A stretch of 64,000 bases of DNA from Alphaproteobacteria bacterium (lineage in GTDB: Bacteria > Pseudomonadota > Alphaproteobacteria > RF32 > CAG-239): the NCBI GenBank assembly GCA_017621635.1, contig JAGASU010000107.1:239-64238 (forward strand), read 5' to 3'. Of this stretch, positions 1-64,000 are shown piece after piece. The position numbers and the translations under genes are program-made. The notes below the pieces were generated by a model. It saw nothing but the letters and a program-made list of their open reading frames with translations, searched no databases and was not told where the DNA came from. How positions within the stretch are numbered: position 1 is the stretch's first letter; each line of letters opens with the position of its first letter.

Positions 1-1
1 T

Positions 2-196
2 AAGGCGTACACGCTTCGGGAGGAATCCACGGAAAGCGGCACAAGGTATTTTATCAGCTTTAAGGACGGGCAGGGCAAATCCCACGAGTTGGAAGTGTCG
101 GAACAGTTCTTTATGGAGTTTCGGCAGATGGAACGCAGGAACAGGAATCTCCTCCAATGGGACGAGCGGCACAAACGGCTGGTTAAACTCCTATAA
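2..196 (+). CDS. 3' end of an ORF cut by the window edge; small conjugative-element-like protein fragment (..GTRYFISFKDGQGKSHELEVSEQFF..)
   Basis: Open frame from position 2 to TAA at 194-196. This segment is visibly more GC-rich (about 50%) than the rest of the window. From memory the motif resembles small proteins of Firmicutes conjugative transposons; not verified. Confidence 0.3.
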   Translation, partial: KAYTLREESTESGTRYFISFKDGQGKSHELEVSEQFFMEFRQMERRNRNLLQWDERHKRLVKLL

Positions 197-321
197 ATAA
201 CAAGATAGCATTTATTGCCGCTTTAAACGTCTCAGGAGAAGAATTTATTGTTTTTGCTCTGCTAACCAACTGAAAACAGAAGCTTTTATTTGCGGGCTTA
301 AAAACGGCTTTACAGGCATAT

Positions 322-1362
322 TTATTCAAAATACTTCTTCACGGCTTGTTTATATTGCTCAAGGAATAGTTTTTTGAAGTATGAAGCATTGTTTTGTTCG
401 TAAAACAGAATTATTCCCTTCTTGTATTCCACCTCATCAACACTACGATACGACAATGGGCAATAATCGCCTGCCAACAATAAAGCATTACCCAAAATTC
501 GTGATGTTCGTTTGTTTCCGTCTTCAAAAGGTTGTATGTATGAAATCATCAAAACTGTGATTAATGCTTTTTCAAGTGGATTTTCGGTATTGTTCACAAG
601 GCTGACCAGTTGCTCCAAAGCTTCTTTGATTTGAAAGGAATTGTCCAGCGGTTTATAGTCTGTTCCAATAATACCAACGAGAGTTTGTCTTACTCCATGC
701 GATACCCCTAAACCTTGCACCAATAAACGGTGTAATTCTTCTATTTTACGTACGGTCAACTCTTTATAAACGCTGGGATTTTCGGTAATGTAATCTAAAG
801 CCGTTTTGTGGTTGATAATCATCTGTGTTTCCTCGAGGGATTTGCCCTTGGCTGATACATTTTCTTTAAGCAACCGCTCAGTATCAAGCAAAGTATAAGT
901 ATTGCCTTCGATTTTTGATGATTTCCAAGCAAGTTCAATCGTCAAACGTTCAAATTCCTTACGTAAAATTGTAGGAGACATTTTGGCTTTATTGCTAAGA
1001 TAGCGCTCATTTAAAACCGCATATTCCTGTTTTTCTTTTGGGGTTAACAGGTTTGACAGGTGGTTCATAATATCAAAATTAAAAAGATTATTGGCTAGTT
1101 GGCGGTCATCATTGGCAAAATAAGCTTCAACATCTACATCTTCAAGCAACTTATTTTGAACAGACAGCTTATAAACAGCAGCTCGGGTCGTACCTGTTTT
1201 GGTGATTAACCCCTCAGTCATCAACGCGTCTAAATCACGTAAAATTGTCACTTTTGAGCTTTTATCAAATATTTGAGACACAGCATTTTGTATCTGTTCA
1301 CGGGTAACAGAATCTGATTGTTTGATATAATCCAAAATCACCTCTTGGCGTTTGTTTAACAT
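322..1362 (-). CDS. Fic/DOC-family protein with N-terminal winged-HTH; Fic motif degenerate (QPFEDGNKRTSR instead of HPFxxGNGRxxR)
   Basis: ORF 322..1371. ATG at 1362 is preceded by AAGGTGA, whereas 1371 is a GTG. N-terminus has a DeoR-like HTH (VTREQIQNAVS..VTILRDLDAL). The Fic core motif is recognisable, but the catalytic His is Gln and GNG is GNK. Confidence 0.8.
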   Translation of the reverse strand: MLNKRQEVILDYIKQSDSVTREQIQNAVSQIFDKSSKVTILRDLDALMTEGLITKTGTTRAAVYKLSVQNKLLEDVDVEAYFANDDRQLANNLFNFDIMNHLSNLLTPKEKQEYAVLNERYLSNKAKMSPTILRKEFERLTIELAWKSSKIEGNTYTLLDTERLLKENVSAKGKSLEETQMIINHKTALDYITENPSVYKELTVRKIEELHRLLVQGLGVSHGVRQTLVGIIGTDYKPLDNSFQIKEALEQLVSLVNNTENPLEKALITVLMISYIQPFEDGNKRTSRILGNALLLAGDYCPLSYRSVDEVEYKKGIILFYEQNNASYFKKLFLEQYKQAVKKYFE

Positions 1363-1906
1363 AGCTTTCACCTTAATCGTTCCATTTTATGTCCCTTATT
1401 GTTGCATAATTGCTTCAAAAATGCAACTATTATTAATATTTTTTGAAACTATTTTTTCTCCGTAATTTTAGCTTGCGCGGATAAATAATGCCAAGCTTGG
1501 TGCCAACTAATCATAAATACGCTATAAAACGGAAAAATCGAAAGTTCTATATATGAAGACAGTGGGAAAAGACAATGCAAGTCCAAGATATAATCAAATC
1601 GCTAATTGTTTCATATAACATTGCTTCGAGCAATATCATTAACCTTTTGGGGATAAGCAAAAAACAAAAGGAAGACATAATTCAACAAGCTTATAGGGAC
1701 TATCGTCTATACGGAAAGCAAGCTATTATATTTTTATCCGTTTGCACCTCAAGCAGTTTATTTGCTTGGATTTTACACCATACACCCCAAATATGTTATT
1801 GGAAGAACAGAGTTGCGCACTTGGGAAAGCGTTATAACCTGATAATTTTGTATTTTTGCCAGCCTGAAACACTATGCGCCCCAAAAATTAATTGTAAAAC
1901 TTCCTG

Positions 1907-1935
1907 TTCAGTAAATGGCAAAACAATGCTATAAT
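1907..1935 (+). promoter_or_regulatory. Sigma70-like promoter for the small ORF + DUF3768 operon
   Basis: TTCAGT, 17 nt spacer, TGc-TATAAT (extended -10) about 35 nt upstream of the ATG at 1970. Confidence 0.4.
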
Positions 1936-1969
1936 CTTATTTAGGAATAATCATAAATAGGAGGCAATA

Positions 1970-2107
1970 ATGTGGCAACTGAAAGTTAATGGAATTTTGA
2001 TGCCAACCATTTATTACTACATTCAAGATGCTTATAAGGCTTGGGATGAAGAAAAAGCCCGAGGGGTAGCTGTTTATTGCGAAATTGTACCTGTGCAGAC
2101 AAATTAG
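1970..2107 (+). CDS. Small hypothetical protein (45 aa), below the ORF-track length cut-off
   Basis: ATG preceded by a strong AGGAGG SD (1959-1964). Ends at TAG 2105-2107, 9 nt before the DUF3768 start, so likely operonic. Confidence 0.45.
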   Translation: MWQLKVNGILMPTIYYYIQDAYKAWDEEKARGVAVYCEIVPVQTN

Positions 2108-2116
2108 GGTTGAACA

Positions 2117-2446
2117 ATGTGGAAAAGCAGTAAAATCACCCAGTTAATCAACGATAATTTCCGCAAGTCGTTTCAAGGGGGCAAAGTTATGTTGACAAGA
2201 GGCGTCAAGGCGCTACAAAAAGCAGAAATTGCCGAAATCTTACTAAAAGTTTCTCGTTTTAACGATTTCAACGCCAACAACGACCCGTATGGTGAACACG
2301 ACTTTGGAAGTTTTGCTTATCACGGCAAAAAGATTCTCTGGAAAATCGACTACTACGACAAAGACTATAAATTTGCCAGCGAAAACCCCGCAGACGTAAC
2401 TAAGACCAATCGTGTGTTGACGATTATGCTGGCGGAGGAGTATTAA
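2117..2446 (+). CDS. DUF3768-like protein (plasmid/ICE-associated family)
   Basis: Motifs FNANNDPYGEHDFGSF, WKIDYYD and TNRVLTIMLAEEY match my recollection of DUF3768. Confidence 0.6.
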   Translation: MWKSSKITQLINDNFRKSFQGGKVMLTRGVKALQKAEIAEILLKVSRFNDFNANNDPYGEHDFGSFAYHGKKILWKIDYYDKDYKFASENPADVTKTNRVLTIMLAEEY

Positions 2447-3158
2447 AAACGTCTTTGGTAAATAGGGTGCGTATGATTTGTTTCGAGGTATAATGTTCGG
2501 TTGTTTCATTGCAGATAGAGTTGTGGTATTCTACATCGGCACGAGGAAATTTAGCCCGATATATATTGAATAAGAAGTAGATAAGAACTTTAAAATCTCT
2601 TACTGACATTGCTTTAAGAACAATGTGAAGGTGCACATACGTGTTGCACTCTTTACAGACATTGATTTGTACATTGGGTAAAGTTGTTGCGTCGTTTATT
2701 CTGTGTCTGTTCTTAGGATTTATGTGGCTCTGAGACTTCCGTAGACATATCTTTGTTAAGTTCAATAAGTCTTGTTCTGTCGACCTGTTCTCATAAGGGG
2801 GAGTTATCGTAACGAAGAAATCAAACAGACTGCTAGCATTAGAACGGTCATCGTCCACGTAATAACTGCACTTATTGTGGAAATTTGGACTATTGAACCA
2901 CTGTAATTGATTGTCAGATAGAAGGCTTAAACAAGATTGATTTACAGAAGGTTGGTTCTTTTTTCTTATAGGTTTATTTGATTTATAGCAATTTAACCCC
3001 TGAGCTTGTGCTAATTTTGAATCGAAGGGGTAATGTTTTACACCGTCTTCATCGGGTAATACTTTTTCAGAATCCTCAGGAATATCTACGTTATAGGGTC
3101 TGTAAATCATCTCTTGTTCTTCTCGAATACGCTTAGCGAGTAGTGTATTGTTCATCAT
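2424..3158 (-). CDS. HUH-superfamily rolling-circle replication initiator-like protein (Rep_1/pC194-like motif order)
   Basis: Motif I-like FFVTITPPY, HUH motif YVHLHIVLK about 60 aa later, then ETTEHYTSK (Glu..Tyr..Lys) about 45 aa after HUH. Its 3' end overlaps the convergent DUF3768 gene by 23 nt. Confidence 0.5.
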   Translation of the reverse strand: MMNNTLLAKRIREEQEMIYRPYNVDIPEDSEKVLPDEDGVKHYPFDSKLAQAQGLNCYKSNKPIRKKNQPSVNQSCLSLLSDNQLQWFNSPNFHNKCSYYVDDDRSNASSLFDFFVTITPPYENRSTEQDLLNLTKICLRKSQSHINPKNRHRINDATTLPNVQINVCKECNTYVHLHIVLKAMSVRDFKVLIYFLFNIYRAKFPRADVEYHNSICNETTEHYTSKQIIRTLFTKDVFNTPPPA

Positions 3159-3822
3159 CTTCTTAACCTTTCTTTACTTTAAAGTAGGCAAAGTAAAACC
3201 CTATATAAGAAGTTGAATTCATCTTACTGCTTGCGCGTATGTGGGATTTACCGTCGACCATACAAAAAATAGAACTAAAAATTTTTCAGATTTTTTCGAA
3301 AAAATTACATTACATAAGATTTTTTTTATTCGTTATGATAAATTAAACATTGTCATACGCACAAACCACCCCGATAAAAGGGCAGGCAGACCACAGGCGT
3401 AGGGCGTTTTCTTTTTAAACCATTCTCACTAACTCTGCCATAATTCACTCACCTATGTTGTTTCCTCATAGGTGTAGAACAGGTGTTTTTTTGGGGGGCT
3501 TTGAGAAAAATGTGATTTTAACGATTTTTTTCGTTTAATTTGCTACTCGGTTTGTTTCCCCCCTCTCGTCACTCGCGCATAAAGCTGTTCGTCGGGGGAT
3601 GGGGAATTGGTAGAGGGGGAGCCTATTTAGTAGTCTTCTCGACGTAATCCCTATTGCATTGCCATAAGGCAAATATGAATTGACTTTTAATCAATTTTTT
3701 TATATAAATTTTGCATAGTTTAGGTGTGATACAAACTGTGTTACTTTAGGTTCGTAATCTTGATTTTAGAAAAATAAAATATATTAAAATCAATATAATG
3801 ACAGAAAAGTGGATGGGAACCA

Positions 3823-3957
3823 CCCGTTCCGACCAACTTTGTAAGGTGCCTTGTGGGTGCCTTTTTTTATATCTTGAATTTAGTGTTTTATCGGGTGGTT
3901 TCGAACCGTGGTTCGAATCAACGCTTCGTTTAACTTCCGTTAAACGCGCTCCCTCGT
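3823..3957 (+). repeat. 135-bp direct repeat, copy a (terminator hairpin + two perfect palindromes)
   Basis: About 97% identical to 4066..4200. Contains the hairpin AAGGUGCC-UUGUG-GGUGCCUU + U7, and the palindromes TTCGAACC-GT-GGTTCGAA (3900-3917) and CGTTTAAC-TTCC-GTTAAACG (3927-3946). Confidence 0.85.
3843..3868 (+). terminator. Intrinsic terminator inside repeat copy a
   Basis: 8-bp stem with two G-U pairs that only form in plus sense, followed by T7. Confidence 0.6.
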
Positions 3958-4065
3958 TTCGGATTTCTAATGTTTCAGAAAACGGATTAATCCTTTTTCT
4001 AAAACATAACAAATCTCTCACCTTCGGGCAAAAAACAATTCCCCAAATTGTTTTTTATCCCTCAG

Positions 4066-4200
4066 CCCGTTCCGACCAACTTTGTAAGGTACCTTGTGGG
4101 TGCCTTTTTTCGTATCTTGAATTTAGTGTTTTATCGGGTGGTTTCGAACCGTGGTTCGAATCAACGCTTCGTTTAACTTCCGTTAAACGCGCTCCCTCGT
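4066..4200 (+). repeat. 135-bp direct repeat, copy b
   Basis: Same unit 243 bp downstream of copy a. Its G-to-A change turns a G-U pair of the terminator stem into A-U. Confidence 0.85.
4086..4110 (+). terminator. Intrinsic terminator inside repeat copy b
   Basis: AAGGUACC-UUGUG-GGUGCCUU followed by T6. Confidence 0.6.
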
Positions 4201-4231
4201 GTCTAAATTACAAAGTTTTCTTAAGAATATA

Positions 4232-4260
4232 TTGATTATTTGCCGTTATTATGGTATAAA
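4232..4260 (+). promoter_or_regulatory. Sigma70-like promoter of the repeat/GNAT protein gene
   Basis: TTGATT, 17 nt spacer, TATAAA, about 60 nt upstream of the ATG at 4321. Confidence 0.45.
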
Positions 4261-4320
4261 ATATATAAAAATTGCGTGAAAAATGCGCTTAGGCGTCAAG
4301 AACAACGAGAGGAGTTTATT

Positions 4321-7029
4321 ATGGCAGATTATGTAACTTTAGGCAACCTGATAATGAAAAATCCTAAAGCGGCGCTAAGTGCTTTTAAATCATTTAAGCA
4401 GGTGTTGAAAAATGATGATAGTAAGAATTTTTCCCTTGCTGAGGCATATAAAACGCTTGGCTATATCATCAAAGGGCAACCTCAATTAGCTAAAGAGGTT
4501 TTGGATTCCTTTAACGTTGGTTTACAAAATGAAAATAATGACAAGTTTTCTTTTATGAATGCATACACAATACTTGGCGGTATCATTGAAGAACAACCGC
4601 AATTAGCTAAAGAGGTTTTGGAGGCTTTTAAGCTTGGGGTGCAGAATGAGAAGAATAACGGGGATTCCTTGTTTGACGCGTACGAAAATCTACGCTTTAT
4701 CGTTGAAGAACAACCGCAATCAGCTAAAGAGGTTTTAGAGATTTTTAATGTCGGGTTACAGAATGAAAATAATAATTTCTGGTCTGTTGGAAAAGCATAC
4801 GAAACGCTTGACTTTATCGTTAAAGCGCAACCGCAATCAGCTAAAGAGGTTTTAGAGCTTTTTAATGTCGGGTTACAGAATAAAAATAATAATTACAGCT
4901 CTCTTGAAAAAGCATACGAAATACTTGACTTTATCGTTAAAGCGCAACCGCAATCAGCTAAAGAGGTTTTAGAGATTTTTAATGTCGGGTTACAGAATGA
5001 AAATAATAATTACAGCTCTCTTGGAAAAGCATACGAAACGCTTGGCGATATCGTTAGAGCGCAACCGCAATCAGCTAAAAAGGTTTTAGAGTCTTTTAAT
5101 ATCGGGTTACAGAATAAAAAGAATACTTACAGCTCTCTTGGAAAAGCATACGAAACGCTTGGCGATATCGTTAGAGCAAAACCGGAACTAAGCAAGGAAA
5201 TAACTTATCTTGTTCTTAATAGTGAGAGTTTGGACTGTCCCGAGGCTCTGAAAATTTTGTCTCCGTGTTCCAAAAAAGCAAAGCTCGATGAGTTGTTAAG
5301 TCAGGTTAATGAAAACGACTCCCAGCGGCAAGAGAAAACAAACACGCTGAAAGCAGCGTATGCGCTTCGTTTTTCAACCGTAGATGAATTAAAATATGTG
5401 TTAGACAAAGAAGACAATGATATGGCAAAAATATCACAAATGCGCTTTTCTGCCCAACAAAGATGTATGAACGTTTTAATGAACGAGCTTGGCAAAGAAA
5501 CCGGCGTTTCTAAAGAAGAGAGTATGTCATACCGTCTAGCGCCGGATGATAACGATTTATACAAAAACAACAAAGACTGGCTTTTGCCGGCAAGTTTTAA
5601 GGCCGCGGAGATTTTCGGGTGTTATTTTCCGTCTTATATCAAGATGGCGGAAAAACATTTATCCATCCACGATGCGGTTTATTGGTTGCCGGAAAAATTA
5701 CATGCAAACAAAAAAGATAGTTTTGCCTCTTTTGTGCAACGGAATTTGGTTTATATGAACGCGGAAGGAAAAACCGTTGCCCGCCCGCTTGCCGAGATGG
5801 AAATTATTTCTAAGAACTGGAACAGCTTAAAACCTGAAGAAGAAAAACTGAAATATAAAGATATTTTGGCGATTTGCCGCAGCAAAAAATATGCGGAGCA
5901 AGAATATGATAGGTTTGCCGCCGAAGCGGCAAAATGGGGTGTTAGTGAAGAGCAATACAAAAACTTTGAAAGCGTTTACAAAGCGGGGCTGAGTGTGCCG
6001 GAGCCGTTTGACAGCAGCAAAGAATTTAAATTTGGTGCTTATACGGGGCGTTTTTTGCCCAGAGATGATGTCCGCACCGGATTTTTCGGCGGATATACGG
6101 ACTGTTGCCAACATTTTGACGGGGTGGGCAAAGCTTGCGCCATCTCGACCATCAAAGACCCGTACTCCCAACTTTTTGTGATTGAAAATAAAGACGGACG
6201 GATTATTTCCGGCAGTTGGGTTTGGGAAAACACCGAGGGGAAATATCGCGACGTTTGCTTTGATAACATTGAGGCTATCGGCGATTATGAGAAAAACCCG
6301 GTGGTCAACAAAATTTATGATATGGTCGGCAAATATCTGACAAATGAAGCGAGTTGCCACAAAGTGACGATTGGCGTGGGGTATCAAGATGCGGATATTT
6401 CCAAATATGCCCCAACAGAGAGCATATCGTTGCCTCAAGCTTATGGCGATAAATACAGCGATGCGAAAGGACAGCAGGTTTTACTTTGTGAAAACAAACA
6501 CGCCTCAGAGCTTGACAAGACGGCGGAAAGCAAGCGCTTTATCCGCGATATTTGCTTTTTGGACGAAGATGCGATGGACAAAGTTTCCGAGCAATGTTTC
6601 CCAGAGGGCGACCAGACTTTGATGATGCCGGACAGACCTTCCGGCTTGGCGCTCGTTGACGAATATAAGGGTGTTGTCGGTTACTGCTTGTATGACAAGG
6701 ATGAAAAACATATTTACGATATGGCAGTTTTGCCGGAATATCGCAAAGATAAAAACGCCTCATCAGGTAAATTGTTTGCCGAAACCATGCGCCGGGTTAA
6801 AGAACTTGGCGGCGAGTGGCACGCTGAATTAAGAGATAAGACGACTTATCGCTATTTGGACGTTATGGCCAAACGCGGGCTTGTGACATACGAAACACAC
6901 GGCGTTGACCGCGAGATGAGCGACGGCAGCAAGGTTTATGCCGTCAGCTTTAAGCCTGTCTCTGATGAACGTACCGCAAAGAGAGAGAGCAATGTTGCCC
7001 CCTCTCTTCACGGTTCAACACGAGAATAG
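4321..7029 (+). CDS. Large repeat protein: eight 39-aa alpha-helical-looking tandem repeats, a central unknown Cys-containing domain and a C-terminal GNAT-like acetyltransferase domain
   Basis: ATG at 4321 is preceded by GAGAGGAG (the ORF track starts upstream at 4240). The repeat AYETLGDIVRAQPQSAKEVLEIFNVGLQNENNNYSSLGK occurs 8 times. C-terminus (about 6646-6958) is VVGYCLYD..HIYDMAVLPEYRKDKNASSGKLFAETM..YLDVMAKRG, which looks like a GNAT fold. Confidence 0.8.
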   Translation: MADYVTLGNLIMKNPKAALSAFKSFKQVLKNDDSKNFSLAEAYKTLGYIIKGQPQLAKEVLDSFNVGLQNENNDKFSFMNAYTILGGIIEEQPQLAKEVLEAFKLGVQNEKNNGDSLFDAYENLRFIVEEQPQSAKEVLEIFNVGLQNENNNFWSVGKAYETLDFIVKAQPQSAKEVLELFNVGLQNKNNNYSSLEKAYEILDFIVKAQPQSAKEVLEIFNVGLQNENNNYSSLGKAYETLGDIVRAQPQSAKKVLESFNIGLQNKKNTYSSLGKAYETLGDIVRAKPELSKEITYLVLNSESLDCPEALKILSPCSKKAKLDELLSQVNENDSQRQEKTNTLKAAYALRFSTVDELKYVLDKEDNDMAKISQMRFSAQQRCMNVLMNELGKETGVSKEESMSYRLAPDDNDLYKNNKDWLLPASFKAAEIFGCYFPSYIKMAEKHLSIHDAVYWLPEKLHANKKDSFASFVQRNLVYMNAEGKTVARPLAEMEIISKNWNSLKPEEEKLKYKDILAICRSKKYAEQEYDRFAAEAAKWGVSEEQYKNFESVYKAGLSVPEPFDSSKEFKFGAYTGRFLPRDDVRTGFFGGYTDCCQHFDGVGKACAISTIKDPYSQLFVIENKDGRIISGSWVWENTEGKYRDVCFDNIEAIGDYEKNPVVNKIYDMVGKYLTNEASCHKVTIGVGYQDADISKYAPTESISLPQAYGDKYSDAKGQQVLLCENKHASELDKTAESKRFIRDICFLDEDAMDKVSEQCFPEGDQTLMMPDRPSGLALVDEYKGVVGYCLYDKDEKHIYDMAVLPEYRKDKNASSGKLFAETMRRVKELGGEWHAELRDKTTYRYLDVMAKRGLVTYETHGVDREMSDGSKVYAVSFKPVSDERTAKRESNVAPSLHGSTRE
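4327..5262 (+). repeat. In-frame tandem repeat, period 117 bp x 8 (units from 4678 onward nearly identical at DNA level)
   Basis: The AY dipeptide recurs at aa 69, 108, 147, 186, 225, 264 and 303 of the ORF. Long identical DNA stretches (gcaaccgcaatcagctaaagaggttttagag..) are visible. Confidence 0.9.
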
Positions 7030-7033
7030 AATA

Positions 7034-8086
7034 TTAAGGCAAAACGACCGGTTGGCGGAACACGTTTTCCATAAACGATAGCGTGACATAGCTTAAGACA
7101 AACGCTATCAGCGGAGAGGCGACCCAGCCGGACATTAGTTTTAACACCAAGCTCCATTTAATACCCTTACCGCCTTTGGCAAGGCCAATACCGACAATCG
7201 CACCTATCACCGCCTGTGTGCTTGAAACCGGAACGGCCGGCAGCGGCGGTAAATCAAGCGAGATAAGGAAATTTTCCAATTTTTGCGATGAAAACAGGAT
7301 TAATACCAAAGACTGCGATAAAATTACAATCCACGCAACCACAGGCGAAAATGAGAGGACATTTTTACCAACGTTTTTAATGGCTTTTTTTGAATATGTA
7401 AAAACACCCACACAAGCGGCCAACGAGCCTAATAAAAACAAAACCTGCACACCGCTTAAGGTATAAAAGCGCCCGAGTTTGAACGGTGTAAAGATACAAG
7501 AATCAACAAAAACGCCGACAACGTTAGCCATATTATTCGCTCCCAAAGCGTAACCGCCCAAAGCCGTGGTTAAAATCATTCCCAAACGAATTATCCAGTC
7601 TTGCCACAAAATATGGATTTTGCTGTGATGCATAATTTTTTTGACAATAAGATATAAACCGACGGCAATCAAGCCGGAGATTATCGGGCAGAAGACCCAA
7701 GAAGCACATATATTCGCAAGCGTCTCGGTATCGGTTTTATTGCCGGTATAGACGTTCCAACCGACAATACCGCCGACGATGGCCTGCGAGATGGAAACGC
7801 TGATCCCTGATTTTAACATCAAAACTACGGCAAGCGCTGAGGACAGCGACACGGAAAACGCCGCCGGAAGCGTATCAATGCCACCTAAAGCATTTAAGGT
7901 ATCCGCCGTGTTTTGCCCGCTTATAACCGAACCCAAAACGATAAAAACACTGGCAATCGTTGCTGCAAAGCTAAAACGGAGCATTTTCGTGCCGACAGCC
8001 GTGCCGAAAATATTCGAGGCATCGTTTGCGCCTAACGACCAGCCTAAGAACAAACCGCTTGAAAGAAAAAAGAGATAAGTAAACAT
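7034..8086 (-). CDS. Inorganic phosphate transporter, PiT family
   Basis: N-terminal signature GANDASNIFGTAVGT and a polytopic membrane profile. Confidence 0.85.
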   Translation of the reverse strand: MFTYLFFLSSGLFLGWSLGANDASNIFGTAVGTKMLRFSFAATIASVFIVLGSVISGQNTADTLNALGGIDTLPAAFSVSLSSALAVVLMLKSGISVSISQAIVGGIVGWNVYTGNKTDTETLANICASWVFCPIISGLIAVGLYLIVKKIMHHSKIHILWQDWIIRLGMILTTALGGYALGANNMANVVGVFVDSCIFTPFKLGRFYTLSGVQVLFLLGSLAACVGVFTYSKKAIKNVGKNVLSFSPVVAWIVILSQSLVLILFSSQKLENFLISLDLPPLPAVPVSSTQAVIGAIVGIGLAKGGKGIKWSLVLKLMSGWVASPLIAFVLSYVTLSFMENVFRQPVVLP

Positions 8087-8089
8087 CAG

Positions 8090-8749
8090 CTAAATTTCCC
8101 TTTTAATAGCAAAAATCAACAAAGAATCGATACAATCTTCGGCTAAATCGGCAATATCGGCAACTTCTTCAACAAAGGTGTTTATTTGTATTTTACGGGC
8201 TAAATCAAGTTCCGAATCGAACACGTTTTTTCTTAATTTAGCCGAGGTTTTATCGCTTTGATGTTCAAGCAGATATACTTTTTTGGAATAATCGCGCAAC
8301 GTGACCAAATCCCTGAAAAAGGCGCGCGACGAAATTGCCATATTTTCCGCGCAATCGGAAACCTGACGAACAAGCGTTCTGAGCTGTTCATGGTAACATG
8401 GCGGAATATCAGGCTGTTCGATATAAAACTTGTGCGCCACTTCATCAAAAAGATTGATAACCCGATCAAGGTTTTCTACCAATTGCAGGATATTTCCGCG
8501 CATATCTGGAATAAGGTTCTGCTCATAAAGGCGGCTTTCTATTTCGCGGCGCAATTTATCCGAATCGTGTTCGATTTGTTTGATTTTTTTGCTGGTTTCA
8601 CGATAGTTTTCGCTACGAAGTTCTTTTAAGTAAATATCGACGGCTTCTTTAAAAACCATTGTCATTTCAATAATTTTATCATGCAGGCGGTCTATAATAT
8701 GCTCGAGTTCTCTGGTGCGGGCGAATAATGAAATTTTAACGTTAAACAT
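8090..8749 (-). CDS. DUF47/PhoU-like Pit accessory protein
   Basis: Helical protein about 220 aa long, immediately upstream of and co-oriented with the PiT gene (3-nt gap). This is the typical pairing. Confidence 0.7.
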   Translation of the reverse strand: MFNVKISLFARTRELEHIIDRLHDKIIEMTMVFKEAVDIYLKELRSENYRETSKKIKQIEHDSDKLRREIESRLYEQNLIPDMRGNILQLVENLDRVINLFDEVAHKFYIEQPDIPPCYHEQLRTLVRQVSDCAENMAISSRAFFRDLVTLRDYSKKVYLLEHQSDKTSAKLRKNVFDSELDLARKIQINTFVEEVADIADLAEDCIDSLLIFAIKREI

Positions 8750-8913
8750 TTATATTTATACCTCTTATCTCAAAAATATCTGAATTTTTTCTGTTTCTAT
8801 GATTTTAAAAATTACCCACTTTGTCAACATATTTTTTATTTTAAGCTTGCAATTATTTTTTTATACAGTAACTTTTAAGGGTTATATAACATTAATTTTA
8901 TAGGATGAGAATT

Positions 8914-9654
8914 ATGCACAAAGACAATATTATCACTGTATTGATTTCGGTTATCGCGAGTGTGGTCGTTTCGGTTGCGCTTGCTTCTGTCGTTGCCGGT
9001 AAAAGTTCTACTGCCGCAGGCGGTCAGAATATGAATCAGGCTATTGAAGATTATTTGATGAACAATCCGCTTAAGGTACGTGAAGCTTTGGTTTTGGCTG
9101 AACAGCAAGAACAAATTGAAGCTCAAAAACGTATTGCCGAAAGCTATAAAGCAAACATCAAAGAACTTAATAACGCTGAAAATTCTCCTTTCGTCGGCCC
9201 GAAAAATGCTAAAGTAACGATTGTTGAATTTTTTGACTTTAACTGCGGTTACTGCAAACGTTTAGCTCCGACAATGATGAAAGTTATCAAAGCTAATCCG
9301 GATGTTAAGTTTGTCTTTAAGCCGGTTACTTTCCTTGGTTCTTTACCGACCGCCAAAGCTGCCATGGCTGCTCATAAGCAAGGCAAGTTTATAGAAGTTT
9401 ATGAAGCTTTGCTCACTCATAACGGCCAAATTACTCCGGCTGTTATTGACGAAGTTATTAAATCTGCCGGCTTGGATGTTGCCAAGACAAAAGAGATCAT
9501 GGAAAGCAAAGAAATCAAAGATGCTTTGGATGATATCACAAACCTTTCTCAGAAAGTCAGCATCCGCGGCGTTCCGACTTTGATTATCAATGGCGAACCT
9601 TTACAAGCTATTGACCAAGGTCCGATTCAAAACGCTATCGACAATGCTAAATAG
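8914..9654 (+). CDS. DsbA-family thiol:disulfide oxidoreductase with N-terminal membrane anchor (paralog 1)
   Basis: CGYC active site in FFDFNCGYCKRL and a cis-Pro region GVPTLIING. ATG at 8914 has an AGGA 8 nt upstream; an alternative ATG lies at 8905. Confidence 0.85.
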   Translation: MHKDNIITVLISVIASVVVSVALASVVAGKSSTAAGGQNMNQAIEDYLMNNPLKVREALVLAEQQEQIEAQKRIAESYKANIKELNNAENSPFVGPKNAKVTIVEFFDFNCGYCKRLAPTMMKVIKANPDVKFVFKPVTFLGSLPTAKAAMAAHKQGKFIEVYEALLTHNGQITPAVIDEVIKSAGLDVAKTKEIMESKEIKDALDDITNLSQKVSIRGVPTLIINGEPLQAIDQGPIQNAIDNAK

Positions 9655-9672
9655 TTTGGTTTGATTTGTTTT

Positions 9673-9698
9673 GAGGAGCCTTTCGAGGCTCCTTTTTT
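9673..9698 (+). terminator. Intrinsic terminator
   Basis: GGAGCC-TTTCGA-GGCTCC followed by T6. Confidence 0.75.
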
Positions 9699-9783
9699 AT
9701 GCTTATTTTAAAAAGCTGTTGCAAAAATTATATAAGCGACTAAACTAATGGTGTTTTTGAAAAACTATGGGAGAATTGAATTG

Positions 9784-10656
9784 ATGAAGACATTACTTAA
9801 AATGTTAGGGATTATTGTTTTGGGTTCAATCGGGGCGGGTGCCGTGATTTATATGAATGATAATTGCCCGCAAAAACAAGCAAAAGAGCAGGCTAAACTC
9901 AACACGGCCATTGCGAAATATATAGAAAACCACCCTAAAGAAATTTTAGAAAAAATTGCCAAGAGCGAAAACTTTGGTGAAACAATTAAGAATTTCTCAG
10001 TATCCGATGATGAAGAGCTAAACCAAAAAATTCGGACAATAACGGATGAGGCTGTTAATAACAAAATTGAATTGATTGCACAAAAAGCCAATGAACTTAA
10101 AGAAAAAGAAAACGAAGCTAAAGTATCTGAAAACCAGATTTTTATTGACAATTGGGATAAAATTACCAAAAGTGAAGCAGCGCCTTTTGTCGGTCCCAAA
10201 GAGGCTCCGGTTGTCGTGGCCGAATTTTTTGACTTTGCCTGCGGACACTGCAAATCTCTGGCTCCGATTGTAGCGCAATTAATCAAGAATAATCCAGATG
10301 TCAAGTTTGTCTTTAACCCGCTTTATTTTATCAGCGAACACTCTAATTATGCGGCAACAGCAGCAATGGCAGCGGCTCAAAAAGGAAAATTTCTGGAAGT
10401 TTATGAAGGTATTATGACTTTACCGCAAATGAACGAAGAAACGATTAACCAGATTTTGGTTGATGAAGGGCTTGACGTCAATGAAATCAAAAAAATGATG
10501 AATGATAAAAAAATCCGCCGCGGTTCGCAGGATATTGACGCTTTATCACAAATTCTCGGTATTAACGGTGTCCCGATGATTTTGATTAACGGTGAAGCTT
10601 TTTACGGCAGAAATTTGCAAGATTTTCAAAATAAAATTAACAGTTTGAAAAACTAA
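9784..10656 (+). CDS. DsbA-family thiol:disulfide oxidoreductase with anchor and coiled-coil linker (paralog 2)
   Basis: CGHC in FFDFACGHCKSL and GVPMILING. The start at 9784 (MKTLLKML) was chosen over 9748 because of the GGGAGA upstream. Confidence 0.8.
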   Translation: MKTLLKMLGIIVLGSIGAGAVIYMNDNCPQKQAKEQAKLNTAIAKYIENHPKEILEKIAKSENFGETIKNFSVSDDEELNQKIRTITDEAVNNKIELIAQKANELKEKENEAKVSENQIFIDNWDKITKSEAAPFVGPKEAPVVVAEFFDFACGHCKSLAPIVAQLIKNNPDVKFVFNPLYFISEHSNYAATAAMAAAQKGKFLEVYEGIMTLPQMNEETINQILVDEGLDVNEIKKMMNDKKIRRGSQDIDALSQILGINGVPMILINGEAFYGRNLQDFQNKINSLKN

Positions 10657-10658
10657 CT

Positions 10659-10697
10659 AAAAAAAATCCCCAGCTTAAAAAGCCGGGGATTTTTTTA
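10659..10697. terminator. Bidirectional intrinsic terminator between convergent genes
   Basis: A8-TCCCCAG..CCGGGGA-T7. The stop codon of the minus-strand gene lies in the T-run. Confidence 0.75.
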
Positions 10698-11501
10698 CAC
10701 AATTTTCTGACTTGCTGTTTTTAAAATACCGTTTGGGGTGCATTTTAAATAAACGAGTGCATTGTCTTCATAAAAATAAATTCCCATATCGCCGATATCG
10801 TAGTAATTTAACTCCCGATAACGCAATGGCTCATCTTCTCCGGTATACAGACCGTAAAGCTTATAAATCCCCTCAGTTTTTACAAGCAGAAGCTCATCCG
10901 GTGCGCTTTTGCCGCTTAACGGGGTTGTTATGCCAAAGTTTTTATAAAAAAAGCTTTGCACTGTCAGATGTTCTCTTCTGCCGTCTGCCAAAATGCTTAA
11001 CTGTTTTTTGTCTGCGTTTTCTTCATTTACAAACAATGTTTTTCCTAAACGGTATCCCATTTTTACGGGAGGTTTGTCTTCTGCACAGAGATAATACCAA
11101 CTTTTAGTATAATTGTCTTTAAATATCAGAAAACCGATGTTTGTTCCCAGAGCCTGTGTAAAGGTTTCGTAGTCTGTTGCGACATACATTTCGTGATTAC
11201 GAGGATCTATCAGTTCATAGGTTATTTGAGATTTTGTTTTTTTGGAAAAAACATATATTTCGCCTTTATAAAGCTTTATAACTTCTGTCGGCCGACAAAA
11301 CGGCGCTAACAAGATAAACCCCAAAATTCCGATGACTGCAACAGCACTCCCCAAACACATTTTTGCCGTGACACATAACACGATGCAAACGGCAACAACC
11401 AGCAAAAAAGCAATTTTTCGAAAGCTTAGTACGCCCGAATAACCGGTTAGCAATGTCGGTTCCCCAAAACGGGACCAACACCATTCATAATTTGTTTTCA
11501 T
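10695..11501 (-). CDS. Membrane protein, paralog family member 1 (2 N-terminal TM helices + about 190-aa domain)
   Basis: Shares architecture and the W(Y/F)Y..(L)GK(R/T) motif (KSWYYLCAEDKPPVKMGYRLGKTLF) with the next two genes. Confidence 0.7.
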   Translation of the reverse strand: MKTNYEWCWSRFGEPTLLTGYSGVLSFRKIAFLLVVAVCIVLCVTAKMCLGSAVAVIGILGFILLAPFCRPTEVIKLYKGEIYVFSKKTKSQITYELIDPRNHEMYVATDYETFTQALGTNIGFLIFKDNYTKSWYYLCAEDKPPVKMGYRLGKTLFVNEENADKKQLSILADGRREHLTVQSFFYKNFGITTPLSGKSAPDELLLVKTEGIYKLYGLYTGEDEPLRYRELNYYDIGDMGIYFYEDNALVYLKCTPNGILKTASQKIV

Positions 11502-11542
11502 AATGTATATTTTTTAGTTAATAATAATTATTTAGCGATGAA

Positions 11543-11570
11543 AATATACAAGATTTTTAACTTTTGTCAA
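11543..11570 (-). promoter_or_regulatory. Sigma70-like promoter of paralog 1
   Basis: On the minus strand: TTGACA, 16 nt spacer, TATATT, about 40 nt upstream of the ATG. Confidence 0.55.
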
Positions 11571-11580
11571 GTTTTGTTTC

Positions 11581-11613
11581 AAAAAAAATCTCTGTGCTTA
11601 AAGCACAGAGATT
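11581..11613 (-). terminator. Intrinsic terminator of paralog 2 (stop codon in the hairpin loop)
   Basis: AATCTCTGTGC-TTAA-AGCACAGAGATT with a U8 run in minus sense. The TAA stop at 11598-11600 is in the loop. Confidence 0.7.
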
Positions 11614-12446
11614 TCTTCATCACCTATAGGAGACAAATCCATTCTTCGGGCAAGAACTTCATATTCCCCGTTTTGATTACAAATCAATGCAATACCTGTT
11701 TCTGCATTGCGGGCGGTCAAAACCTTGGCTTTAACAGGAAAACATTTAGCAGACTCCGCAGTGCTGCGATTTAATGCGATGCCGTAAACCTCAAATTTTC
11801 CATGATATTCCACCACGAAATAATCATCAATTTGTAAAGGAACATCTTCACCTGTTTGCAAATAGCAACTGTCTACCTGAAAATAGAGATTATCAGCCGG
11901 TATTTCCATCGCAAAGCCATCATTCAAGGCCAATAACAGTCCTTCTTTCGGGGAAAAGAGTGTTGGTTTAATCCTTTTACCCAATTTAATCAACTCATTA
12001 TCAGCATAACTGGTTAAATACCAATTTTTCTCACCATAAGGGCGGTACATTAAATTTTTTTGTGTTTCCAAAAACTTTGCCGCATAATTTGCAACTTTGC
12101 AGAAAGTTGTTCCTTTGCTTCTTGGCAATTCTTCTGGTCCTACCGGTTCCTGCTCGATCATCTCCAGAAGAAAATATCCCCCTCTTTCCAAAACATATAC
12201 TTTGTAAGAGGTGAAATTTCTTCGAATATAAAAGCAGTCTTTGGCACAACAAAGCTCTATGAGATCCAGATAAACTATAATCAGAATCGGAATACTGAAA
12301 AGAGTAGAGAATATTATATTCCCTTCACACGCATAGAGTACTATCACCACCAGACCAATCAGAGCAATCAACGAAGCATCTAAAATTTTTCTGTACGCAG
12401 AGAGGCGACCTAATTCCTGCCATCGCCATAAAGTTTTTTTCTTCAT
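11598..12446 (-). CDS. Membrane protein, paralog family member 2
   Basis: Two TM helices, then KNWYLTSYADNELIKLGKRIKPTLF. Confidence 0.7.
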   Translation of the reverse strand: MKKKTLWRWQELGRLSAYRKILDASLIALIGLVVIVLYACEGNIIFSTLFSIPILIIVYLDLIELCCAKDCFYIRRNFTSYKVYVLERGGYFLLEMIEQEPVGPEELPRSKGTTFCKVANYAAKFLETQKNLMYRPYGEKNWYLTSYADNELIKLGKRIKPTLFSPKEGLLLALNDGFAMEIPADNLYFQVDSCYLQTGEDVPLQIDDYFVVEYHGKFEVYGIALNRSTAESAKCFPVKAKVLTARNAETGIALICNQNGEYEVLARRMDLSPIGDEEISVL

Positions 12447-12490
12447 AATTTATATTTTTTTAATTAACAAAATAATTTTTTAGTATGGGT

Positions 12491-12518
12491 AGTATATGCG
12501 AAACATTTTTTTTGTCAA
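12491..12518 (-). promoter_or_regulatory. Sigma70-like promoter of paralog 2
   Basis: On the minus strand: TTGACA, 16 nt spacer, TATACT. Confidence 0.5.
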
Positions 12519-12529
12519 GTTTTTTATAT

Positions 12530-12566
12530 AAAAAATCCCCCTGCCCGAAAAACGGGCGGAGGATTT
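12530..12566 (-). terminator. Intrinsic terminator of paralog 3
   Basis: GC-rich hairpin (CCCGAAAAACGGG core extended by ATCC../..GGAT) with a U-run in minus sense. Confidence 0.6.
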
Positions 12567-12570
12567 TTAA

Positions 12571-13425
12571 TTAACCAATGGTTGGGGCTTTTAAGCTTAT
12601 ACGCACCTGCAGCTCTTGTTCTGCCGTTTCACTTGCTAAAACAAGCACTTTGCTGTTTTCCTTTAGAACCACCACTGAGGGTGATACGACGGCAAACATA
12701 GGCAAAGCGCAATTCTCGCTATTTTCCATAGCGGAATACAAAGTATATGTCTCTTCATTTTTTAAGAGCACATATGTATCGCTCCAGTGCAATACATCCG
12801 GCAATTTTGCATTTGACTTTACCACAACTTCCTTGAGGCCTGTTATGTGACGTTTACTGCTTATGACATATAAACCGTCTTTTAAGGTAAAGTATTGGTC
12901 ACATTCAAAACTTTGAAAACCGTTAACATATTGTAAAAAGCTGACTTTTTGTTTTCCGGTTATTGAATCTTTGAATGCGTAGACTGTATCGCCTATCCGT
13001 TTGCCAAGCCGCTGAGGCTCTTTATGAAATTCGCTAAAATAAAACCATTCTTCATCTTTTTGATAAAGAAAATACACATTTTCTTGTTTAATGTAGCGAT
13101 CGGCTTTGATTGACCAGTTTTTTTCACCTAGTACTTCTATGAAAAATTTGTTTTTTTGTTCATAGACAAAAACTTTCGCAAAAGCTTCGTTTTCAAGTTC
13201 TATTTCAAACGCGTCATATGGCATTATGACTTGTCGGAGTATGAATATCACCACCAACAAAACAGGCACAACCCATAGAAAACCAAAGAGTTCCGGCATA
13301 CTCGTCATCACCCAAGTACAACAGCCCAGCACCCCAAACAAAAACAGATTTTCGAACTTTAATACGGCTTTCCAAGCCGACAAGTTAAGTAAACGACTTG
13401 GTCGCATTTTTTTAAAAGTCTTCAT
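12571..13425 (-). CDS. Membrane protein, paralog family member 3
   Basis: Two TM helices, then EEWFYFSEFHKEPQRLGKRIGDTVY. Confidence 0.7.
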   Translation of the reverse strand: MKTFKKMRPSRLLNLSAWKAVLKFENLFLFGVLGCCTWVMTSMPELFGFLWVVPVLLVVIFILRQVIMPYDAFEIELENEAFAKVFVYEQKNKFFIEVLGEKNWSIKADRYIKQENVYFLYQKDEEWFYFSEFHKEPQRLGKRIGDTVYAFKDSITGKQKVSFLQYVNGFQSFECDQYFTLKDGLYVISSKRHITGLKEVVVKSNAKLPDVLHWSDTYVLLKNEETYTLYSAMENSENCALPMFAVVSPSVVVLKENSKVLVLASETAEQELQVRISLKAPTIG

Positions 13426-13495
13426 AAAACAATAATTTAAATTAATAATAACGTTATCGAGGGTATTTTGACATGATTTTATTTTTTGTCAAGCC

Positions 13496-15334
13496 TTATT
13501 TTATATTTTCGCTTAAACTCAGCCATTTTTCTTCGGTTTCAAGGATTTTTTGCTCTATTTCGTGAAGATTTTTGTTTAATGAGGCGATATCTTTGCCGGA
13601 AGCGGTGGCAAATTTGGACAAAATTTCAACTTTATCTTCTTCCAATTTAGACAAATCACGCTCGATTTCGCGCAGTTTTGCCCTAATTATGCGGTCATCT
13701 TTATTGCTTTTTGGGGGTGTTTGGCGCTCATTTGGCGCTGCTTTGGGGTGCGTTTGGCGCTCATTTGGCGCGCTTTTGGAGAGCAAAAAGCGACGATATT
13801 CTTCCAAGTCTCCGTCAAAGGCGGTTAAGGTATGATTATGCACCAGCCACAAAGTGTCGGCAACCTGACTTAGGAGGTTAAAATCGTGAGAAATTAAAAT
13901 CACGGCACCGGCGTAAGCGTTGATGGCGTCGGCAAGTGCGGTGCGGCCGGTCATATCCAGATGATTGGTCGGCTCGTCAAAAATTAACAATTCGGGCGCG
14001 TTTAAGTTTATTTTGGCAAATAACAGACGTGTTTTTTCTCCGCCGGAAAGCGCAGAGATTTTGGTTATGGCTTTTTCCTGCTCTAAACCGAAGTTGCCTA
14101 AATAGGCTCGAATGATTTTTTCGGGCAGGTCTGGCGTTAAAGATTGCATATATTCGGTCGGGGTTAGTTCCTCGGGCAGCTCCTCGGCTTGATTTTGGTT
14201 AAAATAGCCGATTTTGAGTTTGCCGGACTTTTTCATTGTTCCCTCTAAGAGGGGAAGACGGTCGGAAAGCATTTTCACCAGAGTTGATTTACCGTTGCCG
14301 TTTTTGCCCAAAAGCGCGATACGGTCATCTTGGTTGATACAAAAATTGAGTTTTTTTAACACCGGCACCCCGTTATAACCGGTTGAGACATTTTCCACCG
14401 TGATTAACGGCGAGGGCAACGGTTTGAGGTCTGAGAAGATGAAGCGGCTGGCTTTATCTCGGGCGATTTCGGGAATATCCTGCATTTTTTCAAGCATTTT
14501 TATCCGGCTTTGCGCTTGGCGGGCTTTTGAGGCTTTATAGCGAAACCGGTCAACATAAGACTGCAGATGAGCGCGGCGGTCATCCTGCTTTTTTTGCGCT
14601 TTTTCCGCAAGCTCTATTTTTTGCGCATATTGACGGGCAAAACTATCATAATTGCCGCGATAAAGCGCCAGCTTTTGCCCCTCGAAATGGAGAATACTTT
14701 GGCAGATTTCATTTAGAAAATCCCTATCGTGACTAATCAGCAGGATTGTGCCGCGATATTTTTTGAGATAATTTTCCAACCAGACCACCGCTTCTATGTC
14801 CAAGTGGTTGGTCGGCTCGTCTAAAAACAGAATATCCGAATATTGAAACAGGGCGCCTGCCAGATTTAAGCGCATTTGCCACCCGCCGGAAAAATCTTTG
14901 ACAGGCTTTATCAAATCCTCTTGATTAAAACCTAAGCCTTTTAAGATTTCTGCCGTTCTCGCCTCTGCCGAATCGGCCTCGATGAGGCGCAGCTGTTCAA
15001 ATATTTCGGGTAGTTCCTCGGGAGCGGCGGTTTGGGCTTTTTCTCTTAGAGCTTTAAGGCGCTTATCTTTATCCAACACATAATTTAAGATAGATTTATG
15101 CAAGTCCTCTGCTTTGATTTCCTGCTCAACAAAGGCTTTGAAGTGCTTTTGCGGAATAAAAACCTGACCTTGGCTGACCTCGTGTTTTTCCGCCAAGACC
15201 TTAAACAGAGTGGTTTTGCCACAGCCGTTATGGCCGACGATACCTAATTTTTCACCGTCGGGGATTTGTGCGGAGGCGTTTTCCAGAAGAATTTTATTTG
15301 CTATTTGCACGGTGATGTTATCAAGATTTATCAT
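13496..15334 (-). CDS. ABC-F family ATPase (two ABC domains, no TM domain)
   Basis: Walker A GHNGCGKTT and GKNGNGKST, signatures FSGGWQMRL and LSGGEKTRL, and a coiled-coil C-terminus. Confidence 0.9.
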   Translation of the reverse strand: MINLDNITVQIANKILLENASAQIPDGEKLGIVGHNGCGKTTLFKVLAEKHEVSQGQVFIPQKHFKAFVEQEIKAEDLHKSILNYVLDKDKRLKALREKAQTAAPEELPEIFEQLRLIEADSAEARTAEILKGLGFNQEDLIKPVKDFSGGWQMRLNLAGALFQYSDILFLDEPTNHLDIEAVVWLENYLKKYRGTILLISHDRDFLNEICQSILHFEGQKLALYRGNYDSFARQYAQKIELAEKAQKKQDDRRAHLQSYVDRFRYKASKARQAQSRIKMLEKMQDIPEIARDKASRFIFSDLKPLPSPLITVENVSTGYNGVPVLKKLNFCINQDDRIALLGKNGNGKSTLVKMLSDRLPLLEGTMKKSGKLKIGYFNQNQAEELPEELTPTEYMQSLTPDLPEKIIRAYLGNFGLEQEKAITKISALSGGEKTRLLFAKINLNAPELLIFDEPTNHLDMTGRTALADAINAYAGAVILISHDFNLLSQVADTLWLVHNHTLTAFDGDLEEYRRFLLSKSAPNERQTHPKAAPNERQTPPKSNKDDRIIRAKLREIERDLSKLEEDKVEILSKFATASGKDIASLNKNLHEIEQKILETEEKWLSLSENIK

Positions 15335-15343
15335 TTTTGTTCC

Positions 15344-16366
15344 TTAATTATAGCGAGGGCGGCGGTTTTTATATAATGTGTCCAGCTCATAAAAACCAAG
15401 CGGTGCGGTGATATTTTGATTTAAGACCTCAGAGGCGGCTTCGGGCGAAAAATAATACTCAGAAAAACCGGCGGGGAGATTTTCCACAACAGGCAGAGGA
15501 ACATCGGCAAGCGGGCTTTCTTGCATCCGCTTTTTTAAGCGGGGCAGAAAACGGCGCATGGTTGTATCGTCTTTGATGTCATTTTCGTTATGGAAAAAAT
15601 AATAAGAAAAATCTATCGGCGTTCCCTCGGGGTGTCCCCTGCCCTTTTTATAGAGAAATTCGGCAAAAGACTTGATGATATAATGATTTATCCGCGCTTT
15701 ATCAGCGGAAATGTGCATATCAAGCATAAAGTTCACCGGCTTGTGATATTCATTAACCGAGGCGCCGTTGACACGGACATAGTGATTTGAACCGAACGCT
15801 TTAAAATCTATCACCGACTTGGGGCGAACAATTGACTTAACGGTGTGGTTTAAGAAACGGCCGTGGGAGGTAAAAAACTCGGTCATCAGCCCCATCTTTC
15901 TTGTGAAAGCGCCTGAATCACCATAGTTTAACCAATGCAGGCTAACCTCAGCGGCGTCATCAAACTCTTTTAAGAAGGCGGTCATTGTGTGTTTTTTTAA
16001 CGGTACCATATATTCGTCAATATCAATAAAAGCAAGCCAAGTTGTTTTGTCTTTATATTCAGACACGACTTTTTCATAACAGGTTAACTGCTTGTTTTTC
16101 CCGCTCATTTTGATATACGTTATCAAACCGCTGTTGATATAGGGGGTGAGATATTCTTTAACGTTATCCGTGCTGTCATTATCACAAAGATAAAAATGCT
16201 CAACGCCGACCAAGCGGTGATATTCGAGCCATTCTTTTAAGTAAGGCTTTTCGTTTTTCATAATTGCCGCGACGCTTAAAAAATATGCGGGGCGTTGAAA
16301 ATGCCTGATTAAAAAGAAGGCGCTCAGCATGATCAAGATTATGGCGGGGATAGCGTATTTTCTCAT
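15344..16366 (-). CDS. Glycosyltransferase, GT92/DUF23-like, N-terminal TM anchor
   Basis: IMKNEKPYLKEWLEYHRLVGVEHFYLCDNDSTDN and a DxD-like FIDIDEY. Confidence 0.65.
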   Translation of the reverse strand: MRKYAIPAIILIMLSAFFLIRHFQRPAYFLSVAAIMKNEKPYLKEWLEYHRLVGVEHFYLCDNDSTDNVKEYLTPYINSGLITYIKMSGKNKQLTCYEKVVSEYKDKTTWLAFIDIDEYMVPLKKHTMTAFLKEFDDAAEVSLHWLNYGDSGAFTRKMGLMTEFFTSHGRFLNHTVKSIVRPKSVIDFKAFGSNHYVRVNGASVNEYHKPVNFMLDMHISADKARINHYIIKSFAEFLYKKGRGHPEGTPIDFSYYFFHNENDIKDDTTMRRFLPRLKKRMQESPLADVPLPVVENLPAGFSEYYFSPEAASEVLNQNITAPLGFYELDTLYKNRRPRYN

Positions 16367-16369
16367 TTT

Positions 16370-16816
16370 TTAAGCAAAATTTTCCATAATATTATGCTTG
16401 TTTTTGGGGTCTTTGACAAGCATGGTGGTTACGGGAGCCGATGAATATTTTTGAAATAACAGGCCGTGTCCCAAGCATAAGCCAAAATCAATATTAAAAT
16501 CAGTTTGGCAATTGTTTAAGTACTCGGCTTGAGATTTCGGGTCACACGAAAGACCTTTCATTTCTGATGACAATTCGGAAGCTTCCAGTTTTGATTCCTT
16601 ACAATTAACGCTTAAAACCTCTATTCCCTCGCTTTCGAGCAAGGTTTTGAGCTTGAGGGCGGCGGCGTCAACCGAGAAGCAATTAGCCAGCCCTATTTTT
16701 TTATAACCGCTCAGCTTAATAAAGTTAATCAGCTCTTGTAAGCGAGAAGCGCTGCGGGTTTGGTTTGTTTTTAACATAAATTCAACGTCTTCTTTGCTAT
16801 AATGTCCTTTTTCCAT
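16370..16816 (-). CDS. DUF1847-like metal-binding protein
   Basis: Size and Cys pattern (..GLANCFS.., ..VNCKES.., ..FGLCLGHG..) match my recollection of DUF1847. Confidence 0.5.
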   Translation of the reverse strand: MEKGHYSKEDVEFMLKTNQTRSASRLQELINFIKLSGYKKIGLANCFSVDAAALKLKTLLESEGIEVLSVNCKESKLEASELSSEMKGLSCDPKSQAEYLNNCQTDFNIDFGLCLGHGLLFQKYSSAPVTTMLVKDPKNKHNIMENFA

Positions 16817-16836
16817 GGTCGTCCTTTAAAAAAATA

Positions 16837-16988
16837 GGCTCGATTAAACAATTTTGTTGAAATAAAATTTAATTTATAATTTGTGTGCTTCGCACGAGTC
16901 GTGGATTACCACGCGTATGAGCCTTACGGCAACGCTCGTAATGACTCGGGGTGAGCTGTGTCTTTCAACAAAATTGTTTAACTTAGCT
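16837..16988. mobile_element. MITE-like element, about 150 bp, 19-bp terminal inverted repeats, carrying two REP-like hairpin modules (copy A)
   Basis: ATTAAACAATTTTGTTGAAA (16843-16862) and TTTCAACAAAATTGTTTAA (16963-16981). Same architecture as 43627..43777 and 55681..55836. Confidence 0.8.
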
Positions 16989-17101
16989 AAAAAATATTAA
17001 CAGTTCGTCAGTTATAGTATAACAACTTTAAAATAATACAAGACTTTTGAACGGTGTTATTCTATGATTATAGTGGATTTATCAGATGAGATAGGGAAAA
17101 A

Positions 17102-18478
17102 ATGAGTAAATTTTTATCTTTCTGGCCTTTGAGCGCTTATAATGCGGCGGCTTTTTTGCGGTCACAATTGTTTTTATTGCCGGTGTTGTTGTTTTTTTAT
17201 CAGGAAAACGGGTTAAGTGTCGGTGATTTTTATCTTATTCAGGGGCTGATTGTCTTTTTTGCCTTTTTGTTTGAAATTCCCGCCGGATATTTGGGAGATA
17301 TTTTCCCGAGAAAATATATTTTAATCACGGCGTATTCGTTGTTTTTGTGCCGATTGTTTTTATGGATTTTTTTTAGAGGGTTTGAGGTTATTTTAATCGG
17401 TGAGTTTTTTTATGCTTGCTCCAAGGCTTGTTTTGACTCGGTTTCGTCTTCGTTTATTTATGACATTTTGAAAAAAAACGGCGAAGAAAAAAAGATGGTC
17501 AAGGCTTATTCCAACTTTAACGCCGCGATGTATATCGGGACGGGAATCGCCGCACTTTTGGGCGCCGGACTTTATGAAAAATTTGGTTCGCAGGTTTTGC
17601 TGATTGCCGAGTTTGTGATTTATTCGGCGGCGGTGCTGCTGCTTGCAATGCTGCCGAATGCGCATATTCCGGCCAAGGTAACACTCGGATTTAAGGAAAG
17701 AATTAAGAAATTTTGGGTGGCGGTGCGCTATATTTTAAAATCACGGAAATACTGTTATTTTGTGTTGTTTTCGGGATTTATGGTCGGGGTGTCGCACTTT
17801 TTCTTTTGGAGTTTTCAGCCATTAATGAAAGCTTCGGGGATTAACCCGAAAGTATCGCTCACGGATTTGGCTGACAGCGTCGGCTGGGACGCCAGAGTTT
17901 TCGGGGAGACGGTTTGGAATTATCTTTTGGCGCTTGACTGGCTTGACTATATTAAAGTGATGGGCGTGGTGATTTTTATCAACAACGTTCTTCGCTCGTC
18001 TTTTAGCTATTTTGCGGCAGGAGTTGCCAAAAGGGTGTCGTTGTTTGTGTTGGGCAATATTTCATTTGTGATGGAAATTATCGGCTGCGGGCTGTCTTTT
18101 TGGTTAATGAAAATGGGACATATCAGTCCGGTGCAATGTTTGGCGTTTATTGTCTTTTTGTGTGTTTGTATCGGGATTCAGCTGATGTTTACCATTACTC
18201 ATATCAGTAGATTACATCGGCTCATTAACCCTAAAATCAGGTCATTATCATCGTCGGTGAATATGATGACGGGACGGCTTTTAACCTCGTTTATGCTGAT
18301 GGCGCCGAAGTTTTTATTAAAACACCAAGAGGGGGCCGCGGGGGTTAAGGTGATTGATATTTTTTGGATTTACGCGATTGTGTTTGTGCCGGTCGGGTGT
18401 TATTTTATTTATAAAATTTATAAATATAACGTCAGGGGCGATAATGCGCTTTTAAATGCCGGCAGCGCAAAGGACTAA
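17102..18478 (+). CDS. MFS-type transporter
   Basis: About 12 predicted TM segments and a GDIFPRK-type loop after TM2. Confidence 0.7.
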   Translation: MSKFLSFWPLSAYNAAAFLRSQLFLLPVLLFFYQENGLSVGDFYLIQGLIVFFAFLFEIPAGYLGDIFPRKYILITAYSLFLCRLFLWIFFRGFEVILIGEFFYACSKACFDSVSSSFIYDILKKNGEEKKMVKAYSNFNAAMYIGTGIAALLGAGLYEKFGSQVLLIAEFVIYSAAVLLLAMLPNAHIPAKVTLGFKERIKKFWVAVRYILKSRKYCYFVLFSGFMVGVSHFFFWSFQPLMKASGINPKVSLTDLADSVGWDARVFGETVWNYLLALDWLDYIKVMGVVIFINNVLRSSFSYFAAGVAKRVSLFVLGNISFVMEIIGCGLSFWLMKMGHISPVQCLAFIVFLCVCIGIQLMFTITHISRLHRLINPKIRSLSSSVNMMTGRLLTSFMLMAPKFLLKHQEGAAGVKVIDIFWIYAIVFVPVGCYFIYKIYKYNVRGDNALLNAGSAKD

Positions 18479-18482
18479 CGTT

Positions 18483-20474
18483 ATGCGGCGGATATGGTTT
18501 TTGGCGTTTTTTTTATTGATGAGGGTTTTGCCTGTTCAATGTGCTGATATTTCGCTTAAAATCTCAGCGGAAGAAGGTTGGACGGCCTGGGGCGATTATA
18601 TCTTAGGGCAAGATTTGAAACAGGGATTTGAGAAGCTGAACTATTCGGTTGAGCCGTCTTATATCGGCAATTTTTACCCTAAAGGGAGTGAGGATTGTTT
18701 GATTGATGTTTATATGCACGGGTTTGTGCCGTTTAATATTCCGTTAAAAAAAGGGAAAACGAACGTGCTTTATCTTTATTATCCGCTGGAAACGGCACAA
18801 AGTTCTAAATACCGGAATTTAAAAGACGTGCAAGAGCCGGCGTGGTATTCGCTTCAAACGGAATTATGGGATTTTGATGTGATTGCGGTTGCTTCGCCGA
18901 CTTATATGAAAGAAATTGAGAAGTTAGGGATTAAGACGGTATTTGCGCCACAGTTTACTAACCCTGATAAGTTTTTTTATGAATATGACAAAGACAAAGC
19001 TTTTGATATTTTATTTGTGGGGCGGCCGGGGTATGAACGTATCAGCGCTCAATGGGCGCTTGACAACGGGTTTGATGTGGCGCTTTTCGGCAGTGGGTGG
19101 CAGAATACGGCGTTTGCCGACCACTTTAAAGGAGATTATATTGATAACAACGAACTGCATACTTATTATGCTTCGGCGAAGATTGTCTTAAACGACACCA
19201 GAGAGGATATGAAAAAAGCGGGGTTTATCAGCAATCGGGTGTTTGATGTGACGGCAAGCGGCGGTTTTCTTATCTCGGATTATATGAAAGAGATTGAGGA
19301 TTTTTATGGGGACGCTATCCCGATGTTTCAAACCAAAGAGGAGTTAAAAGGGCTTCTTGATTATTATCTTAAGCACCCTGAGGAACGGGCTGAGAAAGCC
19401 AAAGCGGCGCAAGAGATTACCTTAAAGTATTTTACCAATACGGCGGTAGCGGACAGTATTCTTAAAGCGGTGCAAGAGGTCAGAGCTAAGAAAGGGGAGC
19501 TTGATTTTCATAAAATTGCGATTAAAAGCCCGTGGGGCGAAAACAATTATGCGCTGGGGGATTATTGGCTCGGGCTTGATTTGGAAAAAGGACTTAGAGA
19601 GAATGGGGTCGAGGTTAAAAACTACTATTATAACGGGGGATTTGGCGTTGATGATTTTTATGAGCAAGCGGGTAATTTGCTTTATTTGCAATTTAAGTAT
19701 AACCATATTATGAAAGAAGACGAGCGTAAAAATAAAATTATGTATCTTTATTTTCCGACGTTTGTGCCGAAGCGGGGGAAGTTTAAGAACGGAGAGGAGA
19801 AGTTTTTATATAACACTGATGCTTTTTTGGACAATGAGCTTGAGTATTTTGATTTGATTGCGACACCGGCGAAAAGAACGTTTGAAGAACTTAAAGAACA
19901 AGGGTACAAGACGGTGTTTGTGCCACAGTTTACCAACGCGGATAAGTTTAAGCGAGAGGCGGTGGAAGATTTAAAAACAGATTTATTATTTGTCGGCTCT
20001 ACCTGGTATGAGCGGGTCAGCGCAAAATATGCGGCTGAGCTTGGCTATAACTTAGCGGTTTACGGTTTGAAATGGGAAGGAAAGATTGATAAAAAATTTA
20101 TTAAGGGGACGTTTATTGATAATCGGGAGTTAAACAAATATTATTCTTCCGCCAAAATTGTTTTAAGCGATCATGCAGATGATTTGGGCGAGATGGGGCT
20201 GGTGATTAACCGGATTTATGATGCGACGGCGGCGGGGACGATGGTTATTTCCAAGTACAGCCCGTATATTGAGGAGATTTTCGGCGACAGCGTGCCGATG
20301 TTTAAGACTAAAGAGGAGTTTGAAGCGCTGGTTGATTTTTATTTGGCGCACAATGAGGAAAGGGAAAAGAAAGCCAAGGCGGCACAAAAAATTACGTTTC
20401 AAGGATATACCAACAAAATTATCGGGGCTAAATTTAAGGAACTTTTTTATCTTTTAGAGAAGGAGAAGCAATGA
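18483..20474 (+). CDS. Internally duplicated CgeB-like/Glyco_trans_1_2 domain protein with N-terminal signal/anchor
   Basis: The two halves (aa about 1-335 and 336-660) align. Each ends with ..SAKIVL(N/S)D....G(F/L)(I/V)(S/I)NR(V/I)(F/Y)D(V/A)TA(S/A)G... ATG at 18483 (MRRIWFLAFF). Confidence 0.65.
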   Translation: MRRIWFLAFFLLMRVLPVQCADISLKISAEEGWTAWGDYILGQDLKQGFEKLNYSVEPSYIGNFYPKGSEDCLIDVYMHGFVPFNIPLKKGKTNVLYLYYPLETAQSSKYRNLKDVQEPAWYSLQTELWDFDVIAVASPTYMKEIEKLGIKTVFAPQFTNPDKFFYEYDKDKAFDILFVGRPGYERISAQWALDNGFDVALFGSGWQNTAFADHFKGDYIDNNELHTYYASAKIVLNDTREDMKKAGFISNRVFDVTASGGFLISDYMKEIEDFYGDAIPMFQTKEELKGLLDYYLKHPEERAEKAKAAQEITLKYFTNTAVADSILKAVQEVRAKKGELDFHKIAIKSPWGENNYALGDYWLGLDLEKGLRENGVEVKNYYYNGGFGVDDFYEQAGNLLYLQFKYNHIMKEDERKNKIMYLYFPTFVPKRGKFKNGEEKFLYNTDAFLDNELEYFDLIATPAKRTFEELKEQGYKTVFVPQFTNADKFKREAVEDLKTDLLFVGSTWYERVSAKYAAELGYNLAVYGLKWEGKIDKKFIKGTFIDNRELNKYYSSAKIVLSDHADDLGEMGLVINRIYDATAAGTMVISKYSPYIEEIFGDSVPMFKTKEEFEALVDFYLAHNEEREKKAKAAQKITFQGYTNKIIGAKFKELFYLLEKEKQ

Positions 20475-21409
20475 AAAAAATAATTGTTGTTACGCTTTTG
20501 GGGTTATTTATGGCGGGATGTATTTTATATGCCTTTGGGGGACATTTTTTTGATGACAAAGATGTTATTTACTTAAATGCGAATGACGAAGGGGCTTATT
20601 TAGAACTGCAAAAATTAAAGACAGCGTTAAAAAAGGAAGGGAAGCACGTTGTTTTATCTGAGGCGGGGGATTTTAAGAGCGGAGAGATTAACCTTTATGC
20701 AAGCTCGGAGGGGAAAGAGTTGCCGAAGGTTTTAGATTTGGGGGCGATAAACTTTTTGTGGATTGAACGGCTTTCTGATATGTGGGCGCTGGAAAAGCTC
20801 AAAGATTTTGATGTGATTGTGGTGAAAAATCACCCGTTGTTTTCTCATCTTAAGGCGGTTAACGTCAGGACGGCGTATATTCCGGCGCCGGTTGACGCAG
20901 CCAAATTAAATACTCGTTTTAAGGCAACGGGCAAAGCGGCGTATTGGGGAGATGCGGACGGGTTTTCTTTAGCGCTTTATCTGGCGGGGAAAAACGGTTT
21001 TAGCGTTGATCTTTACGGGGAAGGTTTTGAAAAGGTTTGGCCCAAAGATGAAATCAAGGGGAAAAGCGAAGATTTGACTGATTTTCGGGCTTATGATTTT
21101 GTGCTGGTTGACCAAAGCGATGAAGATATTCGTGATGAAGTTGTCAATCAAAAGATTATGCAAATTATTGAAGGCGGCGGGGTGCCGCTGGTGCGGTATA
21201 ATGTGGGGCTGGAGAGGCTTTTTAGCAACAGCGTTTTGATGTATGCCAGTGAAGATGATTTTGCGGTGCAATTTAATAAATTTATCGCTTCGGAGGCTAT
21301 TGAGCAACAAAGAAAGAACCTCTTTAGAGCCTCACAACAATTCAACAGCCGGAGCACAGCGCTAAAGTTTATTGAACTCTTTGATATTATGCAAAGAAAA
21401 AGAATTTAG
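20471..21409 (+). CDS. CgeB-like domain protein, third divergent copy, lipoprotein-like N-terminus
   Basis: ATGA start/stop overlap with the upstream gene. N-terminus is MKKIIVVTLLGLFMAGC. Confidence 0.55.
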   Translation: MKKIIVVTLLGLFMAGCILYAFGGHFFDDKDVIYLNANDEGAYLELQKLKTALKKEGKHVVLSEAGDFKSGEINLYASSEGKELPKVLDLGAINFLWIERLSDMWALEKLKDFDVIVVKNHPLFSHLKAVNVRTAYIPAPVDAAKLNTRFKATGKAAYWGDADGFSLALYLAGKNGFSVDLYGEGFEKVWPKDEIKGKSEDLTDFRAYDFVLVDQSDEDIRDEVVNQKIMQIIEGGGVPLVRYNVGLERLFSNSVLMYASEDDFAVQFNKFIASEAIEQQRKNLFRASQQFNSRSTALKFIELFDIMQRKRI

Positions 21410-22386
21410 TTTTCGTAAGTGAGTTTGCCGTCTTTGAGGGTGGCGGTGCCGCCTAAGGGAATGGTTAAGAGCGGGGCGGAGTGTCCAAAGTCGACATTTG
21501 CCAAGATAGGCAAATCTTTGAGTTCAGACTTTGTATTTAAGATAAACTCAAGTCCCTCTCTCGTGACTTTGGAGCCTTTTTGGAAACGGCCGATAACCAA
21601 AGCTTTGACGTTTTTAAAATCCGGCTGATGGATAAGGGCTTGGAGATTGCGCTCAAACTCCGGCAAAGAACAGCCTTCGGTATCTTCTATAAACAATATA
21701 GTGTCTTTTGGGAAAGCCGGGCGAAACTCTGTGCCTAACAGCAGATTAAACGTGCCGAGGTTGCCGCCGATGATGGTGCCTGAAGCGCTGCCGTTATGGA
21801 TATTCCAATATCCCTCGTTTGCTTCAAACTCACGTTTTTCCTGATCTATAAACCACAAATCATCGCTCCAGATTTCGGACGGCGTTATGGTATCTTTGCC
21901 ATCAGTGACAAGCATTTTGGCAAAGTGCGCAAAGGTATAGTCACACCCGTATTTCATCCCCAGCGAGCTGAAATGGGGGCCATAATAGACGACTAAGCCG
22001 GTTTTAGAAAGAATTGCATTTTCAAGCGCGGTGATGTCGGAAAAGCCGCAAAAGATTTTCGGATTATTTTTTATCAACTCATAATCAAGATATTTCAGGA
22101 GTTGGTTAGAGTTGGCGCCGCCGATGATTGTCATTACCGCTTTAACGCTTTTATCAGAAAAGGCGGTATGGATATCTTCAACACGCTTTTGGATTGAGGA
22201 AGATCCCATATAGTCCCAGTTTTCATCTATCGTGTTGGGAGCAAAAACAACCTTTAACCCTAAACTTTCAAGCCGAGATTTGGCGATTTCGCGCGCGTCT
22301 TTGCCGATAATTTTTATGCCCCGCGCCGGAGCGATGACCATAACTTTATCGCCTTTTTTCAATTTTTCGGGTATGATTTTTTGCAT
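21406..22386 (-). CDS. ldcA: LD-carboxypeptidase (peptidase S66, LdcA/MccF-like)
   Basis: Nucleophile motif CGFSDITAL plus a C-terminal GH..P motif. Confidence 0.8.
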   Translation of the reverse strand: MQKIIPEKLKKGDKVMVIAPARGIKIIGKDAREIAKSRLESLGLKVVFAPNTIDENWDYMGSSSIQKRVEDIHTAFSDKSVKAVMTIIGGANSNQLLKYLDYELIKNNPKIFCGFSDITALENAILSKTGLVVYYGPHFSSLGMKYGCDYTFAHFAKMLVTDGKDTITPSEIWSDDLWFIDQEKREFEANEGYWNIHNGSASGTIIGGNLGTFNLLLGTEFRPAFPKDTILFIEDTEGCSLPEFERNLQALIHQPDFKNVKALVIGRFQKGSKVTREGLEFILNTKSELKDLPILANVDFGHSAPLLTIPLGGTATLKDGKLTYEN

Positions 22387-22397
22387 TGTTTTCTCCT

Positions 22398-24074
22398 TTA
22401 TTTTGTTGTCTGTTCCATATCTTCAAGCCAATGGACTTGGAGCATGGTGACCGGTTTTATATCTGTTGCGGCATAAACGCGGCGACGAATCTGGCCGCGG
22501 ATAAAATCTTCGGCGGCGTTACGGTTCGGGTGTTCGGCAATTTTATTTTCTATCAAGGGCAGGACTTGGCTCATAATCTCTTGCTTTAAGACATACCATT
22601 CGTTTTCTTCCAAGATGTCGATTGAATCAAAATCAAGAGATTGGAGCGTGTTTTCCTTGCTGATGACGGCGCTTATGAACAGCGAACAGTTAAACATAAT
22701 GCGGCGACGGTTTTTGACTAACTCCGAGCCTAAAGCTACCGAGCGGCGACGGTCTATGCCCATAATATCGGCAACGATTTGCTCTTTTAATTCAATTTTA
22801 TTATCTTTGTATAAGCATATATCCCCGTTTTGGGCGGAAAAGACATCTTTAACGCCGCAACTCAACGCGAAACGCTTATGTTCACGGATAAACTTTTTAT
22901 CGCCGTGTACGGGAAGAACGATTTTCGGATTTAAAAGCTCGTACATGGCTTTTAGGTCCTTTTTGCAGGCATGGCCAGAGGTATGTACCAAATAATCTTC
23001 CTCGGTGACGAGATGAGCGCCTTTGGCCAAGATCTTTTCTTGCATACGTTCGATTTTATCTTCATTGCCGGGGATTATTTTGGAAGAGAAAATAACGTTA
23101 TCTTCCGCGCCTAGCTTGATGTATTTATTTTCATCATTGGCAATCATCGTCATAGCGCTGCGATAGTTGGCTTGCGAACCGGTGCAGATATAGAGGGCTT
23201 TATCTGAAGTGATACCATCCACCTCGTCGATAGTGTGGAGGTCGGTATAGTCTTGAAGATAACCGCAATTTTTGGCAATTTTAACATTGGTTGCCAAGCT
23301 TCTGCCGACGGTGACCGGTGTTCTGCCGGCGGCGCGCGCGGCCATAATCAGACTTTCCAAGCGCATAATGTTTGAAGCAAAACAGGTGGCAACGATTCCG
23401 CCTTGCATTTCGGGAATAATTTTTAAGAGATTATTGCGCACGTCTTCTTCGCTGGCCTGCGGCTCATCTACCATCACGTTGGTTGAATCACAAACAAAAA
23501 TATCCACGCCGACTTTCGCTGCTCTTTCTAAGGAAGGGAAATCCGTTTTAACCATGGCGAGCTTATTATCATCAAAGCGCCAGTCTGTGGCGTGCATAAT
23601 GTTGCCGTAGGGGGTTTTGATAAACAGAGCAGAGGTTTCAGGAATCGAGTGGGCTATCGGGATAAACTCCACCTCAAAGCCTTCGAGCGTGACTTTGCGG
23701 TCTTTATTAACAGAGTTCAACGGGACAAGATTTTGCATTTTATATTCGCTTAAGCGTTCTTTTATCAGCCCCAAGGAGAAATCCGTCGCATAGACGGGAC
23801 ACTGCAACGACGGCCAGATTTGGGCGATTGCGCCTAAATGGTCTTCATGGCCATGGGTGATAAAGAGACCTAAAATATCTTCGCGATAATTTTCCAAAAA
23901 TTCGGGCGAAGCGTAACACATATCCATTCCGGGGAAATCATCATTTAAAAACCCGAAGCCTGCGTCCACAACAATCAGCTTGCCGTTAACGGCATAGACA
24001 AACATATTCATTCCGATTTCATCGGCGCCGCCCAAGGGGAGAAAATATATTCCTTTTTTATTAAAATCATTCAT
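22398..24074 (-). CDS. rnj: Ribonuclease J
   Basis: Metallo-beta-lactamase motif THGHEDHLGA, beta-CASP architecture, about 558 aa. Confidence 0.9.
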   Translation of the reverse strand: MNDFNKKGIYFLPLGGADEIGMNMFVYAVNGKLIVVDAGFGFLNDDFPGMDMCYASPEFLENYREDILGLFITHGHEDHLGAIAQIWPSLQCPVYATDFSLGLIKERLSEYKMQNLVPLNSVNKDRKVTLEGFEVEFIPIAHSIPETSALFIKTPYGNIMHATDWRFDDNKLAMVKTDFPSLERAAKVGVDIFVCDSTNVMVDEPQASEEDVRNNLLKIIPEMQGGIVATCFASNIMRLESLIMAARAAGRTPVTVGRSLATNVKIAKNCGYLQDYTDLHTIDEVDGITSDKALYICTGSQANYRSAMTMIANDENKYIKLGAEDNVIFSSKIIPGNEDKIERMQEKILAKGAHLVTEEDYLVHTSGHACKKDLKAMYELLNPKIVLPVHGDKKFIREHKRFALSCGVKDVFSAQNGDICLYKDNKIELKEQIVADIMGIDRRRSVALGSELVKNRRRIMFNCSLFISAVISKENTLQSLDFDSIDILEENEWYVLKQEIMSQVLPLIENKIAEHPNRNAAEDFIRGQIRRRVYAATDIKPVTMLQVHWLEDMEQTTK

Positions 24075-24089
24075 TTTTTATTTTCCTTT

Positions 24090-24815
24090 TTAACTAAATA
24101 AATCTCCGGCAAGTATACGTTCTGTTCCTTTATCTGTTTTTAATATCAAATAAGCGTTGTCGTCAAGCGTTAAAAATATTCCGGTTTTATCTGTTTTCTC
24201 GTTTTTTACGGTTATTGTTTGGTTTAAGTTCAGCGCCAGCGACAGCCATTCTTCTTTTAGGGAGGTAAAACCGTTTTCTTGATAGAAAAGAAGGTCTTTG
24301 GCAAATTCTTGTAAGAGATAGCGCAAAAAATCCGTCCGGTCAAGTATTATCGCATTTTCTTTTAAGGACGTTGCCTGATAGGCGGCATTTTCAAGCAAAG
24401 GCGCGGAAACGATATTGACACCGATGCCTATTGCCCATAAATCGTCTTTGATATTCTCAAACAAAATCCCCGATATTTTTTTATTATTTAAAAACACATC
24501 GTTAGGCCATTTGATTTTGACGGAGCTTTGAGGAGAGAGCGAGAGAATGGTTTTAGCCAGACTTAGGCCGATGATACAGACATAGCGGCTTAAGTCTTGC
24601 GGGGGGATATGTTGGGTTAAGGTGAAATAGAGGTTTCCTTCCTGTTCGTGCCAGATATGGCCGCGGCGCCCCCTGCCCTTGGTTTGACGGATGGCACTTA
24701 AAGCAACCGGCGTTTCATCCGTGATGAGATTTTTTATTTCATCATTGGTGGAGGTGACGAGCGGGGTTTCATACCACTGCCAGAGGGCGATTTTTTCTTT
24801 ACAGGTATAGGACAT
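24090..24815 (-). CDS. birA: Biotin-[acetyl-CoA-carboxylase] ligase, class I (no HTH)
   Basis: GRGRRGHIW motif and KWPNDV. Confidence 0.85.
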   Translation of the reverse strand: MSYTCKEKIALWQWYETPLVTSTNDEIKNLITDETPVALSAIRQTKGRGRRGHIWHEQEGNLYFTLTQHIPPQDLSRYVCIIGLSLAKTILSLSPQSSVKIKWPNDVFLNNKKISGILFENIKDDLWAIGIGVNIVSAPLLENAAYQATSLKENAIILDRTDFLRYLLQEFAKDLLFYQENGFTSLKEEWLSLALNLNQTITVKNEKTDKTGIFLTLDDNAYLILKTDKGTERILAGDLFS

Positions 24816-26217
24816 AAAACATATCTTTCATGGTTTCAATGATATTAAACGGATTAAAGACAGAAAGTGCCAGGCAGAGAATATTTAAGAAAATATAGAA
24901 TATCAGGAGTTTATTTTCCGTGTCATAGATTTTTATGCGATGTTCAAAATAGGCGGCTTTTATCATCTCCAAACAAGCTTTGGCCAGAATGAGCCAGAAA
25001 AATAAAATTATGCCGAGGCTTATATAGCTTTTTTGACTGATAAGCCCGTTGATGATGTTCATTTCGGCTAAAAAACCGGCTAAAGGCGGAATACCGATTA
25101 AGGAAAAAAGGCTGACAATCAGGATTGCTGCCGTATAGGGTTTATTTTCGGCAAGGCCGGACAGTGCGGCGGTTGTGGTCAGATATTCACCGCGGCTTTT
25201 TATGCTATAAAAAACCAGATACATCCCGTTAAAAGCCATAACGGATATTAAACCGATCAGAAACGCGGCAAAGGTTGTTTCTGCTTTAAAATATGACAAT
25301 AACAATAGCATAACGCCCAAATAACAGGTTTTAGCATAAGCGTTTATGCGATATAAATTAATGCGGGCGTTTGTTCCCAAAGCGCCAAAAATGACTGACA
25401 ACAAAGCTAAAACAACATAAGCGGAGGAAAATTCCGTTTGCAACGGGGGGAAAACTTTTAGATTCAGCTTAATCAATATGCCGAAAAGAGCCAGCGGCAG
25501 GATTACTGCGAAATAGTGACTTACGGGAAGGATACTCTTGCCGGCTTTGTCTTCCATGGTTATATGAAACGGAACAATTCCCAGAGCATATAAAAAAGGG
25601 ATAATAATGAAAACTGCCGAAAGATAGCAAGTGAGCGAATTTGACTGTTCCATTAACAGTTTTTGTGCCGTTTGATAGGAAAGCGGGGCTTTTGCCAGCC
25701 ATGAGAGGTATGAAACACCGGCTCCGAACAAGAGTATGATTGCAAGCGATATAAAGAAAATCCGCATGGTGTCGGGGGTGTGTTTTTTGTCATAACCTAT
25801 TCCTAATAAACGTTGGTTAATCAGCGCTAAAAAGATATAAAGCGCAAACAGCGTGGGCAAATTTGTTGTTTCCAACATTGTTTTTAAGCATAACAGAGCC
25901 AGAAGAATTAAGGCGTAAAAATGACAACCTATACGATTTTTAGAATTAAACCAACAGGCTGACAGCCCGAGGACAATATAGGCAAAAAATCCCGTTATCA
26001 GATAAAACAAAAGCGTATATGAGTTTGGCGATAAAACCGACGTGAAGGTTTTATCATAATATAAAACAGAAAAAAAGACAGAACAGAGCAGCCAAAATTT
26101 TGATACGGCGGCATAAGCTCTGGCTTTTTCAATTTTGGCCAAATACAGCCCCAGTAAATGCAAAAGGCCTGTTAGCAGAGATATTTCCGGAAGAGCGTAG
26201 ATTACAGTTTTGAGCAT
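24799..26217 (-). CDS. NuoN/MrpD-like antiporter-type membrane subunit, divergent
   Basis: About 14 TM segments. The PFH motif is kept (GIVPFHITMEDKAGKSILPVS). The 3' end overlaps birA by 17 nt. Confidence 0.65.
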   Translation of the reverse strand: MLKTVIYALPEISLLTGLLHLLGLYLAKIEKARAYAAVSKFWLLCSVFFSVLYYDKTFTSVLSPNSYTLLFYLITGFFAYIVLGLSACWFNSKNRIGCHFYALILLALLCLKTMLETTNLPTLFALYIFLALINQRLLGIGYDKKHTPDTMRIFFISLAIILLFGAGVSYLSWLAKAPLSYQTAQKLLMEQSNSLTCYLSAVFIIIPFLYALGIVPFHITMEDKAGKSILPVSHYFAVILPLALFGILIKLNLKVFPPLQTEFSSAYVVLALLSVIFGALGTNARINLYRINAYAKTCYLGVMLLLLSYFKAETTFAAFLIGLISVMAFNGMYLVFYSIKSRGEYLTTTAALSGLAENKPYTAAILIVSLFSLIGIPPLAGFLAEMNIINGLISQKSYISLGIILFFWLILAKACLEMIKAAYFEHRIKIYDTENKLLIFYIFLNILCLALSVFNPFNIIETMKDMFYVLYL

Positions 26218-27648
26218 TTATCCTCCGTTAAAAACAAACCACAACGGTTTTATGAATGAAAAGAATAATACGGCAAGGCTTATCATACAGATCATAAAAT
26301 GCGTTTCGGACAAGTCTATATTTTTGGTGTTGGCGCAGGCGGCATAGTTTTTATCTTTCAGGCGGTATAATTCTTCTAACAGAGCCAAAGCAACGATAAA
26401 CATTGAAAGCATGACAAGAATTCCTACCAGCAGACTGTAATTAAAAATTTCTGAAACGATAATAAAATTATTCCAAAACAACGGCGTTACCGGCAAGCCG
26501 ATGGCTGCCAGAACAAACAAAGAAAGACATTTTGAGGCTTTGGGCATATAACACAATATCCCCTGCCCGAGGTTAAGTTGTTTTTTCATTTCCTCGATAT
26601 GGCTTAGTAAAAGCGAAATAACGGTTATGATAATGGTATAGGCAAACAACGAATAACCGATATTTTGTTTGAGCGCACTTGTGGGCAGAAAAACGCCGAT
26701 CAGATATAATAAGCAATAGACTGTTGTGTAGGCAAACAGCTTATAGCGGATTTCTTTATGGCTTAAGCTGATTAAAGAGATAAACAACATTGTTATAATA
26801 CAGGCGGCTTCAAAAAGCGGAGCGTAGCGACCGATTGTTGCGGGAACGGTATTGGGCCAAAAGCGCATAAAACCATATAAGCCTGAAAGGGGGACTAAGT
26901 TTGAAGCTAAAAAGACCAAAGGATTTTTCAGAGTGGCATTAATTGATGCCATCCAATAATGAAACGGCCAAACCGGAAGCCTTGAAATAAACGCAAAGAA
27001 AATTGACAGCCAAACGATATACTGTATATTTCCTTGCAGATTGATATGGCTTATCGTATTGAGCGGGATATTGCCGCCTTTTATGCCGTATATCATCATC
27101 AAAGCTAAAAACAACACTGTTGCCCCGATCAGGTTGTATATACTGAAACGCTTGAAGATATTTTTTTTATTTTGATTACCTGAGGTGCTGACAAGAATAA
27201 TCAATGGCATACTTAAGGCCGCAAAGAAGATATAAAACGAAAAGAGGTCTGCGGCAAAAAAATAACCGTGTAATAAACTTATAAACATAAGCTCTGAAGC
27301 CAGCAAGGTTTTGGCCCGCGCGGCGGTTCTGCTGATGCAGATAACGGCGATTAAAAAGGACAGATTAATACTTAAGGCCAATATCATGGAAAAAATATCC
27401 GCGCCTAACAGAATATCTATTTCGGGGGCATTTAACCAACGGTATTTTTCAATCAACTGAATACCGTTTTTTTCAATATCAAAAAATGAAAAAACGTATA
27501 GCTGAAAAGCCAACTCGGCCAGTATGGTCCATATCGACACGCGGTACACATTATCTACGGCGTAATACCGATCATTTTTTGCCGTTATCACAAACAGCGC
27601 CCCGATAAACGGAATAAGAATAAGCAATAACAACAAATAATCAGTCAT
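26218..27648 (-). CDS. NuoM-like antiporter-type membrane subunit, divergent
   Basis: RLPVWPFHYWMASINATLKNPLVFLASNLVPLSGLYGFMRFW parallels the NuoM motif KMPVVPLHGWLPDAH... Confidence 0.65.
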   Translation of the reverse strand: MTDYLLLLLILIPFIGALFVITAKNDRYYAVDNVYRVSIWTILAELAFQLYVFSFFDIEKNGIQLIEKYRWLNAPEIDILLGADIFSMILALSINLSFLIAVICISRTAARAKTLLASELMFISLLHGYFFAADLFSFYIFFAALSMPLIILVSTSGNQNKKNIFKRFSIYNLIGATVLFLALMMIYGIKGGNIPLNTISHINLQGNIQYIVWLSIFFAFISRLPVWPFHYWMASINATLKNPLVFLASNLVPLSGLYGFMRFWPNTVPATIGRYAPLFEAACIITMLFISLISLSHKEIRYKLFAYTTVYCLLYLIGVFLPTSALKQNIGYSLFAYTIIITVISLLLSHIEEMKKQLNLGQGILCYMPKASKCLSLFVLAAIGLPVTPLFWNNFIIVSEIFNYSLLVGILVMLSMFIVALALLEELYRLKDKNYAACANTKNIDLSETHFMICMISLAVLFFSFIKPLWFVFNGG

Positions 27649-29315
27649 AGCTTTATTCCTTTATAAAACGCGGCTATAAACAACGCCACACCTAAAATGA
27701 AGTAGAAAACCGCCGTATTTTTTTTATTTAATTGCAAAAACAAAGAGATTCCCATACGATCAAGCCTTTCCATAAAAGCTGTGATGACTTTTTCGGATAA
27801 AAACAAATCAACCATCAGCCAGAGAATCCGGCTTATATGAATAAAAGGTGCGACAAATATCCGCCAAAACAGGCTTCGTTGCATTTCCTGCTGTTGGAAT
27901 CCGGCTATTTTATAGAAATTCGCGGCATATTTTCCCAGAGGCGTGGCGGCCAGAAGAAGAAAAGATGAAGCAAAAACGGCTATTTCCTTTGTTTTATCTT
28001 TATAAAAATAAAATCCGGCCAGAAGTATTCCCGCATTAACGACAAAAGAAAGAAAACGCATGGGATTGGGCAACAAAGAATCCAAACGACGGGATATGGT
28101 TGATTTGTATATTTGGCTGATGACTAGACTTATTGCCATGACTAAAATGGCCGAGCAGACAAACAACAACGGATACGACAACGTTGTTGAGAGCCGGTGC
28201 ATTAAAGTTAAAAACAGAGCCGATAAGAGTGTTATTTCCGCAAACAGCGTTTTTAAGGCCAGAGCATTGGTTTCATTTCCGTTTACCATATGAGTTATAT
28301 CATCTTCCCTGTTTTGATAGAGATAAATTTTAAAGAAGAACTGGTTAAACAAATAAACAGCAATAATCAGCAAAGAGACAGATGACTGCCAGACGAATCC
28401 GTTTTGACTAAAAATGCCCATTAGAAGCCCTAAAAAGCTCATATTCAGACAGACCATCTTTTTGCGAAGATATTTTTGCACGATAAAACCTGAGATTCCG
28501 GCTGAAAAAGTCAGAACGGCCATTATTTTAAACAACGGATAAAAAAACGGCGAAACAATCAGCAGATTATACAGTTTTAGAAGTAACAAGACACCGGACA
28601 ATGGTGAAAACAAGAGATTTACCGCGCTCATCCGCTGGAATCTTGTTTCGCTTAAATCCATCAGATAGCCTTGGAATAAAAAACAGCCCATTTTGATAAA
28701 GAGTGCAACTGTGGCCAAAATGCCCGTAAAATTTTTATAACGGCCGACTTCGTGATATTCCCATATGTTGGTTAGTTCAAGGCTTCTGATTTTACCGCAA
28801 ACAAGCGCCAGTATCATAAACAAACACATATCGGCAAAAAAGTTATAGATTACATAACGCCGCGACGAATCGACATCTTTTAAGATAAGATAACCGATAA
28901 TATCCGTGACAAAAACCATGGTTATCAGTTCGATATAGTTCTTTGAACAGATTAAAAGGCTTAAGGATACAAAATTTAAGACAATCAGAGAATCGAACGC
29001 ACTGCGTTTTTCCTCGTATCGAAAAATATTATTATTAAGGATGGTCAGCAGGGAGAGAAAGAACAATGGAATAATAACACGGTTGACTTGTGGCGTGGGT
29101 TGAAAATCTATGCGTATATCGCCCATTTCCGTGCTGTTCCAAAGCAAAGAAAATGCGGTATTTTGGTTATTTATGGCAGCTATTGCATAATCTGCAAACA
29201 AAAACGCTACAACAAAAAACATCATCCACGATACGATTCTGTCATAGCGCATTTTATATTTTATTGAGCCGGCCAGCCCTGCTACCAACAGATATGCCAT
29301 CGTGTTTATTTCCAT
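27645..29315 (-). CDS. NuoL-like antiporter-type membrane subunit, divergent
   Basis: 556 aa and polytopic. Gene order L-M-N and the ATGA overlap with the next gene match the end of nuo operons. Confidence 0.55.
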   Translation of the reverse strand: MEINTMAYLLVAGLAGSIKYKMRYDRIVSWMMFFVVAFLFADYAIAAINNQNTAFSLLWNSTEMGDIRIDFQPTPQVNRVIIPLFFLSLLTILNNNIFRYEEKRSAFDSLIVLNFVSLSLLICSKNYIELITMVFVTDIIGYLILKDVDSSRRYVIYNFFADMCLFMILALVCGKIRSLELTNIWEYHEVGRYKNFTGILATVALFIKMGCFLFQGYLMDLSETRFQRMSAVNLLFSPLSGVLLLLKLYNLLIVSPFFYPLFKIMAVLTFSAGISGFIVQKYLRKKMVCLNMSFLGLLMGIFSQNGFVWQSSVSLLIIAVYLFNQFFFKIYLYQNREDDITHMVNGNETNALALKTLFAEITLLSALFLTLMHRLSTTLSYPLLFVCSAILVMAISLVISQIYKSTISRRLDSLLPNPMRFLSFVVNAGILLAGFYFYKDKTKEIAVFASSFLLLAATPLGKYAANFYKIAGFQQQEMQRSLFWRIFVAPFIHISRILWLMVDLFLSEKVITAFMERLDRMGISLFLQLNKKNTAVFYFILGVALFIAAFYKGIKL

Positions 29316-29344
29316 GACGCCTCCGGCTCTGATATTTTAATTAT

Positions 29345-29662
29345 CTATTTTAAATAAGTGTTTATATCTTTTACAACACGAACCGGAACAACATATTCGC
29401 GGGCGACATCTTCTTTTTCTACCTCTACGATTAACATCGTTGTTACGGATTTTAGCGGCAGGCGCGCGTCTTTGGCGATATTTTTAAACACAACGGCACT
29501 TTCCTTTGAGCGATATAAAAGCGCTGTTTCGCCGCCGTCATACACAAAACGCGGATCTTCCGGACCACCGGCACGCGAATTTATGATGATTAAGATTTCG
29601 CCTTCTTCATTTTGTAAAATATCATATTTGCTTTCTTGATCCAATCCTTGGGCTGTGGACAT
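29345..29662 (-). CDS. Hypothetical soluble protein (105 aa), first gene of the NuoLMN-like operon
   Basis: ORF only; no recognisable motif. It sits 30 nt upstream of the NuoL-like gene. Confidence 0.5.
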   Translation of the reverse strand: MSTAQGLDQESKYDILQNEEGEILIIINSRAGGPEDPRFVYDGGETALLYRSKESAVVFKNIAKDARLPLKSVTTMLIVEVEKEDVAREYVVPVRVVKDINTYLK

Positions 29663-29764
29663 TTTAACCTCATATAATCTATTGTTATTACGTTGTTTAG
29701 GTGTTTAATAACACATAATAGTTAATAAATAAATAGCTAAATGCATTTTTTTTTAATTTTTTTA

Positions 29765-29793
29765 TTGACTATCTAAAAAATATCCTTTATAAA
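29765..29793 (+). promoter_or_regulatory. Sigma70-like promoter of tRNA-Lys
   Basis: TTGACT, 17 nt spacer, TATAAA, ending about 17 nt before the mature tRNA 5' end. Confidence 0.6.
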
Positions 29794-29809
29794 CCCATTT
29801 CAGTTGTGA

Positions 29810-29885
29810 GGGCTCGTAGCTCAGTCGGTAGAGCATTTGACTTTTAATCAAAGGGTCATGGGTTCGAATCCCGTCGAGCTCACCA
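29810..29885 (+). tRNA. tRNA-Lys (anticodon UUU), CCA encoded
   Basis: Hand-folded cloverleaf: acceptor GGGCTCG/CGAGCTC, D arm GCTC..GAGC, anticodon stem TTTGA/TCAAA with loop CTTTTAA, T arm ATGGG-TTCGAAT-CCCGT. Confidence 0.93.
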
Positions 29886-29894
29886 CTAAAATCA

Positions 29895-29930
29895 AGGGTT
29901 TAGGCGGATTGTCTAAGCCCTTTGTTTTTT
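29895..29930 (+). terminator. Intrinsic terminator after tRNA-Lys
   Basis: AGGGTTTAG..CTAAGCCCT 9-bp stem (one G-U pair) followed by TTTGTTTTTT. Confidence 0.7.
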
Positions 29931-30476
29931 CGGTGCTACACAGGTGCTACATTTTAATAGCCTACTTTATCAGCTTTTCCGAATCCCCACATTAAAAACA
30001 TCATGTAAAATCAATCAATTACAATTTGTAATCATTCTATGATAAATAGAGGTGCAAGCATTTTAATTTTGACAGGGTGCACTCTGTTATGTTAATATGC
30101 TGCTGTGTCGGTGGTGTCAGGGATTATCCATCACCGACAGATAATCCCAAATATATCAAGGCTCAGTTAATAGGTTCAGGCAAATATGACGAGCAAAATG
30201 TATATCCACTGTTTTTTCCATTATTTTTCTCCCTAGTTCTCTTTTACAGCATTATTAGTTTCAGCTTCCTTAATGCCTGCTTTAATAAGGATAAAATCTT
30301 CTATTGCCTGCATAGGACTGAATATAGCCCGCGATGATGCTTTCATGCAGCTCTCTATACTTTGTAACATCCTCTTTTTGTGTTTGTGTGTGAGGCGGAA
30401 TTTAAGAAAATTGTGATTGACTTATTCTAAGAATTTAATTTATTCTTATGGGATTAATATAATGGAGGCGGTTAAT

Positions 30477-32195
30477 ATGAATAAAAAAGTTTTTGCGTTT
30501 GTTTTTTTGCTTTTAGTCGGTGCATTATTGCCGTCCGGTGTTTGGGCGATGGAAGAGTATTTGTTGAAACATAATCTGCTTGAGAAATATCAGCAGAAAG
30601 TTCAAGAAATTAAAGACGACAAAACTTTTACCGACAGACTTGATGTATTGGATAATTCTATTGTATTAACGATAAGCAGCCCTTTAAACGAAGCATATAA
30701 ACTTGCTTATTTATCTATCCTCTTGGATAAATTTCCTTTTAATAATTTTAAGGATAATACGGTATTTGAACCACAATATGCGGTTCGATATGACCCGTTA
30801 GGAAGTATACGGTATTTAGAAAGTCTTGAAAGCAAAACGCCTGCGCAAAATTTTCAGTTGATGGTTTTATTGCAAGCCTATCAGCCCGAAAAAGTTGCGA
30901 CTATATCATATAAAAAGGCGGCTGAAGAAAGCCATAATGATTTATTGGAATATTTTAAAGCTGAGAAATGGCAGTCCAGTTGGAGAGAGGAAGAATATCT
31001 GGATAGAATTGGAGATGATTATCAGGTATGTTATGCAGATTTAAAATGTTTGCTTGATATTATTCCGCATTGGCGAAATTGGTCTGAAGATATGGCTGTT
31101 TATATACCTTGTGAGACAGCACAAAAATATCATAAAGTGGCATATTTTGATGTAGCAGGCGGTGGGCATGGCGCGCAAAGTTTTATGATTTCGGATTGCG
31201 AGTTATATTCCAAATATAACTATGATGCTGATTTAGATTCTTTTATGTATATGTTGTTTCGAGAAGGGATGGAAGAATCCAGTGGAACTATTCGTTTTTT
31301 GTATCAGGCGAGAGCAGTGTATAATGCACTTATGCGACAGTATTTTCCTGATTTTGAGATTGAACAACAGGAAAGATGGGACAATTTTGCTTATACACAA
31401 TGGGCTGTGCTGTCATACTATAACTTTGCGAAGTATAACGAAGTGTTAAATTATGGTATCGGGTATAAAAAAGCTTTGGAAAAATTAGCTGATTATTATA
31501 CTAAAACTTTTGGGGTATCTGCAAAAAAGGCATACAATGCGGCGTTGTATGTATTGAAAATGCCCTCAATGGAATCTTGGGATTTGATTACTCCTGATAA
31601 CTTAAATTATATGCTCTTAACCGGTCGTGTGTGGAAAGAAATTGAAGCGAATTATCCGGATTTGAAAAATTATAAAGAACTATTGAATTTAAGTATTGCG
31701 TATCCTGATAATTTGAAAGAGATTATCAGGTTAGGTAAAAATGAACAAGATTTTGATATTGATTATCCGAATTGGTTCGGAAAGACACCCTTAATGGTTG
31801 CTGCGCAATACGGGTATTTAGATAGCGTGAAGCTGTTGCTCGAAAACGGAGCGGATATTAACAAACAGACGGTTGAAGATGAAGATTGCGGAGAATATGA
31901 TAAACATTTATGTATTAACCATGGTAAACGCAGTGCTTTGATGTATGCGGCACAAGAGGGGCAGTATGAAGTGGTTAAATATTTGCTTGCAAAAGGAGCT
32001 GATGTCAATTTACAGGATACGAAAGGATTACGCGCGTATGATTATATGCTTGGAACAAAGCTGACTTATAACCCGCATTATAAACCGACGATTAACGGTG
32101 GAGATTCGGATTATTGGGACGAAGAAAAAAGAAAAAGCGCCTTTCCTTTAGAACAGATTTTAGAACTGACTCCGTTGCTCAAGGTTGAAGAATAA
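30477..32195 (+). CDS. Secreted ankyrin-repeat protein
   Basis: ATG at 30477 with a GGAGG SD. Signal peptide MNKKVFAFVFLLLVGALLPSGVWA. C-terminal ANK repeats GKTPLMVAAQYGYLDSVKLLLENGADIN and RSALMYAAQEGQYEVVKYLLAKGADVN. Confidence 0.8.
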   Translation: MNKKVFAFVFLLLVGALLPSGVWAMEEYLLKHNLLEKYQQKVQEIKDDKTFTDRLDVLDNSIVLTISSPLNEAYKLAYLSILLDKFPFNNFKDNTVFEPQYAVRYDPLGSIRYLESLESKTPAQNFQLMVLLQAYQPEKVATISYKKAAEESHNDLLEYFKAEKWQSSWREEEYLDRIGDDYQVCYADLKCLLDIIPHWRNWSEDMAVYIPCETAQKYHKVAYFDVAGGGHGAQSFMISDCELYSKYNYDADLDSFMYMLFREGMEESSGTIRFLYQARAVYNALMRQYFPDFEIEQQERWDNFAYTQWAVLSYYNFAKYNEVLNYGIGYKKALEKLADYYTKTFGVSAKKAYNAALYVLKMPSMESWDLITPDNLNYMLLTGRVWKEIEANYPDLKNYKELLNLSIAYPDNLKEIIRLGKNEQDFDIDYPNWFGKTPLMVAAQYGYLDSVKLLLENGADINKQTVEDEDCGEYDKHLCINHGKRSALMYAAQEGQYEVVKYLLAKGADVNLQDTKGLRAYDYMLGTKLTYNPHYKPTINGGDSDYWDEEKRKSAFPLEQILELTPLLKVEE

Positions 32196-32290
32196 CTGTT
32201 CTTTGAACCTTATATCAAATTTTACAAGTTTTGGTATTTTTGAAAGTCTTTAAGGTGGGGATAAAAAATTTTTATTACTGCCTTTACTTA

Positions 32291-32318
32291 TTTACATTTT
32301 TATATTTTCGCATATAAT
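32291..32318 (+). promoter_or_regulatory. Sigma70-like promoter of the radical SAM gene
   Basis: TTTACA, 16 nt spacer, TATAAT. Confidence 0.5.
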
Positions 32319-32356
32319 GCCTTTTTATAGGATTGTATTTATCTGGAGGATAAAAG

Positions 32357-33313
32357 ATGCGGACGATTAAGACCCATACGGGGAAGATTTATGTTGACGA
32401 TGAGCGGAAGCTTGAGTTTTTGACGGTGGGGGATTATGGGAAAGAGAATAATATCAAAGCGGCATTTTTGGGGCTTAACAAAGAAATAAACGGGGTCAAA
32501 CATAAGCCTGTTGATTTGAGAAACAAGTGGGTTGCGACCATCAGCACACAAAAGGGTTGTTTGATGAAGTGTATGTTTTGCGATTGCCCAAAATATGGCT
32601 TTCACGGCAACGCCTCTCTTGAAGACTTGGAATATGAGATTGATACGATTTTAAGAAATGAAACAGTCGGGCAGACAAAGCGCTTTAATGTCCATTTTGC
32701 AAGGATGGGGGAGCCGACTTTTAACCCTAATGTCTTGACGTTTACGCGTGAGAAATTGCGGGGGCTTGTGAATAAATATATCAAAGCAGATACCATTCAT
32801 CCGGTTGTTTCGACGATGTTGCCTAAGGAAAACAAGAATCTGGCAAACTTTATTTTAGAATGGTGCGATATTAAAAATATTGACTATCATGGCGAGGCGG
32901 GCTTGCAGTTTAGCATTAACTCAACAGATGAAGCACAAAGACAGTATCAGTTTAACCATAAGAGTTTAAGTTTGACGGAAATTTCCGCATTAGCAAAAAG
33001 ATTGCCGCAACCTGTCGGGCGCAAATATACACTTAATTTTGCCGTTACGAAAGATACGATTTTGGAAGCAGGCAGACTGACAGAACTCTTTAGTCCTGAT
33101 ATGTTTATTGTCAAAATAACTCCTATCCATGAAACACATTCGGCCGTGCAAAACGGTTTTGATGTGACGACGTGTTATGATGACTATGATGTTTATCGTC
33201 AATTTGAGCAGCCTTTGCTCAAAGCTGGCTGGGATGTGATTGTGTTTGTACCCAGCCGTGAAGAAGACAGCGACCGCATTACCTGCGGCAACGCTTTGAT
33301 TGCCGGTGTATAA
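32357..33313 (+). CDS. Radical SAM enzyme, distant RlmN/Cfr-like architecture
   Basis: CLMKCMFC (CX3CX2C), RMGEPTFN, VKITPIH and C-terminal DRITCGNAL, which parallel RlmN GCxxxCxFC, MGMGEPL, NLIPxN and AACGQL. Confidence 0.6.
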   Translation: MRTIKTHTGKIYVDDERKLEFLTVGDYGKENNIKAAFLGLNKEINGVKHKPVDLRNKWVATISTQKGCLMKCMFCDCPKYGFHGNASLEDLEYEIDTILRNETVGQTKRFNVHFARMGEPTFNPNVLTFTREKLRGLVNKYIKADTIHPVVSTMLPKENKNLANFILEWCDIKNIDYHGEAGLQFSINSTDEAQRQYQFNHKSLSLTEISALAKRLPQPVGRKYTLNFAVTKDTILEAGRLTELFSPDMFIVKITPIHETHSAVQNGFDVTTCYDDYDVYRQFEQPLLKAGWDVIVFVPSREEDSDRITCGNALIAGV

Positions 33314-33411
33314 TCTGACGTTTTTTGTTTTAAAATGTATTTGACTTCATTTTTGTTTGTGGTAATGTTGAAGCGATATTTGATTATTGTTTAATTTTTA
33401 AAATATTTCGT

Positions 33412-33912
33412 ATGGAATTGTTATCTAATTTTGTATGTTTTCATCAATATACATGGTGGAAACGAACGAGAATTTGCTGGTTTGAAAAGCATTTTGACTA
33501 TCCGGTTGTATATGATGACGGATTAGTCAGCCAGCGTGTAACTGACTTTGAAGGCAGGAAACCTTTAGGAATTTTGTTTAGAGACTTTGTTTTTTCTCTT
33601 CAGGGATTTGAAAAACAAGTTAAAACTGAAGAAGCCAAGGATTATTGCCGCAGCATTACTTTTGCCGGTATCGGTTGCGAAGTCCCTTCTTGGGAGTTAC
33701 TTGATGCGATTAAAAGTGAATGGAAAAAAGTTAACTCTTTGCTTAGCCTGCTTGGCGGCAAACCGTTTCAAAACGCGTGGTATCTGGTGTTAGGATATAG
33801 TCAGGATGATCAGTATTCATGTATCCATTTTTTATACCCCGACCGTTCGGTATATTATCCTGAATTAGAGAGTAAGATTTGGGTTCGTCCGGTTTTCCAT
33901 TTATCGCTTTAA
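33412..33912 (+). CDS. Hypothetical protein, DUF1566 (Lcl C-terminal)-like
   Basis: EEAKDYCRS..CEVPSWELLDAI..AWYLVLGYS..IWVRPVF resembles the DUF1566 pattern. No obvious SD, so the start is uncertain. Confidence 0.4.
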   Translation: MELLSNFVCFHQYTWWKRTRICWFEKHFDYPVVYDDGLVSQRVTDFEGRKPLGILFRDFVFSLQGFEKQVKTEEAKDYCRSITFAGIGCEVPSWELLDAIKSEWKKVNSLLSLLGGKPFQNAWYLVLGYSQDDQYSCIHFLYPDRSVYYPELESKIWVRPVFHLSL

Positions 33913-33913
33913 A

Positions 33914-33951
33914 AGCCCTGCCCTGTATTATAGATACAGGGCTTTTTTTTT
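33914..33951. terminator. Intrinsic terminator (bidirectional context)
   Basis: AGCCCTG..CAGGGCT hairpin flanked by A4 and T9. Confidence 0.7.
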
Positions 33952-33958
33952 ATTTCGG

Positions 33959-34326
33959 TTATGATTGATAAGGAATGCTTCGCATAAGTTATGGATTGCC
34001 GCGCGTATGTGTGACTGACGTCACGGACGCTCGCAATGACTCATGGAGAAGGACGTTTGTATTGAGGGGCTTGTTCTGCTCTAGCAGCACTAAGAGAAGT
34101 TTGTACCGCTACGAAAAGCTATGCTTTTCTACTTGTACGAACAACTAACCTTTGCTTCGGTCGTTCCTCCCTAGCAAAGCTAAGAGAAGTTTGCCGCGGC
34201 GATATGTGACTTACGTCACGTGCCTCGCAATGACTCGAGAGGGAAACTGTTAGAAAGGCTGGCGTCGCGGGGCTTGTAATGACTCGAGTTGAGCGCGTCT
34301 TTCAACAAAATTGTTTAATTAAGCTT
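33959..34326. repeat. Composite array of REP-like hairpin modules ending in one MITE terminal repeat (copy E)
   Basis: Contains GTTATGGATTGC..GTGAC-TGAC-GTCAC..CTCGCAATGACTC, two AGCAAAGCTAAGAGAAGTTTGC-type hairpins, GAAAAGC-TAT-GCTTTTC and the right TIR TTTCAACAAAATTGTTTAA. Confidence 0.8.
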
Positions 34327-35037
34327 TTATTTTAAAAACGTTTGAAATTCCTGCAATGCCTCAGCGTTTATGGTGTGCGACATATTAGGGATTTCTTGAA
34401 TGACGGGAGATATTTTTAAGGCGTTTAAGGTTTGGCGGGTTAAATCCAGACTGTCTTTTGGGATGACGTTATCTTTATCGCCTTGGATGAGCAAAATATT
34501 CGGGAGATTTTTAACATAAGAGGGCGTAAAATCCGGAGTAAAGACAAGCGGCACACCGGAAAGAGAGATAACTTTTCCGAGCGGGGCTTCATAAGTCAGC
34601 GCGCTTAAAAGCGCCATTAATCCGCCTTGGGAGAAGCCTGCTATGTCTATATTTTCGTAAGCGATGTTTTGCGTTTGGCGGATTTCTTTGACTAATTTAT
34701 GCAGATGTTTGGTGTTACGCAGCGCGTCTTTCATCATCTCCTGATAAATATCTTCCCTTGACATTCCCTCGCCCAGTTCAGGGATAACAAACCATTGATA
34801 ACCGGCATAAGGTGCTTTATCCGGCGCGGTCGGAAAATAAAAAGCCGTATCGGGAAAGAGCGGTTCCAGCCGCTCTTTTATCCATACCATTGTTTCGCCT
34901 GAACCGCTGTAACCGTGAATAAGGATTAGGGCGCGGGTTGGATTTTCGGGAATATAAGATTTTGTTTCTAAAGCATTAGCTGAGAAATTTAATAAAAATG
35001 TTAATGTTACGACAAGGGTGCAAAACAGTTTTTTCAT
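34327..35037 (-). CDS. Secreted alpha/beta hydrolase, phospholipase/carboxylesterase family
   Basis: Signal peptide, nucleophile elbow GFSQGG, and a late D and H (GDKDNVIP, SHTI). Confidence 0.8.
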   Translation of the reverse strand: MKKLFCTLVVTLTFLLNFSANALETKSYIPENPTRALILIHGYSGSGETMVWIKERLEPLFPDTAFYFPTAPDKAPYAGYQWFVIPELGEGMSREDIYQEMMKDALRNTKHLHKLVKEIRQTQNIAYENIDIAGFSQGGLMALLSALTYEAPLGKVISLSGVPLVFTPDFTPSYVKNLPNILLIQGDKDNVIPKDSLDLTRQTLNALKISPVIQEIPNMSHTINAEALQEFQTFLK

Positions 35038-35087
35038 TTTCAGACTCCTTTTTGTTTATTATAGGGGGAAAATGGTTAAAGGAGAGT

Positions 35088-36077
35088 TTATTTCCGGTGG
35101 CTGCCGTAACCGGTGCCGATAGTGCGGTTGATGGAGAGGATTTTTTGCACGACGGCGCTTTTGGTGTGGGCGGGGGCTGTTTGCGTGCAGTCTTTATTAG
35201 GGTATAGTTCGTAGAGTTTACGATATTCTCCTTCATTTACATTTGGCATAACGACGTTGGCGCCGGCTTTCAGCGCCTGTATGCGCCCGTTGGGAGCCAA
35301 ACTTTCCATTGCCGTGGTGGCGGGAATATTAATATCCGGTAACAGTAGGCGCATTATTGCCATGGTGCGCAGGGAGAGGTTCAGCGTGCCGCCCTTTTCT
35401 TTGGCCAAAGGGGTCTGTGGGTGCGGGATAAACGGACCGATACCGGCCATATCCACGCCTATTTCTTTTAAAAACAACAAATCCTCGGCGATACTTTCAA
35501 TGCTTTGTTCCGGCAGGCCGACCATTATGCCCGAGCCTAATTCATAGCCTAATTCCTTAATTGTGAGCAGGCACTCGTAGCGGTGTTGCCAGCTCATTTT
35601 GGGGTCAAGTTTATGATATAGAGCTTTGTCGGTGGTTTCGATACGCATTAAATAACGGTCAGCACCGGCGGCGCGGAACGCTTTGTATTCCTCATACGTC
35701 CGCCCGCCGATACTCAAGGTTATGGCGACATCAAACTTTTTGATGGCTTCAATAATGCGACACATCCGGCTTGTATCATAATACATATCTTCGCCTGATT
35801 GCATAACAATTGTTTTAAAGCCTAAGTTTACCGCACGGCGGGCGGTTTCTATCACTTCATCCTCGCTCATCCGGTAACGGACGGCTTTGGCGTTGCCGCG
35901 GCGGATACCGCAATAAAGGCAATTATTGCGACAGATATTGGAAAACTCTATCAGCCCGCGCAAGTGTACTTCATCACCGACGTATTGGCGGCGCACTTTA
36001 TCTGCTTTGTCAAATAAGTCTTGCTGGTGGGTTTCATCTTTAAGCAGAGCTATAATCTCATCTTTAGTCAGAGACAT
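35088..36077 (-). CDS. hydE: Radical SAM enzyme, [FeFe]-hydrogenase maturase HydE-like (BioB/HydE family)
   Basis: VHLRGLIEFSNICRNNCLYCGIRRGN is the HydE-type CX3CX2C context. The start was moved to the ATG at 36077 (MSLTKDEIIALLK); the 5' extension in the ORF track overlaps mnmA. Confidence 0.7.
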   Translation of the reverse strand: MSLTKDEIIALLKDETHQQDLFDKADKVRRQYVGDEVHLRGLIEFSNICRNNCLYCGIRRGNAKAVRYRMSEDEVIETARRAVNLGFKTIVMQSGEDMYYDTSRMCRIIEAIKKFDVAITLSIGGRTYEEYKAFRAAGADRYLMRIETTDKALYHKLDPKMSWQHRYECLLTIKELGYELGSGIMVGLPEQSIESIAEDLLFLKEIGVDMAGIGPFIPHPQTPLAKEKGGTLNLSLRTMAIMRLLLPDINIPATTAMESLAPNGRIQALKAGANVVMPNVNEGEYRKLYELYPNKDCTQTAPAHTKSAVVQKILSINRTIGTGYGSHRK

Positions 36078-37155
36078 TTTGCGTGCTTTCAATAATACCA
36101 CCGCCGAGGACATAATCGTTTTCATCATAAAAGACGACGGATTGGCCGGCGGCAACGGCTTTTTGCTTTTCAAAAAAGCGTATGGTTGCGGTTTCCCTGT
36201 CATTTGGCGTATAAATCGCGGGGATTGGCGTTTGCGATGAACGAAGCTTGATTAAGATTTCTTTTTGGGTTTCAAACGGGGGAACGGAAAGCCAAGTCAA
36301 ATCTTTGGCTGTCAGCGCTGATTTCATCCCGTCTTCGGCATAGCCCAAAACGACCTCGTTGTTTTCTTTATTTAAGCCGATGACATATAGCGGACGGTCG
36401 GCACTAATGCCTAGACCTCGGCGCTGGCCTATCGTAAAATTCCAAATTCCCTGATGTTTGCCTAGGATTTTACCGTTTTTATCGACAAAATTGCCCATTT
36501 GGGGCGGTGTTTCTAAAATATCGTTAATATCGCCGGTATAAAAATCCTGACTATCGGGTTTATCGCTTACTTCAAGGCCGTATTTGCGGGCAATGTCGCG
36601 CACTTGTTCTTTGGTGTATTCGCCGAGCGGAAGGAGAATTTTTGCAAGTTGCTCTTGTTGCAGGCGATAAATAAAGTAGGATTGATCTTTTTTGCCGTCT
36701 GCTGCCCGTTGCAACTGGTAGCGATTTAAGGTGTTGTTATAAGACAAGCGGGCGTAGTGTCCGGTAGCGAATTTATCAAACTCTATACCCTGTTCTTTAG
36801 CGGAACGGGGCAACGCCTCGAACTTTATGGTTGCGTTACACATCACGCACGGATTTGGTGTGCGTCCGGCAAGATATTCTTGTTTAAAATTATCAAGCAC
36901 CATTTTTTGATATTGTTTGGTGCAATCTATCACATGATATTCGATGCCTAATTTATCACAGATTGCGCGGGCGGCTTTAATGTCTTGTTCTTCATGAGGG
37001 GAGAAACAGGCGTCTTTTTGCGCGGTGATATTAAAATGTTTTTCTTTATCCCAAATTGACATGGTGGCGCCGATGACCTCATGCCCCATATCTTTTAAGA
37101 TACAAGCGGCTACGGAAGAATCTACCCCGCCGCTCATTCCTACGAGTATTTTCAT
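36064..37155 (-). CDS. mnmA: tRNA-specific 2-thiouridylase MnmA
   Basis: PP-loop MSGGVDSSVAA, CFSPHEE and NPCVMCN motifs. Confidence 0.92.
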   Translation of the reverse strand: MKILVGMSGGVDSSVAACILKDMGHEVIGATMSIWDKEKHFNITAQKDACFSPHEEQDIKAARAICDKLGIEYHVIDCTKQYQKMVLDNFKQEYLAGRTPNPCVMCNATIKFEALPRSAKEQGIEFDKFATGHYARLSYNNTLNRYQLQRAADGKKDQSYFIYRLQQEQLAKILLPLGEYTKEQVRDIARKYGLEVSDKPDSQDFYTGDINDILETPPQMGNFVDKNGKILGKHQGIWNFTIGQRRGLGISADRPLYVIGLNKENNEVVLGYAEDGMKSALTAKDLTWLSVPPFETQKEILIKLRSSQTPIPAIYTPNDRETATIRFFEKQKAVAAGQSVVFYDENDYVLGGGIIESTQNVSD

Positions 37156-37286
37156 TTTTGTCCTTTTTTAGTGAAAATGTGTTTTAATCTTCACCAAAGA
37201 AACATAAAAATTCAAAGTTTTTACTTTCTTTGATAAATGATACTATAAAGGCGTTTTTCGGTGAGCGCAAGATTTTTTTATATGGC

Positions 37287-38072
37287 TTAGCGGGTTGGAG
37301 TGATTTTTGACATTAATTTCGCAAATAAGGCACTTCTTAAGGCTTCGCCTGCTTCCAGTTTTTGAATAATATCTTCGGCGTGTTCGTCTTTTTTATTAAG
37401 CATTATTAATACTTCGCGCAGGCTTTGAGCGCTATCTTCAACATGCAGCCCCGAGGCAACGGCTATCCCGTTGCCCTGTTGCTGTATCACTACCGCGGGA
37501 AGTTTTTGGCCATTAAGCTCATATTCGGCTAAAACCTGCAAGGGGCTGCCCAAAGCCGGTTTAAAGTACGGACCGCCGTGATAACAGGCGATATGCGTTT
37601 CTTTATCTGCAAGCCAGCGTACTTTTACGGGGGCTATTGATTGAAAATCTCTGGTATACGGGCTGATGTTTAATTCTTTATACAATGTTCCGATGGCGTC
37701 GGCATCTATTAAATTAAGCCCGCATTCCTGAATAATACATAAGTCTTTGACATCGGTTTCAAAAGAGACTTTGCGGCTGGCATAATAAGCGCCGGCACAG
37801 ATTCCAAAATAGATACCGCCGTTTTTGACATAAGAGGTGATTTTTTCGTTACCCTGCTTTTTTAACTTTTCCAGATACGGAGTCGCCCTTCCGCCCGGCA
37901 TAAAAAAAGCCAAGATGTTTTCGTCTAAAATATTTTTTTTGATAATTTCGTCTGCATTTGTGGTTTTTACAGCAATGCCCTGCGGCAAAAAGTATTGCTC
38001 GAGGCTTTTTTGTAGATTTCTTATATCATTTGTACCGGTGTCTTGGTAGATTAATATTTGGTTTCGCATCAT
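37287..38072 (-). CDS. Stand-alone BPL_N-like (biotin-protein-ligase N-terminal, class-I glutamine-amidotransferase-like) domain protein
   Basis: ILIYQDTG..FFMPGGRA..GGIYFGICAGAYYA pattern. The ORF-track start at 38111 is a GTG, so ATG at 38072 is preferred. Confidence 0.55.
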   Translation of the reverse strand: MMRNQILIYQDTGTNDIRNLQKSLEQYFLPQGIAVKTTNADEIIKKNILDENILAFFMPGGRATPYLEKLKKQGNEKITSYVKNGGIYFGICAGAYYASRKVSFETDVKDLCIIQECGLNLIDADAIGTLYKELNISPYTRDFQSIAPVKVRWLADKETHIACYHGGPYFKPALGSPLQVLAEYELNGQKLPAVVIQQQGNGIAVASGLHVEDSAQSLREVLIMLNKKDEHAEDIIQKLEAGEALRSALFAKLMSKITPTR

Positions 38073-38129
38073 AGCTTCGGATACTAGCGTTTCATTTTTA
38101 AATAGCAACACTTTTTTATAAACAAAATG

Positions 38130-38158
38130 TTGACAAAAACTTTTTAAAGTGCTATATG
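38130..38158 (+). promoter_or_regulatory. Sigma70-like promoter
   Basis: TTGACA, 17 nt spacer, TATATG, about 32 nt upstream of the ATG at 38191. Confidence 0.55.
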
Positions 38159-38190
38159 TGTAGCAACTTTTAATTTATCGGAGATAGATA

Positions 38191-39681
38191 ATGCCCTCGA
38201 ATAAACAGGCGGAACTCATCAGCAGAGACCTTTTACAAAACTATGCTGCTTTACAAAGCAGTATTCCTGCACACTATTCTACGGACAGTTATTTAGGACA
38301 ATGTGCCGAATATAAAGAGCAATATTGTGCAAAATTCTTAAGAGAATATGTTTCCGGAGTTGTTGTGTTGGAAGAGGGAACTGAGGACTTAATGGAAGAT
38401 CTTCTTGTTTTCTTAAAAAGATCGCGTCATCCTGAGATTGTTGCTATTTTTCCTGAAGTTTACAAAAAATTTAAAACTTCGGTTATTGCCAAGCGCAAAC
38501 AAGAAGAAAAAAGAAAAACATTTGTCGCTACTCGGTTTAAGATTTTGGAAAATAAAAAACAAGCAGCAAAATTAAGCTCTGATGATATGATTATGATCAG
38601 CGGATTATTGCAAGATGTAACCACCTATTCTACCGTAAGATTAAAAGATAAATTACGCGGCTTTGCCGATAACAAAATAAACCTTACCTTAAAAGGCGAA
38701 ATGCCCGCTGATGAAAATTTTGACAGGCTTGTTTCTGTGTTTGGCACCTATAAGCAAAAAAAGCAACTTGAACAGTTTTATGCCCGTAACGAACGCCTTG
38801 CCGAACAAAAGCAAGAGGCAGACCTTTCCGGCAAAAAGAAAAATATGGGCTTTAGGTTTAATAAAGGCTTATTTAAAAATGCGTGGCGGTCTGTTAAACG
38901 TGTGGCCGTTGTGGCCGGAATTGCCCTGTTGGGATATATCGGGATTAAATCTGATCATGGCGTTATGAGCAATGACCGCAAACAAAATCCGGTTGAAGTG
39001 AATACTGATTTGCAAAAACAGCTTGCTGTTTCCCAGAGCAAGGTTAACAAAGCCATTGATTTTAGCAAAGCACGGGAAAATATGGAAAATCAAACTTTAA
39101 AACAAGATGTTAGCAAGCAAGACAGCGTTAAAAAAGCGGATACGCCTCATCAAGACGAGGTTAAGCATAAAGTTTCAGCACAAAAGAATATACAGACTTC
39201 TGAGGCCGAGCAGGTCCAAACAGAAACGCTTTCTCTTGAAGAGGCTTATAAAGAAAGCCATCAGGCAAGTGTTAAGCTGCATTTGGGCGAGAAAAAGTCC
39301 AAGACCTTATATAATGCCTTACATCGTTTAGAAAAAGACGGAAAAATCGGATTTGACAAAGGGACTAATTTGGACTGGTATGCTTATTCTTATACGATGT
39401 ATAAGGTTATTGCGCCGTATTCTGATGAGACCCGCTTGTTTGAAGACTTTCTTAACGGCAAACCGGTTGATAAAAGCGCTATTAATGATTTAGTTATTAA
39501 AGCCGGACGCAATGGCACGGGGGTTAAAGGTAGCGGTTCTTACAGCGCTTATGACAACGCTTCATTACAAGTGCAAAAAGATTATAAGGCCAAGCGCCAC
39601 GCGGTCAGACAAGCTAAAAAGGCCTTGAAAAAACAAAGCAATAATTTAAACAAGCTTGCCGGCGCGGCAAACGGGCGATAA
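38191..39681 (+). CDS. Hypothetical protein with one central TM helix and Lys/Gln-rich coiled regions
   Basis: GGAGA SD. TM segment VAVVAGIALLGYIGI. No recognisable family. Confidence 0.6.
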   Translation: MPSNKQAELISRDLLQNYAALQSSIPAHYSTDSYLGQCAEYKEQYCAKFLREYVSGVVVLEEGTEDLMEDLLVFLKRSRHPEIVAIFPEVYKKFKTSVIAKRKQEEKRKTFVATRFKILENKKQAAKLSSDDMIMISGLLQDVTTYSTVRLKDKLRGFADNKINLTLKGEMPADENFDRLVSVFGTYKQKKQLEQFYARNERLAEQKQEADLSGKKKNMGFRFNKGLFKNAWRSVKRVAVVAGIALLGYIGIKSDHGVMSNDRKQNPVEVNTDLQKQLAVSQSKVNKAIDFSKARENMENQTLKQDVSKQDSVKKADTPHQDEVKHKVSAQKNIQTSEAEQVQTETLSLEEAYKESHQASVKLHLGEKKSKTLYNALHRLEKDGKIGFDKGTNLDWYAYSYTMYKVIAPYSDETRLFEDFLNGKPVDKSAINDLVIKAGRNGTGVKGSGSYSAYDNASLQVQKDYKAKRHAVRQAKKALKKQSNNLNKLAGAANGR

Positions 39682-39684
39682 CCA

Positions 39685-39746
39685 CAAAAAACTCCCGCTT
39701 TGAGATGTCTAACTTTTTGGGGACAGTTTGAAGCGGGAGTTTTTTA
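39685..39746. terminator. Long-loop hairpin terminator between convergent genes
   Basis: ACTCCCGCTT (39691-39700) pairs with AAGCGGGAGT (39731-39740), flanked by A6 and T5. Confidence 0.55.
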
Positions 39747-39749
39747 TTA

Positions 39750-40280
39750 TTAAGCGTGAACTTCTCGGCTTAAATCTTTTAGTATGGTCTTGCCGAGCGG
39801 TGTTTTAATTTCTTTTTCAGCAGACTGACGAAATTCACTTAAATCAAGTGTTTTATCTTTTTTTTCATAATCAATCGACTGGGCATACATATCCAGTTTA
39901 TCCAAATCGTGCGCTAATTGTGCTTCAGGCGTTTTATTTTCTTCATATTCTTTAAATAAAAAGATAATTTCAGGGATATCTGCATCTTCGGCTATAAAAT
40001 CTATTGCTTTTTTCTCGGCCTCGGGCTTTTGAGCATAGGTTTCTTCCAAAGGTGTTATATCGCCTATCAGACTTTCCGCTATATCGTGACTAAGGCACAT
40101 TTTGATAATTTTATCAAAATCATAACTTTCTTTTATCATCGTTCTGGATAGCTGCATTGCCATCATGGCCATCTGCCAACTGTGCGCGGCAACCGTTTCG
40201 GGGTTGTTTATTTTTTTTCTCAACCAGCCGCTTCTTGGCAAGTGCTTTAATTTTTCGGTATAAAATAACAATCGTCTCAT
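39750..40280 (-). CDS. HD-domain phosphohydrolase (YfbR-like 5'-deoxynucleotidase family)
   Basis: PRSGW, AAHSWQMAMMA and SHDIAESLIGDITP. Start set at MRRLLFY (40280) with a GAGGGA SD. Confidence 0.75.
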   Translation of the reverse strand: MRRLLFYTEKLKHLPRSGWLRKKINNPETVAAHSWQMAMMAMQLSRTMIKESYDFDKIIKMCLSHDIAESLIGDITPLEETYAQKPEAEKKAIDFIAEDADIPEIIFLFKEYEENKTPEAQLAHDLDKLDMYAQSIDYEKKDKTLDLSEFRQSAEKEIKTPLGKTILKDLSREVHA

Positions 40281-40327
40281 TTTTCCCTCTTGGTTTATCA
40301 TCGTATTATTGGTATATCCGCAATTAA

Positions 40328-40582
40328 TTATTTTATCAACTGCATATCTTTTAATATTGACCACATTTCCTCTTCGGTAGGACAAGCCTTGGCATATACC
40401 ACACGATTATTTATGACGATGTGCGGCTGAAACATAATGCTGCGATATTCCATATCCCGTTCATCGGTTAAACGCCATATTTGGTAGTTTAGGCCGCTTT
40501 CTTCCATTACTTTATTAACGATGTTATAAACGTTATCATAGTCCCTATGGAGGCTATTACAGTATATTCTAATATTTATCAT
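40328..40582 (-). CDS. Thioredoxin_3-like small protein lacking the CXXC dithiol
   Basis: 84 aa. Aligns by eye with MTH895-type small thioredoxins, but has YCNSL where GCxxC is expected. Confidence 0.5.
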   Translation of the reverse strand: MINIRIYCNSLHRDYDNVYNIVNKVMEESGLNYQIWRLTDERDMEYRSIMFQPHIVINNRVVYAKACPTEEEMWSILKDMQLIK

Positions 40583-40776
40583 AAAATTTTCTCCGATTAA
40601 GTTATCACAGCAGGCAAACTTTAACGGACGAAAAACGAAATTTAAAACAAAATGCGAAAAGATATAATATGTTATATAGTTTTATATTTTTTTTCATATC
40701 AATTTAGGCATTTATGACAACGAATCGGAAAAATATTATTTTAAACTTAAACAAGGAGGCTTTCGCCCCCTTGTTT

Positions 40777-41238
40777 TTATAGTTCGTATTCGACTTGGTT
40801 ACCATTTCTATCATAAAAAGTGATAGTGGCATAACCATTGCCGGTACTTACATCTATCGTCCGGCCATCCTGATAGGTATACCTCAGGGTTTGGCGGCGA
40901 TATAAATCAAGATAGGTGACGGGTTCGGTCCCGTTTTTGACTTTCAACCGATTGTTACGGCGAGTGAATGTCAGCCCTTCTATCTTCACTTTTGACGGCC
41001 TTTCAAGCGAATCATAGATATAGCATCCGAGAAGCGCGTTGAAATAGCAGTTTTTATAATACATATACCGGTAACCTCCGTACATATACCAATCCCATGT
41101 TGAGAAATACGGACGATAGTAGTAACCGTAATACGAGGGATAATAATGGCGGTGGTGACGATAATATCCTCTTTGCGCGTAACCTTGAACTGCAAAGAGC
41201 ATCATAACGATTGTTATGATAAAAAATTTCTTTTTCAT
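40777..41238 (-). CDS. Secreted Tyr/Arg/His-rich protein
   Basis: Signal peptide, then RGYYRHHRHYYPSYYGYYYRPYFSTWDWYMYGGYRYMYY, then a beta-strand-like C-terminal part. Confidence 0.6.
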   Translation of the reverse strand: MKKKFFIITIVMMLFAVQGYAQRGYYRHHRHYYPSYYGYYYRPYFSTWDWYMYGGYRYMYYKNCYFNALLGCYIYDSLERPSKVKIEGLTFTRRNNRLKVKNGTEPVTYLDLYRRQTLRYTYQDGRTIDVSTGNGYATITFYDRNGNQVEYEL

Positions 41239-41318
41239 AATAATTTGTTTTTAATATTTTCTCTGAGGTTAGGATATCACTTTTTTGTTAACTTGTCCAG
41301 TTTTTTTAGCGGACTTTT

Positions 41319-41837
41319 TTAACATTTAATCAGGCTATATACCGAAAACGGCAAATTTGCCTGAGATGAAAGTGCTTTTAACTCTAATAAAAACAGCCCG
41401 CCCGTGACTTTTCCGCCAACCTGATCAATTAAGCCGGCAGCGGCTTTCACCGTTCCTCCGGTTGCCAAGAGGTCATCTATTAACAAAACTTTTTGCCCTC
41501 GGGCTATGGCATCTTCGTGCATTTCGAGTGCGTCTGTTCCATATTCAAGACTATATTCCTGCCGGACGACTTTGGCGGGAAGTTTCCCCGGTTTACGGAT
41601 AAGCACCAGTCCTTTGTTCATCTTATAAGCCAACGGCGCACCAAACAGATAACCACGGCTCTCTATTGCGGCGATATAATCAAACTCCAAGTTTTTTACT
41701 TTATCATACATATTATCAATAATGGCGTGAAACACCTCGGGTTTTTGAATTGCGGTTGTGATATCTTTAAACAGAATACCTTGTTTGGGAAAATTCGGAA
41801 TATTGCGAATATGGGTTAAAATTTCTTCGGGTGTCAT
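41319..41837 (-). CDS. apt: Adenine phosphoribosyltransferase
   Basis: FKDIT.., PRPP motif VLLIDDLLATGGT, 172 aa. Confidence 0.92.
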   Translation of the reverse strand: MTPEEILTHIRNIPNFPKQGILFKDITTAIQKPEVFHAIIDNMYDKVKNLEFDYIAAIESRGYLFGAPLAYKMNKGLVLIRKPGKLPAKVVRQEYSLEYGTDALEMHEDAIARGQKVLLIDDLLATGGTVKAAAGLIDQVGGKVTGGLFLLELKALSSQANLPFSVYSLIKC

Positions 41838-41940
41838 TTCTTAAGCTCCTTGTTTATATCTCTTTTATGTATATAAAATTTCAGATAAAAGTCAACGCGA
41901 AAACTTTTTTTATTTCCGTTAATAAATTTTATTTTTTGTA

Positions 41941-41969
41941 TTGACATTTAAGAATTGTTCTTTTATAAG
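41941..41969 (+). promoter_or_regulatory. Sigma70-like promoter of tRNA-Thr
   Basis: TTGACA, 17 nt spacer, TATAAG. Confidence 0.6.
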
Positions 41970-41983
41970 AGCTTTTGTTCGTT

Positions 41984-42059
41984 GCCGACATAGCTCAGTT
42001 GGTAGAGCTACTGATTTGTAATCAGTGGGTCCGCGGTTCGAGTCCGTGTGTCGGCACCA
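41984..42059 (+). tRNA. tRNA-Thr (anticodon UGU), CCA encoded
   Basis: Acceptor GCCGACA/TGTCGGC, D arm GCTC-AGTTGGTA-GAGC, anticodon stem ACTGA/TCAGT with loop TTTGTAA, T arm CGCGG-TTCGAGT-CCGTG. Confidence 0.93.
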
Positions 42060-42068
42060 TTATTGAAA

Positions 42069-42091
42069 AGCCTCCTTCGGGAGGTTTTTTT
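42069..42091 (+). terminator. Intrinsic terminator after tRNA-Thr
   Basis: CCTCC-TTCG-GGAGG followed by T7. Confidence 0.8.
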
Positions 42092-42145
42092 ATGCAAAAT
42101 TGAAACCGGCTTAAAAAGTTTTATATTGTCTTTTAGGAGGTTTTG

Positions 42146-42580
42146 ATGTTTAAAAAATGGTTGGCACTTGATGAAAAAATCCGCTTTGCGATTATGGCGT
42201 CACTGAATATGCTTTTGAGGTTTGTCATATTTTCGGGCTTGGTTTATCTTTTTTCGCAAAAGCACTATCAGTTGCTTTTGGCGCTGACGTGGTTTGTTTC
42301 TTCTTTTATTGCGTTTGGGTGCTATAAATATTTTGTGTTTTCGGCACAAGGAGAACATCTGCGGCAATACCTAAAATCTTTATTGATTTGGACGGGGAGT
42401 TACATTGTTAATGTTTTTTTGCTTAAATTTTTACTTGAAGAGCTTTTGTGGAATATTTACGCGGCGCAAGGCGTGGTGATTTTATTTCTGTTGGTTACAA
42501 ATTATTTATTATTTAAGCACTTTGCCTTTAAGCAGCACCGCAGGAGCTTTGTTGCACGAATTTATGATATTTTTGATTAA
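42146..42580 (+). CDS. GtrA-like small membrane protein
   Basis: Four TM segments, about 144 aa. ATG at 42146 lies 5 nt after AGGAGG. Confidence 0.55.
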   Translation: MFKKWLALDEKIRFAIMASLNMLLRFVIFSGLVYLFSQKHYQLLLALTWFVSSFIAFGCYKYFVFSAQGEHLRQYLKSLLIWTGSYIVNVFLLKFLLEELLWNIYAAQGVVILFLLVTNYLLFKHFAFKQHRRSFVARIYDIFD

Positions 42581-42648
42581 AAAGTATTGCAGGTTCATTT
42601 TTTTTGTGATAAAATTAGATAAAAGTAAGATTTAGATGGAGAAGTGCC

Positions 42649-43563
42649 ATGAGTGATAAAAGAGAAATGAAGTCCCCTGAAGAACGGGCTAAGGCTTTAG
42701 AAGAAGCCCTTAAAAGAATACGTCCGAAAGTTACGGAAAATAAGGGGTCTGTTCAAGATAGGCTAGGTAAAATAGCAACACAGACGATTGAAGAACCGAC
42801 TATTGCCAAAGACAAGAAAAAAGATAAGAAAAAACCGATGTCTATGGAAGATTTGGCTAAACGTTCCAATAAATTTGATGAAAAAGTTGCGGACGCTAAA
42901 AAGAAAGGCGTTGAATTGTCTAAACCTTCCAAGGATAAAGAGTCTGGGAAAGACAAAGACAAAGATAAAGATAAGGAAAAAGATAAAAGCAAAGAAATGA
43001 CACCGGAAAAACAAGAAGCTAAGATGAAAGAAATGTTCTCTAAAATCAAGCTTCCGAGCGGTATGGAAATCCACCAAGAAGGTCCGCAGTGGGTTTTGGT
43101 TGCCAAAGATGGCAAGCAGCGTACCGATGTTACCGATGTTATGAACACGATTGACAAGTTTAACCGCAATATTGATACGGCTAATGAAGCAAATCGGGTA
43201 CAAAATGCGGCGCAGGGTAAAGCTGACAACGTAGCAAACAATGTTGCAAACGATGCGAGCCGGTCAGATATAATGAAAGACAGCGGTTTTAAGGTTAATG
43301 CTACCAATGATAAAGCGATGATGGTTGGTGAAGCTTTGCCCAAAGTCAAGGATGTTAACGGCAATCAGGTTTTCAAACCGGAAGATATTAAAACCGTGGC
43401 TGAAAAAGCCGTCAGCTTCTCCGATGAGAAAGCCAAGCTTGAGAAGCTTAAAGACCCGAAAGCTTTGGAAGAAATGCGTAAACGCGAAAAACGCAATGAA
43501 AAAGAAGCTGACAGACAAGCTTTGCTTGCCCGTTCACAAGAACAAAGCAGAGGCGGCAGATAA
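42649..43563 (+). CDS. Hypothetical Lys/Glu/Asp-rich protein with a (KD)n tract
   Basis: GGAGAAG SD. Low-complexity stretch KDKESGKDKDKDKDKEKDKSKE. Confidence 0.6.
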   Translation: MSDKREMKSPEERAKALEEALKRIRPKVTENKGSVQDRLGKIATQTIEEPTIAKDKKKDKKKPMSMEDLAKRSNKFDEKVADAKKKGVELSKPSKDKESGKDKDKDKDKEKDKSKEMTPEKQEAKMKEMFSKIKLPSGMEIHQEGPQWVLVAKDGKQRTDVTDVMNTIDKFNRNIDTANEANRVQNAAQGKADNVANNVANDASRSDIMKDSGFKVNATNDKAMMVGEALPKVKDVNGNQVFKPEDIKTVAEKAVSFSDEKAKLEKLKDPKALEEMRKREKRNEKEADRQALLARSQEQSRGGR

Positions 43564-43579
43564 TTTACGCTGTAAGGTA

Positions 43580-43609
43580 AAACCTCGGAAAATATCCGAG
43601 GTTTTTTTA
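43580..43609 (+). terminator. Intrinsic terminator
   Basis: ACCTCGG-AAAATAT-CCGAGGT followed by T7. Confidence 0.8.
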
Positions 43610-43626
43610 TGATTATTTTATAAAAA

Positions 43627-43777
43627 GGTTCTATTAAACAATTTTGTTGAAATACAATTTAATTTATAATTTGTGTGCTTCGCACGAGTTATGGATTGCT
43701 TCGGTTATTGCCTTACGGCTTACCTCGCAATGACTCGGGCTGTGTCTGTTTTTCAACAATTTTTTTTAACCAAGCTT
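43627..43777. mobile_element. MITE-like element (copy B)
   Basis: Left TIR ATTAAACAATTTTGTTGAAA at 43633-43652, internal REP unit GTTATGGATTGC..GCC-TTAC-GGC..CTCGCAATGACTC, and a degenerate right TIR. Confidence 0.75.
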
Positions 43778-43805
43778 AAAAAAAAAGACCGGTATGAACC
43801 GGTCT
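43778..43805 (-). terminator. Intrinsic terminator of 43842..44324
   Basis: AGACCGGT-ATGA-ACCGGTCT with a U9 run in minus sense. Confidence 0.8.
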
Positions 43806-43841
43806 TGTTGTGTTTTCGTTTAAGGTTGTCAGATTGGCGCA

Positions 43842-44324
43842 TCAGATGTATGGTATCTCGTCAACAGCGACAAGAGCTTTTATCTCGACATCATTTTGAT
43901 AACCGAAGCCCTGAAGCTTGGCTAAAGAATGTGCCAGAAGACAGAAGACATTTACCGTACAGCCCATGGCCTTAATCTCATCAATCTGCTCCTGCAGTTC
44001 TTTTCCGGTGCGGAAAGACTGCTTTAAGAGCATAATACTTGTCGGACGCGACCTCAGTCTTTTGAGGTTTTTCACATCGCCGGTCACCAGCGTTTTTACC
44101 TGAAGGGTTAAGGCAAGCTCATTAATCAGCCGGCTTAAATACGTGTTATCACGCCGAAACGCCGGAATGAGAACGCAGGCATCCTTTTCCTGAACTTCCT
44201 TGACTACTGCTTTGATGGCTTGTTCCCGAAAATTCTTGTCTGCTGCCAAACCTTTCAAATCAATCTCGATTTGACCTCTTTCATTTCTTCCTGCATAAGA
44301 GGAGACGATTCCTTTAATGTCCAT
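43842..44324 (-). CDS. Hypothetical protein, possibly a degenerate phosphoribosyltransferase-like fold
   Basis: SIMLLKQSFRTGKEL sits where PRTases have VLLVDDVxTTGxT; the acidic pair is missing. Weak call. Confidence 0.5.
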   Translation of the reverse strand: MDIKGIVSSYAGRNERGQIEIDLKGLAADKNFREQAIKAVVKEVQEKDACVLIPAFRRDNTYLSRLINELALTLQVKTLVTGDVKNLKRLRSRPTSIMLLKQSFRTGKELQEQIDEIKAMGCTVNVFCLLAHSLAKLQGFGYQNDVEIKALVAVDEIPYI

Positions 44325-44768
44325 AAAAATTTTTTTTTAATTATTAAACAAAATTATTATTAATCGGATTTAATTTGACAGAAAGTTTATTGTTTGTCAA
44401 GCCTTATTTATGAAAAAAAGCAGTATTTAAAAATTCTTCGGCACATAAAAAAACGGGCGGGGATTGGTTTATATCCCTGCCCGTTTTGGCGATTCAAAAA
44501 AGCTTCCCTGCGGGCTTTTTTTCATCTTTATAAAACATAATCCTTAGTTTACAAATTTCTTTGCACCTCGCATACACCCTGACGGCAGCTTTCACTGTTC
44601 CGGTGTAAAAATAATATTTTGGCCTGAGGACTGCCAAAACGCCATTTAATATTTTATAATTCTATATAAATAATTCTTACAAATTCGTTAACTACGAGAG
44701 CATAAATACATTTATTTGACAAGTTAAAAAATGACTTCGTACACGGCATTTTTTTAAATATCTGATTA

Positions 44769-44792
44769 TAAAAAACACCCTTTGCAGGGTGT
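44769..44792 (-). terminator. Intrinsic terminator of radC
   Basis: ACACCC-TGCAAA-GGGTGT with a U-run in minus sense. Confidence 0.75.
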
Positions 44793-44815
44793 TTGTGATC
44801 TACGGTCATCAGAAT

Positions 44816-45547
44816 TCAGGGATTTCGCATAAACGGCAGATTTTCCCGCATACTGTAATAGCCGCGCTGACTTATGATAATATGGTCTTCTATGCTCAGG
44901 CGTACTGTTTTCAAGCCCTCTTTTAATTCTTTAGTCATTGCAATATCTCCGGTTGACGGAGCGCAGTCTCCCGAGGGATGGTTATGGGCAATAAGAACCG
45001 AACAGGCTTTAAACCGCAATGCTTTATTGATAATATCACGGGCGCTTAAAACAACCCCGCCGATTGTTCCGACCTGCTCAATATCATCACGAATATAGCG
45101 GCCGTGTATATCAAGATAAATAATCAACAGTTCTTCCCTGTCACTATAACCAATCCGCGAACGGCAATATTCGACGACTTTTTGCTTACTGGTTAAAACC
45201 GGCATATCTTTATTTTCAAGATTTTCCCAACAGATTTTATTACAGCAAGCGTGAACAATTGCACATAAAACCGTAGCATTTGCACCGACACCGTGAATAT
45301 TCATCAATTCTTCCGGCGGCGCTGACAGCACGTTGGCCAGATTGACATATTCGCGCAATAAGGCTTTTGCCAACGGCTTAACATCACGTCTGGGAATCGC
45401 ATACATTAAAATCAGCTCCAGCAACTCATAATCCGGCATTGAGCGTCCCAAGTCTGATAAAAAGCGGGCTTTTAAGCGTTGCCTGTGTCCGGCGTAATCC
45501 GGCTCGGATGTTTTGGGTTCTTCTTGTTTGTTCGTTTTTGTTGCCAT
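44816..45547 (-). CDS. radC: RadC-like JAB/MPN domain protein
   Basis: HNHPSGD motif, an HhH-like N-terminal part, 243 aa. Confidence 0.88.
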   Translation of the reverse strand: MATKTNKQEEPKTSEPDYAGHRQRLKARFLSDLGRSMPDYELLELILMYAIPRRDVKPLAKALLREYVNLANVLSAPPEELMNIHGVGANATVLCAIVHACCNKICWENLENKDMPVLTSKQKVVEYCRSRIGYSDREELLIIYLDIHGRYIRDDIEQVGTIGGVVLSARDIINKALRFKACSVLIAHNHPSGDCAPSTGDIAMTKELKEGLKTVRLSIEDHIIISQRGYYSMRENLPFMRNP

Positions 45548-45562
45548 AGTCCGTTATCCTTA

Positions 45563-46363
45563 TTATTTTTTATAGGGAGGCTTATCCAGCCCTTTAAGAG
45601 AATAGGTAAACACTTCGCACCCGTCTTTGGTTACGCCTAAGGAGTGTTCAAACTGGGCGGAAAGCGTGCGGTCTTTGGTTACCGCGGTCCAACCGTTCGG
45701 GAGAATCGTGCCGAATTTTTTACCAATGTTTATCATTGGCTCTATGGTGAAAAACATCCCTTCTTTGATTAACGGACCGGTGCCTTTGCGGCCAAAATGC
45801 AAAACGTTGGGTTCATCATGAAAAACACGTCCCAAACCGTGTCCGCAAAACATTTCTACGACGGAATAACCGTATTTGTGCGCATATTCTTCTATTACCG
45901 CGCCGATATCACCGAATCGGGCGCCGGGGCGTACAACATCTATGCCGCGCATTAAACACTCATAGGTTACATCACATAAACGCGTTGCCTTGAGTTTGGG
46001 TTTGCCGACATAATACATCCTTGAAGTGTCGCCATACCAACCGTCTAAAATAACGGTGACATCGATATTGACTATATCGCCGTCTTCGAGCTTTCTGTCA
46101 TCTGGGATACCGTGACAAATAACGTGATTTATTGAGGTACAGATTGTTTTGGGATAGCCGTGATAACCAAGGCAGGCAGGAATGGCGTTATGAGATTTGA
46201 TAAATTCACGACACAAGTCATCCAAATGTTCGGTTGTCACGCCGACATTAACAAAATCCGTGATATAATCCAAACACATTGCGGCTAATTTTCCTGCTTT
46301 GCGCATTCCTTCAAAATCAGCCGGTTCATAAATTTTTATTCCATTATCATCTGTCAGCGCCAC
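45563..46363 (-). CDS. map: Methionine aminopeptidase type I
   Basis: CHGIPD, DIVNIDV, HGLG and EPM motifs. GTG start 7 nt after AAGGAG. Confidence 0.92.
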   Translation of the reverse strand: MALTDDNGIKIYEPADFEGMRKAGKLAAMCLDYITDFVNVGVTTEHLDDLCREFIKSHNAIPACLGYHGYPKTICTSINHVICHGIPDDRKLEDGDIVNIDVTVILDGWYGDTSRMYYVGKPKLKATRLCDVTYECLMRGIDVVRPGARFGDIGAVIEEYAHKYGYSVVEMFCGHGLGRVFHDEPNVLHFGRKGTGPLIKEGMFFTIEPMINIGKKFGTILPNGWTAVTKDRTLSAQFEHSLGVTKDGCEVFTYSLKGLDKPPYKK

Positions 46364-46504
46364 TTTTTTACTCCTTATGTTTTGTTCTTGTTTTGTTTAT
46401 ACACACTTTTTTTTAAAATGCAAACGCTTTATTATTTTTTTTGCGGCCGGTGTTTTTTTAGAAATACGGCATATATAAAGGGATATTTTGATACGGAGGA
46501 AAAA

Positions 46505-46978
46505 ATGGCTTTAAGACTAACGCAAGCGCTTTACACATTTGTTTTGGTTTTTATTACGGCAATGCTTTGCCGCTATTTCACCAGTTTAGGGATAGACTCT
46601 TTTTACGGCACTTTGGAGCTTCCGGCAATAGCTCCTGCCAACCATTATTTTTCTTATGCGTGGACAGTGATTTACGTTTTGCTTTTTATCAGCTTTTATA
46701 TCACGCTTGAAAGCCAAAAGACCGAAGAACAGTTTTATGATGCGAACGCCTTATTTGTTACCCAGTTGTTTTTACAGATTTTATGGACGTTCAGCTTTTT
46801 TTATCTGGAACAGCTTTGGGCGTCTGCCGCGGTGATTGTTTTGCTTGATATGGTGGTGGCACTTTTAATGCACACGCTTCTTTTTATCAACGGCTGGGCA
46901 TTTGTTTTGCTTGTGCCGTATTTGCTTTGGCTGTTGTTTGCAACTTATTTGAACGTTATGCTCGTTTTTCTGAACTAA
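46505..46978 (+). CDS. tspO: TspO/MBR tryptophan-rich sensory protein family
   Basis: Five TM segments, Trp/Tyr-rich, about 157 aa. ATG at 46505 follows ACGGAGGA; the ORF-track start is upstream. Confidence 0.6.
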
Positions 46979-47076
46979 AAAACAGCTTCTCCCTAAAATT
47001 TAAACTGGACATACAAAAAAAACTGCTTTATTTTAGGCAGGTTAAAAAGTTTAATTTAATTTTTTGGGAAGAAAAA

Positions 47077-49701
47077 ATGACTAGTGTTAATCAAATAAGA
47101 AAAACTTTCTTAAATTATTTTGAGAAGAACGGGCATAAGATTGTGCCGGCGTCTTCTCTTGTGCCGGATAACGACCCTACCCTGATGTTTACCAATTCGG
47201 GCATGGTGCAATTTAAAAACATTTTAGCAGGAAACGAAACCAGAGATTATACACGAGCCGCAACTTCCCAAAAAAGCGTTCGAGCCGGCGGCAAGCATAA
47301 TGACCTTGACAGTGTGGGCTATGATGTGCGCCACCATACGTTTTTTGAAATGCTCGGCAACTTTTCTTTTGGCGATTATTTTAAAGAAGAAGCGATTTAT
47401 TATGCTTGGGAACTGTTAACCAAAGAATTTATGATTCCGAAGGAGAAGTTGGCGGTTACGATTTATCATACCGATGATGAAGCTTATAACATTTGGAAAA
47501 AAGTTTCAGGGCTTTCTGATGAACGGATTATCAGAATTGCTACCAAAGACAACTTTTGGCAGATGGGTGATACGGGACCTTGCGGCCCTTGCTCGGAAAT
47601 CTTTTATGATCACGGACCGGAAGTCTGGGGCGGTCTGCCGGGGACACCGGAAGAAGACGGTGACAGATTTATTGAGATTTGGAATCTGGTATTCGACCAG
47701 TTTGAAGATTTGCCGGACGGTTCGCGCATTAATTTAAAAAAGCCCTCCATTGATACCGGTATGGGGTTGGAGCGAATCGCCGCTATTTTGCAGGGTGTTC
47801 ACTCTAACTTTGATACAGATACGTTTAAACACCTGATTGAGGCGATTGCCAACATTGCCAACACGAATCCGAAAGGCGAGTTGCAGGCTTCGCATAACGT
47901 CATTGCCGACCACTTGCGGGCTATGAGCTTTTTGATTGCCGACGGTGTGTTGCCTTCTAACGAAGGACGCGGCTATGTGTTGCGTCGCATTATGCGCAGA
48001 GCCATGCGCCACGCTTACCTCTTGGGGGTTAAAGAGCCGATGATGTATAAGCTTTTGCCAACGTTGCAAAAAGAAATGGGTGAGGCTTATCCGGAGCTTT
48101 ATCGTTTTGAAAAACTGATAACAGAAACCATTAAGGCTGAAGAAACAAGGTTTGGCAGAACACTTGACAAAGGTATGCGCTTGCTTGATGAAGAAACCGC
48201 TCATTTGAACAAAGGCGATACACTTAACGGTGAAACAGCATTTAAGCTTTATGACACCTACGGTTTCCCGCTTGATTTGACACAAGACGCGCTCAAGAAC
48301 AAAGGAATCGAGGTTGATGTCAACGGGTTTGATGCGGCTATGGCCAAGCAAAAAGAAGAAGCGCGCAAAAACTGGGCAGGGTCAGGCGATGCCGGAACGG
48401 AAAAGATTTGGTTTGAAGTTAAGGAAAATATCGGCGGCACGGAATTTTTGGGCTATACGACCACCAAGAGCGACGGCATTATCAAGACTTTAGTTCAAGA
48501 CAACAAGATTGTTGACAATGTTAAAAGCGGCGAATTTTATCTGGTTGCCAACCAGACGCCGTTTTACGGAGAATGCGGCGGCCAAGTCGGCGATATCGGC
48601 GTTATCTCGGGCAAAGGCTTTAAGGCGGAAGTTTATGACACCAAACGCAAGCTTGATACCGTATTCGTGCATTGTTGCCGAATGATTGAAGGCGAAGTTA
48701 AAGTTGAAGACTTTGCCAACTTTGAAGTTAACATTGAGAATCGCAAACGCATTTGCGCAAACCACTCGGTAACACACTTGGCGCATAAGGCATTAAGGAC
48801 AATTTTAGGCGACCATGTTATGCAAAAAGGCTCTATGGTTGCGGCAGACAGAATGCGTTTTGATATTTCGCACCCAAAGCAAATCAGCGCTGAAGAATTG
48901 AAACAAGCTGAGGATATGGTTAACGAGGCTATTCGCAAGAACTATACTGTCAACACGGTTTTGATGAACCAAGATGAAGCGGTTAAGACAGGGGCGATGG
49001 CGTTGTTTGGTGAAAAATACGGCGAAGAAGTGCGCGTGGTTACAATGGAAAAAGACGGCGAAGTTTATTCGCGCGAGCTATGCGGCGGAACGCACGTTTG
49101 CAGTACCGGTGAAATCGGCTACTTTAACATCATTGGAGAATCGGCTGTTTCGGCAGGTGTGCGCCGTATTGAGTGCGTGACGGGCAAAGGGGCGGAAGAA
49201 TATGTGGACGATGTTGAATGCAAGTTACACTCTGCCTGCAATATCTTAAAAACCAATGTCAATGACTTAGAAGCACGCATTAACAATTTGCTTATCGAAA
49301 GAAAGAAAATGGAAGCGGAAATCTTTAATTTGAAGAAATCCCTTGCCGGCGGCGGGGCTTCTAAAAATACCGAGGCGGAAGTTGTCAACGGCGTGAAATT
49401 TATCGGCAAAGTCATTCCTGATGTTCACCCCAAAGAGCTTAAAGCTTTTATCGACGAGATGAGCCAAAATATCGGCTCGGGCGTTATGGTTTTGGCAACA
49501 GATAAAGACGGTAAAGCCTCGATTGTGGTTGGCGTAACCAAGGACTTGGTCGGCAAATATTCCGCGGTTGAGTTGGTGCGTATTGCCTCAAGAGCTGTCG
49601 GCGGACAAGGCGGCGGCGGAAGACCTGATATGGCGCAAGCCGGCGGTCCGAACGCTGATAAGCTTGAATATGCGTTTGAAGAAGTTAAAAAAGCGATGTA
49701 A
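47077..49701 (+). CDS. alaS: Alanine--tRNA ligase
   Basis: [20 protein letters not shown].., [28 protein letters not shown], and editing-domain HxxxH/CGGTH. Confidence 0.96.
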
Positions 49702-49702
49702 C

Positions 49703-49733
49703 AGAAAAGCTCTCCTTTGAGGAGAGCTTTTTT
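49703..49733. terminator. Bidirectional intrinsic terminator between alaS and the lipoprotein gene
   Basis: AAGCTCTCC-TTTGA-GGAGAGCTT flanked by A- and T-runs. Confidence 0.8.
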
Positions 49734-49745
49734 AATATGATTTCT

Positions 49746-50345
49746 TTATTTTATACCGGTCACCGCGTGCGCTAAACCGACTTCCGAATTTGCTTTATTG
49801 ATAATGCTAATTAAACTTTTTTCATCTTTCTTGCTTAAAGAAACCAGAGCTTTAATATATTCGCCTTCTTTTCCGATACTTGCTTCATTTTTCAGAGCTT
49901 GAAAATTAAATAAACAGAAGCGGCGTGTTTGTGCGTCTTGCAGCCGGCTGTACCGCCCGTAATAACCATATGAGGGGGTTAAATTAGGTGCTGCGCCTTC
50001 CATTTCTATATAAACACCGTTGCGATTATATTGCCACATTCCGCCACTGGCTACATCCGTCAACCAACTCGGCCAAAATGTTAAATTTAATACAGCAGCC
50101 CCGCTTAACTGTGAGCGAAGCATAGTATTTTGATCAGCATATCCTCTTTTTTTAGCATTAATGACTACCGTGGCCGAGTTTCTGTCAACCGGAAAAATAC
50201 ATGGCGTCGTGCAAGCTTTCATCCCGTTTATATAAATTTCAACTCCCGGCACATTTGATGAAAACTGAATATCCTGACTGGAACCGTTTACCAATGTTCC
50301 GCACGAAGCCAATAACGGTATTAATAATAAAGCTGATAATTTCAT
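49746..50345 (-). CDS. Lipoprotein with PEGA-like N-terminal domain
   Basis: Lipobox LLASC, and GVEIYINGMKACTTPCIFPV resembling a PEGA domain. Confidence 0.65.
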   Translation of the reverse strand: MKLSALLLIPLLASCGTLVNGSSQDIQFSSNVPGVEIYINGMKACTTPCIFPVDRNSATVVINAKKRGYADQNTMLRSQLSGAAVLNLTFWPSWLTDVASGGMWQYNRNGVYIEMEGAAPNLTPSYGYYGRYSRLQDAQTRRFCLFNFQALKNEASIGKEGEYIKALVSLSKKDEKSLISIINKANSEVGLAHAVTGIK

Positions 50346-50374
50346 TTAGTCACATCCTTTATTTATGTTCAAAC

Positions 50375-50576
50375 AAAAAACCCGCTTAAAAATTAAGGCG
50401 GGCGGATGCTGGAAAACCATAGTACAAGATTATGGCTCGGCTTATTTGGATAAAACCTTATTTGCCGACATCCGCCCATCACAAGCTAAGATATCGGCAC
50501 AAATTTTCAGTCGAGTGCTTACGACTTCTTGTACTTAAGGGTTTCCAGGCCCTAGGTCTTGTTTTTTGCAAGACTT
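50375..50576 (-). ncRNA. Structured RNA element, copy 1 (about 200 nt; unknown family; possible cis-regulatory leader of 49746..50345)
   Basis: Promoter-like TTGCTT, 16 nt spacer, TAATCT (50583-50610). Also a 5' A-loop hairpin, a closing helix, internal hairpins, a pseudoknot/antiterminator helix and the intrinsic terminator CCCGC(C)TTAA-TTT-TTAAGCGGG+U6. See findings. Ends are approximate. Confidence 0.6.
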
Positions 50577-50582
50577 GTCTTA

Positions 50583-50610
50583 AGATTAGCATATAAAAAA
50601 AAATAAGCAA
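50583..50610 (-). promoter_or_regulatory. Promoter-like signal for RNA copy 1
   Basis: On the minus strand: TTGCTT, 16 nt spacer, TAATCT. The -35 also forms part of an AU-rich hairpin followed by U9, so its role is ambiguous. Confidence 0.35.
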
Positions 50611-50659
50611 GTCTTTTTAGTTGCTTATTTTATTTAAACTTAAATTTAATTGAATAAAT

Positions 50660-50866
50660 AAAAAACCCGCGCAATAAGTCAGGCGGGTGGACGCTGGAAA
50701 ACCATAAGTACAAGAAAAATGGCCCGACCTTTCAGGTATGACCTATCGGCCGACATCCACCCCTTATGAGTTAAGACATCGGCACTGTTTTTAAAGTCGC
50801 GTGCATACGACTCTTGTACTTTTAAGGGCTTCCAGACCCCAGATATCGTTTTTTTCGATATCCGAG
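50660..50866 (-). ncRNA. Structured RNA element, copy 2 (about 205 nt, paralog of copy 1)
   Basis: Same architecture as copy 1, with compensatory changes. Terminator is CCCGC..GCGGG+U6 at 50660-50687. Ends are approximate. Confidence 0.6.
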
Positions 50867-50870
50867 ATAT

Positions 50871-50899
50871 GTTTTAGTTTGTTATTATGTATTTGGCAA
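50871..50899 (-). promoter_or_regulatory. Promoter-like signal for RNA copy 2
   Basis: On the minus strand: TTGCCA, 17 nt spacer, TAAAAC, ending about 7 nt before the 5' hairpin. Confidence 0.4.
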
Positions 50900-50943
50900 G
50901 TTTTTTATTAAGAAATCTCCCACTTATGCGGGAGATTTCTTTT

Positions 50944-52137
50944 TTAACCGAGTTTCGGTGTTTTTTTATGCGGCTCCAGAGTTTTAATTTCTATATTATG
51001 CGTTGAGGGATTATAGGTTAATCCGAGCGCTCCTCGACGCAACATCTCCGCAAAACGGCCGAATATTTCATAACGCCAGCCTTCCATAATTTTGCTTTTG
51101 GCTTTCGGACTTTTGACGTATTCGCGCAATTTTTTTTCGGTTGTTATCAAATGAGGTACAACACCATGTTCGTTGCTCTTTATTTTTAAGAGCAACTTTA
51201 ATATTTCATAGAGCGATTGCTGGGTCGGTGATAATGTTACCTCTTTTTCGCGGTCTGTTTTGCTTAAGTTCTTGTCAAAATCGCTTTCATTTAAGTTCGA
51301 TAAAATTTCCACCATTTCTTTGGCCAAAACGCTTTTAGCTATATCCGAACGCATACCGCGCACACGTTTTATTTCTTCCATATCTTTTGGAAACGCCGCA
51401 GCAATATTTATCAGCATTTCGTCCTTTATAATATTTTGGCGTGTGGTATTTTGTTTTACCGCGCGTTTTTCACGCCAACAGGCCAGTGCTTTGAGAGCAT
51501 TTAAGAAAGCGTGCGAATGACCATTATGACGAATTCTTTGCCATGCATTTTCGGGGCAGACCTGATAATGAGCCACATCTGTCAAATCAACCATTTCCTC
51601 GGCAATCCAGTTTTCTCTTTTATGTTCTTTGAGATAGTCTGCTATTTTGGCATAACAGGTTAATAAATGAGTCACGTCGCCTAAAGCATATTGCATTTGT
51701 TCTTCTGTTAACGGACGAAGCTGCCAATTTGTCAAACGGCAGGTTTTATCAAGTTCTACTTCGCAACAGGCTTTGACAAGATTTTCATAGCTGACATTTT
51801 CCCCTAAACCGCAAGCTTCGGCGGCTATTTGCGTATCAAACACGGAAACGGGAACCGAGCCTGACAGATTATAAAGAATTTCCAAATCCTGCCGGCCGGA
51901 ATGAAATATTTTTAAGATATTTTCATTCTGCAAAACAGCAAAAAAAGGACTTAAATCCAGATCTTCAGCCAACGGGTCAATTAAAAACGCCCCTTTTTGA
52001 CAGGCAACCTGAATTAAACAGGGAATAGGATAATAAGTTTTTTCACGAATAAACTCACTATCTATGGCGATATGGGTTTGCGTTTGCAATATTTCACAAA
52101 CACTTTTAAGCTCTTTAGTGGTATCTATTAAATTCAT
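50944..52137 (-). CDS. rnd: Ribonuclease D (DEDDy 3'-5' exonuclease + HRDC)
   Basis: IAIDSEF, FHSGRQDLE and YALGDVTHL motifs, 397 aa. Confidence 0.88.
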   Translation of the reverse strand: MNLIDTTKELKSVCEILQTQTHIAIDSEFIREKTYYPIPCLIQVACQKGAFLIDPLAEDLDLSPFFAVLQNENILKIFHSGRQDLEILYNLSGSVPVSVFDTQIAAEACGLGENVSYENLVKACCEVELDKTCRLTNWQLRPLTEEQMQYALGDVTHLLTCYAKIADYLKEHKRENWIAEEMVDLTDVAHYQVCPENAWQRIRHNGHSHAFLNALKALACWREKRAVKQNTTRQNIIKDEMLINIAAAFPKDMEEIKRVRGMRSDIAKSVLAKEMVEILSNLNESDFDKNLSKTDREKEVTLSPTQQSLYEILKLLLKIKSNEHGVVPHLITTEKKLREYVKSPKAKSKIMEGWRYEIFGRFAEMLRRGALGLTYNPSTHNIEIKTLEPHKKTPKLG

Positions 52138-52270
52138 TGCTTTTAGTTTCCTTTATTTTTCATTACGTTACCTATCATTGTTTAATATTTTTTTAATTTT
52201 AGCTTGCATTTTTGCCAATTTGGGAATTTAATGGCGATATTGATGTTAACATTATTCTTCAGAGGTATTT

Positions 52271-54037
52271 ATGATTGAATACAGAACGCATACCTGCGGC
52301 GAGTTAAGAGCCGGCGATGCAGGTAAAAAAGTTAAGCTTTCGGGGTGGATTCACCGTAAAAGAAATTTAGGCAATTTGTGTTTTATTGACTTGCGCGATC
52401 ATTATGGTATCACGCAATGCGTGGTTAACAGCTCAAGCGACTTATTTAAAAAGTTTGAAGATATCCGTGTTGAAAGCGTCGTTACCGTGGACGGCAAAGC
52501 CGTTATGCGCGAGAGCGTGAACAAAAATATGCCGACGGGTGATATTGAAGTTTTGGTTGAGGCGGTTGAATTACATTCTCAGGCTGATGTTTTGCCGATT
52601 CAGGTATTTGGTGAGGATAATTCGCCCGAGGATATGCGTTTGAAATACAGATTTTTGGATTTACGGCGTGAAAAAATCCATAACAACATCATTTTGCGTT
52701 GTCAAGTGATTAAGCGTATGCGTGAGTTGATGAACGAGCAGGGATTTTTGGAGTATCAGACCCCTATTCTGACTGCGTCTTCTCCTGAGGGCGCAAGGGA
52801 CTTTTTGGTGCCGTCACGTTTGAATCCGGGGAAATTTTATGCGCTTCCGCAATCGCCGCAACAATTCAAACAGCTGTTGATGGTTTCGGGATTTGACAAG
52901 TATTTTCAAATTGCGCCGTGTTTTCGTGATGAAGATCCGAGAGCTGACAGAAGCCCCGGGGAATTTTATCAGCTTGATATGGAGATGTCTTTTGCCACGC
53001 AAGAAGATGTGTTTGCGGTTATGGAAAAGACAATGGGGACGATTTTTAATGAGTTTGCCAATGGCAAGACGGTTGATCAAGCGCCGTTTAAGAGAATTGC
53101 TTTCAGAGAGGCTATGTTAAAGTATGGCTCTGATAAGCCGGATTTGCGCAACCCTCTGTATATTCAAGATGCGACAGCGTTCTTTAACAATTCCGGTTTC
53201 GGCGTTTATGACAATAAGGCGGCTAACGGCGAAGAATTGCGCGCGATTGTTATTCCTGATGCCGGAGAAAAGCCTCGGTCTTTCTTTGACAAGCTGGACG
53301 GCTTTGCCAAAGAGGAAGGTTTCGGCGGTATGGCTTATGTTGCGTTATCTACTAACGGCGCTAAAGGTATTGCCAAATTTTTCTCAGAGGAGAAAATGGC
53401 CGAGCTTAAAAATACATTCGGGCTTAAAGACGGCGACGCTGTTGTATTTATGGGCGGAAATAAAAAGCTTATCAATAAATTTGCCGGCAAAGTTCGCACC
53501 AAGCTTGGCGAAGAATTGGATTTGATTGAGAAAAACGCTTTCAGAATCTGCTGGATTATTGATTTTCCGTTTTATGAAGAAAATGAAGAAACCGGCGCGG
53601 TTGAATTTTCACACAACCCGTTTTCTATGCCGCAAGGCGGAATGGATGCGCTTTTAAATAAAGATCCGCTGGAGATTTTAGCTTATCAGTATGATATGGT
53701 TTGCAATGGTGTTGAGTTGGCTTCGGGTGCGGTTCGTAACCACAAGCCGGAGATTATGTATAAAGCGTTTGAAATTGCCGGATATGACAACAGTGTTGTT
53801 GATAACAAATTCGGCGGAATGATTAATGCGTTTAAGTATGGCGCGCCACCGCACGCCGGTTGCGCTCCAGGGGTTGACAGAACGGTTATGTTGCTTTTAG
53901 ACGAGCCGATTATCCGTGATGTTATTCTCTTCCCGTTAAACGGCAAAGCACAAGATTTGCTTATGCAGGCGCCAAATACGGTGAACCAGCAGCAGATTGA
54001 TGATTTGCATATTAAGATTGTGGAAGATAAAGAATAA
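52271..54037 (+). CDS. aspS: Aspartate--tRNA ligase
   Basis: [27 protein letters not shown] and [16 protein letters not shown] motifs. Confidence 0.96.
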
Positions 54038-54043
54038 AGAATT

Positions 54044-54074
54044 TCCCCGCGGGAAGACCTGCGGGGATTTTTTT
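54044..54074 (+). terminator. Intrinsic terminator of aspS
   Basis: TCCCCGC-GGGAAGACCT-GCGGGGA followed by T7. Confidence 0.85.
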
Positions 54075-54077
54075 ATA

Positions 54078-54144
54078 GCAACGCTAAAGCGTTTAGTTAT
54101 GGATTGCTTCGGTTATTGCCTTACGGCTTACCTCGCAATGACGC
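54078..54144. repeat. Solo REP-like hairpin unit (copy C)
   Basis: AACGC-TAAA-GCGTT hairpin, then GTTATGGATTGC..GCC-TTAC-GGC..CTCGCAATGAC. The core is identical to the unit inside copy B. Confidence 0.8.
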
Positions 54145-54211
54145 AGGAGGGAGTGACGTTGCAACCCCGCGATAATGTGAGAGGTGTTGATTAAACAAAA
54201 GTCACTTAAAA

Positions 54212-55660
54212 CTAATCTATTTCTTTGCCGTAGAGCAGTTTATTATAGATTGCGGATTGTTTTTCCAGCTCGCTGTTTAGAGTATCCAAGCCTAATTTTT
54301 CCAACAAGGTTTGTTCGCCTGAAAACAATGAAACACCTAAGCCCAGTTTATGGCCGTCTATTTTATAGCCCAGCCCTTCCAAAATGGTTGGCATTGTATC
54401 AAGTGCGGTAAAACGACGGTTTTTAGCATATGGTGTTTCTTTGAAGACAGAGTTGATATAAACATTATATATCGGGCGTTCCATATTTTTTGAAAAGATT
54501 GTACTGCTCATGGTCGGGTGATCACCAACGATGACGATTTCGGTGTTTTCATAAAAAGGCTGCTGTGTCAGCCAATCAACAAAAGCGGATATTTGCAGGC
54601 TTGAACAGGAAACAACATTTTTAAAATATTCCTCATCTTTGATTTTGGCGTCATGATATTTGATTTGACAATTTTCCTTAGAGAAATGTTCATTGCCGAA
54701 ATGCGTATCCAGCGTCATCAACGTCATAAAAAACGGTTTATCCTGCTTGCTTAAAACGGCCAGTTCTTCTTTTGCATAAGCAAACAATTTTGCGTCACGC
54801 ACAATTCTTTTACGGCGAGGATCCGTTGCTGCGGAAAGGTTATCTCTTTTGGCATAAAAATCCCAATCAAGGATTTTGGCTTTACCATGCGTTTCAATAA
54901 ATTTATCGGTTCCGGCAAACTCACGGCTCATACCGTTTAAGAAACTTTGGGTATAACCTTCTTTTGCCAAAATATCGGGTAAACATATTGCTTGAGGGAG
55001 AAAACCATTTATCGGGTGATAACGGCGGACATTAACCGGAAGCCTTAACGGAATAGCGCATAACTGAGCCACCAAAGAAGCCTGCGTGTAATTAGCGCCG
55101 TTAATATTGCTAAACCCGCCAAAACCTTCCGTGTGGCTGAAACTGATATTGTTTTGAGCTATTTTTTGTAATTCGGGAATAAGATTTACCCCAAAATAAC
55201 TCTCATTTGCGTACGAAACATCCATTGATTCGGCAAAAATCATAATCAGATTTCGTTTTTGAGCGGGCGGGGTTATTTTAACCAGTGATGTGTCTGCATA
55301 ATTTTTCTCGTATAAATCGCCCATCACCCCGTGGCTATGATATTCGTTTATAATGCGGGGAATGTCCATTTTATGATAACCGGCGACTAACGAAAATAAA
55401 AAGAAGACAACCGCAAAGCCCAGACATTTGGCAGGTGAGATTTTGCGAGCGACAAAAAATAAGATAACCGTTATGATAGAACTCATCAGGAGCGTGTTTT
55501 GCAAATAGCTGTATACCAGTTTTATTTCCGTATCCAAGGGGACGTTTAGGTGAAAGATAATTTGTTCGTAGGTTACCTCGCCAAATTTACGCGGAATCCA
55601 GTTTGCGGTTGAGAAAATCATATATCCGAAAAATACTAATAACAGCGATAATATTTTCAT
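54212..55660 (-). CDS. Sulfatase-superfamily membrane enzyme (LtaS/phosphoglycerol-transferase-like)
   Basis: N-terminal TM bundle plus an extracellular domain with FAESMD.., LDTHF and VIVGDHP. Confidence 0.75.
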   Translation of the reverse strand: MKILSLLLVFFGYMIFSTANWIPRKFGEVTYEQIIFHLNVPLDTEIKLVYSYLQNTLLMSSIITVILFFVARKISPAKCLGFAVVFFLFSLVAGYHKMDIPRIINEYHSHGVMGDLYEKNYADTSLVKITPPAQKRNLIMIFAESMDVSYANESYFGVNLIPELQKIAQNNISFSHTEGFGGFSNINGANYTQASLVAQLCAIPLRLPVNVRRYHPINGFLPQAICLPDILAKEGYTQSFLNGMSREFAGTDKFIETHGKAKILDWDFYAKRDNLSAATDPRRKRIVRDAKLFAYAKEELAVLSKQDKPFFMTLMTLDTHFGNEHFSKENCQIKYHDAKIKDEEYFKNVVSCSSLQISAFVDWLTQQPFYENTEIVIVGDHPTMSSTIFSKNMERPIYNVYINSVFKETPYAKNRRFTALDTMPTILEGLGYKIDGHKLGLGVSLFSGEQTLLEKLGLDTLNSELEKQSAIYNKLLYGKEID

Positions 55661-55680
55661 AACAGTTCCTTTTTTATTTT

Positions 55681-55836
55681 AGGCTCGATTAAACAATTTT
55701 GTTGAAATAAAATTTAATTTATAATTTGTGTGCTTTGCACGAGTTATGGATTACCACGCCTTTGTGTGACTTACGTCACAGGCTCGTAATGACTCGGGTT
55801 GAGTTGTGTCTTTCAACAAAATTATTTAACTAAGCT
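55681..55836. mobile_element. MITE-like element (copy D)
   Basis: AGGCTCGATTAAACAATTTTGTTGAAA ... TTTCAACAAAATTATTTAACTAAGCT. The internal unit is of the ATTAC/GTAAT type with a TGTGAC-TTAC-GTCACA hairpin. Confidence 0.8.
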
Positions 55837-56011
55837 TTATTTTAAGTCCGGTGGTTAGTTTAGGATGAGCGGCCGTAAAAACAATTTTATAGTTCTTTTT
55901 ATACACAACATACGGAATTGAGATTTTTGTTAATAAACGCATAAAATAAATACATTTCTTTTTAAACTGATTATAAAAAGCTCATAGTAAGATTTTACCG
56001 GAGAGAGTGTT

Positions 56012-56674
56012 TTGGGAAAGAAAATATCGGTTGCAAAAATTAAAGAGTACAGCAAAGAGCTTGAGGCGCGTGTTCCGAAAGAATATCGTCATGAAGTTTA
56101 CCGCAAAGGGATTCATTTGAGCTCTTTGTGGATTCCGGCGTTGATTTATTTCAGCAATACGATTATTGCAACTTGTGTGTTTTTATTAGCACTTATCGGG
56201 GAGATTTTTTTAGAATACGGCAATTATAAAAAATGGAAATGGGCCAGAATTTTATTTATGTTGCCCTTTATGGCTGTTTTGAGAAACAGCGAACGCCAAC
56301 ATAAACGTTTTAACTTAACAGGTGGCGTTTATATTTTAGCGTCATCGCTTATTTGCACGCTTTTGTTTTCGCCGGTGATTGCGGCGATTGCCTTGACGGT
56401 TATGCTGATTTCTGATACTTTGGCGGCGTTGGTCGGCAAAGCTATCGGCCAGCGTAAAATATACAGAAACAAGACATTAGAGGGGACAGTTGCTTTTTTT
56501 GTCAGCGCGCTTTTGATTATGATGTTATTTAACCCGCTTTTTACTTTTACATACGTTAGCGTTATCGCTTGCTTTGCCGCGGTGTTTATGGAGCTTTTTG
56601 AGCATTGGTTTGAACTTGATGATAATTTCTCCATTCCGCTTGTTATCGGGATTATTTTGACGGTTATCGTCTAA
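56012..56674 (+). CDS. Polyprenol/dolichol/phytol kinase-like (cytidylyltransferase family) membrane protein
   Basis: EVYRKGIHLSS and multiple TM segments. TTG start 5 nt after GGAGAGAG. Confidence 0.5.
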   Translation: MGKKISVAKIKEYSKELEARVPKEYRHEVYRKGIHLSSLWIPALIYFSNTIIATCVFLLALIGEIFLEYGNYKKWKWARILFMLPFMAVLRNSERQHKRFNLTGGVYILASSLICTLLFSPVIAAIALTVMLISDTLAALVGKAIGQRKIYRNKTLEGTVAFFVSALLIMMLFNPLFTFTYVSVIACFAAVFMELFEHWFELDDNFSIPLVIGIILTVIV

Positions 56675-56829
56675 AACGCTTGTTAAAAAACTTAATTTTA
56701 AATTAAAAAAAAGCTTTACATTTTATTTTTTTTAAGTATAAATGGGTGTCGTAAATGACGGTCAGGGCTAATGGCATGCCTTGCTGTTATGCGTAAATCC
56801 AAGTTAAAATTTAATTGAAAGGGATTGAA

Positions 56830-57027
56830 ATGCCTAAATTAAAAACAAAAAGTTCGGCAAAGAAACGCTTTAGCGTTACCGGAACCGGCAAATTAAAAAG
56901 AAATTTTGCGAAAAAGAGACACTGCCTCTTCTGCAAAAGCCAGAAAATGAAAAGACAAGCTCGCGGCACAACCTTGTTGTCTGAGGTTGATGTTCAGATT
57001 GTTAAAAAGTTTTTACCTTATTTGTAG
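56830..57027 (+). CDS. rpmI: 50S ribosomal protein L35
   Basis: MPKLKTKSSAKKRF. Confidence 0.93.
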   Translation: MPKLKTKSSAKKRFSVTGTGKLKRNFAKKRHCLFCKSQKMKRQARGTTLLSEVDVQIVKKFLPYL

Positions 57028-57042
57028 TTGGAGGATTTATAG

Positions 57043-57402
57043 ATGTCTCGTGTTAAAAGAGGTGTTACAGCACACGCTCGCCATAAAAAGATTTTAGATA
57101 TGGCGAAAGGTTACAGAGGACGCAATAAAAACGTTTTCAGAGTAGCTGTTGAAAAAGTTGAAAAAGGTTTGCAGTATGCTTATCGTGACAGAAAGGCTAA
57201 GAAGAGATCTTTCCGCTCATTGTGGATTCAGCGTATTAATGCTGCAACCCGTTTGAATGATATGACTTATTCCCGATTTATCAGCGGGCTTGCGAAAGCC
57301 GGTATTGAGCTTGACCGCAAAGTTCTTGCTGATATCGCTTTCAAAGAGCCCCAAGCTTTTGCTAAGTTAGTAGAAACTGCCAAAGCGGCTCTTGCTAAAT
57401 AA
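57043..57402 (+). CDS. rplT: 50S ribosomal protein L20
   Basis: [23 protein letters not shown]. Confidence 0.95.
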
Positions 57403-57428
57403 GATTTTAGTATAGTTTATATCAGTTA

Positions 57429-57470
57429 AAAAGAGTCGTCTTGGGAAACCTTGATGACTCTTTTGTGTTT
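57429..57470 (+). terminator. Hairpin terminator/attenuator between rplT and pheS
   Basis: AAGAGTC..GACTCTT stem followed by TTGTGTTT. Confidence 0.5.
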
Positions 57471-57539
57471 AAAATTTTGGCTGTATAGTCTTTGGAGTGA
57501 AGAGAAATAAAGGTTTTTAAACCAAGTATATAAGGTGAT

Positions 57540-58652
57540 ATGATGAGTGATATTGAGATTATAAAAACAGAAATTGAGGCACAGATTGCCAGTGTGCAAG
57601 ATATAAAGGCGCTTGATGACGTGCGTGTTGCGGCACTTGGCAAAAAAGGACGGATTACCGAGCTTTTAAAAACGCTTGGAGGAATGCCGGTCGCGGAGAG
57701 AATCGAGTTTGGCAAAAAAATCAATGTGATTAAGGCCGAACTGGAAGCTAAAATTGCGGCTAAGAAACAAGAGCTTGAAACAAAACTTTTAAATGAAAAG
57801 CTTAAAAGCGAAGTGATTGACGTGACGTTGCCGTGCCGGCCGGAAGTTCAGGGGCGTATTCATCCTGTTTCTAAAGTATATGAAGAACTCGTGGCGATTT
57901 TTGCCGAGATGGGATTTGAAGTGGCGGAAGGACCGGACATTGAAGACCAGTTTCATAACTTTAATGCACTCAATACGCCGCCAAACCACCCTGCAAGACA
58001 GATGCAAGATACGTTTTACATCAATAATGATGTAAGCAAAGAGTTTGATTTAGATAACGCTTACGTTGTACGGACACAGACCTCCAGTATGCAAATCCGC
58101 ACGATGGAAAAGAAACAGCCGCCTATTCGCATTATTGCACCGGGACGTACCTATCGTTCAGATTATGACGCCACACATACGCCGATGTTTCATCAGATTG
58201 AGGGCTTGGTGGTGGACAAGACAACAACGCTTGCACACCTTAAGGGCTGTTTGTATGATGTGATGAAAGCCTTTTTTGAAGTGGACGAATTGCCGGTTCG
58301 CTTCCGTCCGTCTTATTTTCCGTTTACCGAGCCTTCGGCTGAGATGGATATTGGCTGTTTGAAGACTAAAAACGAGCTTAAAATCGGCGCCGGTACAGAT
58401 TGGCTGGAGATTTTGGGCTGCGGTATGGTACATCCGAATGTTTTGCGTGCGTGCGGTATCGACCCAGAGGAATATCAGGGTTTTGCGTTTGGTATGGGCA
58501 TGGACAGACTTGCTATGCTCAAATATGGTATACCGGACTTGAGGACGTTTTTTGAATCTGACGTTCGCTGGCTTAAAAACTATGGATTTACGGCGCTTGA
58601 TTTTTCTTCAATGACAAGCGGGTTGAGCAATAACGGAGGATTAGCACGATGA
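57540..58652 (+). CDS. pheS: Phenylalanine--tRNA ligase alpha subunit
   Basis: HPARQMQDTFY, FRPSYFPFTEPS and GMGMDRLAML. Confidence 0.95.
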   Translation: MMSDIEIIKTEIEAQIASVQDIKALDDVRVAALGKKGRITELLKTLGGMPVAERIEFGKKINVIKAELEAKIAAKKQELETKLLNEKLKSEVIDVTLPCRPEVQGRIHPVSKVYEELVAIFAEMGFEVAEGPDIEDQFHNFNALNTPPNHPARQMQDTFYINNDVSKEFDLDNAYVVRTQTSSMQIRTMEKKQPPIRIIAPGRTYRSDYDATHTPMFHQIEGLVVDKTTTLAHLKGCLYDVMKAFFEVDELPVRFRPSYFPFTEPSAEMDIGCLKTKNELKIGAGTDWLEILGCGMVHPNVLRACGIDPEEYQGFAFGMGMDRLAMLKYGIPDLRTFFESDVRWLKNYGFTALDFSSMTSGLSNNGGLAR

Positions 58653-61033
58653 AATTTACTTTATCTTGGTTAAAAGAACATTTAGATACGACGGCTTCGG
58701 TTGATGAGATTGTGGAAACATTAACGCGAATCGGTTTAGAAGTTGAAGAAGTTATCAATCCGGCGGCGGCGCTTGACGGGTTTAACACGGCAAAAATCGA
58801 AACGGTTGAAATGCACCCTGATTCTGACCATTTGCATATATTGCGTGTTAACACCGGAAAGGAAACGCTGCAGGTTGTCTGCGGGGCGCCGAATGTTCAT
58901 GAGGGCTTAATTGGTATTTATGCCCCGACGGGGGCGCTTATTCCCTGTTACGGCGAGCGCTTGAAGGTTGCCAAAATCCGCGGTGTTGAGAGTATGGGCA
59001 TGATGTGCTCGGAAAAAGAACTGATGGTGGGTGACGACCACAGCGGGATTATCGAACTGCCGGCGGATACGGCTATCGGTGTGCCTGCGGCAGAAATTTT
59101 GAAGATTGATCCGGTGATTGAAGTTTCGATTACGCCGAACAGAGCTGAATGTTTGGGTGTGCGCGGTATTGCGCGTGATTTGGCAGCGGCAGGGCTTGGC
59201 ACTTTAAAACCGCTCAATGTTAAAGAAATTAAAGGAACATTTAAAAGCCCGATTTCGGTTAATGTGATGTGCAAAGACGCTTGCCCGACGTATACGGCAC
59301 GTTATATCAAAGGTGTTAACAACAAAGCAGAAACGCCAAAATGGATGAAAGATCTCTTAACTGCTATCGGTTTGCGGCCTATTTCCGCTTTGGTTGATAT
59401 TACCAATTACATTAACTATGATTTGGCTCGCCCGTTACACGTTTTTGATGCAGACAAACTTGTTGGCAATGTGACGGTACGCATGGCGGCAAACGGCGAA
59501 GAATTTGTTGCTTTAAACGAAAAAAGCTATGTTTTGGACGATAAATCTTTGGGAATTTGCGATGACGAAGGTGTTCAGTGTTTAGGCGGTATTATGGGTG
59601 GTTTGAGCAAAGGAAGCTTTGAAGACACAACTAATGTTTTGCTCGAATGTGCTTTGTTTAATCCGGTGTGCATTGCCCGCACGGGGCGCAAATTACAGCT
59701 TGATTCCGACTCGAGGGCGCGCTATGAGCGCTGGGTTGACCCGATGTCTAATATCTCAGGCAATAACTACGCAACGCAAATGATTTTGGATATTTGCGGC
59801 GGCGAGGCTTCTGAGATTGAAGTTGCCGGTGAAGAAAAATTTGAGGCTAAACCGGTTCAGCTCAGGATGGCAAAAATGAAGAGTTTTGTCGGGATGGAGA
59901 TTGAGCAGGAAAAATGCGCGGCTATTTTACGCAACCTCGGGTTTAAGGTTAGCGAAAGCGAAGGCGTGATTACGGCTGTTTCTCCGTCTTGGCGCGGCGA
60001 TATTGAGTGCGAACAGGATTTGATTGAGGAAGTTGTGCGCATGGTCGGGCTTGATAATATTCCGGCTGTTTCCATGAAAACGGCAGATTTCCCGAAACCG
60101 GTTTTGACAACATTACAAAACAACGTGATGATGGTTAAACATGAGCTTGCAATGCGCGGAATGTATGAAACTGTGACATTCAGCTTTACGGACAGCGCTA
60201 TTGCCAAATATTTCCGCAGAGGGCATGCGCCTGTTGATATTCAAAACCCGATTATCAATGAGCTTGATGAAATGAGACCGTCTTTATTGCCTAACCTTTT
60301 AATCGGGGCGAAAAACAACATTGCCCGCGGGTATACAAATTTGGCCATTTTTGAGGTTGCACCGGAATTTTTCGGGCGTAACCCAGGGGAGCAACAGACA
60401 GCGGCAAGCGGTATCTTGGTTGGCAAAACCAGCAAAAAAGACTGGAACGGAACTTCGCGTGCTTATGATGTGTTTGACGCAAAAGCGGCGGCTTTGGCTG
60501 CGATTGGGGCGGCTAAGGGACCGATTGAAGCGCCGCAAATTACCACTGACGCACCTCAATATTATCATCCGGGGCGGAGCGGAGCCATCCGTTTGGGAAG
60601 AAATGTTTTAGCCTACTTCGGTGAATTACATCCGGCAGTTTTGAAAACTTTAGACATTAAAACCAACGTGATGGCGTTTGAGGTGTTTTTAGAAAATATC
60701 CCTGCCCCGCGCGACGGCAAATCCAAGGCAAAGAAAAAACTGGAGCTTTCAACCTTGCAACCGGTTGAGAAAGATTTGGCGTTTGTGTGCGACAAAAATG
60801 TTCCATCAATTAATATTGTTACGGCGGCGAAAACGGCTGACCGCGAGAATATTACCGATGTGCGGATTTTTGATGTTTATGAGGGCGAAAATTTAGCTCA
60901 AGATAAAAAATCTATCGCGATCACGGTAACTTTCCAACCAAAAGAAAAATCTTATACCGACGCGGAACTTGAAACGCTGATGAATAAGGTTATCTTTGAA
61001 GTGGGTAAAAAGACCGGCGCGGCGTTGCGCTAA
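58649..61033 (+). CDS. pheT: Phenylalanine--tRNA ligase beta subunit
   Basis: MKFTLSWLKEHL.., tRNA-binding, B3/4, B5 and FDX-ACB order. ATGA overlap with pheS. Confidence 0.95.
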   Translation: MKFTLSWLKEHLDTTASVDEIVETLTRIGLEVEEVINPAAALDGFNTAKIETVEMHPDSDHLHILRVNTGKETLQVVCGAPNVHEGLIGIYAPTGALIPCYGERLKVAKIRGVESMGMMCSEKELMVGDDHSGIIELPADTAIGVPAAEILKIDPVIEVSITPNRAECLGVRGIARDLAAAGLGTLKPLNVKEIKGTFKSPISVNVMCKDACPTYTARYIKGVNNKAETPKWMKDLLTAIGLRPISALVDITNYINYDLARPLHVFDADKLVGNVTVRMAANGEEFVALNEKSYVLDDKSLGICDDEGVQCLGGIMGGLSKGSFEDTTNVLLECALFNPVCIARTGRKLQLDSDSRARYERWVDPMSNISGNNYATQMILDICGGEASEIEVAGEEKFEAKPVQLRMAKMKSFVGMEIEQEKCAAILRNLGFKVSESEGVITAVSPSWRGDIECEQDLIEEVVRMVGLDNIPAVSMKTADFPKPVLTTLQNNVMMVKHELAMRGMYETVTFSFTDSAIAKYFRRGHAPVDIQNPIINELDEMRPSLLPNLLIGAKNNIARGYTNLAIFEVAPEFFGRNPGEQQTAASGILVGKTSKKDWNGTSRAYDVFDAKAAALAAIGAAKGPIEAPQITTDAPQYYHPGRSGAIRLGRNVLAYFGELHPAVLKTLDIKTNVMAFEVFLENIPAPRDGKSKAKKKLELSTLQPVEKDLAFVCDKNVPSINIVTAAKTADRENITDVRIFDVYEGENLAQDKKSIAITVTFQPKEKSYTDAELETLMNKVIFEVGKKTGAALR

Positions 61034-61055
61034 GTTTTTGCCTTGCGTTTTTTCA

Positions 61056-61085
61056 CAGCCGCAGAATTCTGCGGCTGTTTTTTTT
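61056..61085 (+). terminator. Intrinsic terminator of pheT
   Basis: CAGCCGCAG-AATT-CTGCGGCTG followed by T8. Confidence 0.88.
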
Positions 61086-61341
61086 ACTTGACTTGTCTTT
61101 TTTTGTAACCTAGTTTTAAGGTGTATCGGCTGATTACCGATATGAGGTTTAGAAGCCTCTCAAAGGTTGTCCGTTTATGGATATAAAACTACCTTTTTGC
61201 ATAAAGCAGGAAGGTAGTTAATAAGGTATATATGTTTATATATGCTCAATACCTACACTATTTCCTTTGAATAGCTTCTAACTTCCTGCTGCCTCTCATC
61301 AAGGCGGCATTTGTTTTATGGATAAAATTAGGAGTGTCGGT

Positions 61342-62004
61342 ATGAAATTATTTTATATAGAGCAAAAAGGGCGGTCTATGATTGAGATGTTAGGGGTGTT
61401 AGCTATTGTGGGGATTTTATCTGTCGGGGCGATTTCCGGCTATTCGACTGCGATGAGGAAATACAAAATCAACAGACTTAAAGATGAATATACACAGTTT
61501 ATCCATGATGTTTTGCTCTATGACAATGAGTGGAAGAAAATGGCCAGACAGAATCCTGATGTAAAACTTTTTTCAATTCAAAATTATGTTACTCAGATGA
61601 ATTTGCTCCCTAAATTATGGATTCTAGATAAAACCGGTTGGATTATAGACAGCATGGGCGGACAATTTAGTATTTTTGTAAGACGACCTTCGGGAAAAAT
61701 CGATATTGACTACCAAACCAAAGGAACGCAAAAAAGCAATGCTGATGCGAAAGATTTATGTATAGCTATGGCTTATGACGTGTTTAAACCAATGTCTGCA
61801 AATGTTTATACCTTATCTGCCTACACTGAAAAATATAATGATGACAATAAACACACCGGCTCGGCGAACCTTCTATGGTATGGAGATTCTTATTGCGGCG
61901 GGAATAGAAAATGTTTGAGCGATTTAAGTCTTTCTGACATTATAACGCATTGCACATCTTGCGCCCATAACGACACCTGTCGTTGGATTATTCAATTTGA
62001 ATAG
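61342..62004 (+). CDS. Prepilin-type (type IV pilin / T2SS pseudopilin-like) protein
   Basis: ATG at 61342 follows AGGAG. Leader MKLFYIEQKG, then RSMIEMLGVLAIVGILSVGAISGY with Glu at +5. Cys-rich C-terminus. Confidence 0.65.
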   Translation: MKLFYIEQKGRSMIEMLGVLAIVGILSVGAISGYSTAMRKYKINRLKDEYTQFIHDVLLYDNEWKKMARQNPDVKLFSIQNYVTQMNLLPKLWILDKTGWIIDSMGGQFSIFVRRPSGKIDIDYQTKGTQKSNADAKDLCIAMAYDVFKPMSANVYTLSAYTEKYNDDNKHTGSANLLWYGDSYCGGNRKCLSDLSLSDIITHCTSCAHNDTCRWIIQFE

Positions 62005-62007
62005 AAC

Positions 62008-62379
62008 TTATTGCTCAGCAAAATTCAACGTGACATCATTTCCTTTAAGCTCGAGGTTTTTATTGTTTAAGGTATAGGTTTTGATTTTGCCTAGATTTTG
62101 AAAATAATCGGTTTCTTTTTTCATCTCGGGTTCGGGAGCGGCCATCATGGTTGAGCCTTGAAGGTTCAAAGTAATATTTTTATTATCAATTTTATATTCG
62201 CCAAAATAGTTGTTCACAGCTTGGCCGTAAAAACGAGGCTCTTTGGCGTCAAAGGTGATGGTGATGGCTTTTTCGGGCAACAAAGCGTAAGTTTTGCCGA
62301 CCGGTGTTTGGTCTGTTTTTGAGCAGGCGGTGAGCGCTACTGCGGCGATGAGGGTGGATATGGATAACAGTTTTTTCAT
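62008..62379 (-). CDS. META-domain (HslJ-like) lipoprotein
   Basis: Lipobox LTAC, and GQAVNNYFGEYKIDNKNITL..STMMA. Confidence 0.6.
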   Translation of the reverse strand: MKKLLSISTLIAAVALTACSKTDQTPVGKTYALLPEKAITITFDAKEPRFYGQAVNNYFGEYKIDNKNITLNLQGSTMMAAPEPEMKKETDYFQNLGKIKTYTLNNKNLELKGNDVTLNFAEQ

Positions 62380-62386
62380 TTTATTC

Positions 62387-62498
62387 TCCTAAATTGGCGT
62401 GCTTTCGCACCAGTTATGGTTTGCTTCGCTTTATGCCTTACGGCGGCTCGCAATGACGATACGGTTGGGTGTGCTTTCGCACCAGTTATTTTATGCCT
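62387..62498. repeat. REP-like hairpin units, two partial copies (copy F)
   Basis: GTGC-TTTC-GCAC hairpin + CAGTTATGGTTTGC..GCC-TTAC-GGC..CTCGCAATGAC, then a second truncated unit. Confidence 0.7.
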
Positions 62499-62647
62499 TA
62501 TGAGGGCGATATGGTCTTTGTTTTGAATTTATATAGCAAAGTCAGAGCAAAAATACAAGATATTTTACACAATTAAAAAAACATATTGACTTTTTAATAT
62601 GTAGCAATTATACTATATATTGTTTTTGATATGTATGGAGTTTTGAA

Positions 62648-63244
62648 ATGAAAAAAGCAGAGAATGTAAAAGAATTTGTGGAGCGGATTGACGCGACGAA
62701 GAAGGTTAACCCGAAAGATTTATCGTCTGACCAAGATTTGACGATTGCGATTATGAATTTGATTTCGATTGAAGAGCATTTAGTGTTTTCGGGGGCGAAA
62801 ACCGGCAAGACGTCGTTTTATGATTTGATTGAAGATGTGCGTGAAACGCGCAAAAAACTTATGCTTAAAATTATTCCAAGTTATGAGGGCGAAGTTTGGT
62901 GTATTTCCAAACACTTGCTGGCGTCTTCGATGCGTCTGATGGAAGTCGGCACCAAGCAGCAGAGCTTGGGTAACAAGGAGCAGGCGTACGATTTGTTTAA
63001 TAAGGCGTATGACCTTTACTGCCTGTTTTGGGGCTTGAATATGAATATGCTCGATGTGTCGGAAATGAAATGGCTTGAAGACAGCGTGGAAGACATTAAG
63101 CGCATTAGCGAGAAAGTGAACGCGGCGGCGCCTTTGGCAAATGTTTCTGAGGTTAAAGATGAGGAAGCGACTGATGAACCGAAGACGGCGTTTTCGAAGA
63201 TGAAAGCGTTTGTCAGAAAAGCGGTTGATTGTTGCATTGAGTAA
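62648..63244 (+). CDS. Hypothetical protein
   Basis: GGAG SD and a 198-aa ORF; no recognisable motif. Confidence 0.6.
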   Translation: MKKAENVKEFVERIDATKKVNPKDLSSDQDLTIAIMNLISIEEHLVFSGAKTGKTSFYDLIEDVRETRKKLMLKIIPSYEGEVWCISKHLLASSMRLMEVGTKQQSLGNKEQAYDLFNKAYDLYCLFWGLNMNMLDVSEMKWLEDSVEDIKRISEKVNAAAPLANVSEVKDEEATDEPKTAFSKMKAFVRKAVDCCIE

Positions 63245-63257
63245 AGGGGAATTGATT

Positions 63258-63602
63258 ATGCGAAAAATTTTATTAGCGTTGGCGTTGGTCTTGTTTGGTT
63301 TTAATGCGATGGCAGCGGAGGAGTTGGCGGGTGATAAGATTTATTTTTTCACCCATAACGGCTGCCCGTATTGTGAAGCGGCAGAGGCGTATATCAGCCA
63401 AAATATGAAGAACTCGGCAATTGAACAAGTGAGCATTGACAAGCCGGGCGGGATGTATTTGTTTAGAAAATGCGTGCAAAAATTTAAGCTCGGCAGAGAG
63501 GTCGGCACGCCGCTGTTTTGCATGGGCGATGAGTACCTGATGGGGTGGTCTGATGACAATCAACGAAAGCTGGTTGAGCTGAGTAAGAAGTTTGGGAAAT
63601 AA
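63258..63602 (+). CDS. Exported glutaredoxin-like protein
   Basis: Signal peptide MRKILLALALVLFGFNAMA, CPYC active site and GTPLF. Confidence 0.75.
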   Translation: MRKILLALALVLFGFNAMAAEELAGDKIYFFTHNGCPYCEAAEAYISQNMKNSAIEQVSIDKPGGMYLFRKCVQKFKLGREVGTPLFCMGDEYLMGWSDDNQRKLVELSKKFGK

Positions 63603-63629
63603 GGTAGGCTTAAATTATGCTTTGCGCTG

Positions 63630-64000
63630 CTATGATTTGATAAGGTAACGCTAAGGCGTTTAGTTATGGATTGTACCGCTACGAAAAGCTACGCTTTTTT
63701 ATAATTTGTGTGACTAAGTCACAAGTTATGGATTACCACGCCCTTGTGTGACTTACGTCACGGGGCTCGTAATGACTCACAAAGAGAGGACGTTCTGGAC
63801 TTGCAATGACGAAGAAGATAAATATAACGGCGTACCTCGCAATGACTCGTGGGGAGAGTGGTCGTCTCTTTCCAGCAAAGCTAAGAGAAGTTTGCTCTGC
63901 TACGAAGCTTCATCTTATTATAATTTGTGTGCTTGCGCACAAGTTGTGGATTGCCATGGTTGCTTATGGCTGACGCCATGCACCTCGCAATGACTCGGAG
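63630..64000. repeat. Composite array of REP-like hairpin modules (copy G), cut by the window end
   Basis: At least five modules, including two full GTT(A/G)TGGATT(A/G)C..C(T/C)CG(T/C)AATGACTC units and one AGCAAAGCTAAGAGAAGTTTGCT hairpin. Confidence 0.8.

Follow-up and report, generated by a model that had tools for sequence, protein, structure and literature searches.

A dispersed, partly MITE-borne hairpin repeat family resembling CGTC-tagged REPs and Ssn-related motifs in an uncultured alphaproteobacterium

CGTC-tagged REPs were defined by Di Nocera, De Gregorio and Rocco (2013, BMC Genomics 14:522, PMC3733652). In that survey, these elements are described as having an unpaired CGTC (TGTC/CCTC) head, A-T at stem positions 1 and 2 and a CCA tail that stays unpaired, with 8-9-bp stems and 4-5-nt loops, and as occurring predominantly in head-to-head dimers, tandem arrangements being negligible. 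The survey places them mostly in Alphaproteobacteria, equates the dRS3 repeat of Neisseria with CGTC-1, and reports CGTC repeats without adjacent tyrosine transposase genes in the species surveyed.

The association of hairpins of this kind with Ssn-type genes is already published: ssnA is flanked by the NTS of Neisseria (CGTCATTCCCGCGMAVGCGGGAATCYRG, an oriented dRS3) and by related motifs, the Ssn-related motifs (Chenal et al. 2025, Nat Commun 16:2388, PMC11893778). SsnA is a 94-aa single-domain GIY-YIG protein (cd10448) that binds the hairpin as ssDNA, on the CGTC strand only, and cuts a few nucleotides upstream, ignoring dsDNA and RNA (PMC11893778). Cutting depends most on the 3 nt before the palindrome and binding on the C after it, and SsnA lowers transformation by NTS-bearing DNA; 19% of SRM-rich genomes are without an SsnA homologue (PMC11893778).

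The repeat family and its hairpin

The window, the whole 64-kb stretch of alphaproteobacterial DNA analysed here, contains a real family of small DNA hairpin repeats. All seven loci listed in a sequence-only reading of the same DNA were found on re-reading to hold repeats as described there. Its members are nine full copies of GTTATGGATTRC–hairpin–CTCGYAATGACTC and about four partial ones, every one of them on the + strand. CTCGYAATGAC, with at most one mismatch, has 13 matches in the window against 1.36 expected, 12 of them real and every one on the + strand; GTTATGGATTRC has nine matches against 0.68 expected. A covariance model built on an alignment of eight full copies, and searched against the window with filters off, returned nine strong copies (45.7-73.7 bits) and two weak partial remnants, + strand throughout, while the only two matches on the − strand were at chance level (9.9 bits, E 3.8; 8.3 bits, E 8.1). 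An Rfam scan of the window at the gathering threshold found two tRNAs and no match at the repeats, and searches of literature full text with the repeat sequence strings returned primer noise alone.

Three of the loci are compact packages with one hairpin unit each: copy A (152 bp, 16837..16988, + strand), which has inverted ends around an SRM-like core hairpin at 16896..16951 (− strand, where it reads GAGTC-ATTAC…GTAAT-CCA; 71.4 bits); copy B (150 bp, 43627..43776, + strand), with its core at 43686..43740 (− strand, 72 bits); and copy C (155 bp, 55682..55836, + strand), with a core of the ATTAC/GTAAT type at 55741..55799 (− strand, 73.7 bits). A solitary unit at 54080..54148 (− strand, 70.7 bits) consists of an accessory hairpin, AACGC-TAAA-GCGTT, and a core at 54094-54148 with the head GCGTC. 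At 62387..62498 (− strand, 54.7 bits), a cluster combines one degenerate core (62411-62463) with a second accessory hairpin; an exact look-up of the nearby ORF 62648-63244 gave no record. Two loci are mosaics. The first, of 369 bp (33957..34325, + strand), holds two hairpin units, a head-only remnant, GCTAAGAGAAG modules and a MITE-type right end; its cores lie on the − strand at 33986..34046 (ATTGC/GCAAT type, 68.5 bits) and at 34187..34240 (45.7 bits), the latter without the canonical 5' GGATTGC arm but with the head half intact. The second (63630..64000, − strand) is truncated where the window stops; its cores are at 63723-63782 and 63941-64000, its remnants lie at 63661-63720 and 63790-63852, and one GCTAAGAGAAG module occupies 63860-63895. 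Modules including GCTAAGAGAAG are common to both mosaics, as had been noted from the sequence, and truncated or degenerate copies are present at 34262-34287, 62411-62463 and 63790-63852.

Each unit forms a three-tier hairpin with a 5-bp foot (ATTRC/GYAAT), a middle stem of 3-4 bp and an apical stem of 3-6 bp closed by a TTAC/TGAC loop. A 3-nt/2-nt internal loop separates the foot from the middle stem, so the stem of the 45-55-nt unit is interrupted, and a small accessory hairpin lies on the tail side of the window units. Read on the − strand, the unit is (A/C)GTC-ATTRC…GYAAT-CCA. The R/Y pair of the foot, said earlier to covary perfectly, does so across the eight aligned copies (five G-C, three A-T, no mismatch). 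The covarying stems that the sequence-only reading had described were also quantified: 93.4% of cells pair over 14 pairs, against 79.9% in shuffles and 26-48% in slid alignments, and six of the 14 pairs, the R/Y pair among them, show compensatory changes on both sides. Folding energies of single hairpins are weak (z +0.4 to −2.9); because the individual hairpins are thermodynamically weak, it is covariation and not energy that supports the structure. While the stems vary, the GTC that precedes the stem and the CC(A) that follows it are the same in each of the eight aligned copies; on the − strand GTC, AT and CCA do not change, and the first head base is A in six copies (GAGTC) and C in two (54094 and 62411). 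These invariant positions of the window copies are those critical for cutting and binding by SsnA (PMC11893778).

MITE packaging and genomic setting

The three 150–155-bp packages are true MITEs. Their inverted ends, previously given as 19 bp, are present and reach about 26 nt (GGCTCGATTAAACAATTTTGTTGAAA … TTTCAACAAAATTGTTTAACTTAGCT), and the three copies align from GGCTCG/GGTTCT through AAGCT. AT-rich 8-bp direct repeats bracket all of them: AAAAAATA (8/8) at 16829-16836 and 16989-16996 around copy A, TATAAAAA/TAAAAAAA (7/8) around copy B, and TTATTTTA (8/8) at 55674-55681 and 55837-55844 around copy C. All three copies thus have terminal inverted repeats, a target site duplication, a length below 300 bp and no coding capacity. 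The 369-bp mosaic shares the right terminus of the MITEs and its flanks, TTTATTTC/TTTATTTT, match at 7/8 positions; it probably belongs, as a long version, to the same MITE family. At 54080 and 62387, units stand outside any MITE. With their GGCTC… ends and 8-bp AT-rich duplication, the MITEs may resemble ISL3-family elements. A search for a parent IS with the MITE ends gave no match in a plasmid collection, and neither the MITE end nor the GCTAAGAGAAG module was found in any of the other loci compared. The MITE-borne copies represent a second route for the spread of nuclease sites of this type.

As the sequence-only reading had it, the elements occupy both convergent and divergent intergenic sites, three of each kind, the seventh site being truncated where the window stops. 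In each of the three convergent cases, the element comes after the intrinsic terminator that closes the + strand gene (33920-33942, 43579-43605 and 54044-54067): the 33957-34325 mosaic directly follows the terminator at 33920-33942, MITE B sits between two convergent terminators (43579-43605 on the + strand and 43806-43785 on the − strand), and the solitary unit at 54080 comes directly after the aspS terminator at 54044-54067. Lying behind terminators, the elements at convergent sites are therefore probably outside mRNAs. Of the three divergent sites, two (16837 and 55682) have a MITE end 20-21 nt upstream of a start codon; for MITE C this is the left end, which precedes the start of the − strand gene 54212-55660 by 21 nt. 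Such positions are consistent with insertion into AT-rich spacers.

Contigs from four ENA metagenomes (L121-124) are 99.9-100% identical to the window, and at this near-identity no polymorphism is readable there. In three relatives (L245-L247; AspRS identity 95%, 90% and 89%), no core units are present in 17-22 kb of syntenic DNA. The comparison of relatives for presence or absence of copies, which had been proposed from the sequence, gave one case downstream of a META-domain gene, where the site is empty in the closest relative, L245; the insertion relative to L245 is about 120 bp (62402-62521), and no target duplication is evident. In the window, a unit, a sulfatase-family gene, a MITE and a CTP-transferase-family gene interrupt the aspS-rpmI-rplT order seen in the relatives. 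Since the relatives are without repeats at syntenic sites, the family has expanded recently in this lineage.

The hairpin foot beyond the window and its GIY-YIG neighbours

A scan with GGATTRC-N15-45-CTCGYAATGAC over one genome per species (596 Gb) gave at least 120 matches, to be read against about 2,000 chance matches that we estimate for this pattern in 596 Gb. The matches listed come from Alpha-, Beta-, Gamma- and Deltaproteobacteria, Bacteroidota, Chloroflexota, Cyanobacteria, Firmicutes, Patescibacteria, Spirochaetes, Gemmatimonadota, Armatimonadota, Zixibacteria, Ignavibacteriota and others, more than 10 phyla in all, and the ATTGC/GCAAT foot is also present among the matches listed from metagenomes and viral contigs. 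The family is thus not specific to this genome: the hairpin foot is common to bacteria of many phyla. Positions that the pattern does not force are nonetheless patterned in 143 elements among the matches listed: position +1 after GAC is G in 62% and A in 34% (heads CGTC/TGTC), position −1 before GG is T in 66%, and TTCG, CACG or CGCG follows GGATTGC in 91%. The cross-phylum consensus on the − strand is CGTC-ATTGC…GCAAT-CCAG. Adjacent pairs among the matches listed are head-to-head, with the GAC ends outward, in 86 of 111 cases, against 11 tail-to-tail and 14 tandem pairs. Two other identities were tried for these elements and rejected, integron attC sites because the RYYYAAC/GTTRRRY pair is absent, and a CRISPR-like arrangement on inspection of the tandem arrays concerned (L066), which have 8-nt "spacers".

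The published SRM motif, HGTCWYN(0-2)YYVSBRHN(0-5)WNVSBRGN(0-2)RNCYNB, is a search heuristic derived from 29 genomes and not a functional definition. It matches no window copy and none of 777 ATTGC-type elements, while a canonical NTS control is matched; its sole match in the window is a chance site at 47630. The motif requires pyrimidines where the ATTGC subtype has GC.

ORFs within 400 bp of the hairpins were clustered for about 360 genome, metagenome and viral loci. Besides ubiquitous families and phage structural genes, one cluster of ~95-aa GIY-YIG proteins was obtained. The first 120 loci alone had yielded common families and spurious ORFs translating the repeat, and the GIY-YIG cluster appeared only after metagenome and viral loci were added. 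GIY-YIG genes lie within 220 bp of a hairpin in 7 of 8 cases in 2.7 Mb, several being bracketed on both sides; those with flanking ATTGC-type hairpins found in this way, through the repeats, are at L127, the L128 group, L164 and L235. Genes between repeat dimers are ordinary housekeeping genes, with no REPtron-like cassette.

As an independent test, five homologues were picked regardless of repeats and their contigs inspected. CGTC-type hairpins were present within ~50 nt of the GIY-YIG gene in all five, of the ATTGC or ATCGC types at four loci and of the canonical ATTCCCGC type at one. The Ottowia locus has both ATTGC and ATCGC hairpins; in Chlorobium phaeovibrioides tandem ATTGC/ATCGC units differ in number between strains; the Rhodocyclus purpureus locus carries 16 alternating units in 2 kb; and the gene of one uncultured taxon is likewise hairpin-flanked. 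A 69%-identical homologue carries the canonical NTS-type GTCATTCCCGCGAAAGCGGGAATC, and the presence of the canonical type beside so close a homologue would, by sequence similarity, tie the sampled GIY-YIG set to the Ssn family. The sampled proteins are 95-97 aa long, with PF01541 as the only domain. Among 426 unique elements, the CGTC strand folds better as ssDNA in 354, by a mean of 0.67 kcal/mol, which agrees with the strand recognised, though loop parameters alone might produce this advantage; G·T wobble pairs show no asymmetry between strands (78 vs 88 pairs).

Interpretation and comparison with known systems

The reading that best accounts for these observations, to which we assign a probability of about 0.72, is that the core unit is a lineage-specific variant of the CGTC-REP/SRM type with a long stem, in part borne by a MITE and likely recognised by an Ssn encoded elsewhere. 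On the analogy of SsnA, this genome would encode an Ssn that cuts these copies. The − strand, when single-stranded, would fold into the three-tier hairpin, whose foot consists of an unpaired (A/C)GTC head, a 5-bp ATTRC/GYAAT stem and an unpaired CCA tail. This foot is conserved, and it is the upper stems that drift and covary. If the Neisseria NTS/SsnA pair is a guide, a single-domain GIY-YIG Ssn of ~94 aa, encoded elsewhere, would bind this foot on the − strand only and nick the ssDNA shortly 5' of the head, by a few bases; nicking would have consequences for recombination or DNA uptake, and possibly for how the repeats spread. In this lineage a DDE-type MITE, recognisable by its ~26-nt inverted ends and 8-bp AT-rich target site duplication, has also captured the unit, so part of its spread is ordinary cut-and-paste transposition into AT-rich spacers behind terminators and in front of ribosome-binding sites.

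The foremost alternative is that the copies are orphan or decaying motifs, relics carried by a DDE-type MITE and by local duplication, with no cognate nuclease and no present function. No GIY-YIG gene was detected in the 64-kb window by tblastn or by a family HMM on six frames (best E 0.26), and the window copies may be orphan motifs; that 19% of SRM-rich genomes have no SsnA homologue (PMC11893778) gives a precedent. Several copies are truncated or degenerate, and three copies and probably the 369-bp mosaic move as MITEs with target site duplications. Against this, the invariant foot and the compensatory changes in 6 of 14 pairs point to continuing constraint or to very recent copying from functional masters, and units such as those at 54080 and 62387 occur outside MITEs as well. 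We regard this explanation as unlikely.

An element acting at the RNA level, whether a terminator, a stabiliser of 3' UTRs or a small RNA transcribed from the MITE, is considerably less probable. Covarying stems, GNRA-like GTAA/GTCA loops on the − strand, a TATAAT-like box ahead of the accessory hairpin in the MITEs, and the position of unpaired units in viral contigs on the strand of the flanking ORFs (32 vs 11) would all suit such an element. However, the three convergent copies lie beyond the terminator of the + strand gene, that at 43627 between two terminators; there is no Rfam match at the repeats; no sigma-70-like + strand promoter was called in the MITEs scanned; unpaired units at bacterial loci show no significant orientation relative to flanking genes (18 vs 28); and SsnA does not bind RNA (PMC11893778). 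The sequence-only reading had offered a selected RNA or ssDNA structure as one possibility. Its ssDNA half is plausible; the position of the elements behind terminators speaks against its RNA half.

That reading had also proposed a REP/BIME-like family mobilised by a RAYT. The dispersed hairpin family, its covarying stems and the MITEs with terminal inverted repeats stand, but RAYT mobilisation is not supported. A GTAG-type REP/REPIN system moved by a RAYT (an IS200/IS605-like Y1 transposase) would explain the short intergenic hairpins with a conserved unpaired head and the mosaic clusters, and a uniform orientation relative to GC skew is what ssDNA transposition into the lagging-strand template would be expected to give. 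The unpaired head is (C/A)GTC and not GTAG, however; no Y1_Tnp or other transposase domain is present in the 30 window ORFs scanned; no recurrent transposase-like family adjoins the hairpins in the ~360 loci; and CGTC repeats were not encountered beside tyrosine transposase genes in the species surveyed (PMC3733652). This makes a RAYT system very improbable. Least probable of all is that the units are mainly landing sites for recombinases (IS110/IS1111-family or Piv-like phage), as dRS3 and the REP of QMITE2 are, for although PMC3733652, PMC11893778 and PMC5896051 describe dRS3 (= CGTC-1) as a phage recombinase target and REPs as IS targets, and the unit-flanked genes 54212-56674 are missing from the relatives' syntenic site, no IS110-type gene or prophage adjoins any window copy, and such a role would be a secondary use that leaves the cross-phylum conservation of the foot unexplained.

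The orientation of the window copies is a lead and not a result, and the one unexplained feature of the family. All seven loci (11 units) have one orientation (two-sided binomial P 0.016, loci taken as independent), and GC skew is positive across the window, its cumulative value going from 0.04 to 1.35. The + strand would then be the leading strand, and the Ssn-cleavable strand the C-rich leading-strand template. The leading-strand template is rarely single-stranded. Among unpaired units in viral contigs, polarity relative to skew is as in the window at 64 of 89 loci, and at 44 of 53 where |skew| exceeds 0.06; these units also follow the ORF strand, and coding strand and skew are therefore confounded. 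At bacterial loci the agreement of unpaired units with GC skew (54/90 loci, 64/111 units) is weak and not significant. The proposition that unpaired Ssn-type hairpins are strand-asymmetric with respect to replication is an unlikely one for the present; replication strand is not a topic of Chenal et al. (PMC11893778). A possible cause is that cells whose own ssDNA nuclease would cut the lagging-strand template are selected against; another is that the units are copied by a mechanism drawing on ssDNA at the fork. If self-cleavage is the cause, head-to-head dimers, as in other genomes, and co-oriented units borne by MITEs, as in the window, would be two ways of solving one problem. The bias, if real, would bear on the question of how a nuclease directed at the cell's own ssDNA is tolerated.

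Among known systems, QMITE2 of Coxiella burnetii is a precedent for units that travel in a MITE. It resembles the window MITEs in being a 150-190-bp MITE with inverted ends of ~23-29 nt and a 7-11-bp target site duplication, and in having an internal REP hairpin and an intergenic or 3' location (PMC5896051). It differs in carrying a GTAG REP, a target of IS1111 (PMC5896051), where the window MITE carries a CGTC/SRM-type hairpin, and its ends are unrelated to those of the window MITEs (GGCTCG…). The intergenic mosaics of Neisseria (dRS3-bounded RS arrays) likewise interleave CGTC-type hairpins with short repeat modules and, like 33957-34325 and 63630-64000, are intergenic and lie beside variable gene content; their module sequences are different, and their modules are bounded by inverted hairpin pairs, whereas the units here are tandem and co-oriented. 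GTAG REP/BIME/REPIN elements of E. coli and Pseudomonas are also short intergenic hairpins with a conserved unpaired tetranucleotide, found as dimers and mosaics, and their foot is recognised in ssDNA by an enzyme acting in trans, as an Ssn would do by analogy. They are set apart by the head (GTAG vs CGTC) and by the enzyme (HUH Y1 transposase vs GIY-YIG), and the window has no RAYT.

The CGTC-tagged REPs are closer. The window copies share with them the CGTC/TGTC-type head, A-T at the first two stem positions and the CCA tail; in both cases the elements are mainly alphaproteobacterial and no transposase is adjacent, and head-to-head dimers predominate in the cross-phylum ATTGC set. In contrast to the uninterrupted 8-9-bp stem of the CGTC REPs, the window stem is three-tiered on a 5-bp foot; the window has no head-to-head dimers, its units being tandem or solitary with 11 of 11 model matches co-oriented; and the head is AGTC in most window copies. 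The ATTGC subtype may be one of the four CGTC REP families of PMC3733652, or may already be catalogued in PMC11893778.

The SRM/NTS elements differ from the window copies in having the stem ATTCCCGC instead of an ATTGC/ATTAC… stem with an internal loop and an extension to 45-55 nt; further, no ssn gene is present in the window, all copies there have one orientation, and some lie within a MITE with terminal inverted repeats. The likeness extends to an oriented hairpin with an unpaired HGTC head, a stem starting A-T/T-A and a C-rich tail, to an intergenic and clustered occurrence with copy number varying between relatives, and to the ATTGC-type hairpins that elsewhere flank ~95-aa Ssn-like genes in an NTS-ssn-NTS layout. 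As ATTGC hairpins are very widespread, flank Ssn-like genes and are missed by the SRM motif, surveys based on this motif may undercount the system and may overlook enzyme/site pairs of possible use as ssDNA tools. An anonymous repeat of an uncultured gut or environmental alphaproteobacterium would find its place in the recently defined Ssn/SRM system, replacing the default equation of REP with RAYT.

Hairpin units in viral contigs and in arrays with Ssn-like genes

The ATTGC-type hairpin, one form of the CGTC-tagged, REP-like unit present in the window, is common in contigs that are viral by IMG/VR assignment, where at least 120 matches were found (loci L248-L367). Among the matches listed, the hairpin often lies within long open reading frames, with which it shares a strand in 23 cases vs 7, and the GGATTGC reading of unpaired units is on the G-rich strand at 64 of 89 viral-contig loci. 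Hairpin arrays that hold Ssn-like genes, which encode GIY-YIG proteins of ~95 aa, were identified in other genomes (L393 and L368-L382), and in these the ATTGC-type and ATCGC-type hairpins alternate while the foot pair covaries, ATTGC/GCAAT vs ATCGC/GCGAT. The array of Rhodocyclus purpureus (L393, GCA_016653115.1, 1140-3046) carries 16 hairpins in 2 kb together with an Ssn-like gene. In Ottowia and Chlorobium, the number of units varies among samples within one species.

Other repeated sequences in the window

The 929-aa ORF at 4240-7029 contains a tandem 117-bp (39-aa) repeat at 4327-5262, which the repeat finder reported as seven 234-nt copies that overlap, with a spacing of 117 bp, equivalent to about eight 117-bp units. 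Just upstream is a separate 153-nt direct repeat of 93% identity (3823-3975 and 4066-4218). Three further duplications were noted: a 672-aa ORF is duplicated internally at an offset of 975 bp (18456-20474), a pair of thioredoxin/DsbA-like paralogues lie next to each other (8905-10656), and a set of three paralogous ORFs are adjacent (10695-13425). The three paralogous ORFs returned no Pfam hits, and a conserved − strand motif containing TTGACA lies ahead of each. Two tandem units of ~200 nt each, 83% identical to one another, are located on the − strand at 50360-50885 and may represent a duplicated small-RNA gene: each is closed by an intrinsic terminator, the 5' hairpin exhibits covariation between the two copies, and both weakly match sRNA-Xcc1 in Rfam (35 and 25.6 bits, below the gathering score of 53).

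Genes adjoining the hairpins and MITEs

At two of the three divergent sites, those of MITE A (16837-16988) and MITE C (55682-55836), the left end of the MITE precedes the start codon of a − strand gene by 20-21 nt (16816-16842 and 55660-55687, respectively). The inverted end of MITE C is spanned by an outward-directed promoter-like hexamer pair, TCAACA-18-TAAAAT. The ORF at 61318-62004, which adjoins the hairpin cluster at 62387-62498, gives a weak, sub-threshold Pfam match (E 0.004) to the N-terminal methylation motif of type IV pilins; this may be of relevance, since Neisseria SsnA acts on transforming ssDNA (PMC11893778). In relatives, aspS is followed directly by rpmI-rplT-pheS-pheT; in the window, aspS is separated from these genes by the insertion of a sulfatase/phosphoglycerol-transferase-like gene (− strand) and a CTP_transf_1 gene (54038-56700), which are bracketed by a solitary hairpin unit (54080-54148) and MITE C. 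This arrangement of hairpin unit, genes and MITE C resembles the motif-gene-motif layout described for the NTS of Neisseria.

Follow-up and report, generated by a model that had tools for sequence, protein, structure and literature searches.

Tandem RNA elements upstream of a lipoprotein gene belong to a family of structured leaders that resembles phage C4 and sRNA-Xcc1 antisense RNAs

The 64,000-nucleotide stretch of alphaproteobacterial DNA analyzed here (the window) carries two similar elements arranged head to tail upstream of a gene for a PEGA-domain lipoprotein. An earlier note, made from the sequence alone, described them as structured RNAs that match no known family and that might form a riboswitch-like leader. 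This raises the question of what kind of RNA the elements are, and how they relate to the gene that follows.

Two structured RNAs on the minus strand

Both elements fold as the earlier note had described, and the helices named there all lie on the minus strand (Table 1). Copy 1, proximal to the gene, and copy 2, distal to it, have 82% mean column identity in the alignment and share a 25-nt core with two occurrences in the window, where 0.00 would be expected. The nhmmer family profile scores copy 1 at 121.6 bits and copy 2 at 82.1 bits, which places copy 2 among the most divergent members. Minimum free energy (MFE) folds in the minus sense have z-scores of −4.85 (copy 1) and −5.7 (copy 2); as the plus-sense fold is about equal to these (z = −4.6), folding energy backs the structure but not the strand. 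The earlier strand call agrees with the predicted promoter, the terminator, the G-U pairs, and the downstream open reading frame (ORF), all of which point to the minus strand. A plus-sense hairpin at 50912-50945 lies immediately past the rnd stop codon. No tmRNA was detected in the window by ARAGORN.

In copy 1, the P4 3′ arm (50463-50477) contains the 5′ strand of helix 5, so that GGGCGGAUG has two alternative partners, the P4 5′ arm or 50400-50408. Copy 2 has a promoter-like site and a terminator of its own and no ORF after it, and is thus an orphan copy; this makes a cooperative tandem switch unlikely. The head-to-tail arrangement recurs in just one other genome (L003/L041) among 128 loci and is incidental.

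Table 1. Features of the two elements and of the gene downstream (window coordinates)
Feature	Position	Strand	Basis
Copy 1 (proximal) leader RNA, predicted start to terminator U-tract	50375..50577	-	Sequence, MFE fold, nhmmer family profile
Copy 1 candidate promoter: TTGCTT 50605-50610, 16-nt spacer with T9 run, TAATCT 50583-50588	50583..50610	-	Read from sequence, predicted
Copy 1 P0 5′ hairpin GUCUUG/CAAGAC, A-rich loop	50556..50574	-	Sequence, MFE fold
Copy 1 AGGG and P1 5′ strand (CCUGGAAACC); putative a1-like mask of junction/anti-SD strand	50540..50553	-	Covarying P1 pairs
Copy 1 P1 helix	50540-50548 with 50409-50418	-	Sequence
Copy 1 P2 helix	50528-50534 with 50422-50428	-	Sequence
Copy 1 P2 5′ strand GUACAAG (b1-like)	50528..50534	-	Cognate versus non-cognate duplex energy
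Copy 1 P3 hairpin AGUCG...CGACU	50509..50526	-	Covariation
Copy 1 P4 hairpin; 5′ arm UGCCGAUAUC (50490-50499), 3′ arm 50463-50477	50463..50499	-	Upper stem covaries
Copy 1 helix-5 5′ strand GGGCGGAUG, internal SD mimic	50469..50477	-	Covariation, Xcc1/C4 model alignments
Copy 1 A-rich internal loops AAAUAA/AAAUAA around small P5 hairpin	50442..50462	-	Family conservation
Copy 1 P5	GG 50456-50457 : CC 50448-50449	-	Sequence
Copy 1 GCCGAGCCA, unpaired in fold A	50433..50441	-	x-y pair and hairpin 2 covariation
Copy 1 P2 3′ strand CUUGUAC; in fold B, hairpin 2 loop (b′-like)	50422..50428	-	Sequence comparison
Copy 1 P1 3′ strand GGUUUUCCAG; in fold B, junction strand (a′-like)	50409..50418	-	Covariation
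Copy 1 CAUCCGCCC: anti-SD, helix-5 3′ strand, and (GCCC) start of terminator 5′ arm	50400..50408	-	Sequence, covariation
Copy 1 intrinsic terminator CCCGC(C)...GCGGG + U6	50375..50403	-	Sequence, MFE fold, family stem covariation
Shine-Dalgarno GGAUG (50353-50357) and ATG of lipoprotein gene (50343-50345)	50343..50357	-	Sequence
PEGA-domain lipoprotein gene, 199 aa, lipobox LLASC, presumed regulated	49746..50345	-	Pfam PEGA, 21.4 bits
Copy 2 (distal) RNA, plan as copy 1	50660..50868	-	Sequence, alignment, MFE fold
Copy 2 helix 5 GGGUGGAUG/CGUCCACCC	50754-50762/50685-50693	-	Sequence
Copy 2 terminator	50660-50687	-	Sequence
Copy 2 candidate promoter TTGCCA-N17-TAAAAC	50871..50899	-	Read from sequence and consensus scan, predicted
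Copy 2 alternative candidate promoter TTAATA-N16-CATAAT	50884-50911	-	Consensus scan, predicted

A large family of leader RNAs in gut Alphaproteobacteria

The tandem elements genuinely belong to a family of structured leader RNAs of ~190 nt that is large and uncatalogued. A single pattern scan found the family in at least 119 genomic stretches, and the hosts among the matches listed are essentially all metagenome-assembled genomes of gut and rumen Alphaproteobacteria, with up to five or more copies per genome. The nhmmer profile retrieved 132 homologues from ~1 Mb of fetched loci. Most members were gathered with a fixed DNA pattern, so that the invariance of the conserved blocks is partly due to ascertainment; ten loci reached through the protein and not through the pattern have identical conserved blocks. 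Literature searches on the motif in gut Alphaproteobacteria returned no description of it.

Each copy follows a common plan of promoter-like site, 5′ hairpin, multi-helix core, and intrinsic terminator. Promoter-like signals upstream of P0 are enriched across the family (best score of 8.55, versus 7.17 in control regions). Of 115 promoter regions, 25 contain a homopolymer run of at least 8 nt; this is no clear enrichment, and phase variation through homopolymers was rejected on this count.

A Shine-Dalgarno sequence (SD), which in this family is GGAUG, and an ORF on the same strand lie 40 to 75 nt (typically ~50 nt) downstream in 119 of 131 copies. These ORFs encode PEGA lipoproteins, outer membrane protein barrels, autotransporters, pilins, LOS-type glycosyltransferases, and methylases, and most of the regulated units are single short genes. 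Among 112 downstream ORFs, Pfam retrieved PEGA (18), OMP_b-brl (9), Autotransporter (6), and Opacity (5), together with GT2/GT8/GT29, APH, pilins, EcoRI methylase, and HTH. The lipoprotein of the window has 91 homologues; the RNA is present at 10 of 12 loci of its orthologues whatever the flanking genes, and the orthologues that lack it have AAGGAC-type SDs instead. The connection to the downstream gene that had been suspected at this one locus thus holds family-wide. Neighboring genes are housekeeping genes (alaS, rnd, and aspS). Orphan copies with no ORF are copy 2 of the window and the distal copy in L003, and one locus (L080) has two copies on opposite strands, ~2.4 kb apart.

Two mutually exclusive folds backed by covariation

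Fold A comprises P1 to P5 and the terminator. On 84 sequences, 95% of its cells are paired, and 174 cells carry double changes, compared with 51 ± 13 in shuffled alignments and no more than 38 in slid controls, which bears out the covarying helices of the earlier note. P1 pairs vary between CG (52 sequences), AU (28), and GC (2) at columns 52/263 and between CG (10) and UA (17) at columns 50/265, and its GGG:UCC segment is paired in 83 of 84 sequences. P2 has no conserved sequence, and its cognate strands form duplexes of −12.7 kcal/mol versus −4.3 kcal/mol for non-cognate strands. P3 is 98% paired, with double changes in four of its five pairs. The upper stem of P4 covaries (columns 140/175, GC56 and AU11; columns 146/174, UA36 and CG31), as does the terminator stem across the family (columns 275/296, GC42, AU21, and GU18). 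In the alignment, P0 keeps its potential to form a hairpin with no conservation of sequence, and the A-rich block AAUAAGG...AAAUAA is conserved. The terminator is followed by a conserved UUUGAAC, for which a consistent pairing partner was sought and none was found.

Fold B is a three-way junction closed by helix 5 and is what RNAalifold gives for the isolated 3′ domain. By folding energy, this domain on its own takes up helix 5 in 106 of 121 cases, whereas intact leaders favor fold A by 19.4 ± 5 kcal/mol. Across the family, helix 5 is 94% paired, and each of the seven substitutions in its core of 6 bp is matched by a compensating one, as in the compensatory change reported between the two copies. 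The x-y pair of fold B is GC in 107 sequences, AU in 17, and AC in 1, and hairpin 2 is 100% paired, with 14 GC-to-AU changes. In copy 1, GCCGAGCCA supplies GCCGA for pairing with UCGGC in hairpin 1 and GAGCCA for pairing with UGGUUU in hairpin 2. As the earlier note had pointed out, helix 5 overlaps the 5′ arm of the terminator; the two share GCCC.

Relation to sRNA-Xcc1

At Rfam gathering thresholds, the whole window yields two tRNAs and nothing else, and to this extent the statement that the elements match no known family stands. Below these thresholds it does not: every member tested matches sRNA-Xcc1 at 26 to 35 bits, and one matches C4 at 25 bits. sRNA-Xcc1 (Rfam RF02221) is an 88-nt sRNA borne by integrons, transposons, or plasmids in Xanthomonas and other bacteria. 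In E-value mode, the window copies score 35.0 and 25.6 bits and do not reach the threshold of 53; eight other members, one from each of eight loci, score 25.7 to 35.4 bits, and the extra copy in L080 also matches the model. All 10 copies tested align over the full length of the model (positions 1-87) in the register of helix 5, which is the outer helix in the Xcc1 and C4 model alignments. Bona fide Xcc1 members score 68.8 and 69.7 bits.

Both RNAs have a three-way junction with a 9-bp outer helix, hairpin 1, hairpin 2, and a junction strand. In hairpin 1 of each, internal loops AAUA.../...AAUAA flank a small inner hairpin. They also share the GCCGN...NCGGU form of hairpin 2, the junction UUUxGAxC, and a position upstream of a same-strand ORF, which for Xcc1 is symE (bioRxiv 10.1101/2025.06.18.660453). 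The bona fide plasmid copy that scores 69.7 bits has the topology of the leaders: complements of its junction strand and of its hairpin 2 loop are found both upstream and at the SD of the ORF that follows. In contrast to Xcc1, the leaders carry an additional 5′ domain of ~110 nt (P0, long P1 and P2, P3, and the P4 5′ arm), helix 5 lying ~110 nt downstream of the predicted promoter. Their intrinsic terminator is a separate element that overlaps the outer helix. Their one downstream site is a2-like and lies at the SD, with no b2-like site, and they are chromosomal, with up to five or more copies per genome, in gut Alphaproteobacteria, before genes for surface proteins.

Relation to phage C4 and IsrK

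The C4 antisense RNA model (RF01695) gives a best score of 25.1 bits, for one member (L027), which does not reach the cutoff of 45, and it has no match to the window copies at an E value of ≤10. In the reciprocal direction, a covariance model of the 3′ domain (R1) searched against positions 47000-50000 of phage P1 returns 5.7 bits (E = 1.2), which is not significant and does not establish homology with C4, at a location that falls exactly on c4 (48341-48421). The isrK model gives only 13 to 17 bits.

The layout of fold B mirrors the annotated a1-b1-c4-a2-b2 region of P1, except for b2. In phage P1, a promoter is followed by upstream complements, a three-way-junction RNA, a downstream complement at the ribosome binding site (RBS), and the gene, and the nested order of a1, b1, b′ (hairpin 2 loop), and a′ (junction strand) corresponds to P1 5′, P2 5′, P2 3′, and P1 3′ of the leader. 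The upstream complements (P1 and P2) are present and extended, and the junction strand together with CAUCC has a complement over the SD. Specificity classes that covary among mask, junction strand, and RBS recall P1/P7 heteroimmunity (PMC5320573), and a predicted short terminated RNA with a putative read-through mRNA would recall IsrK (PMC4825925). The gene order of an IsrK-type dual sRNA/mRNA and the complementarity to the SD are both in place. Relatives of C4 include P4 CI (seqA/B/C), Salmonella IsrK, and the Group 1 C4-like sRNAs of Acinetobacter baumannii (PMC4825925, PMC5320573).

The leaders differ from C4 in that their masks are long, stable helices of 9 to 14 bp rather than sites of 6 to 8 nt, and in that the RBS is the complement of the junction strand and CAUCC and not of a hairpin loop. 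No downstream b2-like complement of the hairpin 2 loop was found, cognate and non-cognate duplex energies being equal. No phage or prophage context was found; the family pattern gives 0 matches in IMG/VR. Judged from sequence and predicted structure, the family looks like an elaborated relative of the phage C4/sRNA-Xcc1 antisense RNAs and not like a proven riboswitch.

The leader and the Shine-Dalgarno sequence

The GGAUG[U/C] of the SD covaries with the [A/G]CAUCC of the leader (Fisher p = 1.2e-4), and GGAUGC is found solely alongside GCAUCC. UUAGAA is enriched with UCUAAC (5/13 versus 2/63; p = 1.2e-3). The spacer between SD and AUG tracks the P1 3′ strand in other family members but not in copy 1, where complementarity ends at GGAUGU/GCAUCC. 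The ~17 kb directly downstream of the 132 leaders (132 × 130 nt) contain 47 SDs of the AGGAUGUU type; a search for trans targets found 26 of them away from leaders in 1 Mb, which is about chance. The SD pairs with CAUCC in just 32 of 101 MFE folds of fold A read-through transcripts, so that an effect on translation may be weak.

Proposed mechanism

Building on the family, its two folds, the terminator overlap, and the SD/anti-SD covariation, we infer a mechanism by analogy with P1 c4, P4 CI, IsrK, and the processed Acinetobacter C4-like sRNAs. On balance, the element is probably a cis-regulatory, self-masked, C4-like leader of the gene immediately downstream. Each element would be an independently transcribed 5′ leader of ~190 nt, copy 1 controlling the PEGA lipoprotein. 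Its 3′ half would be a junction of the C4/sRNA-Xcc1 type, built from helix 5 as the outer helix, hairpin 1 with A-rich loops inside it, hairpin 2, and a junction strand left single-stranded. The 5′ half would carry the masks: the P1 5′ strand on the junction strand, the P2 5′ strand on the hairpin 2 loop, and the P4 5′ arm on the helix-5 5′ strand.

As long as the transcript is intact, the masks would win and fold A would form, leaving CCCGCC free for the terminator and giving mostly the short RNA. Read-through transcripts in fold A would be translatable. The strand UUUUCNNNCAUCCRCCC would act as a hub, with the 5′ mask, the internal SD mimic GGRYGGAUG, the terminator 3′ arm, and the downstream SD region GGAUGNNNGAAAA as possible partners, and its pairing with GGRYGGAUG in helix 5 would destroy the terminator. 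Were the 5′ half processed or removed, the unmasked 3′ domain would refold into the C4-like form, and the junction/anti-SD strand could pair with the SD-AUG region and repress translation. The direction of regulation, its trigger, and any action in trans are presumptive, and the start site, processing, and terminator efficiency are predictions from sequence.

Alternative explanations

The riboswitch suggested by the earlier note would have fold A as an aptamer that binds a small molecule such as the second messenger c-di-GMP. The ligand would favor a pseudoknot in which the apical part of P4 (GGRYGGAUG) pairs with the 3′ tail (CAUCCRCCC), opening both terminator and SD as an ON switch. The family does combine a conserved multi-helix domain with a terminator and an antiterminator-like helix that are mutually exclusive, as is generic for riboswitches, and terminating riboswitches and leaders with SD control likewise have a multi-helix domain, a terminator 5′ arm that pairs upstream, and an SD sequestered by the same strand. 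To this can be added a junction of five helices whose unpaired nucleotides are highly conserved, the several copies per genome before different genes, the placing of terminator, antiterminator-like helix, and SD sequestration on one hub strand, and a downstream set of pilins, adhesin-like autotransporters, surface proteins, and glycosyltransferases, which resembles c-di-GMP riboswitch regulons. The 112 downstream ORFs, however, have no coherent metabolic or transport theme by Pfam and no coherent function, and Rfam matches no known riboswitch class even at an E value of ≤10. Moreover, most of the conserved "junction" nucleotides (GCCGAGCC, UCGGY, and the A-rich loops) are explained by fold B, itself conserved and C4-like, and recur in the non-riboswitch Xcc1/C4 RNAs; the x-y covariation needs open P1 and P2, which a simple pseudoknot model does not. 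We consider a true riboswitch unlikely. It is somewhat more doubtful that the leader is bound by a protein, either a specialized antiterminator of the NusG/RfaH/LoaP type or another kind or a CsrA-like regulator on the two GGAUGU motifs, which would coordinate surface genes. A conserved leader and terminator before surface, LOS, and pilus genes would suit such a protein, the two motifs resemble the CsrA SELEX consensus RUACARGGAUGU, and GGCGGAUG is loosely like the ops element GGCGGTAG. Yet the two GGAUG motifs are alike of necessity, since each pairs with the same CAUCC, and the internal one lies in a stem of fold A and not in a loop. Mostly single short genes are controlled, as opposed to the long operons typical of processive antitermination, and no candidate protein was identified. 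The CsrA site, the ops-like motif, and a P3/P4 strand swap (AGUCG with the CGACU of P4) were each rejected, the motifs being either explained by CAUCC pairing or not conserved in the GUUGGCAUUC subfamily.

Two further readings set the downstream gene or the RNA itself aside. Every copy comes with a promoter-like site and a strong terminator of its own, and two orphan copies (copy 2 of the window and the distal copy in L003) lack an ORF, as would be expected of stand-alone genes for trans-acting sRNAs of ~190 nt that act on unlinked mRNAs and lie next to an ORF incidentally; A-rich motifs and a U-tail are typical of Hfq-dependent sRNAs. That reading is quite improbable given the fixed orientation and distance of the ORF in 119 of 131 copies, the way in which the RNA follows the lipoprotein gene into differing genomic contexts, the covariation of the SD with its own leader, and the chance-level frequency of AGGAUGUU-type SDs away from leaders, and the antisense strand is masked by ~19 kcal/mol in the intact RNA. 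Multiple dispersed copies upstream of contingency-type surface genes, and the T9 run in the copy 1 promoter spacer, could also suggest a DNA repeat (for example a MITE, a cassette for recombination or phase variation, or a tract of gene conversion) in place of a functional RNA. This is very improbable: copies within a genome are just ~70 to 80% identical, compensatory changes keep the RNA helices, the element is strictly strand specific relative to the ORF, homopolymers lack clear enrichment, and a reading of the sequence by eye showed neither terminal inverted repeats nor target duplications.

Implications

The RNA family is large, well supported, and absent from Rfam 15 at curated thresholds, and its hosts form an uncultured yet widespread clade of Alphaproteobacteria from the gut of humans, mice, and ruminants. 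As far as we found, an antisense domain fully masked by its own 5′ half appears to be undescribed, as does the use of one hub strand by the mask, the terminator, the internal SD mimic, and the real SD. If the self-masked C4-like leader is real, it would link the antisense type of phage C4 and integron Xcc1 to the control of chromosomal genes for lipoproteins, porins, autotransporters, pilins, and LOS glycosyltransferases. Such classes of surface genes are phase variable in other host-adapted bacteria.

More tentatively, and on the whole rather unlikely, the family may form an RNA-only control network for surface-antigen genes, or else fold A may be a new riboswitch class for a host or second-messenger signal. 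In such a network, each locus may make a masked pro-antisense RNA for contingency-type surface-antigen genes, and the unmasked C4-like domains may act in trans on the GGAUGUUYRAAA initiation regions shared by paralogous loci. The specificity classes GAA, UAA, UAG, and CAG may then behave like those of P1/P7 heteroimmunity. A network of this kind would make the expression of lipoproteins, pilins, porins, and LOS-modifying enzymes hierarchical or mutually exclusive.

Tandem RNA elements between rnd and the lipoprotein gene

The interval between rnd and the PEGA-domain lipoprotein gene, in a block flanked by alaS and aspS, holds two elements that align with 82% mean column identity. Minimum free energy (MFE) folds give the same plan for both, with z scores of -4.9 and -5.7, and a 25-nt core common to them occurs twice in the 64 kb against 0.00 expected, which confirms the tandem structured elements described in the earlier note. 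Folding this stretch in the plus sense gives a similar score (z of -4.6), so that folding energy leaves the strand undecided. In each copy, a predicted sigma-70-like promoter site is followed by a 5' hairpin (P0) whose stem sequence is wholly unlike between the copies, a closing helix P1 (CUGGAAACC/GGUUUUCCAG) stacked on P2 (GUACAAG/CUUGUAC), the hairpins P3 (AGUCG/CGACU) and P4 (UGCCGAUAUC/GGAUGUCGGCA), a small hairpin P5, and a canonical terminator (CCCGC...GCGGG plus U6). The 9-nt complementarity claimed for copy 1, here called helix 5, is present between GGGCGGAUG (50469-77) and CAUCCGCCC (50400-08), with GGGUGGAUG/CGUCCACCC as its counterpart in copy 2, and it overlaps the terminator as had been proposed.

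Features of the element interval and its neighborhood
Feature	Position	Strand	Context
Copy 1 leader RNA	~50577 to 50375	minus	between rnd and lipoprotein gene
Copy 2 leader RNA	~50868 to 50660	minus	head-to-tail with copy 1
rnd	50944-52137	minus	upstream edge of the interval
PEGA-domain lipoprotein gene, 199 aa	49746-50345	minus	downstream edge of the interval
Hairpin AAAGAAAUCUCCCGC-AUAA-GUGGGAGAUUUCUU	50910-50942	minus sense	directly after the rnd stop at 50944
14-bp hairpin AGAAAAGCUCUCC-UUU-GGAGAGCUUUUUU	49703-49733		between alaS end (49701) and lipoprotein gene end (49746)

The plus-sense terminator-like hairpin that had been called unexplained does exist, but it adjoins the rnd stop and looks like the terminator of rnd itself; because an A-tract and a U-tract flank it, it could act both ways. 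The genes alaS and the lipoprotein gene are convergent, and the 14-bp hairpin between them is probably their shared bidirectional terminator.

Head-to-tail pairs are rare in the family set, being found in only one other genome (fetched loci L003/L041), so that the tandem arrangement is no feature of the family; a further locus, L080, has two copies on opposite strands, ~2.4 kb apart. Because copy 2 carries a separate promoter-like site and terminator and no open reading frame (ORF), a cooperative tandem switch was rejected; the profile score of copy 2 (82 bits) is among the lowest. Both window copies share a rare CUGG/CCAG class of P1, seen otherwise only in the distal copy of L003. The likeliest view of copy 2 is that of an orphan paralogue, which may supply an RNA acting in trans on the locus of copy 1. 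The distal L003 copy (3443-3640, equal to L041 2075-2243) is without the usual terminator; at its end stands a long hairpin of another kind, GCCUUGUCUGCC...GGCAGACAGGC, that has no U-tract.

Family extent and downstream genes

Searching GTDB species-representative genomes with a degenerate DNA pattern derived from the conserved blocks gave at least 119 matching stretches; those listed are essentially all from MAGs of Alphaproteobacteria of the gut or rumen (human, mouse, ruminant, horse, and rabbit). Copies per genome reach at least five in JAZKXP01, at least four in CAVGVF01 and JAFTHM01, and at least three in JAFXFY01 and CAKQUE01. An nhmmer profile search found 132 copies in 1.02 Mb of fetched loci plus the window, which itself holds only two. 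Since most members were gathered with the fixed pattern, it is in part the selection itself that makes GAUGUCGG, GYCGRGCC, and GGUUUUC invariant; the same conserved blocks are present in the 10 loci to which the protein led. The second copy in L080 (3924-4100, minus) was overlooked by the regular expression and scores 95.9 bits with nhmmer and 25.7 bits with the Rfam Xcc1 model; more divergent members therefore exist beyond the pattern. Six contigs with the leader sit in bins named "Eubacteriales," "[Ruminococcus] gnavus," or "Bacteroidaceae" (L011, L026, L040, L042, L062, and L064), most likely through mis-binning.

The window lipoprotein is 100% identical to a protein from an "Alphaproteobacteria bacterium" MAG. 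Among 12 loci, comprising the window and those of 11 distinct orthologues (47 to 62% identity), the RNA lies directly upstream of the lipoprotein gene in 10, and it is kept there despite neighbors other than rnd and alaS (trxB-like, mfd, acyltransferase, and others). The two orthologues without the RNA also have no GGAUG-type Shine-Dalgarno (SD) sequence. Leaderless orthologues (L007 3811-4001 and L133 to L135) have AT-rich upstream regions with AAGGAC-type SDs instead of GGAUGUU, so the special SD travels with the leader.

An SD, usually AAGGAUGUU, and then an ORF on the same strand follow 40 to 75 nt past the conserved core in 119 of 131 copies. A Pfam search of 112 non-identical downstream ORFs retrieved PEGA (18), OMP beta-barrel (9), Autotransporter (6), Opacity (5), OmpA-like (5), Surface_Ag_2 (4), Glycos_transf_2 (GT2; 4), Glyco_transf_8 (GT8; 2), Glyco_transf_29 (GT29; 3), APH-type kinase (4), and EcoRI-type methylase (2) domains, as well as Bundlin/PilS-type pilins, BspA LRR, and HTH proteins. 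This is a cell-surface and host-interaction set, similar to the contingency loci of Neisseria and Haemophilus.

The stretch immediately 5' of P0 is enriched in promoter-like signals (best score of 8.55 versus 7.17 in the control; 29% versus 5% with scores of at least 9.5), and thus each copy looks like its own transcription unit, with predicted promoters, transcript ends, and terminator efficiency. A T9 run (50595-50603) lies inside the 16-nt spacer of the copy 1 promoter-like site, which is a classic position for slipped-strand phase variation. Homopolymers of at least 8 nt occur in 25 of 115 promoter/P0 regions of the family, which is not clearly over the AT-rich background.

Two mutually exclusive folds

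Covariation supports the fold made of P1 to P5 and the terminator (fold A). In an alignment of 84 non-redundant sequences, 95.0% of cells are paired for P1, P3, P4, P5, and the terminator, with double changes at 16 pairs and 174 double-change cells versus 51 ± 13 after shuffling that ignores phylogeny (0/500 as high) and at most 38 in slid controls. One P1 pair is CG in 52 sequences, AU in 28, and GC in 2, and another alternates between CG and UA; the upper stem of P4, which competes with helix 5 for the same GGRYGG, covaries as well (GC56/AU11; UA36/CG31). P2 has no sequence conservation and is not alignable, and its duplex energies were compared instead; these are -12.7 ± 2.5 kcal/mol for cognate strands versus -4.3 ± 2.2 for non-cognate ones, with 96% of cognates beating the 5th percentile of non-cognates.

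Folded alone with RNAalifold, the 3' half forms a three-way junction (fold B) of helix 5 (YGGAUGU/ACAUCCR, plus GG/CC), hairpin 1 (CGGY/RCCG, around A-rich loops and P5), and hairpin 2 (AGCCx/yGGUU). On the same alignment this fold is 95.9% paired, with 85 double-change cells versus 22 ± 6 in shuffles that likewise ignore phylogeny. All seven substitutions in the helix 5 core are compensated (U-A in four, A-U in three, and C-A or G-U in none); half of the family has an A.C mismatch at one position because the base there follows its P4 partner. At the x-y pair of hairpin 2, 107 copies have GC, 17 have AU, and 1 has AC; this pair excludes P2 and inner P1, since the 3' strand of P2 is its loop. 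Folds A and B are thus mutually exclusive, and each is supported by covariation.

In intact leaders, fold A is favored by 19.4 ± 5.0 kcal/mol over any nested fold with helix 5, whereas in the isolated 3' domain helix 5 is in the MFE structure for 106 of 121 sequences, even with the terminator present (its end set at the first UUUU, by which a few sequences whose loops are U-rich are cut short). The whole 3' domain is thus masked by the 5' half, with the junction strand covered by P1 5', the hairpin 2 loop by P2 5', the 5' strand of helix 5 by P4 5', and the UCC of CAUCC by AGGG.

Covariation of the leader with the downstream SD

The leader strand UUUUC-NNN-CAUCC is complementary to the translation initiation region GGAUG-NNN-GAAAA, and the two covary. 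GGAUGC follows 6 of 13 leaders with GCAUCC and 0 of 36 with ACAUCC (Fisher p = 1.2e-4), UUAGAA spacers accompany UCUAAC leaders (p = 1.2e-3), and UUYRAA spacers accompany UCGAAC leaders (p = 0.03); loci fetched later via the protein obey the same rule. Leader and downstream gene are linked in cis. The ~17 kb immediately following leaders contain the motif AGGAUGUU 47 times, and the other ~2 Mb, counting both strands, contain it 26 times, versus ~31 by chance; the special SD therefore belongs to leader-linked genes. The hub strand CAUCCRCCC can pair with the internal SD mimic (helix 5), the 3' arm of the terminator, or the real SD, and MFE folds of full leaders pair the SD with CAUCC in 32 of 101. 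UUUGAAC or UUUAAC recurs 5 to 25 nt after the terminator U-tract, before the SD (UUUGAAC at 50366-50372 in the window); no consistent pairing partner was found for it across the family.

Resemblance to Xcc1 and C4 RNAs

That the elements belong to no known family holds at Rfam gathering thresholds, at which no family matches them, but not in E-value mode, in which sub-threshold matches to sRNA-Xcc1 (RF02221) appear. The window copies align with this model over its full length and in the register of fold B (35.0 and 25.6 bits; threshold of 53), and eight other members and the extra L080 copy score 25.7 to 35.4 bits against the same threshold. One member matches C4 antisense RNA (RF01695) with 25.1 bits (threshold of 45) and isrK with 16.8 bits. 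Common to the leaders and Xcc1/C4 are an outer helix, a hairpin 1 whose loops are AAUA/AAUAA, a hairpin 2 (GCCGN/NCGGU), and a UUUxCxAAC junction.

The annotated order in phage P1 is promoter, a1, b1, c4, a2, b2, and icd, and in the P1 sequence b' is the hairpin 2 loop and a' the junction strand. The nested order a1, b1, b', a' corresponds exactly to P1 5', P2 5', P2 3', and P1 3' of the leaders. A bona fide Xcc1 copy (69.7 bits) on the Nitratidesulfovibrio vulgaris plasmid pDsulf-L2-2 (L132 1080-1320) has UUGAAC and CACAAAG ~85 to 100 nt upstream, and UUGAAC and CACAAAG-GGAGG downstream, complementary to its junction strand and hairpin 2 loop; the second downstream site directly adjoins the SD of the ORF that follows. 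With the same full layout around an ORF as the phage P1 c4 region, Xcc1 appears from its sequence to share the a1-b1/a2-b2 design, of which no statement was found in the literature searched. Another Xcc1 member (68.8 bits) and a weak second copy (33.9 bits) lie 140 nt apart (L131 1185-1270 and 1410-1480) in a Neisseria gonorrhoeae record held in PLSDB as a 2.17-Mb "plasmid," evidently a mislabeled chromosome.

Xcc1 has been reported upstream of symE in integron cassettes (bioRxiv 10.1101/2025.06.18.660453), and Weinberg et al. list a separate "c4-a1b1" motif (PMC2864571). IsrK is a short terminated sRNA that acts on its own read-through mRNA (PMC4825925), P4 CI with seqA/B/C is a related precedent cited in that article, and Acinetobacter C4-like sRNAs are multi-copy and processed (PMC5320573). 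In the reciprocal direction, the 3'-domain model placed itself exactly on P1 c4, though with only 5.7 bits (E = 1.2). Unlike C4, the leaders have no b2-like site and no phage context, the family pattern giving 0 matches in IMG/VR. They are taken to work like the C4/Xcc1 class and are probably distantly related to it; given the sub-threshold scores, the weak reciprocal match, and these two differences, they are not filed as members.

Proposed mechanism

We consider a cis-regulatory, C4-like leader somewhat better than an even bet. The masks would form cotranscriptionally as fold A, followed by the terminator, so that most transcripts would end as an RNA of ~190 nt, and read-through molecules in fold A would be largely translatable. 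Removal or displacement of the 5' half, possibly by endonucleolytic cleavage at the 5' boundary of helix 5 by analogy with C4 and the Acinetobacter RNAs, would let the 3' domain refold into the C4-like junction. Its junction/anti-SD strand could then pair with the SD-AUG region and repress translation, in cis or on paralogous mRNAs of the same class.

The riboswitch raised in the earlier note would be an ON switch, with a ligand stabilizing a pseudoknot in which helix 5 forms while P1 and P2 are intact; the downstream genes are a surface set and no metabolic regulon, and we hold it to be unlikely. A leader bound by a protein seems slightly less probable again. No unlinked targets with AGGAUGUU were seen in the remaining ~2 Mb of both strands, next to the linkage in cis, and a pure trans sRNA is improbable. 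A DNA repeat, set beside the covariation of both folds, is barely credible.

The leaders form a real and sizeable RNA family, outside Rfam at curated thresholds and similar in kind to the C4/Xcc1-type cis-encoded antisense leaders. Their self-masking architecture is unusual, and in a gut clade that is uncultured they show a striking association with genes for surface proteins.
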